From Camelus dromedarius (Eukaryota), in contig NC_087436.1 of NCBI RefSeq assembly GCF_036321535.1, forward strand, positions 69,628,001-69,692,000: DNA of 64,000 bases, written 5' to 3'. Each line of letters starts with the position of its first letter. Position 1 is the stretch's first letter. The notes below the pieces were generated by a model, which did not search any database, was not told the DNA's origin, and was given only the letters and a program-made list of their open reading frames with translations. Below are positions 1 to 64,000 of this stretch, piece after piece. The position numbers and the translations under genes are program-made.

Positions 1-649
1 CCTTGATATCTTAACTGGAATTATATTCTCTCTATTCTATAGAATGATAACATTTCTTGGAATGCTTATCATTTTCTGCTTTTATTACAGCTGGTACTGT
101 GCTCATTTATCTCCCTTTCTACACTCTAGTCTCCCTAAAGCCAAGGAGCACATTGTAAAGTATCTTTGCATAATCTGTATCAGCTAGTATACTATTTTGC
201 ACACAGTAGATTATTCACCAGTATTGTTGAATAAATGGACAAATGGCACTTCAGCAAATGGATTTTGTCCAGACACAAATTCCTATGAAGTCATGCAGTT
301 AATAGCAAAAGAAATGAATGGATCAGTTCAGATGTAAATTAAAAGGGTTTGGTGGTAATCGTGTTAAATGAAAGTCCATACTATGTATAAAGCAGGTATT
401 CATAACTCAACACTTGCCTATGGGAACACAGCCCAGTGCTATCAAGTTATCTGATTTATTAAGAGAAGCTAGAATTACCAAATTATAAATAAATTATTTA
501 AATGTTTCAGACCAAATAAAGTATTCAGCCTTTGTGACATCAGTTGGTCATCTCAGATATTATAACGTGTGCCGAGTAAGCCAGATGCTCCGTTTATCTT
601 CCCATCATCCCTATCTCCCTCCTTCTCCTTCTTCCCTATGACTCCTACT

Positions 650-875
650 TTTTTTTTTTAACATTTTTTATTGAGTTATAGTCATTTTACAATGTTGTGT
701 CAAATTTCAATGTAGAGTACAAATTTTCAGTTATACATGAGATTACATATATTCATTGTCACATTTTTTTTTCGCTGTGAGCTACGACAAGACCTTGTAT
801 CTATTCCCCTGTGCTATACAATACAATCTTGTTCATCTATTCTGCATATGCCTGTCAGTATCTACAAATTTTGAA
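650..875 (-). mobile_element. 5'-truncated LINE-1 3' end (camelid-type) with poly(A) tail and target-site duplication
   Basis: Poly-T at ~650 followed by L1 3'UTR-like sequence, similar in reverse complement to the copy at 59871-60236. Flanked by ctatgactcctact (636-649) and ctatgcctcctact (876-889), a 14-bp TSD with 1 mismatch. Confidence 0.8.
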
Positions 876-2217
876 CTATGCCTCCTACTCTTGACACTCT
901 TTTCTTCTAAACTCCCATGCCCTCTCACATATTGAATTTCCTCTCCTTCTACTCCCGTCTCCCATAGTTTTGGGTTCTAGCTCAAAGGCAGAGGAAAGCT
1001 TATTCAGGAATGCCATCACCATTTAGCTACTCACCAAACCAAATATCTGATCTGCAAACAGGTAGTTGCAGGAGGAGAATTTGAGGATGAAAGCTCAAGG
1101 CGTCAAGGAAGGTTTTGGATCATCATTTGAATTCGGGGGGCCAAGGCACAGTTCAACTGTTATCTGAACAGCAAAGGGAAAGAATAAATTTGAACCCCAT
1201 GGGCCACACGACAAGATCAGGACAAAAATACATTATACGATGGAAAAACTAAGCTAAAAAGCAAAAGTCTGGTGAAACTGATTTCGAATTGAGATTCCTA
1301 GGGTCCTCAACAGCGGCTTTGGTCCCTTGTCAGCCATTTACTGGTGAGGTGTGATCTGGGGTTGCTAATTAGACATTTCAACCATAGTTAACTATATTTG
1401 TCTTATAATATAAATGTAACTACCACTTTTAGAATTAACTTTTTGAAGTGGAGGTCTCTTTTTTATCTCATCTGCAACAGCTGATCCATGCTCATATTCA
1501 CATAATAGGTCATAATTATCATCTTTATCATTATCTGTTATAATAATAATTTTTTTCTGTCTCTACTTCTTTTCCAAATACTAAAGAATTAAATGTTTGT
1601 TTTTTCCTGAGCCTAGCTTAGCCTTAGATTCTGAGAAGGATAAGTATTAACCAAGTTTGTCAAGTTATATTTTTAACTGTGAGAACTGCTATGTCGATAT
1701 TAGCAGATCAGCAATAGAACTTTTAATTCTATTAGGTGGTGTAAAATTTTTTTAGGCTACATAATTTGATTAGGTCTTTTTCTAGTCTTTTTCTCTTCAG
1801 TGTTATGAAATTCCAAGCTTAAAGGGCAAGTGTGAAGTAACTACAGTCCTCCTTTAGATTAAAATATGGTTAATCTATGTTATAGGTGATATAGATTCAA
1901 AGAATAGTTTGTTCTTTTTCACATTTATCCATGTAATTTTGGCTGAAGAAAGATACTGACAGTGGAGAAAGTGTGTCACTAAAATATGCCTAGCAAAGAA
2001 TTTCCTTGTTCTAAGTCTACCTTTAAATAATTGACAATGAGTTCAGAACATTTCTAAGAAGTAAATTGTATTTATTTTCCAAGCACTTTATCTGTGACAT
2101 CTCACTTTCTTACTGTGTCATTTTAATCCTTCTAATTACTTCAAATTCATAATTTTATGCCAAAAACATATTTTCACTACTATTTATTTTAGCCTTTTTC
2201 AATAAAACTTACATCAT

Positions 2218-2532
2218 TTTAAAACAACTTTATTGAGATATAATTTATGTACAGTAAACCACGTATTTCAGATGTACGATTTGATGGATTTTGATAGATA
2301 CACACACCTATGAAACCACCACCACAGTCAAGATACCTAACGTTTCCTTCGCTCCCCAAGAGGTGCAAGTTTCGAACTCTCAGTTTATCCCTCCCTCCCC
2401 TGGTAACCATAAGTCTGTTCTCTATGTCTGTGAGTCTGTTTCTGTTTTGTAAATAAGTTCATTTGTGTCTTTTTCTTAGATTCCACATATGAATGATATC
2501 ATATGGTACTTTTCTTTCTCTTTCTGGCTTGC
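2218..2532 (-). mobile_element. LINE-1 3' end fragments (older L1M-like piece plus younger L1 piece)
   Basis: Typical reversed L1 3' motifs: ctttattgagatataattt; cccctggtaaccataagtctgttctctatgtctgtgagtctgtt; tagattccacatatgaatgatatcatatggta. Confidence 0.7.
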
Positions 2533-2679
2533 TTGAAAGTTAGTGTTTGGATGTGAACAAGTTCAGAAGTGGATATTCACATCGTTTTATAAAGAATATC
2601 CATGGACTTGACATGTTTAGAGATCATAAAGCAATTAATGTACTTCTGAGCTTGTTCACATCCAAACATTAACTTTCAA
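2533..2679. repeat. 38-bp inverted repeat (arms 2533-2570 and 2642-2679, 71-bp spacer)
   Basis: ttgaaagttagtgtttggatgtgaacaagttcagaagt matches the reverse complement of acttctgagcttgttcacatccaaacattaactttcaa at 36/38 positions. Confidence 0.9.
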
Positions 2680-3912
2680 CCACTGGAGGAAGCAGAAATC
2701 AAAAAGAGAAAAATAAACTTGACTTCTTAAAATAAGAATACCCATAAAGTACAGCATATCAGTGTAATGCACAGTAACCTTTGTATTATCTGAGTCTCTA
2801 AATTACTATTTGGTAATCATGTTTCATATTTTTTAACTATCAAGATTTTATTTATTGGCCAAAAAAGGTCAAGGACTTTTTAGGCCCCCATGTTTTTGTC
2901 TCAAGGTGCCCAATGGAAATCAAAAATCAACTAGCAGGTAAACATTTTATTCACCCTTCACATTCTTTTATACAGTTTTGTAGAACTGTTCAACACCTCT
3001 CAATCTAAACTTTACCAGTCAATATTTTGCTAAGATATTGAAAAAAATGAACAGAATTAAACACATTTTTAGGAATGACAAAATAATGAAGAAACATCTG
3101 CATCTTATTTTATATCAAAGACAACTTTTTCTGTCCTGCCTGGCAATACCAGTATATGGAGTTTGATGCTGAACTGAGGTCTGTTTTATTCCAGATCTCA
3201 TTTTTTTTTTTTTTTGCATTATGTTTCTTTCACATAAAGGTAAATATATTTTGTAATTTGGGAAAGAGTCACAAAGCAGAGAGGTGAGTAAACTGAAGGT
3301 AAGTTTGAAAAAAAGCAGTCAGCTAGTTGAATGAAGCACAGGTTATGTTAAGGAAAGTATTGTAAGACTTGGTTGGAAGGATAATTTCAGTTTCACTCCT
3401 TATGTGAATGCGTAATAGTAAGATGTTTGGACACAATGCACCACGTACCATGTAACCAACCAAGTGGAAATTTGGGAAGATAAAAGAAGCAAGATACAAA
3501 AGTTCCACTGCCTCATGTGGAACATGGAGTTGTGTCAATTGTGTCTGAACAACTAACCTGGAACAATAACTTGTCCATCCACAGCATCCCACGTAACTTC
3601 CCACCTATCCCATTGCCTTAGTTCCAACTTTTGAACTTAATATTCTGTATATTGTCTAGACTCTCAAAGGCAACATTCTCTTTTTGGATTAGTACCTGTT
3701 CTATCTTTGTCCTAGTAGACTTGAGGATCAGACTGACCTTTGCTTCCCCACATTGCCACTGACTAGCTACCCCAACTGCCTTGGATAGAAAATGGAATAA
3801 CAAACCAAACAATCTGCCTTAACTTTAAAAAAAAGTTACATTAAATTAGTGTACTTCAATGTTGAGTTAATTTTTTTTTGTCTCTGACCACATGCTCTCC
3901 TTTCTCCCATAG

Positions 3913-6124
3913 GTTTTCAGGAAGACATCTAAGATGAAAATATCTTTGGTTTTTCTGTTATGGCTTCTCATCAAGGCTTCTAGTTTTCCTCAGAATGGTT
4001 CTGTGTGCCCTTGTGATTCATTATATTACTTACCCATTTGCTTTACCTATTTTCACCATAGAATGAACTGGGATCAGGTACAGGTATGAATCTATGATTT
4101 TGCTTAGAATTTTAGTCCTCCCCCTTGTGCTCTGGTTCTTTCAAACCACTTACTTATGACACTAAGAGTTGGAGATGGAATTGTTTTATTTTAATTCAGC
4201 ATAATGTACATGTTTATACAAAAAAATCAGGATTAACTTTTCTACTTTCCCTCCCCAGGATATGTGTCAACAACATGGTTTTCAGCTTCTCACCATCCAA
4301 AACTTTAATGAAGCTTCTGCCATTGCTGCTTTGATAAAAAAAAAAAAAAAAGCACACAAACTACCAACTGAATGAAAACGTCTGGACTAGATTAGAAAAA
4401 CCTATTCTGGTACTGCTAAAACATATTTCTAAAAGAGGAGATAGATAAATAAATAAATATATATATTTTTTCTTTGTTTTCTACGTGACGAAGGAAGCAA
4501 TAGAGGCTTGCCAGTTAACCTAGACACTTATGCTTTTGGTCTTTTGGTTTTCATAAGATTTTCCCAATTTCAAGACATTGGAAAATTATTAACTAAATTC
4601 CACATTTTTTAAATTAATGAACTCACAACTTGTGGAAAATATAAATTTCTTAAACTTGTCTTGACAACCCAGGTGCCTCTGGTAGGTCACAGAGTTTTTT
4701 TCTAGGGAAGGTATCATCAATGTACAATGTTTTTTATTGTGTGAGTTTATGGATATCACTTCTGTAAAGAGGATTAGAATCATCTCTGCAATATTTGCCA
4801 GATTTTGCCAGATTTATTTTAAGAGTTAAAGAATATTCTACTAAGTGCATTAGTAACCTCTCATCAACTCCTTTTGCTTATGCAACATGATTTTGTTGCT
4901 ATATTACATGAACAATTCTATTACTGTAATAATATTATACAAAATTCCATAGCTATTATACTATTACAGCCAGAATAGTATTCTGAATACTCAACTCAAG
5001 GGACCCAATATAAGTACTGGAATATTAAATCTCTGTAAGCTATTAATTTTATCATAAATACTTTTTTTGATCTCTATTCTCAAAGGTTTTGCTCTCAGTA
5101 TTTTAACTGGTCTTGTATTCATGTGTTTGTTTCATTCATTTGAAAATAATATATTAGTTGAGTCTGCATAGTAATTGCCATCTATCGAACAATTACTGGT
5201 TTATTTTTATTACCATCAGAATTATAATTTTCTCAGCTATGCGATAAGATAGCCTGTAGTCTACACTAGATCCTGGAATGGTGAAGTTCTGTATCATGAC
5301 TGACAAATTGTAAGAGCTCTTGCTCTGTGGTTTATACCACATTTGTATTATAACATGGCCAAAAAGTACTTTGCCTTGGTAACTTTCAGCTTGTTAATGA
5401 AAACTTTTCCCCTCTACTGGGATTCATCATTGTACTTCAGAATAGCCAGTGGAAAATCATTTGTCGACCTAGAAATGGACCACATATACCACTATATGTC
5501 ATTATATAAGATGAAGTCACTATAAAAGATGAAGATTGTGTGGAACTTGAAGCAACAGAAGGTGAGAGTATTTGATAATCGAAGTAAACAATTAAAAAAC
5601 AAAATCTGAGTTGTACCAGCAAGACCTCTTCCAAATTATTTGTACTAGTATTTCCCAACGTTTTGAAGGAGATGAAATTGATAGGTCTAAAAAGAAAGAG
5701 TTCCTAACCAAAAATGAATTTGCAATATTACATTCTGTAATCTTTCTCCTGGAAAGTTATAAAATATATCAGCGAATTAAATGCTCTCAAAACTCCCAGA
5801 GTTAAAAAAAAAAAAAAGGTTTTGAGGATCTTTAACCAACACTTACCAAATGTATTTGACCATGGATTTTTTTTTCCCCTTTACCGGGTAACATTTTGCA
5901 AAGTAGTATTTAGTTTTGCAAAATGCAGATTCAGATTTATTAATTGAGTACTACAAGGAAAAATATATGTAACAGTCTCAAAACTGTTGGAAAACTACTG
6001 ATTGTCACTCGATTTTTATAATTTATTATATGCAGGATCTTTGAAGTAGGATAACCCTCACTGCCAATAAAGAAGGCCCTTCTAGTGTCAAAAATTTCAA
6101 GTCTCCAAATGTTGTAGTTTCTGA
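3913..6124 (+). pseudogene. Multi-exon pseudogene of a secreted single-domain C-type lectin (REG4/lithostathine-like long-form CTLD)
   Basis: Four AG/GT-bounded, phase-compatible exons. Exon A (acceptor 3912 or 3920, ATG 3934, end 4083): MKISLVFLLWLLIKASSFPQNGSVCPCDSLYYLPICFTYFHHRMNWDQVQ. Exon B 4259-4409: DMCQQHGFQLLTIQNFNEASAIAALIKK[+1 frameshift in A16 run 4336-4351]KHTNYQLNENVWTRLEKPIL. Exon C 5441-5561: NSQWKIICRPRNGPHIPLYVII*DEVTIKDEDCVELEATE-G. Exon D 6036-6124: SLK*DNPHCQ*RRPF*CQKFQVSKCCSF*. Signal peptide, CP..C..YF..W, C...G..L..I....E, VW.(G>R)L, EDCV, (W>stop)D...C and PF.C motifs occur in canonical CTLD order. Premature stops at 5507, 6047, 6068 and 6083. Confidence 0.8.
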
Positions 6125-8859
6125 ATCAACCTTGGAGTTTGGAGAAAACCCTATCTTAACACTAACTACTTTCACAGTTATAAGGATAAAAATACTTTCC
6201 ATGGCCTTCCATGGTGAATGTGGTATATAAACACTGTTTAAGTGATTTATTTTCATTGATTTGAGAAGAAGCCACAGTTTTCTTTTTTTCTTTTCAAATC
6301 AGACTCTTCCTGGCCAATGTTTCTTATGTGAACAAAAGCCAGAAAGTTATAAAAACAGGTATGATTGAAGGGCACTTGGAGTTTCAAGTTAATTAACTAT
6401 ATGTACAGTATTATTGTAGAACTCAGAAAATAAAATTCAGAGAACTTGTTACTCAGTTCCTATCTATTTAGGGAGCTATACTGACTTCTGTATCAGACAC
6501 ATACATCCCTAAGCATGGTGCTAGGCACTAAGGTTAAGATAAAAAAGATTTTGTTCACATTCTAATGGAAAAGCAAGAAAATAAACAAGTAAATGAAAAA
6601 TGTGCTATGATTACCAGATTATAAATAATACGTAGATGTATATTAGCTACATCAAAACTCTCTTATGTGCTTGTTACCCCTTTTACTGGCAAATATAATT
6701 CTAGCCATAGCCTGTACATCCTGACTTGCTACAATGCATTAAATATTAATGACTGACAGATTATGGAGCTACTGATTATTTCATTTGTTAGAACAGTTAA
6801 TTAAGAAAATTTCCATCCACGTTTGAGTAGGATTAACATTGTGCAAATCTTCGAATTTCTGCTTTTAAGTAGTTCTCTGAATTCCTTTTGGAGCGCTTTC
6901 TTTCCTCTGTTGTGTGTAGTCTTAGGGTGAGGGCATGTGCACAGACCTGATTTTCCAGCATGGAAGCTCAGTGAACCAGATCCTAGTTCTACATGCTCTG
7001 GCTATAAGCCAACATGATCCAAGCTGGACAATCAGACCCTCTTTCCTGGGATTGTGAATCTTTACTGAGTAACCTCAAAGGGAAGACCAGTTTAGCTATT
7101 TTTGCCCAGCCACTGTGTAGGGTTCAGACTACTCCTGCGAGCTGCCCTCGTTCTTCTGTTGTCTACCATTCAGAGCTGCCTTTTAAATTCTTTAATTCTG
7201 AATCCTCCTTTCCAGTAACCTTTTGCTTAAGATAGCCATAGCTGGTTTCAGGGGTTTATAAACAAGAACCAAAAACATCTGATGCTTGAAAAGCCCCTTA
7301 CTCCTTAGTTCTAGAACAAAAATAGAGAAATTTAGACGCAAAGGGAGAAATGATGACTATAGGCTTGGAATTAAGCAAAATGGTGAAATTTCAGATTAGG
7401 CACTTACCCAGTCTTTCTCTGACCACATAGGTGGTATTACTTCACCAATCCCACCAAGAACTGAATAACTTTGTTACCTAGGACCTCCCGTAGCATTACA
7501 CCCCTTAAAAATCCACACAATCCAGTCACTGTCTTCTGCTGCTAACCTTTCAAAATCTCCTCTTGTCCACCAAATTCTAGGTGTCCTATGTCTCTCATTG
7601 GCATAATTCTAAAATCTTCTAAGTTACTGAGTTTGAAAAACGAAAACAAAGTTTACTGAGTACAGAAAATCAATGTATATTTTGATAGATATAATTACAC
7701 AAGACCCTGTACCATTACCAAAATTCAGTATTTAAAACAGGTGAAGTGATTTTTGGTAAAATCCATTATTATACAACCTAAATGCAGCTACATGGGGCTT
7801 CTTTATTATATGTCTTCTGTTAGTTTAATAAATGTGAAAGTCTTACATATCTTCAGTAATAATCCCCGAATTTCTATATTTATAGGCCCCTTCATTTTGA
7901 ATATTGGATGAAAAAGAATGAAGTCACAAAGTTAAACAAAGTAACTGAAAGTGATGGAAAAAACAAGGACTGTAAGGTAGCCAAATCTGAAGGTGGAAGA
8001 AGAGAAAACGCCACAATTACGGACTATTAAACAATGGAGGAGTGCCTTTTCACAAATGTAAGTTCATAGCTCATTTTATTTTTTCTTTTTATTCCACTTT
8101 GTGTATTTCTCTCCCTCTTTTCCTTCATTGCTTCTTTCTATCCTTCATTTTAGAAATCTTCCTTTCTTATTTCTGTGAATATTGTTGTACAAAATAAGCA
8201 AGCCTAAAGGGCATGTGTTCCCCAAAAACTCAACTTCTAACCAACTCAAATATGGAATAATTATGAATAAAACTGAAAGTTTTGATTCACTACTTGTTGA
8301 AAAGTTTTGAAAACTTTTTTGAGTAGTATAAAGTGCTCTCATATTTAAAAACTTACTGAACTGTCTTATTTACCATATTGGTTTCTAGATGTCAAGAGAC
8401 TGACAATTCCTTCAGTCATACTTATTTTGAAACCCTTTTTACTCAAGTTATTAATTTTGTGCTGTAAAAGCAATAATAGTCCAAAACACTAAAGAATATT
8501 ATTTCTATACTAATTATTATTCTCCAGTGTAAATTTATATTAGTTAATGAAAAAAAGGTTTAGTATTCTATTCAGGTGGTGTCTTCATTCTTGTATTTTG
8601 CTTTCTTTCTCATTGCTTTCTTCTTATTTTTTTTTCCCCCAGAATCATTCATTCCAGAATCGCTCATCAGAGCAAAACTTGACCTCATTTCTGATGATTT
8701 CCTTGGTATTCTTCTCCCTCTTTATTTCCTTTTTCCCCCCAAATCAACAGCCCAGAGCAAAATCCACAAATGTGGCTTGATTAAAATATTTCTGTTGAAT
8801 GGTTGCTGAGGTACTCTAAAATGTCTCCAAACTTCAGTTTCAGAAACTTTGAAGGGTCT

Positions 8860-9330
8860 GTGATTTTATCTTACTTGTAAGGTAGCAAGATAGCCTGCCA
8901 CAGTTTTAAGAATACCGGCTGAAGATCCAAGACTCCTGAACACAAGACTTTATTGCACACAGCAACCACAGGAGAGTATCAGAATCTGTACCAGTTTGCT
9001 CAGTTTTTACAGTGCTGTGTGGAGAGGACTGGGTGATAATCTGCATACTCAGTAGGCTGCATAATGGGGAAGAACTCTAAATTTAGGAAACTCAAATTTT
9101 TATTATGAGCGGTAAGCTTACCTGATTTTTACCCTGTGGTGAAACATTATCTTTATTACAACTGGACAGAAAACAAGCCTGCCCTTTATTCTGAAGGGAG
9201 ACACTATCTCTGTCTTCCTAGGATGTTTACTTAAAAAAAAAATTCTTGTAAAGATGGTCCAAAACAAAGGCAGCCAGTGTCTCTACTTGCAAGACAGGAA
9301 GAAAAGCCAGAGACCCATGTGGGACTTCTC
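8860..9330. mobile_element. Degraded ERVL-type LTR relic
   Basis: Resembles old LTR consensus segments (tgtgattttatcttacttgtaag...agcctgccacagttt...aagactcctg...gactttattgcacacagc). Family and boundaries approximate. Confidence 0.4.
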
Positions 9331-12074
9331 TCAATAGTCAGTGAAGGCTCAGAGTGGAAATTCAAAGGCTTCTGGGAAGATAGATTCTGCACCAAACATT
9401 TCTAATTTTTCTTCATTTTTAAATTAGTCCTTATTGTAACTTTATGTCTTCTCTGCCGAAATGAATTATGGATTTTAACACTAATTGGTAAGACATTTAT
9501 AGAGAAAGTTGTTTGTGAGATGCCTAGCACAGACTCCCAATCCTTCTTCTGCAATAAAATAAGGGTCAAAGAGAGAAAAGATGATATAAAGGAACAGTGA
9601 TGACTTTTTTTTTTTTTTTTTTTTTAAGAGAAGAGAAATGGAAGCATGGAAAAAATCATTGTCCTTACAGTTGTAGTATAGGTAAAGATTATATCCCCCT
9701 CACTAAAATGCAAACATGACAGTAAAACAAGCCTTTACAATGCAACCATTCTATTTAAAAGAAATTAATGTTTAATAACCTTAAATCATATATACAGCAC
9801 AATTTAAGACAGTCATATATGAGTTGTAAATGAATAATTTAGATCAAAATTTACCCAAAATTATTCGTGTTCATTGAATTTGAATTCTGTAACAGAAATT
9901 TGGTGGCTGTTCCTTTCTGAGTTTAAAAAAAGGAAAGCAGTATTCTAATTAGATATCATAGAGCAGATAGTGTTCAGCCTTTAAATATTTTGTTGTTTTG
10001 AAGGACTCTGGTAAACCATCCAACCTACCTGATTGTGACAAGAGCATTTTTAAGAACCATATTTGATATACCACAGAAGAGCCATTGTTTTCTAGGTGAT
10101 AGATGCTTCCTTATCTTGAGTGACCTATCTTAATATTATCAAAGATTATACAATAGCTTTAGGGCCAATGAAATGCCCTTGACCTCTGTCTTCAAATGCT
10201 GCCTTAAGCAAAGATAAGCCTGACTACTTTGACTTCCTGTGTTTTCTTAAAAATGAGTAGCTCAGAATTAAATGCAAAGAATGAAACCAGAGAATAGAAA
10301 TAGATGTAATAATCTGAAATTTAAAACCAGGAAAGTCAGGATCAGGACTGGATGTGAGGCTAAAAGACACTCCCTCTGTATGTTTGAATGTTTATGATTT
10401 TTCTCTCTTGGATTTTGAAAAAAATAATTTTACTGTAGGAATATGAATTTTTTAACCCATCACAGTAAACTACATTTATTATATTAGCACAGTGAGTAAA
10501 ACAATATAAAATTATAACAAATATATATTTTTAATTTCAGAGACAATACATGCAGAAAAAAAGAAACACCATATGATGAAAATTTGATTTGATTATCTAG
10601 TAGTTGAAACCTTCCCAACATCAAACACTTCATAACATTAAAAGACAAATGGCATTTGTGAAAACATGTTTACAAAATTAATGACTGACAAAAGATAAAT
10701 ATATTTATGATCAAATAAAAATCACAAAAATATAAAGGCATTTCCCAACAGAAAGACAAAACAACATGAAATAATTCTAAATGGTAGACATTGCCAATGT
10801 GCACGTGGAAAATGCCCAACCCTGCTTATAAGTAAAATGCAACTCAATATTAAAAATACACAATTATTTGCCCATCAAATTATGAAACTAACAAAGACAT
10901 AAAACCCCAAATCAGGTGAAAAATATGTGATGTAAAACTCATGGCCAAACAGGTACTTTCAAATATTAATTCTGTCTTTATAAACTGAAAATACCCTATC
11001 TGAAGAGTATTTGGAAATACGAATTAAAGCTCAGAAATGTTTATACTCTTTGATTCATGAATTTCCAATTCCTCTTCTATAAATGTCTGCAAAAGACATT
11101 GCTAGAGGGTGTGCAGTAAAATACATGTACATGTGTGCATGGTATAGCCATATGCATAAGGGCAGATAGTAAAAACCAAACTCTGAAAATAAAAAAGTCC
11201 TTTTAAAGATGATTAAATAAATTTAAGATATTGATAAGATGGAGTATTGTGAAACCATCATATAAGATTATATTGTCCATAAAACCTGAAAAGAGTCCCA
11301 GGAAATGAAAAAGACTATATTCCGTCAGAGGGAAAATACAACCAAAAAAATACACATTTACTTATTTTACATTTTGAGCTTTAAATAACAGGATCAATTG
11401 CTTAAAATGTGCTAAATATTACTATAAAAATGACACTGGAAAAAGTGATAAAAAAGCAGTTTATGAAATCAATGTAATGTATTTTATACAAAGACCCATA
11501 TGTAGAGCTAGAAAATATACTCCAAGTTTTTACCAATGACTGCCTATCTTTGGCTCAAGAGTTAATGAACTGCTTTTCTTTTTTTTTCTCTTACTGGTTT
11601 TTTTTTTTTTTTGACTTATGTAAAGTTTATGCAAACCTGCCCTACTGTCCTTTTGAACCTGATGGTGCATGGATTTCTTTTTTTTTAATTAAAAACAATT
11701 ATACAATTTTTAAATGTTACTTTCCAGTTACAATTATTAAAATATATTGGCTATATTACCAATATATCTTCTTCCACCTCTTCTTATACCTCTTCTTCCA
11801 CCTTCAGATTTGATGTATAATATGTCCTATAAATATTTAAATAGTCACTAAATTCAAATCTTTAACTATTCTACAATAAGTAAAAGCTTGTGACTTAAAC
11901 CCTATACCTCACTTTACAAGTTAAATGTCAGAAACTTATAAAACTGACTTTAATGTTTCAGTAATCTACTTGATTATACATTTAAATAATAAAACACAGA
12001 AACATGATAAAGCCATTTGTTGGATTCTTATCAGGGCACAGAAAGTCTTTTGGGGTACATTTAAAAAAATAAAA

Positions 12075-12334
12075 CACAATGCTTAAGACTGGAAGCTCTG
12101 GAATAAAATGGACTGGTTCAAATTCCAGCTTAGCCATTTATGAATTAACCTGGAAAAGATGTTTATTGTAAGCCTTAGTTTCTTCATCTCTAATATAGAA
12201 ATAACAATAGTATTTACATCCTTGGGTTGTCATAAGAAAAATCCTAAAAATGAGAAAATCCTTAAAAAGTGTTAACCCAATGCCTGAGTGATGGGCTTGT
12301 TCAAAGTGCTCAGTAAATGCCAACTTGTAATATT
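12075..12334 (+). mobile_element. MIR SINE
   Basis: MIR core: ggttcaaattccagcttagccatttat...agccttagtttcttcatctctaatatag...aagtgctcagtaaatg. Confidence 0.7.
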
Positions 12335-14435
12335 GGAAGAGTATGACTGTAGCTGAGTGTTGGCATGACGATAATCAGTGCATTGTAGAGAATACCCTTC
12401 CTTGTGTCCTCAGGGGACTCCTTAGAAACAAGAGCAACTGGAGGCCAGGAACATACTATGTGAATTGTTGGAGTGGGAGGCACCTGGTTCCAACATCCTT
12501 CTCAGAGAGTTTCCAGGCAGAGGAAGAGGAAGGTCCTGGAGGTACCTGGGCTGAAACAATCCGTGACCATCCTGATTTGAAAAAACAAGAGGAAGTTACC
12601 ACATCCAGGAAGAACTGTGGTGGGAGGGACCGGGGCGGACGTAAAGAGCACCAAAGTCCACCTCAAGGACGAGGAGAGAGTGCCAGCCTTTCTGGTGTCT
12701 GCCTTCCTCAGCAGGGGAATTTCCAATTCTCAATATCAATTTCAAATTCCTCCTTGTACTGCATGGCCTTCTGTGTCCTGCTTGCTGCCTTCCTTTTCAA
12801 CTGCGTCACTCACCACTTCCCTCATTACCATTATGGCGCACTCCAAACCAAGGCCATTAAGGCACCTTTCCTTCGCCACATGTAATTCCCTCCCCTGTCT
12901 CCACACCTCCGTTCATACACCTTTACTCATCTTTCAAGGCTCCTTTCTTAATCTTTTCACGTTGAGAATAACCCTTCCTTTCATGTTCCTTCAATGTTCT
13001 TGTGTTCCTCAATATTATCGTACCTTTCAACATATAAAATTTGTTAATTTACAGGTTTGCTTTCCCAACAGAATTATTTTAGAGTTCTAATTTCATGCCT
13101 CCAGACACTAGCCATCAGCACTTCCCTCGTCTGTAAACCTCTCCTTCACTTCTCAACTTTCCAGATCTTACCCAAACATTAACAGTTATTTCAAATTTCT
13201 GACCACATCATTCCTTCATATGTTGTCTGTCTTCTGGACCTCTAGCGTACTTTACTTATTATATCAACCATTTAGAAATTAAACCTTGAAATTACTTCCA
13301 TGTGTTAAATTTCATAGGACTTTTCATATGCCTCAGTGAAAGTTCTTCTGCTATACTACATCCTTCATCACCATAACTTTTAATCATCAACCATGTTCCA
13401 AAAGTCTCAGCCTGCTGTGTCCTCTTCTCCTTTACCACACTGCTATCCCCACAGCTCCTCATAGTCCTTCTCTCTGTGCCTATACAAATTTAATTATATT
13501 GCTAGTAACCTCTCTCATCTCCATTTTCAAGAAAGAAAGACATGTGAAACTGAATCTCCCAGATAAAGCTATCTCACTTTATAACCCTACAACAAAGGGG
13601 AAGGAATCCCTTCTCTGTTGTCACCTGCAACTGGAGGGCAAGAGGATAGGAAGGAATTGTCATTCTACTTCCACTGCCTGTTTACTTTTTGGATTAACTT
13701 TACTAAAGGGGCTTCCTTACCTTGAATTGTCTGTTATTCTAGAATTTGGCCCTTTCCCTCATCTCACTGTTGCCATTTACTGCCCATCAGGGTCCCTAAT
13801 GGATCTTGGTTCAGAGGTATGTTCTCCATTTCATCTTCAAACATGCCATGATCCTGGACCATATCAATATCCACATAAAGGGCCCAAATTCCTGACCTCT
13901 TTTACTCAAAAGACCTTTACCTCACTTCACTAGTTTAGTCATTAACAAAAACTTCTTTATCTTTAAACTTTTTCAAATCTAAAATTCCCCTCTCTGCTCT
14001 AAATTATTTACTTTTAGTAACTTCAGTACTTCCACAAGAGTGGCAAACATTCTTACTAGCTATGAAAAGATTAGTTAATCAATAAAGAAATGTTGTTATT
14101 AGATATTGTTACAGTTACTGCCAGGAAAAAGAATCAGAAGATTGTCATTGGAATTATCTAGCAGTATTCAACATTACTTGGATTTAGGAGAGTGCATATC
14201 TGGAAGTCTGCAGACTGCTGCAGAAATATTGTGAAGGTTGTTTTTACCAGTGCTGTGACAGTTTTTAATCTGCTGATTCCTCTTACTCTCATACCACCCT
14301 GATGGCTTAAATCAGGTCATTTTATATGCATGTTAAGCATTCTCCTCTTGCTAGGATCTTTCTTCCTCCCTCAACTATCTAAAGATGCAATACCTTACAT
14401 ACATTAAAGTGTTCTGGTTGAGTAAACGAGTGAGC

Positions 14436-14680
14436 AGCATGGTAGATTAGAAAGAGCAGAGGCTCTGACGTTGGAAGGTCTGAGTCACCACTTACTTGTT
14501 AGCTGGCGCATGACATTGTATGGAAATTAATTTACTTATAAAAGGTTTGATTTCCTTATCAAAAAAGAGAAAATAGTGCCTGCTTTCTCTATATTACATT
14601 GTCCTTGTAAGGAGTAAATGGAATAATAATTTTAAGAAAACTTTAGACATTGTAAAGAAACATATAAATTGATTACTAAA
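14436..14680 (+). mobile_element. MIR SINE (degraded)
   Basis: agcatggtagattagaaagagcagaggctctg...tttccttatcaaaaaagagaaaatagtgcctgc, MIR-like. Confidence 0.5.
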
Positions 14681-15336
14681 TGAATAACTTCTATTCTGCT
14701 GATGGATGGCTTATTAACCTATCAAATTTGATAGGTAAATTTGATATCTAACGATGCCTGTTAAATACATCTATCCTCATAGTAACATTTTTAAACATGA
14801 ACATTCAATGATTGGATCAGGAAAGCTAAGAATTATGAAAACTAAATTTTGTCAAGTCAGAAGAAGAGATATTTCTGATAGGCAAAAATCTCTTTACCCA
14901 CCAAATCACACAGTCTTTCAGAATAACTCATTAGGTAGGATTTAGTTAATGAAGTTGAATTTTAGCCCAGTTTTCCCAGATGTCTTGAGTAGATAAAAGC
15001 TTAATTAATGGCAAGATGACGGAATATTTGGTTGGAGGTAAGAGAAGGGTAGTGATATTGGTACCACGTACACAGACAAACTGTTACCACTGGGACATTC
15101 TACCTACAAAAAGAATCTAGGCTTGGATAAGGAAATGCTTTACTTTAGACATTTTTGTAAAGGTGAACACTTTCATGGAAACACAATTCAGCATTTTTAG
15201 TGTCTTTGTTTTTCCTACATATGTTACATATTTTTACAATTTTTATGTGATCTTAAGTATCTTTCAATGGTATTTTATATAAATCTTTCATTATTGTGTA
15301 AGTTTAAAAGAGAAGACTATACATTTTCAAATTTCC

Positions 15337-15507
15337 CAGTTCCTGGCTACTCAAAGTGTGTCACATAGATCACCAACAGTGACATCACCTGAGAACTTGT
15401 TAAAAATTCAAGATCTCAGGACACACCTCAGACCTACAGAATCTGAATCTGAATTTTAACAAGGTGCCCTAGTGATTTATAAGCACATTAAAGTTTGAGA
15501 AGCACTG
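15337..15507. mobile_element. MER5A-like hAT-Charlie DNA transposon
   Basis: ctactcaaagtgtg...catcacctgagaacttgttaaaaat...cagacctacagaatctgaatctg...aaagtttgagaagcactg. Confidence 0.75.
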
Positions 15508-18500
15508 TCTTAATTAACTGTCCTGTGAATATCAAATCGTACAAGATTTCATTCATGAAAAGACTGAAGTTCTTCTTTCTATTCCCCTCTCACAGCCTCT
15601 TCCAAGCTTTCTTTAGTTGTTCTATCAAATATTTTGTCTTTACCCTTCTATACATTTTCTATGCACATACAAATATAAAAGTATAATTCATAAATTCTCA
15701 AAAGTTAGAAAATCCATGAAGTAGGAAGATAATTTGGATATAAAATATTAGTTGAGGCTTTAAAAAATCATGTTCTAATAATGGATAATCTTAAATGAGT
15801 ACTTACTCTTGTTTCAGGCACTCTTCTAAGTGTGTGACCTCATTTTTTCGTCTCAATCCCACACAAAGTAGATGTTACTGAACAGATGGGAACATTGAGA
15901 CACATTGGTTTTGCAAGATTACACTGCTGGTCACTGAGAGCCAGAAATTAAACTTACAATTGACCCCGAAGCCTTGTCTTGCAACCACATTATACTGCTT
16001 TACTTAGGCTATGTGTTTTATATAAGATCACCAGAGACCTACTGACAGAGCACCAATGAGTTAAAAAGGAACATCGTTCTAAATACAAACATAAACTTAA
16101 GCACAGGTTCTATATTTCCAGAGCCATCGTATATTCATAATATACAGCAGCTTCCTGAAAGGAATTCCATTGTAGCCCTGGGTGCCAAGGTTCCATTTGT
16201 ACAATACCTAAGAGCAGTTATTAAGAATGCATTGTGAATTCCCCCTTAGATTCAAATTGGCACGTGGATTTCTACAGAAAAACAAAAAATATCTTTCACG
16301 CTTCTCAGTAAATTTCCTTCTGGAAGGTTAACTGTCTGTTACATAATTAAGGACATTTACCTAGAAGACTCACTAGTCATAAACTCAAATGTTCCCGAGA
16401 GCGTTTTGACAAACTAGCTTTGAAACGTCATGTTCCGAATTATTGACTGTCTCATAAAAGAGATTTGAATCTGGACCAGAATATGTAGCAACAGTATACA
16501 CAACCTTGTGTAGTAAAGTTTACCTCTTGGCTCATAGTATTTTTCTTTTCAAAAACCTTTAAAATGTCTATTGCTAATATTGTTCCCTCTTATTTTTGTG
16601 CTAATTAGCTTTTCTAATAAGTATGACTTCAAAGAAAGAATTTTTCCAATATTGAAACTTGAAAAACAAGAAAGCTCTCTACTTAGTTTTCTCTTAGCTG
16701 ACCTATATCCACTTTCATTTGTTTGGGGATTCTGTTGCATTTTCAACACCAGTTGTCACTACAATAGCTATGTGCTGGTGTGCTTAAAATTGTCCCTGTT
16801 TATGTCTGTTGTTTTGTTACAACTGTTAAGAGTAGACACTTCATTATCATAAATGTTCAATGTTGTATGATCAATTATATGTTCACACTATGTATGAATT
16901 TATTACATTAGAAAATTGATATTTAGGTAGTAGTCTCATTTTTTTCTTAACTCATAGGGCAAAGGCTCATCTGACTACAAATTGTCTAAATATGTGTCTC
17001 AAATTTGAGCCTTATTTTAGTGGTGAAAGTGATAAAAGCAAATGGAAAATATCAATATAAAGCAAATATATGTAGGCTCGAATTTTGCAGGATTTGGCAT
17101 TGTGTGAATCTACAATGAACAATTATATTTTACAATGATAAGAATGATTTATTAAAAAATACAAACCCATTAAGACAAAGTGGAAACTGATCCTTGTCCA
17201 TACGAGACAGAAAAATCTGGATTTTGAGTTCAGGAGAATTCCCACAGTAGTTACACAAGTTCATTAAGACTTTGCTTGTCTTATGACACAGATTAGACTT
17301 TTAAAAAAAGTCTGATTATTCCCATTTGATGGCAAGGCTTATTATTATCAAATCTATCTAAGAAGACTTGTGCAGTCTCCCTCCAGTTTCATCTGTTCAT
17401 AGGTACTCCGGGGCCCTGTTTAAATCTCTATTTTGGGGCTATCAAAAGTATTAACATTAAACATACTAAAATTATTTGCTTTTTTGTATATTAATTATCC
17501 ATTATATTGTGAGACTAGGAATTTTGTCTTGATCAATTTTTATATTCCCAGTGCCTTGTCTAGTTTCTACATCTCTGTGAATAAGTAAAAAAAATAATGA
17601 ATAAACAAATGAGGTTTCAGTAGCTTTTCACAAATTACAGTCAATTTTCATATAGTATGATTTTGAGTTGGGAGTAAAATAAGTCAGTTATGCTGGATAC
17701 ACTCTTAGGTAAAGACAAAAGCAAGGTATTATAGTGCAGCTGAGGATGTTTGTCCTCAGCCCCTTGAATAAATAAGAGTAAACAGGAAAAAAAAAAAAGA
17801 CTAGTACCTGCTGAAACTGATGTGATGCAGTCAGCACGGAACTATTATCGAAAGAGAACTTCAATATGGAAAACTGCAATCTTTTTCTATCCCCAGTGTA
17901 GAGAGTCTGAACCACTTTGAAATTTCTTTTAACCCAAAGTAATGTTCCTGTCATATAACTGTGAATAGACTGTAAATATCATTAAAGCTTTTTTAAAATT
18001 TAAAATGTAATATGAATGACTCTTTCTTTGTAAATAAGCAGTCACAATCAACAATAATTTGTAAAAACTCTATGTATGGATATTTTCTCTAGCATATAAT
18101 AGTTTTTAAGTGTATTATGCCACTTAATTCTAAGAGTACAATTAAGATTTGGAGAGAAGAATTTTCATTTTTTCTTTTTATTTACTTTAAAAGGTGGAAT
18201 ATCAGAATTGATTTTTTGCAACATTTTAAAATTATAATTCTTGAATAATTATTACTTTCAATTAAACAATCTAATAATGAAATTAATGAATGAATGCTGT
18301 CATAACAAACACACTCAAAATAAAGAAAACAAAAATTATTTGGTGTGGTTAATGATACCACCAAATTTTATAGGACAGCTGTATTTTCTTTTTGGAAAAA
18401 ATAGATCATACTACATATAATGTTACTCCACAAAGTAAACAATTAAAATAAATAATAGGAAACAAACTGAGTTTAAAAGGTGAAATAGATAATGAATTCT

Positions 18501-18769
18501 TTTCATGGTCTAGTAAGCTGATAAAATTTGAAAACTTTTGAAGACCCTGTTTTGTCCAAAGAATTTTCTTTATAGATTTTGAAATTTTTAAAAATTCAAA
18601 AATAAAGGGAATCTTATTGATGTAACAGTCTTTCCAATTATTCATTTAACATAAAACTGTGTTCTCATAATTACCATTAATCTAAATTTTTTGTATTTTA
18701 ATTTTGAATAATGTCATTCTATTCCTTGTATAATTTGCTGTCATAGCATGAATCACTCCTTTGTTGAAA

Positions 18770-18930
18770 ACTCTCCTCAGAATTTCTTGGAGAAGAATTG
18801 GACAGAAAATTAATTTCCTATTTGAGAGGATTCTTAGAATTTAAATAAACCTATTGGTTGAATTGAAACCACAAAATTAGCATCTTACTAATGATTAGAT
18901 TTAAATAGTTGTGAAATAAAGAGATCTGTC
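18770..18930 (+). promoter_or_regulatory. CSN1S1: CSN1S1 proximal promoter
   Basis: STAT5 GAS TTCTTAGAA 18831-18839; Runx AACCACA 18867-18873 adjoining octamer ATTAGCAT 18876-18883; casein-type TATA TTTAAATA 18900-18907, ~30 bp before exon 1. Confidence 0.85.
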
Positions 18931-18983
18931 ATCTCCTTGATCATCGACCCAGTTTGCTGCTTCTTCCCAGTCTTGGGTTCAAG
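18931..18983 (+). other. CSN1S1: CSN1S1 exon 1 (non-coding, ~53 nt)
   Basis: atctccttgatcatc...gggttcaag|gtatt, downstream of the TATA box. Start approximate. Confidence 0.85.
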
Positions 18984-20414
18984 GTATTATGTTTACATAT
19001 GGCAAAATTATGATGATTTCACTTTGTCTAAACTTTCTTTCCACTCCTCATTTATATGCATTTGTAACTTTTCAAATATTGATAACTTGGTGTCTGTAGC
19101 TTAAAAATGCATTTGCAAATGTTGATACTATCTATCTTTAGCTTTAGGTGAAAAATCATATAGTTTTATAAACATCAAATAATTTTTTGATGACTTGGTA
19201 ACTAAATTCTCATAGATGAAAAAGTAGATACATAATTTCAGTAAAGACTTGTGGTGAAGTAAGTTGAATTATCTTTGTTCAATTCTATGGAAAGTTGTTA
19301 TGCAGAATAATTTATAATCTTTTTAAGTGTCATGGGTAAGAGCATTTCTGGTAGAATATTTCAAGGCCACTTTTTTCCATGCATAAGTTTAATTAAATTA
19401 ATTCTATAAAGGATATGTCAAAGATAGACAAATAGATATAACTAACTACTTTTGTAAAGATGGTTATAGTTGGATATTCAGAAGGATGCAAGTGGATAAA
19501 AGTAGTAAATTTATTTTGGGTTTATAAATATGTCTTCTTTACTAATGCATTCAGATTCTGCAGTTTGTAAACTGAAACAGTATATATAAAATATGGCGGT
19601 ATTAGTTTGTTGAATAAAGTATGTATGATCTGTATTTTTTCTAATTTTTCTGGAAACCATTTTTCTAGCACATGTAAATGAAAGTATTTCTAGGTTCTTA
19701 TAATTTGATGGAACTCTAGAAGTCAAACATGATATGACATCTGAATCTTATGATTCTGTCCAGTTCAGTCTTCCTCATATAGTCATGTCATGGATATACC
19801 AATGCAGCAAAATATAAAATAATGGCTAAATTCTTTAAGAAAATAATTCATGGAAGATAAGTTTCTATATAATGCACCAACAGTGTTTTTCTTAAAGACT
19901 CTGAATGAGCAGGATGCTCTAAAATAGATTTAAAAGAGAAAGACATTTTTTTTAAATGTCAGATTAAATTAAATGGGTTCAGTGGGTTTTAGTTTACTAT
20001 ACATTTTAACAAATCTAATGATCTAAGAGGATTTTTTTTTAATTTTAACTGAAATATTTAAAAATTGAGTAGTATTTAAATATGAATGCCTCTCTATTCT
20101 TCTGACAAAACCCTATTACCACTTCATGGATCAAATGCGTTGTTTTAGAGTGTTAGTGAATAAAAATATTAATAAGAGACTGGTATTTCTTATCTCACAC
20201 AAGCACTAAGCAAGATAATTTGAATGATTAACATTTATATTGAATAGCAAAATTAAAAATTTAAATTAGTAAAAATATTAAACAAATGAAATTATTTTTA
20301 TTATAACACACTCCTTTGTTGGGAAATCAAGGATTTTTTTTTTCATATGAAACCAAATTTTATTATCAGACCTTACTCTTTTTCTGTTGTTTTCTTACCT
20401 AGGTCTTGACCACC

Positions 20415-23400
20415 ATGAAGCTTCTCATCCTTACCTGCCTTGTGGCTGTTGCGCTTGCCAGGCCTGTGAGTACCACAGAGAACTTAGAAGGTTCTGGGTT
20501 CCTGTTTGAAATCACCTGATATCACATCAAACACAAGATACTGAGAATAATAAAGTGTTGGATGATCTCTAATTAGCTATTGAAGTCTTGATATTAAAAC
20601 TATGATAATCCTTCACATTTTGGTCATTATTATGTAGTTCATTCAGTCTTGACTCCAAATAAAATCTCTGCTTGAAATATAAATCTCTCATGATAAAAAA
20701 TAATAATAATAATAAAAAAGTAAAGAATAGAAGAAATAAGGTATCAAACAATGTAACAAAGAGCATCAAAGAATGACATGAAGCTCTTTCCCTGCATCCG
20801 TTACAGAATTAGCGTATTTGTAAACATATTTGTCCAATGTATGTCTTTACCAAATATAACATAAAGCCGTATAGTCCAGTATTTTCTACTTTTGGAGCCT
20901 AAGTCAACCCTCAGTTGAGATGTCTTGAGTCAACCAAAATTTCCCCAGGTATAGAAAATTAGGCTCATTCTGCTGATTTGGAGATTGAATTGTTTGTGGT
21001 CCCTGTAGACAGTGAAATTAGATAATGTAAATTAAAATAACCCTTCTCAAAAATAAAACAAAAAACTATTCAGTTACTTACATAAAGCAAAAAGTTATTC
21101 TGTTTTCCCTTGTGATGCACAGCTAGTGCAGTGAAAGGAGTAAACAGGAATCACCTGACAAGAAAACAATTCAGATAAAATAATGGTCTTGGATGCTTGG
21201 ATATTGAAACTATCAAATACAGATGCAAGTTTCTGAAATGCTGAGATACTCTATTGGACTCTAATTTTCTATATCCATATTTAGAAAATGCAGGATCACC
21301 AAGAACTCAACTTCTTAACTTCTTAACAGAGTTTTGTTTATGCTACACCCTAAACACTAATAGAAAGAAATCTCTGACAGTAAGTTACAAAAATAAATCC
21401 AAGTCCTTCAGAAATGTATCATTGGAGTAGTCCTTATCTTGTTCTTTTACAAATGAAATGGGTATAGTTTCCCCAGTAAAAAAATAGTTTCCTACAGTCC
21501 TATTCCAAAATAACCCACATCATTTTTAATGTTACCACCTAACAAACATAAATTTTGTCTCCACAGTTAAAATGAAGATTGAGATAAATTTTTGTATGAT
21601 TTAATTGGTGATAGAAATAAAATCCAGACAAGCAACATTTAATTAGGAAAAGTATACATTTTGCTCCAAAAATGTATAATGGTTTAAAGTCACCTTTAGA
21701 ACTACCATGTAATATAAATTGTTCAGAAAACTAAATCATTTCTTTATCATTCTGGATTAACTCAAACTAGTTCAGAGTTTTTTGGGGGTTTTTTTGAAGT
21801 CTTTTTACAAAGTTTTCTCAATTCTCCACCATACTCTAAAGAGAGGAAATAATTTACTTTTTAAATTTTTGTCAATAAAATATATTTTTTCCTCCCAGAA
21901 AAACTTGGTGTCAGACAGATTTAGCTATTAAAATACAAACTTTTCTTAAATAGCAACATTAAATTCATAGTATTATATGTATATTGTGATCTTATTATTA
22001 TTGTACTTTGATTGCTTTTTGTTTTATTTTATTGCTATATAATTCTTGCTTTGTTTTTCACAGAAATATCCTCTCAGGTACCCAGAAGTCTTTCAAGTGA
22101 GTGTTCTAGTCTACGTTCTGAGAACTCACTCTAACTGTGGAACTTAAGTGGTGGTGTATCGGTAATACATAGACTCTAGTCCTGTGCCTCCCCTCTCTAT
22201 AAAGTCAGTTTCACATTCACTAAGGTATAATATCTTCAGGTCAAATATTGAACTGAATATCGATCTGCTCTCACAAACCATCTTAGAAAGAAGGCACATA
22301 GACTTACATAAATATTTATGATTAATTAATACCTTATTATTCAAGTGCAATAGTTAAGGATATGTTAGCATGATTTATTTTAAATTATTATTGCTTCTTT
22401 CTAGCTCTTTTACTTGCATTCAAACATATAATTTGCAATTTGCTCTCATTTTACACACTGAATCTTCCACACCCTTCTACAACAGCCATTAATCCACTCT
22501 GTCCTCTAATGGAATTAATACCTTTTACTTATTTTTTTATTCTTTGCAGAATGAACCAGACAGCATAGAGGTAAAGTTCTTTCTTTCCCCCAGCTATTCT
22601 CTCTTTCAGTTAGCTATGATGACTGTTGCATGTCTTCCTCATTTCATTTATTTTCCTTCAATTGTATCCAGGTACACAAGGTACTTGGATTACTCTCTTA
22701 ATTGTCTGTTTTAATTAAATTCCTATTCAATCCCTCCTTTGACATTTGATAAGTATGTTACTAAACTTGTGGGTCTGGTAAAGAAGGAACCAAATATGGT
22801 ACCTCCTTTAGATTTTAAAATTAGATCCTAGAACTACAACTAATTCTCTTATTTCACCTAAGAAATATTCTGGTTTACTAAGTGAACAGAGAACTTTTGT
22901 TCAAATGGAAAACATACTCCTTTTGGGGTGCATTTTTCCTTTTTATAATTCACAATTTAATATCTACAGGAAGTCCTCAACAAAAGAAAGATTCTTGAGT
23001 TAGCAGTGGTAAGTGTTATCCACTTATTCTTCTAAAATGACAGCCAAATTCTTGAAAAATCAACATAATTTTTGTTTGCAAATGTTTTTTCACTTGACTT
23101 GATTAAACCTTTACTTCATTCACTCTTCCAAGCACTGAAAAAGAATATTGAAATCAGATAAACAAATATTAAAAAGCTGCTTTAAATTTTAATTTGTACC
23201 TTTGCAAAACACTCATGTTTTCATTTGCATAACCTATGTAGAATTTTACAATTTCCATGTTCATTATAATGGAATGTTCTTTATCTCTAGATAATACCCA
23301 CTATGTGTTGTATTTTCAATAATTTTGTGACTGACTTGTCAAGTAGAACACAAACAGAAATTTTACTTCAAGGACACTGTATAAAATATTTGATAGGCAA

Positions 23401-26400
23401 CCCAACTTTGTCTGAATGATTTTTAACATAACCTTCCTCTTTTTCTGTAGGTTTCACCCATTCAGTTTAGACAGGTAAGAAATTGTCCACAAGATATACT
23501 GTAGAGTTAACAAATGGAAGCAAATTTTGTTCTCTCCAGTAAGTATTGTGGTGTTGTGCCAATTCTTTACTGCCTTTTTATGGAAATAAACACTAGCTTT
23601 TTTGAACCAGATAGATGAGATCAAGAGAATTCAGAATAATGACTAAAACAAAATGAAAGATAAGAACAACAAAATTTAGTGGGATAAAATTTTAAAATAT
23701 TTTTAAGTGCACATTTACATACTGACAACTTTAAAGAAAGCTTAGCAAGGAGACACTTAATGCAAGAAATGATACAGCAAGAAATATTAGTGCAGTCACA
23801 AAAAAACACATTCATCTTTTAATTTGCAGTAGCAATGTAAGGTATGTTTTCTCATAGATATCCATTCATTTGTGTCCCTCTTTACTAATGTTTCTCTCTT
23901 GTTTCCTGTCCTTAAGGAGAACATCGATGAACTGAAGGTAAGGACCATCAATGATATTTAAATTATTTTAAAAGTTAGTCCTTTCAAAAAATATATTTTA
24001 CAAGTTACACTTTATTGGTTTCAGCAGAGAGAACTTCTGAGAGAAACACAAAATGATGAACTCAAGGCACCAACCTTTTCTTAAGATAATGTGGCAAAAA
24101 AATGTATTCTTGCAGTAGAGAAAGTGTTTTAATTTAGAAAAAGAATATTTGTCTTACTTCATTTATACTTCCCATAAACTTTCAAAATGGCTGATGAATT
24201 CTACTGAGAATTCTAAATATTGATTTTATTGATTTAACTTTAAAGCTGTGAAGAGACAGGGCCTTAGTATGAATGAATAAATGGATGAATGAATGAATAA
24301 ATGCAATTATAGACAGTTGTCTGCACTTAGTATCAAAACTGAAAGAATGATTTATTCAGGGTATTATATAAAGCAACGTATCTGCTCTAAGAATGTTTTA
24401 CATAATTAGTTATTATTCACTTTCTTGAAAAATGATTTTTTGGATCTGGATTCTCTACCAGATTTTTAATAGAGGCCGTTAAGAGATCACACAGATGCTC
24501 AAAATTTGTGAGATAAAATAAATATCTTTGTAACTATTCTTCATACCTGAATGATTATCTTTGATTATCTTTTCTTGACAGGATACTAGGAACGAACCAA
24601 CCGAAGTAAGATTATTTTTAAACTATTAAATATAAGGAAAAGAAAGACGTAAAAACATTTCCTTTAAATACCCTGCCCAAAATGAATAAATAAGTCTCTT
24701 AAGTCAAAACTAAGACAGATATCTCTAATTCAAAGAAAAGAAAATACAGCATAGCATATGAAAGCCAGAATTAACTGAATAACTAAACCAACACTCAAAT
24801 TCTATGGATCATGTCACTACTCTGTCTATTGCTTTGGTCATGAAAACTGAACGCAACACACCAGTTGGAAAAAAATCCATTTTGCTTAAATATTTATATG
24901 CCATTGAACTAATGCACTTTTATTTACCACATCACCTTTTTAATATAATGCTCCTGCTTAACATCCAAGACCAAGTTAAAGAAAGAAGTAAAGCTAATTA
25001 AAAGAAAATAAAGGTTATTTACATTGATTTATCACAACATATAAGAATCTACGGTAGTTTTTATTGAACTCTGAAATGCAGATTAGTGAGGTAAATTCTT
25101 TGGTTAGCCTGGTAGGCAGGCTATTTTGTTTTCCTTATCACTTGGCTATTGTCTCAAATTTATATTTTCTTTGGCATCTATATATTTGGTAATTGTTATT
25201 TTACATCTGAATATTTATCATAAAAAATAAAGTTAATTCTCTTTTCTTTTCTCAGGATCACATCATGGAAGACACTGAGGTAAGACCTTTGTTTTAATAA
25301 ACTGTATACTTATGTATTATACATAGTATGTGCACTATGCTTTACTTTATCAAAGCTGTCTTCTCAAATTGAGCAAGATTGAACTTTTCGACCAGGACTA
25401 TTATAGCCAGGAATGTACAATGCTGCGCCAGATAAAGTTAACATTAGAGGGGAGAATCTGTCATTTAAATGATAATCAGTGAAGAGTTTGTCAGAGATTA
25501 GGTTCTTGTCTCCTCGCAGAAAGAATTCAGAGATGAGACACTGAGGTCAAGAAAGTAAAGCGAGGATTTATGAAGGTATAGAAAGGACGCTCTCAAGGGG
25601 AGAGCGGGCAGCCTCAGGTGAGCAGCTGTGCTCAGTTTCTTTGGCAAGCTGGTTACTAGTAGAGTGTAAACATAAATGGGCGGAATGTTCATTGGAGAGG
25701 GAGGGGTTGGGGGTCCTTTCCCTGATTTTCATCCCAGCTCCACCTTCCCAAGGGGAGGAGAGATTTTTGTTCTTATTTAATCTTGTTTGAAAGTGTTGTG
25801 GCGTAGGTACTTCTGATCCGCGAGGCTGATTTTATTGTAATGAGAGCATAGTGAACAAAGGGTTACATTTAGATGCTGGAGATTCCTGCCTTTCCCACCT
25901 TTCTTTTCCTGCTTCCAGGACACCTGTCACCCCAAAATGTGTGAATTCTTATCAGTCCTGAGGTTCCTGCTTTTCTCTGTCTGCCCAACTAACCCTGTTG
26001 TTCACAAGATGTATGGTTTCCTGCCATTTAGCCGGTTCTCCCTTTCTCTGCTCATTTCTGTCTGCTCTAACAAAAAACATTGCTTATTTATTAAAATAAA
26101 GAGTAAAAAGCAAAATATGTATGAATGTTTAAAATGAACTATAAGACTCAAAGAAAACCCCAAAAACCCAAAAGCCAAAACCTGCCTCTGCCATCCAGGG
26201 TATGAGCTCATTCTCTTCTACACTGAGGGCAGTCAGTCCTGGGGCAGAAAGAACCTCCTGCAACAATTACTTAGGATCCATGGGCTAGCCCACCTAATCT
26301 AAAAAGATGGGGAAAAATCCATTAGCCTCAAAAATTTGGTTAATCACGTCTCCCAAGAGATGAATAGTCTGTTGCATATTAAAATCAATCTTTTAAATAT

Positions 26401-29400
26401 GTCCTTGGGAACAAAAATTATATCCACATGCAAATATAAACATCCGTGACTTAGGGGAAAGAAAACTCAATATTTCAAAGCATAGCTGTTTTAAAAATCT
26501 AATGTAATTTTAGTTCCACACTTAAACTGGTTGTTATATTTTAATGTTTCCAAGTTATTCCAAGCATAAAAAGGGCCCCAAGTGTATGTGAGAATGAATG
26601 CTCAGCCTGGGGTTCTGGGAAGCCCAGCCCAGTAGGGCTCTTCCTTCCAGGTTCATTTTTATCACAAAAATTCATACACATTTTACATTCTAGTCAATCA
26701 TGTATCTGTGTTTGTTTTAATAAAAAATTGTTTTGAAGTTATCAGGGAAGTTACTATACTTCCCCCTCCAACATATTTTAAATGAAATTGACAGACCAAG
26801 AAAGTACATAGTATTGGCCCTTTATATACCACTTGTTTTAATTCTGAACAAGGAGTTAGCACCCCGGTATGAAAGTGTGGGGCTAGTTTCCTTCCACTTT
26901 TAAAATCACAGGATCAGTAACACTGATTTTCTTTTTTTTTTAAGCGAAAGGAATCTGGAAGCAGTTCAAGTGAGGTAAATCATTTTGATGTCAATTCATT
27001 ATCCCAATCAGAAAATGTTTATGAAAGCTTATTGTACCATGAAGTTTACATATCCTACAAGGTCTGATTGCACAAGGCACTTTGTATACAGCACTGTCCT
27101 CATTTTGACACACATGGATATCAACCCAACAGATGTATGAAAACAAATATTTGTCAGAGACAAAATTACAGAATTGTTTCTGGACAAGCAATCCTTTCTG
27201 ACTATCTGTGCTGCCCAAACATTTTTTTTTCCTAATTTTTTTGCCCTTCCCAGATTTTGATAGAACTAAATCTTGTCATTAAAAATTACAGTAATGGCTA
27301 TGTTTCTAAACCAATGATATCAACATGTTTTATCCTGTGTAGAAATCAACCAATTCAAGGCTAATCAGACACTGGAATCCTTTGCTCCTTGTTAACCTAA
27401 AGGAGAAAAAGAGCAGGCATAGGAGGTCATGAGGTCCTTCCTTTAACTTTGGGAGAAGACTTTCATTCAAGTTACAAAATAAAACCAACTCAGTTATGTG
27501 GAGTTTCTGGGAATTCAGTAAAAGTGAATATTTCACATCCACCTTCAACATTCTGAATAACTTCCTTGGTTAAAGCAGTGAGAAGGGAAAAGGAAACCTT
27601 GAGTATAACATGCACCTCAAATTATTCATCTTGCCTCAGTTACCCAGGAATTTGTGGCTAAAGTCAGTTTATTACAGTTAGTTAGCAATATAGTCTCTGG
27701 TTAATTAGTATTCTTACCTGAAATGTAAATTAATAAATCAAAAAACTAACATGGCATGTTTTAATGTTTTTAAGGAAGTTGTTTCCAGTACCACTGAGGT
27801 GAGATATATTTACCAAATTTAAAATATATTAGCATTATCCAGGATATGTTTAAAATTTAATTAAACAATTTTTTTTTTTTTTTTAGCAGAAGGACATTCT
27901 CAAGGAAGATATGCCCTCCCAACGCTATCTGGTAAAATTTTATTAAAAGTTTATCAAAGGCAAAGGTAACAAGGAATGAGAAGAACGTTGCACTGATAAA
28001 TTACTGTTCCTTAACACTTGCTAAACATTAATTCATAGTAAGTAATCTAACAGACTCTAGATGTTTACTGATCCCCTCTGAAAACAAAACTGACAACTTT
28101 TTTTAAATCTCAGGTATTTAATTCATGCTTTCATTTAAATATTGTGTTTTATAGTCTACTTTTAGATCCGAATAGCACGGTATTTAAAGGGTACTCTGTA
28201 AGTCTGACTAGACTTGAGTTTGACTCTAAGCTCTACCTTTTAGCAGCACGTGGTGTTAGATAGTTTACTTATTTGCTGTAAGCCTATAACTTAAATTATA
28301 AAATGACAATATAATAATAAATATTAAATGATGTAAAGCAATTAATGCAATCCATAGCACAAAGTAAGCTAAATGTGGCTAGTATCAGAAACATGATCAC
28401 TTTTTGCCCACTTCATCTAATATTCTGATTTCAATTGGCCAAAGTTAAATCCTCGGTCAGAAAGCACAAGTCATCTTCAATTTTCTTAGCCATTCTGACA
28501 TGAAACACCATAAGTAAAATTGCCTGAATATCATTAATATCTGACTTCACTGTAATTTATTTTAAGTTAACAGTAAGTTGAGAAAGTGTTTTTTTTAATT
28601 TTTAAAAAATAATTAGATTAGTCCAAACTATTTGTGGTAGAAATAACATCAAAGTGAGATTAATAGCCCCTCATTCTCTACTCCTGAGAAAAGGCACGTT
28701 AGGATTCTAGCTTTATTACTTGAAAATGCTGGGATTGGACTGAATGGTATCCAAGCAACCGACAATATTTTTGTTTTCGAATAGGAAGAGCTTCACAGAC
28801 TGAACAAATACAAACTACTCCAGCTGGTAATATTTTCATTATAATAATACAAAATTGTATTCTGCAGAATTAAAGTAGTTAAATTTTAAATGGGGTTTCT
28901 TTTAAATATGTTTTTTCAAGAAATAATTTATTCTAGCCTTGATCATGAATAATAATTGGCGAATGCTCCATATGCTTCTCTATGCACTTATTGTCACAGC
29001 TATTTCTTTCTATTTATGCTGAGACTAATGTGCTGTATCACATCCATAATTACTATCCAGAGGGAAGTTTACTTTAACTAAATTCTACATCAAATCCTCT
29101 TAGAGCCTCCCAGATGATATATTATATTCAGGAATTTATCCTGTCCTGTCTTTATTTTCCCAAATTCACTACTGGATGGCGAGTCCATAAAAAAGCTTGC
29201 TCATGAAAGCACAGATATGCCAAATAAACTTTCCATTTAAGGAAACTGTAGAGTCTGGAAAAAGAATCAGGAGTCCTAGACATTCAAATTGCTTTTGTCA
29301 AAATTCTCTAAGAAAGAATCAGAGAGTTGATTAATCTTATCCCGGAACTTGTGTCCTTATGTATGAAATGGAAATATAGTTATTCTCACATCCTGGTGTT

Positions 29401-31562
29401 ATTTTGAATATTGAATGAGCAATCTTCTACTCAGTTATCCCTTCATCTGGTATGTAGCGAGTCCAATAAAATGTTCATTCCTCCTTCTCCTAACCCCACT
29501 CCCCAGTCTCTGTAAATTTTGCTGTGCCCATGAGACTTCTGACAACATTATGAAGGTCTTTCATCAAGAAGTGCATTTGAACTATGATGTCATAAACTCT
29601 CTACCCACTGATGGTATGGACAGATCAAAAATGTATCAATTAGCACAACCCTTCTTTGCTACTTAGTTTTGATCCTTTTGACTGTAATAGTCTTTCAATT
29701 GGAAGGCCAAAACATTTTTTTCTTTTACTTATAGCAATTAAACTTGACTTAATTAAGACTTTAGGGAAAAGAGCTTGCCTTAGTTTAGCAAAATTATATT
29801 TTCACATTTTGTTCTATGTGTAGGAAGAGAGAAGTCAATGATGAATTTAATTTGGACCTCAATTGTTACTTTTGTCTCAGTTTCCAAGTTGCTGGTGTTT
29901 AAAGTCCAAGGAAATTTAAATATATCTGTACTCTACCAGAATTCATCATTTCTGATCTAAGAAACTACTTGAATAATCTATTTCAGTACCTTAGCTGTGA
30001 TGCGACCAAGCTGCAAACTCCACAAGTGTTAGAACTCTGTGGGTTTTGCTCAGAATGTCATCATATTTCGTAGTTGATCCCCAGGATTTAGCTTAGTCCT
30101 TGAGTGAATGAAAGCACCAAGTGAATGTTATTCAGACGTGAATAAAACCAGTATACTAAAACAAAATGTTCTCTCTTTCTTAGGAAGCTATCCGTGACCA
30201 GGTAAGATTATTCATTAAATCTAGAATATTTAGTACTTTCTTCATGTCTATGTCTTATGTTTTTATAATGTATATTCCGTTTTCTTTTTTTAACAGAAAC
30301 TTATTCCAAGAGTGAAGCTGTCCTCCCACCCATATCTGGTAATATTTTATTTAAAATTTACCAAAGATAAAATTTAAATAAGTGATTAATAGTCGTGAAC
30401 AGAAAATATGTAATCTTAGGGAAACAGCAGGTTATTATTTCCCCACAGGGTACTGACTTTATAAATATATAAAGTATAGCCTTTAGTTAAATAACTTTTC
30501 TAAAATTAGAAAATAAAAAGCATATTGCTATTTTTTCATAATTTTGGCATGGAATCCAGTTTATCCTAAATTCATGAATAATGGTATACTCTGGGTACAT
30601 TGTAAAATGAATGTGTGGTACCAGAAGATGTTTAAGTAATTTAAATGTATTTCCTTCTATACAGGAACAACTTTACAGAATAAATGAGGACAACCACCCC
30701 CAACTGGTAATATTTTGCTTAATAAATGGCATGTTGATAATATATTGTAAAGCTTAAATACATTTGTTTTTAAATAGCCTCACACTTTTGAAGAGATTTC
30801 TCTTGTCACTCTTCTTTGGAATGGGAGCCATTCTGTTCTGTCTCCCCTAATGTGAACAGCACGTTTATAGTTATAAGCACTATGAAGTGTTAATCTCCAT
30901 GGTTATGTTAATTTCTCTTTTTAACATTCTCCTTAATTTTATATCTTTATGTCCATCATTTAATTCTCAAGTTCAATTTAGGAAACTCAAACTTAGTTAC
31001 GTTATGCCTCTTAGGCAAAGCATATTGGAGATTTACTAGTTGACATGCTTGTGAAGAAACCAACTGAAGAGATGCTAAATGTCTTGGTCAAAAACTCTCT
31101 GATCCTCTGTTTTCTGGTCTGTGAAGTAAGTTTATCAATAATACATAATAGGAACTGATTCTTACACCCAACATTCCATTGATTCCATAGTGCTTCTAGG
31201 ACTTCCGATTTCATTTTTAAGGCAATAACCAGGTACTGTGAAATATATGCTACTATAACAATTCTGATTCCCATCAATAGGTACGGTAATTCCAATCATG
31301 GAGCCCTCCAATCTCTGCTTGCTGCTTAATGAATCTTGTCAGGATTGTTGAGGATGTTTCATATGTTTTAGAAGAAATGGTTTTTAAATAATGCAATTGG
31401 CAAAATTAATGTCAGTTCCCATATCTCTAACATGAAAAGCATTTCGGATAGGTTGCTTCTTCCATCTTTGATTTTATTCAGCCTTAAAGAGTGACTAACC
31501 CGATTCTCTCTCTCTCTCTTTTTTTTCCCCCAGGGGGAGCCTGTGAAAGTAGTGACTCAGGT

Positions 31563-31607
<45 letters not shown>

Positions 31608-34121
31608 GTTTTAATACTGCCCCAAATTATCTATTGGCAGTCATTGTTTTTTTGAAATGATTGTACTAGTTGCATCATGAACTAGTGTTGTGCTAGTATT
31701 TCTCAGGTGTTGACTAGTGTTGGATTCTCCAGTGCTAGTTCTAACATTGCTATGAAAGATCAGATCCAACTTGCCAAATTCCTTTGAAAGAATGATTCTA
31801 TGGCCATCCCTGAGTGAACTGAGCTTCTGGTCAAATTTTAAGTCAGGACATTCTCAACCAGCTTATTTATGTGTTAAAATTAGACCTTTTATTAATATAG
31901 TATTGTAGTGAAAATAACTTGAGTTTTCAGTCTGAGATCTAACACCTTCTAATCATATGACCTTGAGCAAATTGTGTTGTTCTCTTTGAAAACTGCTTTT
32001 TCATTTGTGAAATTAATATGGAACTATCAATTTATTTCCTCCTTAAACTCCTATATCCTGATTTTTGCAGTGTTCTTCTCTTGTGTCTTCACTTTTTAGC
32101 TGTAGTTAACTGTGCATTCAGCTCAGTTGCTTTGGTCTATTGATAATTCAACATATATATGGCATGCTAATTTTTTAAAAAAGTATGTAAAGAAAACCAT
32201 AGAATTTTCTTTATAATTATGTGATTAGGGAGAAAAAAAAAACCTTTCCTCAAGATTTAAAACATCGTAGTCATCAATCAGTTTTATGATAATGATTCCT
32301 CACTGTGCATCAGATTTTACTCTCAATTTCTTCTGAGATTCTCTAATTACTGCTTGACCAAAGGAAAAAGAAGAAAAAAAAAAAAAACAATTACTCTCTT
32401 CATTTGAGCTCCAAAGAGTACATTAGCAAGACTTTTCCATGTAATTAAAAAAAAAAGCAAGAATGATAATTATAATCTTAAAGAAAGTATTTGGTAGTAA
32501 TAATTTAGTCTATCATGGTATTTGATGGGATTTAAATTGAAACTATTTTTTCCTCTCTGTTAAGGAACAGGCATACTTCCATCTTGAGGTAAATTGACTT
32601 TATTATATTTAATTTTTTTATCTAAATGACTTAATAAAGAGAAAATCCCAAATACCATATTTATTATAATCTTTACATGAAATTCTTTCATTTTTTTCTA
32701 ATTCCATCAAAGAACACATAACTTCCACTTACCAGTATAGAGAATTACTTGAATTCATAGAAACAAGTAAAATATAATAGATTAATAGTGGCAGCTGTTC
32801 CAAAATTTCAGAAAGGAAAATAATGCTTTGTTAACAAAACTGTATGATTAGGAAGGAGCACTGGGCTAGGAATTGGTGAATTATTTTCTCCTTATTCCTG
32901 GCATTTCTGAAAGCCAGCTGTATTGACCCTTGGGTGGGAGGTCCTTCCTTCCCTTCCTTTGAGCTCAGTATCACCATGAAAAATTAAACTGTAGAATTAA
33001 ATGGCAAAAATTATCCTTTCTAGTACTAATACCCATGAGTTTATACATTATGTAATAATTAAATTCACACAACTACTTTCCTCTGTACTCAGGGGATTGA
33101 ACCCCTGTTAGTAATGCAGTATCTTGGAATTCAATACTGACTATTGACCTTAAAGAAATGATTTACTCTGATACCCTAAAAAAGCCCTTTCCAAAAGTTA
33201 CTTCACCATGATCCACCAAAGGGAAGAGTTTGATTTCTCCTTTTTCCTCAGAGTCAATAACTCTTGTGATGCCACTGGCCATGTTGGAAATGAATGAAGT
33301 GATTCATTTTCAGCAGTTCAAAACAGCAGTTTCTCATACATTGTTGCTTTTTCAATGGTCTTTCTCTCTAGCCTTTCCCACAATTCTTCCAGCTTGGTGC
33401 CTCTCCCTATGTTGCTTGGTATTATCCTCCACAAGTCATGCAATATATTGCTCACCCCTCATCCTACGACACCCCTGAAGGCATTGCCTCTGAGGACGGT
33501 GGAAAAACTGACGTTATGCCACAGTGGTGGTGGTAAGTTCATATAAATCACTGCATATTGATGTTCTATCAAAGGAAATAAAAGAAAATTGCTTACAGAG
33601 CATACCATAAAAACAGATTAGAATAAACACGACAAACCAACACTTAGTGCTTCATGCTAGAGTTTTCTGAAATGGAAAATTGGTAATAATTTCTGGTACC
33701 TATGGCTAATTCATTACTAGGAAACACATGGAAGTGCTATATATTCTATAGGTGAAATTCATTCTGATGATGGCAGGGGAGAGAAAAACACTTCTCTCCT
33801 AAGTGAAAATACAACAATTCAACTTTATCTGCCTTTCACTTTTACTAATCTTTAAATGTCTTTCTTTTGGTTCTACCCATGATACACATTAGACTAGAGC
33901 ATGAGGAATAAAGCACAGATTTTGGCATCCAATAGTCTTAAATTCAAATCTTGACCTTTTAAGTTTACTTGAAATAATATAATAATGTTTATTTTTGTAA
34001 CTTTGAAGGTGATTAAATATAATAATCTTTGTTAAGCACAGTGCTGGGAAAATAAATTTAGTAAAATTTTATTGCTCATTACCTACGTCACGTGATTTTA
34101 ACAATTTTTTTTTCCTTCAGA
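20415..34121 (+). CDS. CSN1S1: Alpha-S1-casein precursor (230 aa), spliced CDS across exons 2-20
   Basis: Coding exons (AG..GT): 20415-20465 MKLLILTCLVAVALARP; 22064-22096 KYPLRYPEVFQ; 22550-22570 NEPDSIE; 22970-23008 EVLNKRKILELAV; 23451-23474 VSPIQFRQ; 23917-23937 ENIDELK; 24582-24605 DTRNEPTE; 25256-25279 DHIMEDTE; 26945-26974 RKESGSSSSE; 27775-27798 EVVSSTTE; 27887-27931 QKDILKEDMPSQRYL; 28785-28826 EELHRLNKYKLLQL; 30184-30201 EAIRDQ; 30297-30338 KLIPRVKLSSHPYL; 30665-30706 EQLYRINEDNHPQL; 31534-31560 GEPVKVVTQ; 32565-32588 EQAYFHLE; 33372-33532 PFPQFFQLGASPYVAWYYPPQVMQYIAHPSSYDTPEGIASEDGGKTDVMPQWW+TG; stop completed by the A at 34121. All phase 0 except the split stop; SSSSEE phosphorylation cluster present. 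Confidence 0.98.
24025..24066 (+). pseudogene. Fossil (non-functional or cryptic) alpha-S1-casein exon in intron 7, QRELLRETQNDELK
   Basis: cag|CAGAGAGAACTTCTGAGAGAAACACAAAATGATGAACTCAAG|gcacca: 42-nt open phase-0 exon lacking a GT donor. Resembles the human QRNILREKQTDEIK and horse QRELLKEKQKDEHK segments, at the same position in the protein (sequences from memory). Confidence 0.75.
25489..26072 (-). mobile_element. ERV solo LTR in CSN1S1 intron 9
   Basis: GC-richer block in an AT-rich intron, bounded by TG (tgtcagag) and CA (ctctaaca) with LTR-like content. TSD not clearly resolved; boundaries and strand approximate. Confidence 0.6.
28190..28385 (+). mobile_element. MIR SINE (degraded)
   Basis: gacttgagtttgactctaagctctacc...gtttacttatttgctgtaagcc...tgtaaagcaattaatgcaatccatagcacaaagtaagc. 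Confidence 0.5.
31566..31603 (+). repeat. (TG)19 microsatellite immediately after the exon 17 donor
   Basis: Direct read: gtaac followed by (tg)19. Confidence 0.95.
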
Positions 34122-34164
34122 AGAGTTAAGTGAATTCTCAGGAACTCCACAATTATGGCCTTTG
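34121..34164 (+). other. CSN1S1: CSN1S1 exon 20 (last base of stop codon plus 3'UTR, 44 nt)
   Basis: ttcag|aagagttaag...gcctttg|gtaag. Confidence 0.9.
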
Positions 34165-34665
34165 GTAAGTTGGAAATCACTTGTCTAACCATTGATTCTC
34201 TTTTCATGTGAGGACTCAGTACAAAGATACATGACTGCAGACTACAAAGTTTTTTTTCCCCTATGGTCTAGCTATTTGTGGACACATTAGCACTTAGATA
34301 ATAATTAAATTGGCTTGGATATTTGCAAAATTTTGTAGCATAATCGTATTATATTTAAATAACGATTAAAATTAGCTAATGCTAATTAATGCAATTTATT
34401 ATACTGAAACTCCTATACAAATATGGAAGTGTGGATGTTACTAATTTTCCATCAAAATGTGACTTTGAGACTCTGGTGAACCCAGCAGTGAGATTCTGTT
34501 CGTTGTGGTCACTGCAATGGAAAGCCTCTGCAAGTTACGTAATAAAACAGAGTGTTTTTTTTTTTTTTCTCAGCAAGAAAACAGACTTAAATGTCTACAG
34601 ATTTGTTTTAGTTACCTTCATCCACTATATTGGATTTTCTAATTGTGTGTATATGTATGTGTGCA

Positions 34666-34670
<5 letters not shown>

Positions 34671-34704
<34 letters not shown>
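34671..34704 (+). repeat. (GT)17 microsatellite in CSN1S1 intron 20
   Basis: Direct read. Confidence 0.95.
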
Positions 34705-34708
<4 letters not shown>

Positions 34709-35028
34709 CCTTTCCAATGGTGAAAACTTCTTTTCCAACAGATCAAATTAAGGAAAATGACAAACTGATATATGTGGAAACTTTTTCTTTAAGTTGCCTT
34801 GCAGTATTTTACATTACTGCAAAACAAAATACTATCTAGTAATAAATTATAAGACTTAAAATTCAGGAGCAATGAATATGCCTGTCAGTAACAGGAAAGC
34901 ACAGATACCTTTGTGAGCTGCATCGTAAGATGAAGAGAAAATGACTATTCAAATGTATCATGTCATAACAGTGTCTCTTCCCTTCAAAATGGAATAAACT
35001 AACCACATATTTCTTTTTCTATTTGCAG

Positions 35029-35415
35029 ATGTGACTGAAATTCCATGCTCTAAATTTCTCCTCCACGCCTATCATGTAAAACCTTTCCATCCAAAGGCTT
35101 TGACTGTTGTCTTAGAATAGGACAATCCCAAATTGAAGGCAATCTTTCCTCTTGAGTTCTCTACTGTATATTAAATAGTATATCATTCTTTTCCTTAAGA
35201 AAAGTTGTCTTAACAGTTTATCCCAGTTGTATCATGCCAGTATGAAGGCCACCAAATAGAGGGTATTAAAGTCTTTATCAAATTTCTATATGGAAATCTT
35301 GCTTAAAAAGCCTTTGAATTGCTTCTCCTGTAACTGCCATCATTTCAAAAAATTGTGGGCAGTAACTGAGTTTTTTTTCTTTCTTCTTTTCAATAAATTA
35401 CATTTTAAGGCACAA
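35029..35415 (+). other. CSN1S1: CSN1S1 exon 21 (3'UTR) with poly(A) signal
   Basis: Acceptor tttgcag|atgtgactg; AATAAA at 35392-35397. End approximate. Confidence 0.85.
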
Positions 35416-38400
35416 TCCCTATTTTCTGTCATTATTCCATTCAGTGGAGTTTTCACAGCCCTGTTGAGTCTTTATATATATGTAACATTTTGTTTTCACT
35501 ACATTTTTATAACACTTTCAATCATACTTTAATGAAAAAATGTTTAAATGTTCACTTCAGGCTGCTGCTGGTAGATTGTAAACTGGGTCCAAGATCTTTC
35601 ATTTGAAGTCAACTGTTTATAGAATATTTTCCAAGAGAATAAAGGTGTGGGAACAGAGAGGAACAGCAGCGTGGCAATTATAAATGCACTGGGAATTTGA
35701 ACAACCTGGTTACACTGTTTACTTATACCCTTAGGATCTGTTTGGGTCCAATCCATTGAATTATACTTGAGTTTATAAATAGGTAGATTAGATAATATTC
35801 ATTGAAAGAGTTAACTCAGGACACATGGGAACATAGTATTCATGATGGTCTGTTCAGTGTCCTCCAGAACTCCAATGAGGAGTTATTTCTCTTAATGACA
35901 ATAGTTGCTTACTCTGATATCCTCAACACCCCAGGTGAAATTTACTTCTCAGGGTTGATTTCAGGCCTCCCAACCCACCCAACCTGTCATGACTCTAAGA
36001 ACCTTGTATCCACCAGGTCACAAAATACAGGTGACAAGGTCCATTGTGCCACAGCTTCAAGCATCTAGATAGCCATCAGCTGTTCTTTTCTTACTGATTA
36101 TATTAACACTCAAACGTATTTTTTTGCTTTGAAAAATTTTAAAAAGTGATTTAGCATTGGGTCTCCTGCCTTCTCTCAGTATTAAGAAGTACAAGGTAAA
36201 ACAACTTGTTATTCAATCTACAGAATGTTTGTTTACATACTCAACTTCTGGGCCTATAGGAAATTAATGCAAGGTGCAGATCCCTACGTCCTCATAAAAC
36301 GTGTCTCCCAGCTTCTGTCATCATGCCAGGTCCCAAAGAACCAACACAACACTACTTTGTGTGTTATGAATCCTACAGGAGTAAAGTTATCACCATCAAT
36401 TTAATGATTACATGATGAACGTAGCACAATGAGTCATTCAGACTAAACTGTGGTGCACGACCAGAGTAGACTTGTCCTTAGAACTGTCACATTAGACAGA
36501 AGCCTCTGTTTTTAAGATGAAAGCAAACTCTTTCTGGTATTTTCTCCCTTTTTCTTTAGTTTTTAAGTTAGAATGGAGAAAGATGTACATATTAGCTATA
36601 AAATAAGTATCAGGAATTTATCTCATATGTACCACATTTAAAATATCACCTGTAATAGATGTCACCACCTCAGTAGATTTGCAATAATCTATTGTTAGTC
36701 TCCAAGAAGATATTGCAAAGACCAAATGGGAAAATAAAATAATGATATAACTTACTAGCTTTTAGTCTTTAATAGTTGCTGTAGTTTCCCCAGAGAGGCA
36801 AAATTATTATTTTATTATAAAAGGAGACACAAAATGAGTTTCTTGTCAGTGTTTTTTGACCTCCTTCCTCCATACATCAGGGAGGTAATACGGAGATTAG
36901 ACCAGTTTCTAAGTGTATCCATTTAAACCATACTCTCTGAACTGAAGACTTCCAATAAATGGTTTAGACTATCACTAGGCTGGAAAGGGGGTGAACTCTT
37001 GAGGCAACACCAACTATTACTTGACTCAAAGAAATCTCTACATGAACAGCAGATTTTCTGGATATTCCCCATTCCAAGTAATGAGTGGTAAGAGAGAGCA
37101 TGGATCCCAGAATCTGTAAGATCAGATAGCTCCCTTTATCCAGGTAAGTGCTCAAAACTCATAGTCTGAAGGCAAGTACCAGGGTTGAGGGTTGGAAATA
37201 TGATGCTATAGCATGATCTTTCCTATAGGATTTTGACGTTCGCTTCAAGAGATGTAGACCAATAGACTGATTCTTATTCGTAAATTGCAGGTGGGGTGAC
37301 TCATCATTCTTTCTGTTGGTAGCTTGACCCAGAATTCTCCTCGGTAGACATATTCTCATCACCAAAACATTTTTTATTCATATATCAAAAATTATCTGGC
37401 TATTAAATTTTTCTATGGATATAATAATTAGCCTCACGCAGAGATCACCTTTGGTTTGACCATTTCTAATGCAATAATTACCCCCTTTCATTGTTTATCT
37501 CTGAAAGTTTTAACTATCACCTTGCTCCAGGAGTTTACCAATTAAGCCTTGGTTTGGTGACACTAGTCTCCTTCCATTTCCCCTGAGGTCAGAAAGGCAA
37601 TTTCAATTACTTTGCACCTCACTAGAATTCTCAGTCAACTGTAGTTAGGCAGAAAAGACTTTTATAATAGTTCACTCTTCATGGAAAAGTTTAAAGGAGA
37701 GTCATTTATGCTTTGTTATAGGTATAGGGAAGTGATGGGCCATTAGAACTAAACATATTTATAGATGTTTAACTGTTTCTGTTTTGATTATGGTTACCAA
37801 ACTGCCTTCTAGAGCTTGACAAATAACAGAAGTGAGTGAAAATAGATAGTTGTGAAAAACAATGATGCTGACAGTGAGTTGAAGAATGTGTGCATTCCTC
37901 TTCTGCTGTGCCTTCTAATCCATAGCTGCCAAGCAGGAACACACAGGTCAGGTGTGACCAAATATTAGGATTCACAGGAGAAACTAGATATGTGGATGGA
38001 CTTGTGTGTAAGAACTCCCGATTTTTTAACATGGTCTAGTTTCATGGGGTTTTTTAAAATACAAAATACACAGTCCCCTTCTCTTTGTCAGCCAGATCCA
38101 GCCTCTAAGATACTAGTCTATGTACTATGCTATGTGCTATGCATTAAGTCAAGAACTTTCTAGGTTTTTTATTCCTACTTCCAATCCTTATCAAGGTTGA
38201 CTCCTGGTTATAGTGAAACAAAAGTGAGAACTGGGACATTAAGGCAATGATTAGCTACAGTAAACAAAGAAATCATGATTTTTATCATGAAAAAGAGACA
38301 CAGTCAGACATTCAGGAGCAGCAGGGGTTCTCTAAATTTTCTGCATTTTCTGATATATTTCACTTTCAATAATTAAAATTCTACTATCCTAAATTTTGAA

Positions 38401-38427
38401 GACCTTGTAAAGGCATGTCATTTTAAT

Positions 38428-38783
38428 TGCTACAGATTAAATATTTGTGCCCATCCCCCAATTCAGATGCTGGAGCCCTAATCCCCAGTGTGATGACATG
38501 TGGAGGTGGGGTCTTTGGAGGCAGTTAGTTCATCAGAGAGGCCCCTGTATGAGTGGAAGGAATGCCTCGATAAGAAAATATAGAAGAGATGATCTTTCTC
38601 TCTGCCATGTGAGGGTACAGTAAAAGGCAGCTGTCTGCAAGCCAGGAAGAGAGACTTCACCAGACACAGGATTTGCTGGGAACTTGATCTTGGACCCCCA
38701 GCCTTCAGAACTTGAGAAAGAAATATTTGTAGTTTAAGCCATTTGTTCTGTAGTATTTTGTTATGGAAGCCTGAACTAAAGCA
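38428..38783 (+). mobile_element. MLT1 (MaLR) solo LTR
   Basis: tgctacagattaaat...ctaatccccagtgtgatg...gccatgtgagggtacag...cttgatcttggac...tttaagcca...ttttgttatggaagcctgaactaaagca. Confidence 0.8.
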
Positions 38784-39559
38784 TTTATTTTATAATTCAA
38801 AAACTCAATCTTGGATTTTTTTTTCCCCCAAAATATAAGCTTTATGGCCATAAGCAGTGAAAGATCCACCAGCATAGAACCATGACACCCAGAAATTTGA
38901 TTCTATTCTGTCAGGAATCCCATGGTTCCAAACCTAAGAAAGTTTGTTATTTCCTATAATTAAAAGTTTTCCTTACGTACATTTATTTCTCCACATGCTT
39001 CATTTCACATCTTGTTTTTGATACATGAATGTATGAGGGCAAAATATTGAATTGCTTATTTCAATACTTAAGGTGATTATTGTTTAATTACCTCTAGCTT
39101 CACAGAAGAACTGAGCCTCTGAATAATATACAGAAAAAGAAAGAAGAGACAAATTAGCTGCAAGTTCTCCTTCATCTCTGCTTCACATTTTAAAAATTTC
39201 ACCCCAGTGGGGCTAAAACTATGAGTTTCACAGTAGCATTAACCAACTATTCCACAGCTTCTAAGGAAGCCAGGTCATATGCCTTAGTAGGTAATTACGT
39301 TCAAGTCCAGAAGCAAAGAGGTAATTCTGCATTGGTAAGGCCCCAACCATAAGGAAAAGTAAGAAGGTAGGCAATATACTGAGTGCACACACAGGAATGA
39401 ATGATCACAGAGTACTCATCTTCCAGGCTAGGGGGAAGAATATCACTAGGACATGAGAGCATTTTCTCACATTCCTTCAGCTAACCAGTAGTCTAGCTTA
39501 TCTAACCAGAAATTAATAGTGCAGAGATTCTAATAAATTCTATGTGTAGGGTTGTGTAT

Positions 39560-40150
39560 TCCATTATATTTTGTGTCTAACTACTGTCATTCAATGTTTT
39601 TCATATAAAATTCATCCATGTTATTTGGTATGACAGCAACTCATTCATGTTAATTACAATATAATATTTTATTCCATTGTAAACCATAACTTATTTTTAC
39701 AAGATACTGTTAATCCATATTTATGTTGATTTCAGTTTGAGATATTAGTAATAATGTTGCTGAGAACATTACGTACATGTTTATAGAGCATATATATATT
39801 TCTTTTTGTTATATACCTAAGAGTGGAACTGCTAGTCATAAGATAAGCAGATGTTTGCCTTTGACAAAGACTAACACAGGTTTCCATATTGCTTGTACCA
39901 GTTTGCATTTATATTAGCATTGCTTAGCATTCCTTTTATTTGCTTGTTTTTGCAAAAACTTAGTATTACTGGTTCTTTTCCTTTTAGTCATTCTTGTGGT
40001 TTTGTCATGATACTCAGTATCTTTAATTTTCATTTTTCTGAGCACTAATGATGTCAATCACCTTTTCATATGTCTATTGATCACTAAGATAACCTCTTTT
40101 GGTGAAGTGCCTATTTAAGTCTATTTCCTACATACTATTATATCAGCTGG
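39560..40150 (-). mobile_element. Old L1M fragment
   Basis: Reversed L1 ORF2/3' motifs (atatacctaagagtggaactgct, tttgcatttatattagca, ctaatgatgtcaatcaccttttcatatg). Confidence 0.6.
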
Positions 40151-40872
40151 TTTTGTTATTGAACTATGACCAATTAAAGTTTGAGCAAGTTGAGGGCTAG
40201 ATTCAGTCAAAAAGTTATGTTTGGCCATGTCAGGTTTCAGATATTAGTCAGATAGTCAGATGTGGAAGCCAAGAATGCAGCTGAGTGCATGAGTTTGGAG
40301 TTCAGGAAAGGAATAAGTTTGGAGATAGACATATGGAAGATCTGAGCCTATGAATGAACTTAAAGCCAGGCAACTGAACAACAGTAATGAGAGTAAGGCT
40401 AACCCTTAAGGTATTCCAACCTTTAAGAGTTTGGAGAAGGAGAAAATGCCAGAAGGGAGACTGTAAAGAAGCGTTTAATGGGTTAAGAAAGAAACCAGGA
40501 GTTTACCAGGTTTAAGATTTCAAATGGGAAGAAGTATGATATTTCAAAACAGAAGGAACGATTAACTCTACCAAATAACATTGATAGGTTTGGTAAAACA
40601 AACACAGATTAATAAGATGAAAGTCGTTTGATAACCTTGAAAAATAAGTGGTATCCAAAGGGATAAAATCTCAATGGGAACAGGTTGATGAGAGAATAAT
40701 GTGAAATAAAGGAAACAGCAGTTTGGATACTTCTTTTATGATAATTGCCATAGAGTAACCTGAAGAATTGTTAAGGATGAAATATTTTCTTTAAAGATGT
40801 GAGATATTATAGCCTAAATATGGGCTTGCACTTGATCCTGAGGTGAGGAAAACACTGAGGGTGCAGGAAAGA

Positions 40873-41414
40873 TGAAATTACAGCTAGAAACAAGTCGTTG
40901 TGTAAACAACTCAGGAGGAAGAAATTGAATACTCAAATGTAAGAGTTGGTAGACAAACAATTCATCACAATGAAGCAACCACTCCACATGAGGTGGGAAG
41001 CCCCATGAAATGACCGGCAGGACCCACAGGCAGGGCCAGTACTTTCCTGCCAGTGCCATCCAGTTCCCTGGCCCAGCAGCATTATCTTGTTTTTGTGCTT
41101 CTGTAAAACGGCCTGCTTCTAGGAGAATGGAACTTACCCCTAAGATTCTATTGGTTCCCAAAGCTCACTCCTGATTGGTCCATTTGTTACACCTACTCTG
41201 CATATGATGTTGCAAAATCTTGACTAGTAACCTATAAAAGCATGTGTAAAACTACAGGCAGGGTCCAGAGCTTGGAGTGTTAACTCCTCTGGTCCTGCCA
41301 GCATAATAAACCTGAGTTCTCCAACCCTCTGAGTGTTGCTTGGTCTCTCTCGCCAAGATCCAGGTTGCTGTAACACTCTGCTGGAACACTATGCTGTACC
41401 ACGTTGCCGTAACA
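40873..41414 (+). mobile_element. ERV solo LTR between the CSN1S1 and CSN2 3' ends
   Basis: CCAAT-like gattgg boxes, TATA cctataaaag (41231-41240), AATAAA 41305-41310, ends in ...gtaaca. Boundaries approximate. Confidence 0.7.
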
Positions 41415-42014
41415 CAGACAGAGACAATGGATATCAGAGTTTCACGTAAGTCTACTCTCTTGGGCATTGATGGCTCAAACCACATAGCACAGCTCTTTCT
41501 GATGGTGATAATGGCTCTTGCTACTCTGATGAAGTCAGTAAAGTGAAGCAACTGAGAACATGTATTATGCACTGTGCAGTGCACAATTCACATTAAAACT
41601 TCAGTAAAACCCCTGAAGTTAACCATTTTATAGATGTGGGAGACTAACTTACAAAGAACCACTCAGCTGCTTCTGTGTATGTTGTGGAGCTGTGATTCAG
41701 ATTTCACATTTCATGCTTTTTTTCCCCCTAGGATGACCATAAAATTTTATATCCAATACTTTTGAGAGTGAAAGGCACAAGTGTAATAGTTTAGCTGAGA
41801 TAATAAATGTAAACCAAAGCTTTTGAGAACATACACAGCATATGGTCACCCTATTTTTTTCTCCCATTTTTGATCTCCTTTAATGTTTAATTTGAACCAT
41901 TCTATTCAATTTTAATTCTTCCAAGATAATTCTTAACACAAATAATAACTTTAAGTTAACAGTAAATAGGTCTATTAGGTTTTAAAAATTATAATAAAGA
42001 CAGGAAATCTTAAA

Positions 42015-42332
42015 TATGCCTAAAGGATTAGTTTATTGAAGTGACTGGTTTGGAAATAGATTCTTAAAGAAATAATAATAAGCAAAATTACATAAATGAT
42101 TTTTATAAACATTTTTGATAAGCTTATGGTATTTCCAACTTAACATTGAACTTTATGGCATTAGTTGAATTAAAATTTTGAGTCAAATTCAAATTAAGAT
42201 GAGTGCCATGTAAAGCATAAAATAAATAAAAGACTACAGTTTCATTTTTTTCCATGGAGAGTTATTTAAAAATCGTTTTGGTAACATGATACAAAGATTG
42301 AAAAGTTGCCACATTTCCAGTCGCAGTCAATT
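42015..42332 (-). other. CSN2: CSN2 exon 9 (3'UTR) with poly(A) signal
   Basis: Minus-strand acceptor cacag|aattgactgcgactgg; AATAAA at 42032-42037 (tttatt on +). End approximate. Confidence 0.85.
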
Positions 42333-43103
42333 CTGTGGAATAGAGAACAAACATAATATTAGTTATTTTATATGCTATAACTATAATCTCTCCCCTTTTG
42401 TAATTTTGATGTGGCTAATTTATAAGAGAAATTTTATTATGAATGCACCATGTTGTGCCTTATCTTGGAGGCATACTAAAGTTCCTCTAGGACCAAATAT
42501 CAGCTCAATTGGAATTGTTTTATTAAAATATCTTATCTATCATGATCACAAAAAGATCTGTAGCTTAAGAATCTCAAAACTACATTCTACTCCCTTTTTA
42601 AGTCATATCTGGACTAATAAATTGTATTTTGACTTGTGAATGGAAAGACAACGTATACATTTTAAATGAGACAAAAACAATTGAAGTTCATAAAGCCTAA
42701 GTTAGAAATGTGAATGCAATTGATTTTTAAAATAAGCTCTGAAATTTACATAAAAGTAGAAGAAATTATTTTCAGTTTTTCCTAAAAGTAATGATAATCA
42801 AGCATAAGGGTATAGACACTTGAAAGAAAAACAAATCTAATATGTCAATAGCACATGAATAAAATTTTGAATTATTTGAAATACAGGAGATACATAATTT
42901 CAGGTCAGTAAACAGGAGTCAACCATTGAGAATAAATTGATAATTAATAATCAAATTGGTAAACTAATGATATTTGGGACTATTTGGGGCTTATCCAGGA
43001 GAATGAAATCTAAAAATATGTTAACTGTAAAAATGATTAGTCTAATTTCCAAACTCCTAAAGCTTACCAAAAGTGAGGAGGAGGTATTAACTTTGAAATC
43101 TTC

Positions 43104-46100
43104 TTAGGCCTTAAAAATTAAAAAATAAACAAATAAATATACAATTCATTTTTGATAAGAAAACTTTCCCTAAGAAGTCCATGAATATTGAAATAAGCAA
43201 TTCAATATTTTGCCCTCATACATTCACGTATCAAAAACAAGATGTGAAATGAAGCATGCGGAGCAATAAATGTGCATAAAGAAAACTTCCAAATTATAGA
43301 AAATAGCAAACTTTCTTAGGTTTGTTATTCCAAGCCAAATGAGATTATCAAATTTAATTCTGGCTTTAGTAAACATTAATCCTCTTTATCTAAATTCTCC
43401 ACAGACCAACTAAATCATAATCCCTGAAATTATTTCTGCTCATTACTCAGTTTCTTCTACATAGAAAATCAGAACAATTATATCAGAATCTCCGTGGGTA
43501 AACCTAGACATTGGGATTTTGGAAATAAAAAATGTTTTCCAGGTTATTCTGTTTGTAGATAATGTTGAGAATCACTGATCTGAACTATGTGTGTTTTGGA
43601 ATCATCCATTGCTCATTTTTTTCTTTCATTCTAGAGCCCTCACTTAGTTATTCTAACATCATATACACACCGTGAGTGAAACAGCACAGTTAGTAAATCT
43701 GCACTTACAATCACAGGGACAAGTGGTTGAGGCACAGGGTGGAGCCCCCGGACGGGGTCAGGTACAGGCTCCTGGAAGGGCAGAACGGCTTGCACAGGCA
43801 TGGCTCTCTGGGGGTAGGGCACCATTTGCTGGGGAACAGGCAGGACTTTGAACTGAGAAAGGGACAGCAGGGACTGAGGAGGAATCATGGGGGTCTGAGG
43901 AACAGGCTGGGGAATCTGGTACATCAAAGACTGGAGCAGAGGCAGAGGAAGGTGCAGATTTTCGAGATCAGTGAGAGTCAGGCTCTGGCTTTCAGTAAAG
44001 GGCACTACTGGAGACTGAAGCAAGGGCATTTCTTTGCGCTTAGGAATGATGGTCTCCTTAGTTTTGGGGACATCCATTACTTTAGGCTGAAGAAAAGGTA
44101 CCATCACAGCAGGCTGAAGAGGCGGCAGAAAGTTTTGTGGAAGGATAGGGTAAGGGATGGGCTCAGTGTGAGAATAGACTAGAGACTGGGGCTGGGGAAA
44201 GGTGTAGATTTTATCCTGCTGTTCATCCTGGAAGAAGGAAAAGAATATTTTGAGTCTGTAATTCAGCGCTGATTGTCGTTCATGATGAATTAACCTCCTC
44301 TCTTTTGAACAATCATAATTAAGTGAAAAGAGAAAAAGAGAATCTTTCACTTATTGTAGTTAAGGAATTGTGGGGATCATGTGAAGATTAGGGGGTAAAA
44401 TGCTCACTGAGAGATTTCTCATTAATCTGCTTCCTTCATAGGTGAATCCACGAATCAAAGTGGAATTAATGTTTGGAGATCTCAATACTTGTTTTACTTT
44501 TTCCTGTGCTGCCTGCATAGCTGTAGCTGCATATTTAGAGTGCACAGACTTTTCAACAACGTGTTGATAATAGATCATAGATCATATTTTTTTCATACAA
44601 TGAAGATCTATTGTCTATAGATGAAATAAAACAATGTTGGGTAATATTTCAAAATAACCCAATAGTGGAGGGCAAAAAGGGCTTGGAGCATAAATAAAAC
44701 TCTATTGGCCATGTGAGAAAAAGACTTGGAGGGATAACGCCACGGTTTATTTTTGCTTATTTGTTTTAATGAAAAGTAAATTTAATTTGTGGTTTAATTC
44801 AAGGAGTTACTTAACAATAGCAAACTTCTAGCACTATTTCCCTTGGTAGAAGGTGGTTATCTCGAGTCTTTCAAGAGGCATCTATTTGTAAATTCACTTT
44901 GATTTAGAAAATATGTGGTGTAAGTATCAAACAATCCAACTTTATCGGTGAAACAAGAAAGCTTAACTACTACAATTAGATAAATGTTACAGCAAGAGTG
45001 ATTTAATTAGATAAAGAATTTTATGTCATCCCCCAAATCCTTACTTTTAAGCAAGTGCTACTATTTAATAACTATGTGATAGTGTCACACAATTGTGTAC
45101 TCAGTTCTGTACCTCACATCTCTCATCTGTGTAATGGAAATACTTTAAAGAACCTCACCCATTCATAAATGTGAGTAAAAGCTACAGAATGTTAATGTAA
45201 CATCACTGAATATTTACTGTGGGTTATGAGTAGTCTCAATTTACAGATGATGAAATTGAGGCACAGAGAAACTTCGAGCCAAGGTTACATGGCTGATAAG
45301 TGATCAAATTAGGATCTGTACCACACTGCCTCCCTGGTCTTTTTCATCAGCATCTTCATCCTGAGAATCAGAGGATCTCAGTCCCCAACCTGGAAATGTT
45401 TCTACTAATGTGCACTTATTGAAAACAAGTATATCATTAGTAAAGTGAATAAATCAATAGTTATTCTTAGGGATTAATTCTATACTCTGGAAATTGATTA
45501 TATGTTTAAAATGTGTTTATGTCTTTAAAAATATTTTTACTTTGTCAAAGTTTAATTTCCTATACTGACATTTATTTTATTACTATTCTTTAGACTGAAC
45601 ATATAATTATAAATATGTTTCCATGTATTATATTTCATATTAATTTTTGAAGTATACTTATCATAAACAAATTACCTCTGTTTGCTGCTGTTCCTCAATT
45701 TTAAACTTCTCAATTTTCTGCTAAAAAGTAAAAATCACACATAAAGAATTATTATTTGTAAAAATTGAACACAGGAAATTCTGAAAACATGCACATTTAA
45801 ATATGAAGGTTTTACCTTGTTGATGTGTGTAATAGATTCCTTCAAAAAAAAAATAAAATCAGGTTTAGTTTTAATGATCAATTATTATTTGTCAATATAA
45901 ATCAGAAAATGAAGACATTTCTAGGTTAATGTGGACACCTTGTTTAATAATATTATTTTAATTGTTGAAACTTTGTTACACTATTCTGAATAAGTCTGTT
46001 TTATAAGAGGACAGACAATGCAATTTCATAAAGAAAATTAGTGAACATAGTATAAAAAGGCATTTAACAGATGCTAATTTCTCTCTGTCACCCTGCGCCC

Positions 46101-47822
46101 TTCTTATGACAACAAATGGGCTCTAACCCTTCGGATTCTAAAAGAATAATAGTCATTGAAAATTCATTATAATAACCTTTGATATATTTGTTCCCTTGTT
46201 ATGTTTAGGCTTCAAATGAAGTATAAGACACAAATATTCTCCTGTAAGGATCTTATAACCTTTGTGAAGAGGCAGAGTATATTGATGTACCATTTAACTA
46301 GCAGATGATGACAGATCCCAAAAGAGTGATGCAATGATTAATATCTACCTGACTCTTGCAGGCAGATTTAGGACTACACTAAGTCTCACAGCCTCTTATT
46401 TCCTAGATCACTATCATAATTACAAAATGTCCCTATTTGCATGTCTGCCCAGTCACAGCATTGTAAGTTCTATGCTTCCTTCTTTCCAGTTTGTACCATA
46501 GCTCTTACTCTAATACAGAAAGTGCTCAGTAAGTGTCAAAACAGTGAATGAGGTTAACGTAGAGTTCAAGATAGAAAATAGGACTCTACAGTTCATTAAA
46601 AAAGGGGCCCTGTGACACAATTTCAAGTAGGAAGCCAATTTAAAACCTGCTACAATACAAAATCCTACAGATGTTTATTCTGTCTTTAAATGTATACAAT
46701 GGAAATTTACATTAGAATTTACAGGTCAGAACATAGCTACATTGGCTTAACTGCCCTACTGTTAACACAAAAAGAAAGATAGTAGAGTATTTTACTGTTC
46801 TACATTTGGGTAATTGCCTTTAAATAAACACTGTCTTACCTCACTGCTTGAAATGCTTTCCAAAGCCTATAAAGGAAAAAAAAAAAAATCAACACCCAGC
46901 TGAGTCTTCTCCTAGATCATCAGAAAGTGTTATTATTTTATGGTTGGAAAATTTTCTCTGAATAAAAATGCCTTACCTCACCGGCTGTCTTGAATTCTTC
47001 CTTCTGTAGAGAAAAAAACACCATTTTACTTTATATAACTAACTCATTTTTAAACATTTTTCCTACCTAATTTTTATCTTCCTTATGCAGAGGTAGCTAA
47101 TTCACAATTCGAGAAATAAAAAGTGGTTAAAGGTCATTTGAGAGTCTTGAAGTGTAATTGTTTCCTATGTCTTTTATACTTAGTAACTTTTTTATTGATA
47201 CAGTTTTATTTTACCTGAATGAAGAGTTTTTGATGGGTAACAGAATAGGAGTTATTTTAGTTATTTTAACTTGTATTAAAACTTTTTATTATGATTATGA
47301 ATGTTTCTGAGTATTGCCTGAAACTCCATCCTCTGTAGTATCATCCTCTGTGGAATAGACATAGGTGGGGTTTGGCCCAGTGCCCTAGGGTAAAAGATGC
47401 ATGTATCTCATCTCTGAAATTAGAAATATTTCTCTAGATTGCACATGCATGCCATTGTATTTGTGCAATATTACTCTTTTTTGTTGTTCTTATGTGTGTT
47501 TCTGCTTTTTCCTTCTTGCTTATTGATTTGTTTGCTTTTCCTGTAGGGACTGGTGGCAGAGTAACGTACAAAGTATCTGACTCGAATTTGTGATCCTGTA
47601 AGATACTGTTGAGAGAGTGGGTGAATGTAAATGATTATCTTAGAAGTAAAAAAAAACCCTGAAATTCTGCATTATTTATACCTTTAACATGTTGGGAATA
47701 CTATTGTCTACACATAGGCAGATGGCACCATATATGACTTATTTAGAGACATTTTGTGTGTGTTTACTTACCTCTCTTGCAAGAGCAAGAGCCACCAGGC
47801 ATGCAAGGATGAGGACCTTCAT
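43104..47822 (-). CDS. CSN2: Beta-casein precursor (232 aa), spliced CDS across exons 2-8
   Basis: Coding exons on the minus strand: 47772-47822 MKVLILACLVALALARE; 46977-47003 KEEFKTAGE; 46840-46866 ALESISSSE; 45816-45839 ESITHINK; 45676-45720 QKIEKFKIEEQQQTE; 43709-44227 (519 nt, DEQQDKIYTFPQPQ...GLHPVPQPLVPVI, seen inside ORF 43640..44350); exon 8 43068-43109 begins GCC TAA (stop 43104-43106). All phase 0. Confidence 0.98.
45170..45330 (-). mobile_element. MIR SINE in CSN2 intron 6
   Basis: ttttacagatgatgaaattgaggcacagaga...ccaaggttacatggctgataagtg. Confidence 0.65.
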
Positions 47823-49784
47823 GACTCTCAAGTCCTATGGATGGAGAAATGAGGAGATGGTGATATACTGGTCAATCTAATGTATTTTCTTATTTCAGTA
47901 GGATTAATTTCCTTTAAAATAAACCAAAGATAGTGTATAACAAAAATGTCTGTATTTTAGGAAAAAATACTAATAGAAGCTTTGTCATTTGACCAAGGTC
48001 AAAATCAAGTGACTCTCTACTCTTATGTATCAAATTCATATTTCATTGTCAGCCACTCAGATTTTTTTCAGCTAACAGCCCTGTCCTGCTTTACCCTTTC
48101 ATCTCATTCACAGTACTTATGAGAGTTTTTTTGAAAGGCAGGAAAAAGTTACAGATATTCACACAAAGAGTAATTAATTGATTTACTTTTTGAAAAATAT
48201 TTATTTAGCATCATTCATTGCCAGACATTGCTTAAATGCTGCGATTACAGCAGTGAACAAAATATTAAGGTCTCAGCTTTGTTGGAGCCTCAATTCTATT
48301 GAGAGGAGACTAGTCAAAGAAAATCCTTTATTTTTATCTTTTCTTTACTAAACAGTTTCCACAAATGTTTGGCTTATTCATATGTCCTTATTTCCAATTA
48401 GACTGGGATTTTCATTTTAGCATTTCCTTCATTTGCCCCACTCATCCAGATCTTTCCTTGGCCTGACTGGATTGTTTCTTCTCCGTGTGTATCCACCGCA
48501 CAGTCTTCATTCCCACACACCTAATGACATCTCCTTTGTGCCATGTAATTTTGGAGATCATACTCTCTGGAAACCTCTGAGTACTTGTATCCTAATGATT
48601 AAACAAGGGGTCTGGGTCCCTTGCCCAGTCCCCACTCTCGGCTCCTTCTCCTTGTAGCATAATGTAAAGTATGTGAACACCTTTGACCGAGGTGTTGTAA
48701 ATGGTTGATTTTGTCACATTTCTGTAAGGACTTATAAAAAATAATCTTTGCCCCACCATAAAAAATAATGTTTGCACCACCAATATCCCTTGACACACAA
48801 TCCTCAATTCCAGATTTTCAAACTAAATTAAGAAAAATTTGCTATGTTTTTCTCCTGGGTACTACCTAATTTTTTCTTTATTTTACTTTTCCTAAACTTC
48901 CATGAGTTTCCAAAGAACTTTTTATCGTCAAGACTCACGAAAGCTAATGTGGAACTCTATTAGAGATCACTATCAGTGGAAAGACTACTATATTTTCTTT
49001 ATTTTATAATTAGCACTTTATATACAATTTTTAAGCCAGAATTTTATTTTTAACTAAGATAATTTAAGCTGTCCTTTCTTTCAAATTATATTTTTCTTCT
49101 TTTCTGTTCCTAGGTCATCTCTGCCCATCCTGGAATTTTTTTTTTTTTTTAACAAAATAAACATCTTATTTCTCTTTAACTTATACCATAGTTCATGTAT
49201 CTATTTTATATTTTTGAAATATTATAAATTAAATGATAAACTGGGGATTTGGATGTTCTACACAAGTGTGATAATATACACTTCTTCTAAAAATATTACT
49301 TATAAACATTTCAAGTAGCGCATGTCTCCAAACAACTCTCCCCATTTTTTGACTCAACATGCTACCTCTATAGCTATTTGTTCAATAAAACTTGCCCAAT
49401 AGTAATGACTCATATCACCATACTATAAATTAAATGCATTTGCCTTTATGGCTGTGATGTGTTTTATCAAATTAGAAGACACTTAATTCAAGAAATTGAT
49501 CTTTTTATATAGCCTGTTAACTAATCATGTACTAAAGAAAATAGCCATCACCTTTATTACATTTTGTTAGACTCATAAAGCTCATGCAGTCATTATAATT
49601 CTTATCAAATCTATACAGGCACTTCTATTTTTTTAACCTAAGTGTTGAAAATATTGTCAGCACTATCTTAAATAACCTTATTTTAAAGACTGCATTTTAA
49701 GCAATTATGTTTTTTGTATGTCTCAACCTAGTTTGAAATAAAAATGAAGAGAGGGTACATTGAATTTGTATCTGAAATTCTTAC

Positions 49785-49832
49785 CTTTTTTCCAAAGTGG
49801 AGGAAAAGAAGTGAAGGAGGATCTGAGTGGAT
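49785..49832 (-). other. CSN2: CSN2 exon 1 (non-coding)
   Basis: Minus strand ...cagatcctccttcacttcttttcctccactttggaaaaaag|gtaag. TSS approximate. Confidence 0.85.
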
Positions 49833-49990
49833 AATGGTCTGTTTTTGTGGCGATTTATATAGTCTTTAATGGCATGCTAATTTTGTGGTTTGAGATAAAA
49901 TCAATAGTGAGTTTGAATTTCCAGAATTCCACATGATTAGAAAATGATTTCTTCTTATTATCTGTCCCCAGAAGTTCTGGGGAGCATTTT
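49833..49990 (-). promoter_or_regulatory. CSN2: CSN2 proximal promoter
   Basis: TATATAAA 49854-49861 (minus strand); octamer 49874-49881; Runx 49884-49890; GAS-like TTCTGGAAA 49918-49926. Confidence 0.85.
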
Positions 49991-50838
49991 AACAAGGAAA
50001 TAATTCACAATCTGATAAAAGAAATCTGTCCAGAAAATAAAACTGTCCAGTAACTACAGACATTGGCTGGGAGACAGTGACATTCTGGCACAGTCTCCAA
50101 ATTATTGTAGACACAATAAGGTCTCTGTAGTACTTGTTGGGTCTTCAAGATTTTACATGTGGAGAAATTCTACATAGGCACCAGAGATACATGGGCCACA
50201 CAACGGCCACAATTTCATTCTCACCTGAATAGATGTTAGTGTTTGATGCTGTAATGGAGAAACTGACAAGATAACGCATCCATGATGATAGCTTAGACCT
50301 GAGGAGGGAAGAGAATTAATTATAGGCTAAAAAGAAAAGAAGAATAGGTTCTTGAATATGAGAAAGAAGTCACTACAACTAAATCAAGTAATGAATCTGG
50401 GCCACGAAGTGCAAGGAGTAGGGAGTAGATGGAGATGAGAAAAAGGAAAGAGAAAGGGATCAGAGGATGATGGGCAAAGTGTGCTGTGATCCTAAGGGAC
50501 ATGAATTTTATTCTCTGGATGGTGGGGATTTGTTAAAGTATTTTCAGACAGAAAGTAACATTTATAGAACAAATAATACTGGTACAAATTTATTAAAATG
50601 GGACTGCTCAAGTTGGGAATCATACCTTTTACAGTGAGTCAATGTTTATCAGCTGATATTCATGGAAGGACAAACAGTGGAGGAAGGAAAAATGGAAGTG
50701 CAGATGGGAGGAGGGTCTTGCCCAAGTATTACAATAAAGTCTGAGCCAGTCCTCAGAACACTTCTTAGGTACCCATTTACAAAGGCAGTCTTCAAGTTTC
50801 TTTGCCCCTCTAGTGATTGATGTTCATAAATACAATTG

Positions 50839-51054
50839 AGAGTTTGAGATTTGCAGATATTAACTACTATATATAAAATAGATAAACAACAAGTTTCTTC
50901 TGTATAGCACAGGGAACCATATTCAGTATCTTGTAGTAACCTATAAAGAAAAAGAATATGAAAACAAGTGTATATATATATATATATATGACTGAAACAT
51001 GCTGTACACCAGAGATTAACACATTATAAACTGACTATACTTCAATTAAAAAAA
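50839..51054 (+). mobile_element. 5'-truncated LINE-1 3' end
   Basis: ctactatatataaaatagataaacaacaag...tgtatagcacagggaaccatattcagtatcttgtagtaacc...actatacttcaattaaaaaaa; imperfect TSD aaatacaattg / aaatgtaattg. Confidence 0.8.
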
Positions 51055-51439
51055 TGTAATTGGCTGATTATATGTGACACTACTTATTTTTACAACATTG
51101 TTGCTTCACTTCATTGCCTGTAATAGACATATTCAGAATTTAAGCACAAATAGATGCCTTTCTAAAGTATTCAAGTAGAGTATTGGCATAATTAATAATT
51201 TTTCTTCATAATATAGCTTGCATCCATATCATGCTAGTTGTTGAGGGAGAGGAACACTCCTGACTGATATTACTTAGAAAACCCGAGTCAGTGTCTACTA
51301 TGCATTTGAATAATTCAGTTGATATTCATTCCAAGACTCTTCATATGGAGCCAGGAGGAAGCCATGAAGGGAAATGATGAAATGACCCCAGTGTCGTAGG
51401 TATAACTAGAAAAGTCTTAGCAGCTCAGTGTGCCTTTAG

Positions 51440-51605
51440 CTCTTGGTTGCCAAGGCCACAGGCAAAAAAGTGTAATTTCTAAGAAAAGGAATACAAAAGC
51501 AAGCATGCTCTACCCACTCAACGCTTCCTTTTTATTTTCTCAGCAAGATGTTGTACATATTGTGCAATAAATACATTTCTTTGTAACTCTCTGGCTCACC
51601 AATTT
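51440..51605. promoter_or_regulatory. BCE-1-like beta-casein distal enhancer (~-1.65 kb)
   Basis: STAT5 TTCTAAGAA 51477-51485, C/EBP ATTGTGCAAT 51559-51568 and NF1-like half-site pairs, at the distance known for bovine BCE-1. Confidence 0.65.
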
Positions 51606-52765
51606 TGAATTACATTCATTGGTATAGTTAGGGACTTGATTGGGTCAGGAAAGTAGGTTAAAACCTTGATTAAGGAAATCACTAACAATACACTAGAGAA
51701 AGAGGCTTGTCCAAGGGAAAAAATGAAAAGCCAGAGATTTAAGATAACACCACGTGCTTATAGCTTCAGAACACAATGACCAGTAAGTACAAGTGCCATG
51801 TGGGCAATCCAAGGTTTTGTAATGCATAATCTAAGAACTGCCAGTTTTATAAGACAAAATGAAAATTCCATTCATCGAAATTTTGTAAGAGAACTGTGGG
51901 AAAGAAGCAAGATAAAATCCAAGCAAGATGTAGTATTATTTGTTACAAACAGAATTTACTTAGTCAAAGCTCTTTCCCATATTGTGTGATGGATCTGAAA
52001 TATGCAGACATGAGATTTGGGTAAAGTATAAAGCTAATAGTTGAAACCATGTGAATAACAACCTCAAGAAAGGGAACAATTAATAATAATAACTATTATT
52101 ATTATTATTATTATTAAATAATAAGCTGGATAAAGAATACAATAAATGGACCAAAATGTTTAGAAAATAAAAACAAGAAGAGACTTTAGATATTATCTGT
52201 ACGATGTTGTAAAGATATTTTAGAGACATGGAAATGGAAGACCTGGGAATTTGCATCATTTTTTCAGGATACTGTAGCTTAGAGATAGAGTTGGTAATAA
52301 AAACCTCAGATTCCTAAATAATATGTGAGGCACTGTTTAATAACTTCCAAAATATGAGGGGGATGAGGAAGGAAAATGAAATAAACAGTGAGGATTTATA
52401 AAATGATTCAGATTTAAGAACAATATAACATATAATTAGTTCTGACAAATTATTAGGTGGGGATAGTTAGTTTAGCATTTTTTATATAGATGGAATATTT
52501 TAATTCTTTCCATGAGATTATCCAAATATAATAAAATAACATCTTTTTTATCTGAAATATAGCTATTAAGATTAATGTATAAAGTTAATCAAGGCTCAGA
52601 ACATACAAAAAAATGATCTATAAGCAAGTAGACATCGTGAAAGCATAAGCCAGAATCCTGATTCCTAAGACACACTCTTAACCCTAATTACTCTTACTTC
52701 ACACATAATCATAAAACTTCACTCAAGCTCAAGATGAATTTACTGAGTGCACGCTACATGCTCGC

Positions 52766-52986
52766 CAGTGCTTCTCAGTCTTTGTAATACGATATTTGGG
52801 GCAGGATAATTCTTTGCTGTGGGGGCTATCCTGTGTGTTGTAGGGTGTTATAGGAGCATTCCTGGCCTCTACCTGCAAGATGCCAGGAGCACCAGCCACG
52901 CAGCTATTAGAACTAAAACTGTCTTGAGAAATGTCTCCTGGTGGAGTGAGGTGCAGTGCAAAGTCATTCCTGATTTAGAACCACTA
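52766..52986. mobile_element. MER20 hAT-Charlie DNA transposon
   Basis: cagtgcttctc...ggataattctttgctgtgggggctatcctgtgtgttgtaggg...gcattcctggcctctacc...agatgccaggagcacc...agaaccact. Confidence 0.8.
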
Positions 52987-55900
52987 TGCTAGATGATACA
53001 AAAGATCACACAATGATACAAAGATGAAGATGGTGTGGGTCCTGCTTGTAATCAGATCGTAAATGTGGAAGGACACAAGACTACACTTTGCCATGTAAGT
53101 AATTTTATCCCTCTATAATTTCATCCTTCCTACTCTCCTATACCATGTCCTGTCTACTGGATAAACCCTGTTTAATACCTGAAACAAAGAATCATTTGAT
53201 TTCATCAGAACCTAGGACCTTTCTATGATCCTGTCAGTTTTTCAATGCCTCTAAACTCCTTATATCTAAATGCCCCTCCTTTCCCACTTTGAAAAATCAC
53301 TATCATCATTTTTATGTATATTCTCAAATCCCCTGCCTGTCTCTGATTTTACTGTCTTACCTAAATCATATCTCAGGTTAATCCAAATTCTGCCTTCTGC
53401 CCCTCTGAATGTAGCTGCAAAAAAAATATTCATCTATGGCAATTGTTTTCACTATAGCCTGAAGTCCAGCAGTGACATTACACATCCACTCCAATTTTCC
53501 TAAACCATTTTTAATATTCAAAGCAATAATATTTCTACCTAGTTTTTCCATTGGTTTCCTGTCACTCCCAGATAAAAATCCAAAAGTCATGAAAATTATC
53601 TTAAAATATCTTACATCATCAGGCCCCCTGCTGCCTCTTTGACCTCATGTTCTATGTAATCTCCGTCTACTTCCCGCCCTTGTCCTTCTGCCTGTTACTA
53701 CTTGAGCACGTTAGGTGATCTGCCACCTGAGAGCTCCCCGCTAGCCACTCCCTCAGTCTGGAATTCTTTCCCCAGAGACATGCATGTACCATTCCCCACT
53801 CTTCTCTTAATTCTCTACTTACCTCTTCTGGGAGGCTGTTTCTGCTCATGTTACCCAACGCTCTTCTTGACACTTCCCACCCCACCTCCTTTACTTATTT
53901 TCTTCTTTGCATGTAATATAATGTAAATACTATACATTTTGCTTTTGTCATGATTTTTTTGGCTGTCTCCAGTTGTTTGCATTTCTATAACCCTGTAAAC
54001 TTATAAACCTGTACCCTTTAAAAGGATGTAAGTTTCATGAGGGGTATATCTCAAGAGCATGGAATAATACATCTAGTTAAGGTCACTTTGGGTAGTTTAT
54101 GTAATAAAAATAAATCATTTATTTAAATAATTTAAGTAACTGTTGACTGAGGAAAGGAATGAATTAGCATGTGATTGACTACAATACAGCATCAATGTAA
54201 ACACTCTTTTAATGAACACACAAAATAAGCAATGACTAGACCTACCTGAAGCTTGAAGGATATTGTCACAGAAATGTTCAAATTTCAACTTTTTCTTGGA
54301 AAATACATAGGTGTTGGTTAGAGAATATGAAGAGAGGACATTGTCAGAAGGCATACAAGAAAGTTGAGAAGACATGGAATTATGAAATGGAAGAGTTATA
54401 GATGATGCATAAGCAGAGGCAAGAAGTAAAGCTGGAAATATTTCCAAAGAAAGATGTGGAATGGTCTTGGACATTGTGTTAAGACCTTGGATATTATTCC
54501 ATAGATAATATGAAGCCATAAAGATATTATTTGCAAGGTATACCTCTCCAGAAACTTTTCTGGGTTCCTGAAACTTGTTTTACATTTGCAGCCCTGCCAC
54601 TTAGCATCTCTTTGAAACCTGTTAAACATTTTATCTCTTTACGCTGAATTTTCTCCTCTGTAAAATGAGAATAGTGTTGTTGGCCCTGCGAGAATTTTTG
54701 TGGAGATTAAATACTGAAATATATGTTAAGTAAATTAGGGACTGCAGGGCACACAGAATGCCAACAGGGGGAGCTATTCCTATCACCCTTCCACAAACAA
54801 CAAATTTTCCTCTAAAGCATTTGTCGTAGAACCAGCTTCTGCCTAAAACACTCCCCAAATGGGACCCTCTCCACTAAAAACCTACCTGACTTTGGAACTT
54901 TGTTTCTGTTTAATTATAATTTTAGTAATATAATTTAAATCCCAGTTTTAGAAAGTTCTACAGGTCTTCCTAATATTTGGCCAAAATGATTTACAGTAGC
55001 ACATGTCTGTAATATTAATTTTGCCAAACCATTTATTCATTTAATAATTATTCTCAGGCAATTTTAAACATCAATTGGTTTTTTAAAGATCCAGTGGCTT
55101 TCCCTCTGTACAAACTGAAGCTCTTAAGGAAAGGTTATGACTCTTGTGATTTCAAGAACTCTACAGTAGTAGGATCAAGTCTTCATACTAGGATCAAAGT
55201 AATAACAAAGATGCAGTGGGGGCATTTATTAAGCTGTCACTCATGACAGGCACTACCCAAAGTGCTTTACATAGTTCTGTCAGTAAGTGGCACTCAAACG
55301 GATTCAGCATCCTGCCAAGGGCGACAGATTTCAGTACATAGGACCGTGGGAGTTCACTTTCGTCTCTCTGACTCTGAAGACCACTTATGGGAAACAGTAT
55401 GGACAATTGATATACATATCTTGATAATTCAGCAATTGTCTTCTTTCCTTCTTACTGGCAAATATATTCTTACAGTTTAAAACCTTTTTGTCTGAATTCT
55501 GAATTTATTATATGATTTCTATATTCTAGTCCACTTTATGAGTGTAGTCACAATTTTAGTGAATTTTACATAATGAACAGTTCTGTAGTTCAGTCTGTTT
55601 GGTATCAGTTGACCTAATCTGTCTTAGAGATATTGTTTAATTGGGCGGGGGCGGGGGGGGATTATTGTTAATTTCTTTGAACCTATGGAATCACATTAAG
55701 AAAATCCCTTATTACTTTACCCCCACTCTGGTAAGTCTACTTCTCCCAACACCCCAAAATAAAAGATAGCTGTATAAGAAAAGGAATCAAAGAAAATAGT
55801 TTTAACAAGTGAATTTAAAGAAATTTTGTAGGCCAGCAGTTATATCACAAATATTAAGCATTTATTAGACTAACATAAACACAGTAGTAGAAATTGAAGT

Positions 55901-56499
55901 GATCCTTTATTGGACTTCAAGTTTCCTTTTATGTGTTTACTCGTGTATTATTTCACTTGCAGACTCTGCATTTCATGATAATTGCTTTCCTAATTAATAT
56001 TTGATGAGATGGTCACAACTGTTAACTGTTAAGCTCTTTTCACTGTTGTTTTCAAGTAACAGAAACTTTTTTTTTCTTTCTAAAAGAAATAAATGTGAGG
56101 CATAATTCTATCTGTATTTTTCATACTGACAGGCTAAGCTAGATAACCATTTCTTTAAATATTTTGTCTTCCTACTTTGAGTTATACTGAAGCAACTTTA
56201 TGTGAGAGCTTCTTTGAGGTCAACTAATTCTAATTTATTTCATCCTATTTCATATCTTACAAATATATGGTCCACAACCTCAGCAGGGTTCTTTTGAACT
56301 ACTTATTCTAACAATTCCGATTTGTTCCCAGTTCCAGTTGCCACAGTACGTATCCTAAACCTTCCCCAAGGTCCTCATGTTTACTAACTGAGTCCAGAGA
56401 GGCCATAAGCGAACTCCTAATGTCACTTAATAAAAGCAGGTAGGCACTGGGGACATAAAGATTATAATGCCTCCATTAGTGGTGTCATCAATGACCTTC

Positions 56500-56860
56500 A
56501 TCAATAAAAATTTATTGAGTGACTATTTATTGAGTGCTTAGTTGTCAGTTATTGTCCTGGTTGCTGAAAACACAACAGAGAACAAGAGAGACACAGCCCT
56601 ACCTTCATGAAGCTTACATTAGGGTTGGGAGTGGGAAACAAGACATAAACAATGATACTTAGTATCTCAGGGAGTGACAGTGCTCTAAAGACGTAAAAGG
56701 AGGGGCAAGGTCACAGAGGCTATCTTAAATAGGAGCGTCAAGAACATATTCTATGGTAGAGTGACAATTAAGAAATGATCTACTTTGAGTGTAGGAGTGA
56801 GAATGGAGGAAGAAATTTCCAAGTTGAAGGAACAGCAAGTGTAAATTTATTGCAAAAGAA
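56500..56860. mobile_element. L2 LINE fragment
   Basis: tatttattgagtgctt...gtcctggttgctgaaaacacaacagagaacaagagagacacagccctaccttcatgaagcttacatt, L2 3' end-like. Confidence 0.55.
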
Positions 56861-58299
56861 ATATGTGTGTCATTTGGGGAATACCAAATACCTACCTACC
56901 TAGAGAAGATACCTACCTAGAGAAGAAGCAGAAAAAAAGAAAGAAGGCCAAGAGAAGGGGTGTGCAGGTTATTAAAGTTCTGTAGTTCAAGTTAAGGCTT
57001 TGGTTTGAGATGAAAACCTTTGAAGAGGATAAGATCTTTATCTGTGTTTTGGAAGAAGACAAGGGTGGAAACAAAAATACATTTACTTTGATCTTAGAGA
57101 AACCTCTAGGCCGTTGATTTTTCCATTTCCTTTTCTTTTCTCTGTTTTTAATTTTATTTCATTTTCTTAAATATGAAATCCAGTATTTTATATTTATCAC
57201 TTAGCACATCCTTGCAATATCTCAAATAATTCCTTTAAATCTAACACTTTAAGTAAACTTACCTGGTAAAATCTCAATCCTGGAAAGTCCTCAAACTTAC
57301 ACTGCTATCCTACCGAGGACACTCAATTGTACAGGAAAAAAAATAGTTTGTTTTTTTCCCATAGTGTAGAATTCAACACTGCTTACTAGGTCTTTTTTTT
57401 TTTTTCTTTCATTTTGGTTATATACTTTTCACCCTTTCCCTCAAATAAACTGTCCAAAAATGGCATTAGTTTTCTGAAACATCTAACTCATCTCACACAT
57501 CAGTCAATTCGAGAAAGTAGCCACCTATTTCATAGAAAAAAATTGAGTCCATTGAGCATTACTGCCTTTAACTGCCCGCCCGCACTCTTCTGTATATTGA
57601 TCTACGTCTGATTTCTAACTTTGTCCCTCTTAAAGTCTTAAAACTTCAAATGAAAGCTCACATTTTCCTAAGATGTTTGATCACTATTCTTTGGTTTTCA
57701 TCTTCTCCCTCATCCTTCAAGAATTTTTTAAAAATTAAGATGTTATTGCTAATGAAGATTATCATGATAAAAATAAAAATAATTCTTGACTTTTTTATTT
57801 GAACACTTTCTATTTGCAATGTGACTTACACCATTCGTGTTTAATCCAATCCCAGTGATTATTGTAACTATTCCTCAAGACAAAGTTGTAGTTGAAAGAG
57901 ACTAAGCAACATCAAGGTCATTGTAACATTTCTTCATGATGATTAAGCTTCCTTCTTGAAATTTCAGCCTCTTGGCTTTCACAATTTACAAATTGCCTAG
58001 AAATTCTCCTCTTTTCTGCTTTTCTTTACCTTCTATGAGACATTCATGGACTTCTGTATTTTCTGTTACACATAAACAGTTATTTAGGGATTCCGTCCTC
58101 GCCTCTCTTCTGATTCTTCAACTTTTTTCTATACGATCTCTTCAAATTTCGTATCTTTTATTACATGAATAGGCTGATTACTCCTAAATCTTCAGCTCCA
58201 GTCTGGATCTTTTTTATGTCCAATTTGGCATCACATATTCAACTCTCTCCTGGACTTTTCTATCTGCAATTTCCTTTATCCTTGTCTGTTTCACAAATC

Positions 58300-58893
58300 A
58301 CAAGTTGTCTAGGCTGCTATCATAAAATACAGTTGACCCTTGAACTACCTAAATTTGAACTGCTCTGGTCCACTTATACTCAGATTTTTTTTCAATAATA
58401 AATACAGTACTACACAACCTGGTTTGTTTGAATCCACAGATGCTCAGCTGTGGATACGGAGGGCTGACCATGAGAGTGAAGCATCCATGGATTCGGTGTC
58501 CTTGGTGGGTTCTAGGACCAATCCCCCAAAGTTACACAGGGATGACAGTACTGTAGGCTGGGTAGCTTGAACAGCTGACATTTATTTATCTAATTCTAGA
58601 GGCTGGGAAGTCCAAAACCAGAGTGCAGCATAGTTGGATTCTATTGTGTGGGCCCTCTTGCTGGCTTGCAGACAGCTGCCTTATTCCCAAATCTTCCCAT
58701 GGTGGAGAGAAAAAACTCTAGGCTCTCTTCTTCTTCTAATATGGGCACTAATCCCATATTAGAAGGGGTATCCACTCTATGACCTCATCTAAATCTAATT
58801 ACCTCCTAGGACTCCCACCTCTTAATAGAATATATTGGAGGATAGAGCTTCAACATTTGAATTGAGAGCAACAAAAACATTCAGTCCATAACA
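58300..58893 (-). mobile_element. MLT1 solo LTR interrupted by a Tigger element
   Basis: ggctgctatcataaaata [insert] ggctgggtagcttgaaca...ttctagaggctgggaagtccaaaacc...cactctatgacctcatctaaatctaattacctcc...aacattcagtccataaca. Confidence 0.75.
58330..58553 (+). mobile_element. Tigger2-like (TcMar) non-autonomous DNA transposon
   Basis: Starts cagttgacccttgaa...ggtccacttatac, ends ...actg; TA duplications at 58328-58329 and 58554-58555. Confidence 0.75.
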
Positions 58894-59870
58894 TAAGGGA
58901 AGCAACTTAGCAGGAGTAGGAGACTGTCACTTTGTATATTCCCAGTTCCCAGGAGGTTTTTGTTATCTAGTGGGCCTTCATATGTTGCTTTATATTTGTC
59001 AGTTGTGGTATTTTTCATTTTAATAGTTGACAGAGGAATTTTTTTTTTTTAGTTAAATAAACATCATGAATTTTGTAACAGTCTGTAGACCATGCTTTCA
59101 TTGAGGGAGAAATAAAGGAGAAAGAGGAGAATGAAGGAGAAGGAGGAGCAGAAGAAAGAGGAGATAAGAGGAACAGGAGGAGAAGTAAGATAAGGAGAGA
59201 AAATCCAGCATAAATATCACCATAAATACCATTCACAGGCTGCATCCTTATGCCACCAATTTAATGTGACACATGTGATACAGCAGGAGTGCTCATTTAT
59301 TTTTCCCTTGTAAATAAAAGACCTTGGCAGTTTCAAGAAGTATGGTTTTTGCTTATAGAGGGTTCATATCTGTTTTTCTTAATTATAAAATAGCAGCGCA
59401 TGTTCTGGTCCGTCAGTCTTTTAAAATGACCTACTGTTCCTGGAAGTGAAAACCACAAGTAACACAAGAAGGCCACTCCTGTGTTGAGTCCACTATTCTT
59501 GTTTCCTACTGTCATGCATAATCCCCACACTTCCTACCGTGTTGAAGTGGAAAATAATGGGTGGAATAATGCCTACATTTTGGTGTTCCAACTGAAATAT
59601 GTGTGAGTTAATTTTAATTGTAGATTTTAAATGTTTTAGCATCTATCCATTTTTATTAGCTGGCAGTTTGTGTTTGTTGCTGTTCCTGTTGGGCATGGCC
59701 TTTGGAGCATTATACTACTTTTTGGTCACTAGGCTATGAATATCATAGGTCTACCAGATGGTGCCTAGAAATGTTACTTAAATGAATCATGAAGACATAA
59801 ATGGTGAGAGAGAGTAAGCAGTAAGGCAGGAAGAGAAAAAGAATAGAGGAAGAAGCCAGAAAGAGAAAGA

Positions 59871-60236
59871 AAAATACCATATGAGATCATTCATATGTGG
59901 AATCTAAAAAACAAAAACAAAAACAAACAAACAAAAACAAAGCATAAATACAGGACAGAAATAGACTCACAGACAGAGAATACAGACTTTTGGTTGCCAG
60001 GGGGGTGGAGGGTGGGAAGGGATAGACTGGGATTTCAAAATTGTAGAATAGATAAACAAGATTACACTATATAGCACAGGGAAATATACACAAAATGTTA
60101 TGATAACTCACAGAGAAAAAAATGTGACAATGAGTGTGTATATGTCCATGAATGAAAAATTGTGCTGAACACTGGAATTTGACACAACATTGTAAAATGA
60201 TTATAAATCAATAAAAAATGTTAAAAAAAAAAAAAA
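59871..60236 (+). mobile_element. 5'-truncated LINE-1 3' end with poly(A) tail
   Basis: ccatatgagatcattcatatgtggaatctaaaa...gttgccagggggg...tatagcacagggaaatata...caacattgtaaaatgattataaatcaataaaaaatgttaaaaaaaaaaaa. Confidence 0.85.
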
Positions 60237-60642
60237 GAAAATCATTTGACGTTTTCAAAATAAATAAAGGGCCTATATTTAAAAATCAGGCTTATGTCAA
60301 TAATTTCTAAACCCTGTATATCTTTTTCCATCGAGAATATACTGGAGATTGGATTTGCTTTGCATTTGAGAAGACTTCATATATCTATGAGGCATAGAAA
60401 AAAATGAAAAAGAGCAAGAATTATTTAAAATAAGTTGGATTTTAATCCTTTATTTACTTTTATAAAGCATTTATATAATTTTATATGCCACCTAGAGTAT
60501 GACATTAATTTCTGGTGGGGATCTTCAAATATAGCATAGAAAATTCACCTAATAAACATTTCCTCAAACATCTGCTATAAAATGAAGCCTTAATTTCTAA
60601 GGGGTCCAATCTAGAGACAAATATACATTTATGAGTCTATTA

Positions 60643-60827
60643 TGTGGTTTCTCAAACTTTACAGTACACAAGTAATCACCTGGAGATATTACTAAAATGG
60701 CATTTCTTTTACACCTCCAAGATTCTGAATCAATGTGTTTGGAAAGAAGACTAATGAATTTGCAGTTCCAACAAGCTCTCAGGTGACAGTGATTTCGATG
60801 GTCTCACATACTGCATTTTGAGTAAGA
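60643..60827. mobile_element. MER5-like hAT-Charlie DNA transposon
   Basis: gtggtttctcaaacttt...aatcacctggag...gattctgaatca...aacaagctctcaggtga...ttttgagtaag. Confidence 0.7.
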
Positions 60828-61550
60828 GTATGATCATGTCAATACCTGGCTTCCATTGAGGAAAAAAATGAGACCCTAAAGATGCAAAGTAGGTAAATTC
60901 AATTTGAAACACAAGCATCTACTTACTATGAGTGATATAAATTACTGAGCTTCATGGTCATTTGGCTTTAAAAATAAGGATTATTATATCATACACTACT
61001 CATAAGATTACCAAATTTTTACAAATATTTGACTTTAAGACTTAAAATATTCCATGTCATAAAATAAAAGTACAATTTAATAATTCATAGGAAACATGTT
61101 TGAAATAATTGATGGCTCAAATTTATTATGCCAGTTACCACCATTTTAGAAAACAGGCAAGATTTTGATAAGATTATATTATTTTCAGTATAGATTTGTT
61201 TCAACTTGGACATGCATTTGTTGAAATAGGGAAGATGGTGTTCTAGAGAAATATTTTTACCATTTCCATTCACTTCTACACTTGGTTTATTCTAGCAAAT
61301 CTTCCCTTTATCTTATTCACAGATATGCAGACTAACAGTGGGATTAACTTTCGTAGGGTCCATTGGTTTCCTGATCACTGCTTCACAATCCTCTATTGTA
61401 AAATCACCGTTAAGTTTATTTTTAGTGTCTGCGGGGACAGATCTTGGGCAGTATTTTGAGTTCTATAATATGATCTCATAACTGACATGATTTATAAAAA
61501 CAAATGGAGGATTTTCATGTATTTAAGTACATAAGTCATCTAGCAAAGAA

Positions 61551-61613
61551 CATCCTTTCTTAAGGCCTCAGAATTTCAGCTTCTCTGACTGGTGAGTCTC
61601 ATCTTGGGAAAAG
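61551..61613 (+). other. Putative non-coding exon 1 of the statherin/histatherin-like gene
   Basis: Ends agtctcatcttgggaaaag|gtaat, resembling the 3' end of STATH/HTN exon 1 as I recall it; AT-rich TATA-like atttaagt near 61521. Start approximate. Confidence 0.6.
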
Positions 61614-63524
61614 GTAATATGTTCATGTACAATATAATATGATGTCTTTTTCTAATCTTTCACTTGCTAGGCTGAGTTGAAAACCACTTATAAAATGTAT
61701 ATTTTTATTGATAATTTTGCACACAGAAACAATTTAAAGAAATGATGACCCTATATCACAATCTGAAGGTAAGTTCAGGATGTCAATGCCTCTGAATTGA
61801 CAATAATTATTGTATAAAGTAAATGATGTGGATAATGGAGAAAATGTGCTCCATCTTTTCTGTTGGTGGGATCTCCTAGTAGCCTTTTCACTTTCCTGAC
61901 TCAATATGTGATATCTATATTGTTAATAATTACCTTGACCTAGACCTAAAGTTGAAGATTACATTTGAGAAGAAAATTCTCTCTTGAGTAACATAAACTC
62001 TTTTTGCAAGTGTGTGCATTATTTCAAAGGTTTAAGTAACCTTTTTCAAAGTTACTTTATTCCCGTAACTAATTCATATCCATTACTCCTTGATTGCCCT
62101 TCTCATCATTCAAAATAGGTTCCCGTTTCCTGCATAGTTAACACCATGTAACAGACTAGTTTATTTTAATAATTCATTTTATTTAACACATTTTTGTTTC
62201 CTCTGTGATTTGGCTGAAAAAAGCTTTTACTATTTCAAACTTCTATGACTGAGTTCTTTGGGAAGTATTTTCTCAGAGTCCTTCAATTTATCTGTCTGTC
62301 TGTCTATCTATCTATAGAATACTAGTTCCTGTGAATTTCTCTCAATCCTCTAAATAAAATTTCAAGTATAAACAATACTAATAGTTGCATTGTTTTTTTT
62401 TTGTATTATAACATGACTGAACAATTGTTTAACTAGAAGGTGATGAGAAACTTCACCAAGAAATACATAATTTTCATGGTTTATCTAATGCCAGTCCTGA
62501 ATTAAACCAATGAAGCAAAATCAGCAGATAAGGAGAGAGAGAAATACCACCAGTCCCCAGTTCCGATTCCTATGTTAGAGATGTAGTGCTTTTTAGCAGA
62601 AGAATAGTTACTTCTATCATTTGGGAAAAGATGTTGCTGTGATGTTCTGTAAAACCTGATGACTAAAAATTATTTAGAAAGAGTTTTTACCCATTATTTA
62701 CCTAATATTTTGGGAAGTATATTTATTTAGATATTTATAATTCAGAAGTAATCTGCTTTATTTCTTTTTCAACAACAACAGAACCAGGTTCACTGACAAA
62801 TACAGAATTATAAAAACATATCAGAGTCCCAAATTAGCTTAATTTTGTTCATAAAATTATTTGAAGATTATTTCAATTCAATTTTCAAAATAACTACAAA
62901 TATCTTTCCTGAAACCTCTTTTCAATTTGATTTTTCTCTACCTAGCATCCTTAATTTTGTAATGCCAGGGTTGCACCATCTATACAATTCTTAAGCCAGA
63001 AGCCTGGTTCATTTTCCTTATTCTAAAGCCAGTCTCTGTTGTTTGTCATTCTACCTTCTAAACATCTCTTAAGCTCTGCCTTAATCAGGATCCCTAATGT
63101 CATTTTGTAAGGCCCTTGTAATTTCACAGCAATCTAAGTGGTCATCCTGACCCCGGTTTTTGTCCTTCTTACAAAATAAACATTTTCACTTTCATGCTCC
63201 CTCATTTTCGTTTCTTTGCAGGAACTCTACATAACACAGGTCTTATCTTTTTATTCCCTTTAATACCTCCATTCTCTTAGTCTGTTTAAGAAGCCCATTT
63301 TCTGTGTGTTTATAGCACTTCAGTATTTCTGTATCACAACACTTACCTTTCCTTATCAAGGTTCCTAAGTTCCATGATGTCAGGTAATGTGTTTGAATTG
63401 TCTTTGAATTTCTAGTCAGTTTCCTAAGGCTTCAGAACACACTTAGATCAATAAAAGGTTTGTAAAGGCAGCAGTGAATGTACTATTGATTTCTCACATA
63501 TGCTTTCACAGGACTTTGCCAAAA

Positions 63525-63575
63525 ATGAAGATCCTCGTCTTTGCCTTTATTATGGCTCTCATGTTAGCCATGATT
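63525..63575 (+). CDS. STATH: Statherin/histatherin-like SCPP gene, signal-peptide exon 2 (63512-63575); the rest lies beyond the window
   Basis: cacag|gactttgccaaaaATG...ATT|gtaag encodes MKILVFAFIMALMLAMI: 17 codons, phase 0, the same design as casein exon 2, and like STATH/HSTN/HTN signal peptides. Syntenic position next to CSN2. STATH versus HSTN cannot be settled from this exon alone. Confidence 0.7.
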
Positions 63576-64000
63576 GTAAGTATGTCAGGAAATTTTGAAG
63601 AATATGTTCTCAGAAATTAGCGTGAGTCTCTCCTCTTATTTCTTGTGTTTTGGCCTACATGTGCATTTACCTGAACATGGCTTTATAAATTTTAATATTT
63701 TTATATGAACATTTTCCTTGAATTAAGCTACATAAGTACATTAAGGACTTAGAATAAATCTTGAATACACACATACACAAACACACTAAGCATACAGACA
63801 CAGAAGTGTAATTAACTTAATGTAAAGATTAAAAATTTTAAATAGCCCCATGAAGACATGAATCTAAGAGGCTAATAGAGACATTTAAATCTTAAAACTC
63901 TAGATTTACCAAATGTCAGGGATTACCTGTATTGTCATTAACTACTCTGCGTCATTAGGTAAAACTGACCTTTCTGAATTGCTTTCTTCCTCCTCCCTCT

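Follow-up and report, generated by a model that had tools for sequence, protein, structure and literature searches.

A probable unitary pseudogene of an unnamed C-type lectin gene directly upstream of CSN1S1 in the dromedary

Results

Exon layout of the locus

The window, the whole stretch of DNA that was analyzed, comprises 64,000 nucleotides of Camelus dromedarius contig NC_087436.1, and all coordinates given here are positions within it. It holds, on the forward strand, the six exons of a C-type lectin relic and the gene encoding alpha-S1-casein:

3913..4083, + strand: lectin exon 1 (first coding exon); acceptor ag 3911-3912, ATG 3934, donor cag/GTATGA
4259..4409, + strand: lectin exon 2; borders ccccag/GAT and ctg/GTACTG
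5441..5561, + strand: lectin exon 3; borders ttcag/AAT and gaag/GTGAGA, end phase 1
6036..6096, + strand: lectin exon 4; preceded by tgcag, donor GT absent
7886..8057, + strand: lectin exon 5; acceptor tatag/G, donor AAT/GTAAGT
8658..8780, + strand: lectin exon 6; acceptor ttccag/AAT, open, terminal TGA 8778-8780
20406..33530, + strand: CSN1S1 (alpha-S1-casein); signal-peptide exon 20406-20465, last coding exon 33372-33530

Exon 1 contains 50 open codons from the ATG at 3934, which encode a signal peptide, the start of a C-type lectin domain (CTLD) and its first two cysteines. Exon 2 covers the CTLD helices alpha1 and alpha2 up to the "WTRL" strand, exon 3 the long-loop region up to "CVELEATE", and exon 4 the strand that closes the CTLD, together with its last two cysteines. 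Exon 5 encodes a charged stalk in which Lys, Glu, Ser and Thr abound, and exon 6 a C-terminal hydrophobic anchor with a mean hydropathy of 2.36 over 17 residues. A tblastn extension had placed an anchor match at 8058-8144, which proved to be the T-rich intron 5 read through, the true anchor exon being that at 8658-8780. The original prediction, made from the sequence alone, had described four exons with phases 0, 0 and 1, the borders of which hold at 3934-6096 (+), but it had missed exons 5 (7886-8057) and 6 (8658-8780). Its view of the locus as intron-containing also stands: five introns are retained, and a retrocopy is rejected for this reason. The camelid keeps canonical splice sites at every acceptor and at the donors of exons 1, 2, 3 and 5.

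Six ordered cysteines are the mark of a long-form CTLD. In the relic they occupy positions 25, 36, 53, 128, 145 and 153, in the same order as in the predicted pig protein (25, 36, 53, 124, 141 and 149), in agreement with the signal peptide and six-cysteine long-form domain proposed earlier. The relic has four more cysteines, two in the CTLD (27, 103) and two in the stalk (185, 209). A search of Rfam over positions 1-21000 of the window returned no family.

Similarity to predicted mammalian proteins

When the predicted pig protein XP_020956462.1 (P0013) was searched against the window by tblastn, it matched each of the six exons on the + strand and in collinear order, with E-values for exons 1 to 6 of 5e-18, 3.5e-12, 7.5e-5, 7.5e-5, 2.3e-17 and 3.3e-7, and an identity of 70% in exon 6. 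The Asian elephant protein XP_049742136.1 (P0005) likewise maps to the six exons (exon 1, 7e-15; exon 5, 3e-14; exon 6, 4e-4), its matches to exons 3 and 4 taken singly being not significant (tblastn E 1.0 and 1.8). Further matches were given by the bat protein to exon 1 (6e-16) and exon 3 (1.1e-8), and by the horse and dugong proteins to exon 5 (1.7e-10 and 6e-8, respectively). At E<=1e-3 the pig query produced 7 pieces in the window (best 5e-18), whereas the reversed pig and elephant queries produced 0 matches and their shuffled versions 0/20 each. Because reversed and shuffled queries match nothing, the exon pattern is more than chance, and a fortuitous arrangement of open reading frames is ruled out.

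When translated with an X at each break, the relic was 62.5% identical to the pig protein over 240 residues and 52-62% identical to the predicted orthologues of pig, elephant and bat, and it matched a hidden Markov model of four orthologues with an E-value of 1.7e-109. A phmmer search with exon 1 against 1.84 billion proteins gave 10 matches at E<=1e-3, two of them (P0009, 911 aa; P0010, 608 aa) each made up of many short stretches, and a word-indexed search for longer proteins with the same query gave a single candidate, a genomic read-through ORF. Among the orthologues, P0005 and P0004 matched Pfam Lectin_C (PF00059) with 50.1 and 43.4 bits (cut-off 22.6), and the pig protein carries a precomputed PF00059 match; single exon fragments of the relic gave no Pfam family (4/4). 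Against the PDB, exon 1 alone had weak CTLD matches by phmmer (convulxin alpha, E 0.079; CLEC1B, 0.47 and 1.5), and the first part of exon 2 had none. The exon 1 matches were interleaved with an unrelated MOB-like protein.

An excess of exon over intron conservation, which the original prediction called for, was found but was modest. Over seven mammalian genomic read-through ORFs, some of them perhaps from species that carry a pseudogene, identity to the window was 201/314 (64%) for exon 1 versus 129/287 (45%) for intron 1 read in the exon frame, a difference subject to local-alignment bias.

Disabling lesions

Seven disabling lesions were found in the camelid copy: five in-frame stops, a 19-nt insertion and the loss of a splice donor. 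The insertion lies in exon 2, where a run of 16 A (4336-4351) plus GCACACA amounts to a net gain of 19 nt at 4337-4358 when compared with pig, bat, elephant and horse, and shifts the frame; the tblastn match to this exon is correspondingly split into two pieces, 4256-4339 and 4359-4403, in different frames. The stops, all of them substitutions, are spread across exon 3 (TAA 5507-5509), exon 4 (TAG 6047-6049, TAA 6068 and TAG 6083) and exon 5 (TAA 8028-8030). As originally predicted, TAG 6047-6049 occupies a conserved Trp site, that of the LKW motif of pig, elephant and horse; the earlier list of lesions was nevertheless incomplete, the exon 2 insertion and the exon 3 stop having been overlooked. 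At the end of exon 4, positions 6097-6098 read TC, whereas the C-Q-x-L-P junction of pig, elephant and horse needs a GT.

The stops at 5507, 6047, 6068 and 6083 are identical in contigs of other sequencing runs. One such contig (X1 record 4, 5885-6149) shows 0 differences from the window over exon 4, and another (X3 record 13, 5274-5627) leaves the exon 3 stop unchanged, with two differences at 5355 and 5502. A third contig (X2 record 6), covering exon 2 (4204-4515), has 160 letters versus 159 across the masked part. The length of the exon 2 A-run may vary, this one contig pointing to a 1-nt difference.

Predicted orthologues and the encoded protein

The pig protein XP_020956462.1 (UniProt A0A8D2ACH8), named "C-type lectin Cal-like", and the Asian elephant protein XP_049742136.1 are each 236 aa long and open over their full length, in contrast to the camelid copy with its seven lesions, and they share with the relic the six-exon layout, signal peptide, cysteines, stalk and anchor. 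Both are predicted models, and as such they agree with the earlier suggestion that the gene might be intact in other mammals. The bat model (Kuhl's pipistrelle, XP_045427079.1) continues into intron 3 and has none of exons 4-6, and the horse model begins within exon 1. Pig and elephant proteins are 55% identical to each other. These two lineages are far apart in the mammalian phylogeny. Since open full-length frames with conserved cysteines persist in such distant lineages, the pig and elephant genes are probably functional.

The orthologues measure 236-250 aa, of which 62-68 aa form the stalk, and the hydrophobic 17-mer at their end has a mean Kyte-Doolittle hydropathy of 2.45-2.84. The earlier idea of a free lectin of the lithostathine/REG type is thus abandoned, as the two further exons add the 62-68 aa stalk and a hydrophobic anchor. 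An AlphaFold2 model of the pig orthologue from a 5-row alignment was unusable (mean pLDDT 33.4, pTM 0.20) and supports neither the fold nor the anchor.

Classical Ca2+-dependent sugar binding by CTLDs depends on a WND motif and on a long loop that carries EPN or QPD. In alignments inspected by eye, pig, elephant and horse read "WNN", and no EPN or QPD occurs between the "WIRL" strand and "CVEL". With WNN for WND and neither EPN nor QPD, the domain as read from these sequences likely lacks classical Ca2+-dependent sugar binding.

Comparison with REG4 and other CTLDs

The likeness to REG4 noted in the original prediction was upheld, as both full-length orthologues find their best match among solved structures in REG4 (PDB 2kv3; pig, E 1.4e-19 and 73.7 bits; elephant, E 4.2e-11 and 46 bits). 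For the pig protein, 92 PDB sequences reach E<=1e-3, and chain 2kv3_A heads them; for that of elephant it heads the 2 that reach E<=1e-8. In REG4, too, a long-form CTLD follows a signal peptide, and it is presumably divided between exons at the corresponding position, past the first "NW..A." segment. Other free long-form CTLDs match the pig orthologue more weakly than REG4: lithostathine/REG1A (1lit, 1qdd) with 63.1 bits, struthiocalcin-1 (4uww) with 55.2 and ovocleidin-17 (1gz2) with 31.4. These three proteins are associated with mineral. The original prediction had suggested that the present gene, too, might be linked to calcium mineral or to the biology of the SCPP genes (the family that includes the caseins), but the analysis gave this no support: nothing other than its chromosomal neighbor ties the gene to calcium mineral.

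The REG proteins are free and have nothing beyond a signal peptide and one CTLD, whereas the gene described here adds a stalk and a C-terminal anchor and adjoins CSN1S1. The available text of PMC9650133 describes REG proteins as secreted and of about 16 kDa, and places human REG4 at 1p12 between HMGCS2 and NOTCH2.

The names given automatically to the orthologues are misleading and inconsistent. The elephant entries XP_049742132-6 are called "snaclec bothroinsularin subunit alpha-like", and the pipistrelle protein "regenerating islet-derived protein 4-like". Snaclecs are heterodimeric CTLDs of the snake venom gland; they fall below REG4 in the PDB searches, and the snake-toxin relative is a product of the automatic naming of the elephant model. 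The gene is neither a snake-venom lectin nor REG4.

The casein neighborhood

About 11.6 kb separate lectin exon 6 from the signal-peptide exon of CSN1S1, with the lectin upstream on the same strand, which places the relic just 5' of the casein cluster, as first proposed. Lectin exons are fused to CSN1S1 in four protein models, from warthog (P0016), dugong (P0014), horse (P0015) and EukProt (P0017), all four collinear in the window, with lectin exons followed by CSN1S1 exon 2. Over 19% of the pig protein the warthog model is identical to it (100%), and the dugong model is 77% identical to that of elephant. These chimeras join lectin exon 2, 5 or 6 to CSN1S1 exon 2 through the lectin exons' own donors, at a point that differs in every species. 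The chimeric models, some of them perhaps ab initio artefacts, show that other mammalian orders keep the same neighborhood and strand. The pig and elephant genes would likewise adjoin CSN1S1, a position that comes via these models of their relatives and not from their own coordinates.

Search for paralogues

The pig protein was searched exon by exon, in six frames, against the 2.3-Gb assembly, and 27 candidates were scored. Four matches resulted, three of them at this locus and the other an unrelated lectin exon of a selectin, at 32% identity. No intact close paralogue was thus found in the camelid assembly by this exon-wise search, which would miss very divergent ones such as REG4.

Discussion

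Since the exon-wise search showed no intact close paralogue in the genome, we consider the locus a unitary pseudogene, very probably orthologous to an unnamed eutherian gene that adjoins CSN1S1 on its 5' side and in the same orientation. Its ancestor would have had six coding exons for a signal peptide, one long-form CTLD nearest to REG4, a stalk and a C-terminal hydrophobic segment, the last of which would either span the membrane once as an anchor or serve as a signal for GPI attachment. The camelid copy has lost its reading frame to the five nonsense substitutions, the insertion of 19 nt in exon 2 and the missing donor of exon 4. It cannot yield a lectin, and within the reach of the exon-wise search the genome has no intact close copy to replace it. 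The camelid locus itself is then an ordinary dead gene. In this it resembles other unitary pseudogenes of the casein/SCPP locus, which likewise reflect lineage-specific gene death within the cluster; in the available text of PMC10888740, CSN1S1 is described as absent in some marine mammals and pseudogenised in catarrhines. Those casein losses concern members of the SCPP family, whereas the relic derives from an unrelated lectin gene at the 5' edge of the cluster.

We give almost no credence to a gene still functional in camelids, with lesions that are assembly errors or are bypassed. The 16-A run is indeed the type of site at which assemblies err, but all five stops arose by substitution, in three different exons, contigs of other runs agree on four of them, and the exon 4 donor is missing. 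Only slightly less improbable is that a lectin gene from elsewhere was copied here by a segmental duplication specific to the lineage, in which case the relic would not be orthologous to the pig and elephant genes. The positions of those two genes, known through the models of relatives, leave some room for it; against it, the genome contains no second close copy, the warthog, dugong and horse models fuse the same exons to CSN1S1, and the identity of the relic to pig (62.5%) compared with that between pig and elephant (55%) is ordered in a way that fits the species tree.

Exaptation of the relic appears improbable, though less so than the two preceding explanations. Its exons or promoter would in that case now act for CSN1S1 as alternative upstream exons, as a unit transcribed in read-through or as a regulatory element, and the lectin-casein models of other species would be accurate. 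Exaptation would agree with the position of the relic 11.6 kb upstream of CSN1S1 on the same strand, with splice sites that are still canonical in the camelid except for the exon 4 donor, and with the four models from elsewhere that join lectin exons to CSN1S1 exon 2 by lectin donors. On the other hand, these chimeras are at least partly likely to be annotation artefacts, their join point differs from species to species, unlike what a conserved lectin-CSN1S1 transcript would give, and a term search of the available text of the camelid casein paper finds no mention of such an exon. Contigs of four sequencing runs contain no spliced joints, but they look like random genome cover and are hence uninformative on expression and splicing: exons and introns are covered alike, intron 1 is run through, and each run amounts to about 0.9 Gb of contigs with 36-48% of sampled words, the ends carrying a SMART-type adaptor. 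Beyond the unitary pseudogene that we favor, a wider reading, which we hold to be unlikely although somewhat less so than exaptation, would see an ancient eutherian REG4-like lectin, held at the cell surface by its C-terminus through a TM or GPI anchor, as a conserved gene of the 5' boundary of the casein cluster, functional in pigs, elephants and perhaps horses, repeatedly lost, in camelids and probably other lineages, and transcriptionally coupled to CSN1S1. If this were true, the lectin-casein chimeras would be real read-through in the lactating gland, and the gene would have a role in milk or the mammary gland.

The original prediction was essentially right. As to its claim of novelty, literature searches found no description of the gene, yet an orthologue had already been annotated automatically under three names, which by the yardstick of the prediction itself lowers the novelty; all that exists of the gene is a set of automatic predictions with discordant names. 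Term searches of the available texts of an SCPP locus preprint and a camelid casein cluster paper found no mention of a lectin gene at the casein 5' edge, and the word "lectin" does not occur in the available text of PMC10888740. The casein locus is among the most closely studied mammalian gene clusters, and an unnamed lectin gene at its edge, kept in some mammals and lost in others, has a function and an effect of loss that are testable in pig. Lesions common to camelids could date the loss within that group. Public entries named alpha-S1-casein that contain lectin exons (horse A0A3Q2GSP4, warthog, dugong and one EukProt model) are probably mis-joined and could contaminate casein alignments.

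Exon structure and orthologues of the lectin relic

To resolve the structure of the broken REG4-like gene upstream of CSN1S1 (alpha-S1-casein), the predicted proteins of pig (P0013, XP_020956462.1) and Asian elephant (P0005, XP_049742136.1) were compared by tblastn with the window, which is AT-rich mammalian DNA (GC about 0.33). Both gave collinear matches on the + strand, covering the four exons originally predicted and two further ones, so that the lectin gene, as predicted by these alignments, has six coding exons:

3934-4083, + strand: exon 1, from the ATG at 3934; donor GTATGA directly after
4259-4409, + strand: exon 2; acceptor ccccag, donor GTACTG
5441-5561, + strand: exon 3; acceptor ttcag, donor GTGAGA
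6036-6096, + strand: exon 4; acceptor tgcag, end set by the C-Q-x-L-P junction
7886-8057, + strand: exon 5; acceptor tatag/G, donor AAT/GTAAGT; tblastn E 2.3e-17 (pig) and 3e-14 (elephant)
8658-8780, + strand: exon 6; acceptor ttccag/AAT; tblastn E 3.3e-7 and 70% identity (pig)

The first four segments were all found on the + strand with canonical splice sites at the borders originally proposed, and these borders yield the phases 0, 0 and 1 as claimed. Exon 1 is open throughout its 50 codons, which specify the first two cysteines as well as a hydrophobic signal peptide. Exon 4 was taken to end at 6096, with a Leu codon split 2+1, because pig, elephant and horse share the C-Q-x-L-P junction. 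Exon 5 codes for a stalk in which Lys, Glu, Ser and Thr abound; exon 6 is open, and the C-terminal segment that it encodes is strongly hydrophobic (mean Kyte-Doolittle value 2.36 across 17 residues). A membrane anchor at 8058-8144 was considered and rejected, as this stretch is T-rich intron 5 following the GTAAGT donor, and the true anchor exon is found 600 nt downstream; tblastn had extended the exon 5 match past the donor because the T-rich intron mimics a hydrophobic anchor in frame. Just past exon 4, at 6120-6148, the frame reads INLGVWRK, which tblastn paired with FHLGYWMK, where the pig stalk begins; this likeness may be due to chance, to the trace of an old duplication or to an alternative exon end.

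Single exon fragments were too short for Pfam (no family in 4/4), and a PDB search with exon 1 gave weak C-type lectin-like domain (CTLD) matches and nothing stronger. An HMMER scan with exon 1 across 1.84 billion representative proteins found 10 at E<=1e-3, eight of which were retrieved: six genomic ORFs from other mammals, in which exon 1 is read on into intron 1, and two spliced models, the elephant protein (236 aa) and P0004 of Kuhl's pipistrelle (XP_045427079.1, 134 aa). Both spliced models pass Pfam Lectin_C (50.1 and 43.4 bits, respectively; cut-off 22.6). Word-indexed searches with P0005 and P0013 added the pig protein itself (UniProt A0A8D2ACH8, 236 aa, 55% identity to elephant) and the four chimeric casein models treated below. 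Against the window, tblastn produced 7 matches at E<=1e-3 for the pig query and 5 for the elephant query, compared to none for the reversed queries and 0/20 for the shuffles of each. A read-through translation of the relic, with X at every break, matched an HMM of four orthologues with E 1.7e-109 and was 62.5% identical to pig over 240 residues, 58.8% to bat, 53.9% to horse and 52.5% to elephant. Across seven read-through ORFs of other mammals, identity to the window was 201/314 in exon 1 versus 129/287 in intron 1 in the same frame, which suggests a modest excess of exon conservation by a rough, alignment-biased measure.

Predicted properties of the intact lectin

REG4 (2kv3) was the best match of solved structure in both cases, coming first of 92 for pig (E 1.4e-19) and reaching E 4.2e-11 for elephant, and ranked above DEC-205, the PLA2 receptor, lithostathine and snake and bird CTLDs. 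The REG4 likeness proposed originally is thus retained, but the free-lectin form is not, as the six exons code for a putatively anchored protein. A study of the REG family in dogs (PMC9650133) names five human REG genes in its introduction (REG1A, REG1B, REG3A, REG3G and REG4), places human REG4 at 1p12 between HMGCS2 and NOTCH2, and describes REG proteins as free, secreted and of about 16 kDa. Compared to these, the predicted product adds a stalk of 62-68 aa and a terminal hydrophobic segment followed by no more than a few residues. Such an end would suit a type I membrane anchor that is nearly devoid of a tail, and equally a GPI signal.

Lectins that bind sugars in a Ca2+-dependent manner carry an EPN/QPD loop motif and a WND motif. 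By eye, the alignments show neither EPN nor QPD in the loop, and WNN in place of WND, so that the predicted lectin is unlikely to bind sugars in the classical Ca2+-dependent way. The AlphaFold model of the pig orthologue was unusable (pLDDT 33.4). Our best-supported guess is that the intact product would sit on the cell surface of an epithelium as a REG4-like protein whose binding does not depend on Ca2+.

Lesions in the camelid copy

In exon 2, 16 consecutive A (4336-4351) lead into GCACACA. Where two residues separate a conserved Ile/Val/Ala from a Tyr in pig, bat, elephant and horse, the camelid carries 25 nt, so that 19 nt net have been inserted and the frame is shifted. The stop codons are:

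5507-5509, + strand: TAA, in frame in exon 3
6047 (TAG), 6068 and 6083, + strand: three stops in exon 4
8028-8030, + strand: TAA in exon 5

As predicted, TAG 6047 falls on a conserved Trp, that of LKW in pig, elephant and horse. At 6097-6098, where the GT donor of exon 4 must have stood, the camelid has TC, and the nearest following GT (6101) would put the splice out of frame. In total, the copy has gained five stops and one frameshifting insertion and has lost one donor, which upholds the pseudogene status claimed and enlarges its extent, the exon 2 insertion and TAA 5507 being among the lesions not listed before.

The lesions within 3800-6250 were compared with contigs from four sequencing runs (X1-X4). 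X1 record 4 (5885-6149) equals the window without difference across exon 4, including the three stops and the absent donor. TAA 5507 stands, as X3 record 13 (5274-5627) differs from the window at 5355 and 5502 only. The exon 2 insertion is not an assembly artefact, as the stretch with the A-run is spanned by X2 record 6 at near-equal length (160 letters versus 159 in the window); the run may vary by one base. The camelid relic is no working gene, with termination in exon 2 predicted for any transcript.

Absence of a second copy, and novelty

When the 2.3-Gb assembly was searched in six frames with the pig protein, 27 candidates were scored and four counted as matches, three of them at the relic locus. 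The fourth, on another contig (L003, G000:C23:17204319-17207654; - strand ORF 1474-1941), is a single-exon CTLD of 32% identity that carries EPN and WND motifs and that we take to be a selectin lectin domain; it was discarded as a second copy, being unrelated to the relic. As this search found no close copy of the pig-type lectin outside the relic locus, the relic is very probably a unitary pseudogene. Exon 1 relics with signs of decay were seen in several other species, among the genomic ORFs P0006 (start Met replaced), P0008 (second cysteine replaced by Phe) and P0011, which hints that the gene may have been lost more than once among mammals.

The gene had been proposed as novel. Its orthologues are already in databases as automatic predictions without a gene name; no published description was found in full-text searches of openly accessible papers. 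By term search, a preprint on the SCPP locus, which names SULT1E1 and JCHAIN as flanks (PMC10888740), and a paper on the camelid casein cluster (PMC6726744) do not use the word "lectin", nor the latter "pseudogene", and CLEC11A is the only lectin in PMC6682599. The relic itself is confirmed, and its original interpretation is supported with amendments: six exons and a putatively anchored protein, more lesions, and orthologues already predicted in databases.

Linkage to CSN1S1 and chimeric casein models

Besides the relic, the window holds CSN1S1 and the start of CSN2 (beta-casein), the latter on the opposite strand:

20406-20465, + strand: CSN1S1 signal-peptide exon
33372-33530, + strand: CSN1S1 last coding exon
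47766-47831, - strand: CSN2 signal-peptide exon

Four protein models labelled or recognisable as alpha-S1-casein open with lectin exons, followed by CSN1S1 exon 2, in the order of the window (3973-8057, then 20382-33530). In warthog (P0016) exon 2 is joined to CSN1S1, in dugong (KAM9237252.1) exon 5 is; the horse model (A0A3Q2GSP4) begins at the end of exon 1 and takes in everything up to exon 6 ahead of the join, and the EukProt model (bmy_18968T0) includes parts of exons 1 and 6. The horse entry carries a Lectin_C domain and the EukProt model a Casein Pfam domain. In warthog the lectin part shows 100% identity to pig along 19% of the pig protein, and in dugong it shows 77% identity to that of elephant; the link of pig and elephant to CSN1S1 rests on these relatives. 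The models place lectin exons just upstream of CSN1S1, on the same strand, not in the camelid alone but also in Suidae, Perissodactyla and Sirenia, an adjacency that, on the phylogeny of these groups, would date the gene to the eutherian ancestor or earlier.

An unlikely alternative to a relic without function is that it now supplies upstream exons or read-through transcripts to CSN1S1. The chimeric models have this form, but as transcripts they may be artefacts, and mis-joined annotation is probably behind all four. The sequencing runs are silent on expression, on splicing and on such read-through, since their contigs (about 0.9 Gb each, with 36-48% of sampled words) cover introns like exons, contain no exon joints and look like random genome cover. 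Their contig ends within 3800-6250 carry SMART-type template-switch/amplification primer sequence, and about 45% of any stretch is covered; that they are RNA libraries is doubtful, as the cover looks genome-wide. Mis-joined alpha-S1-casein models of this kind could contaminate casein alignments.
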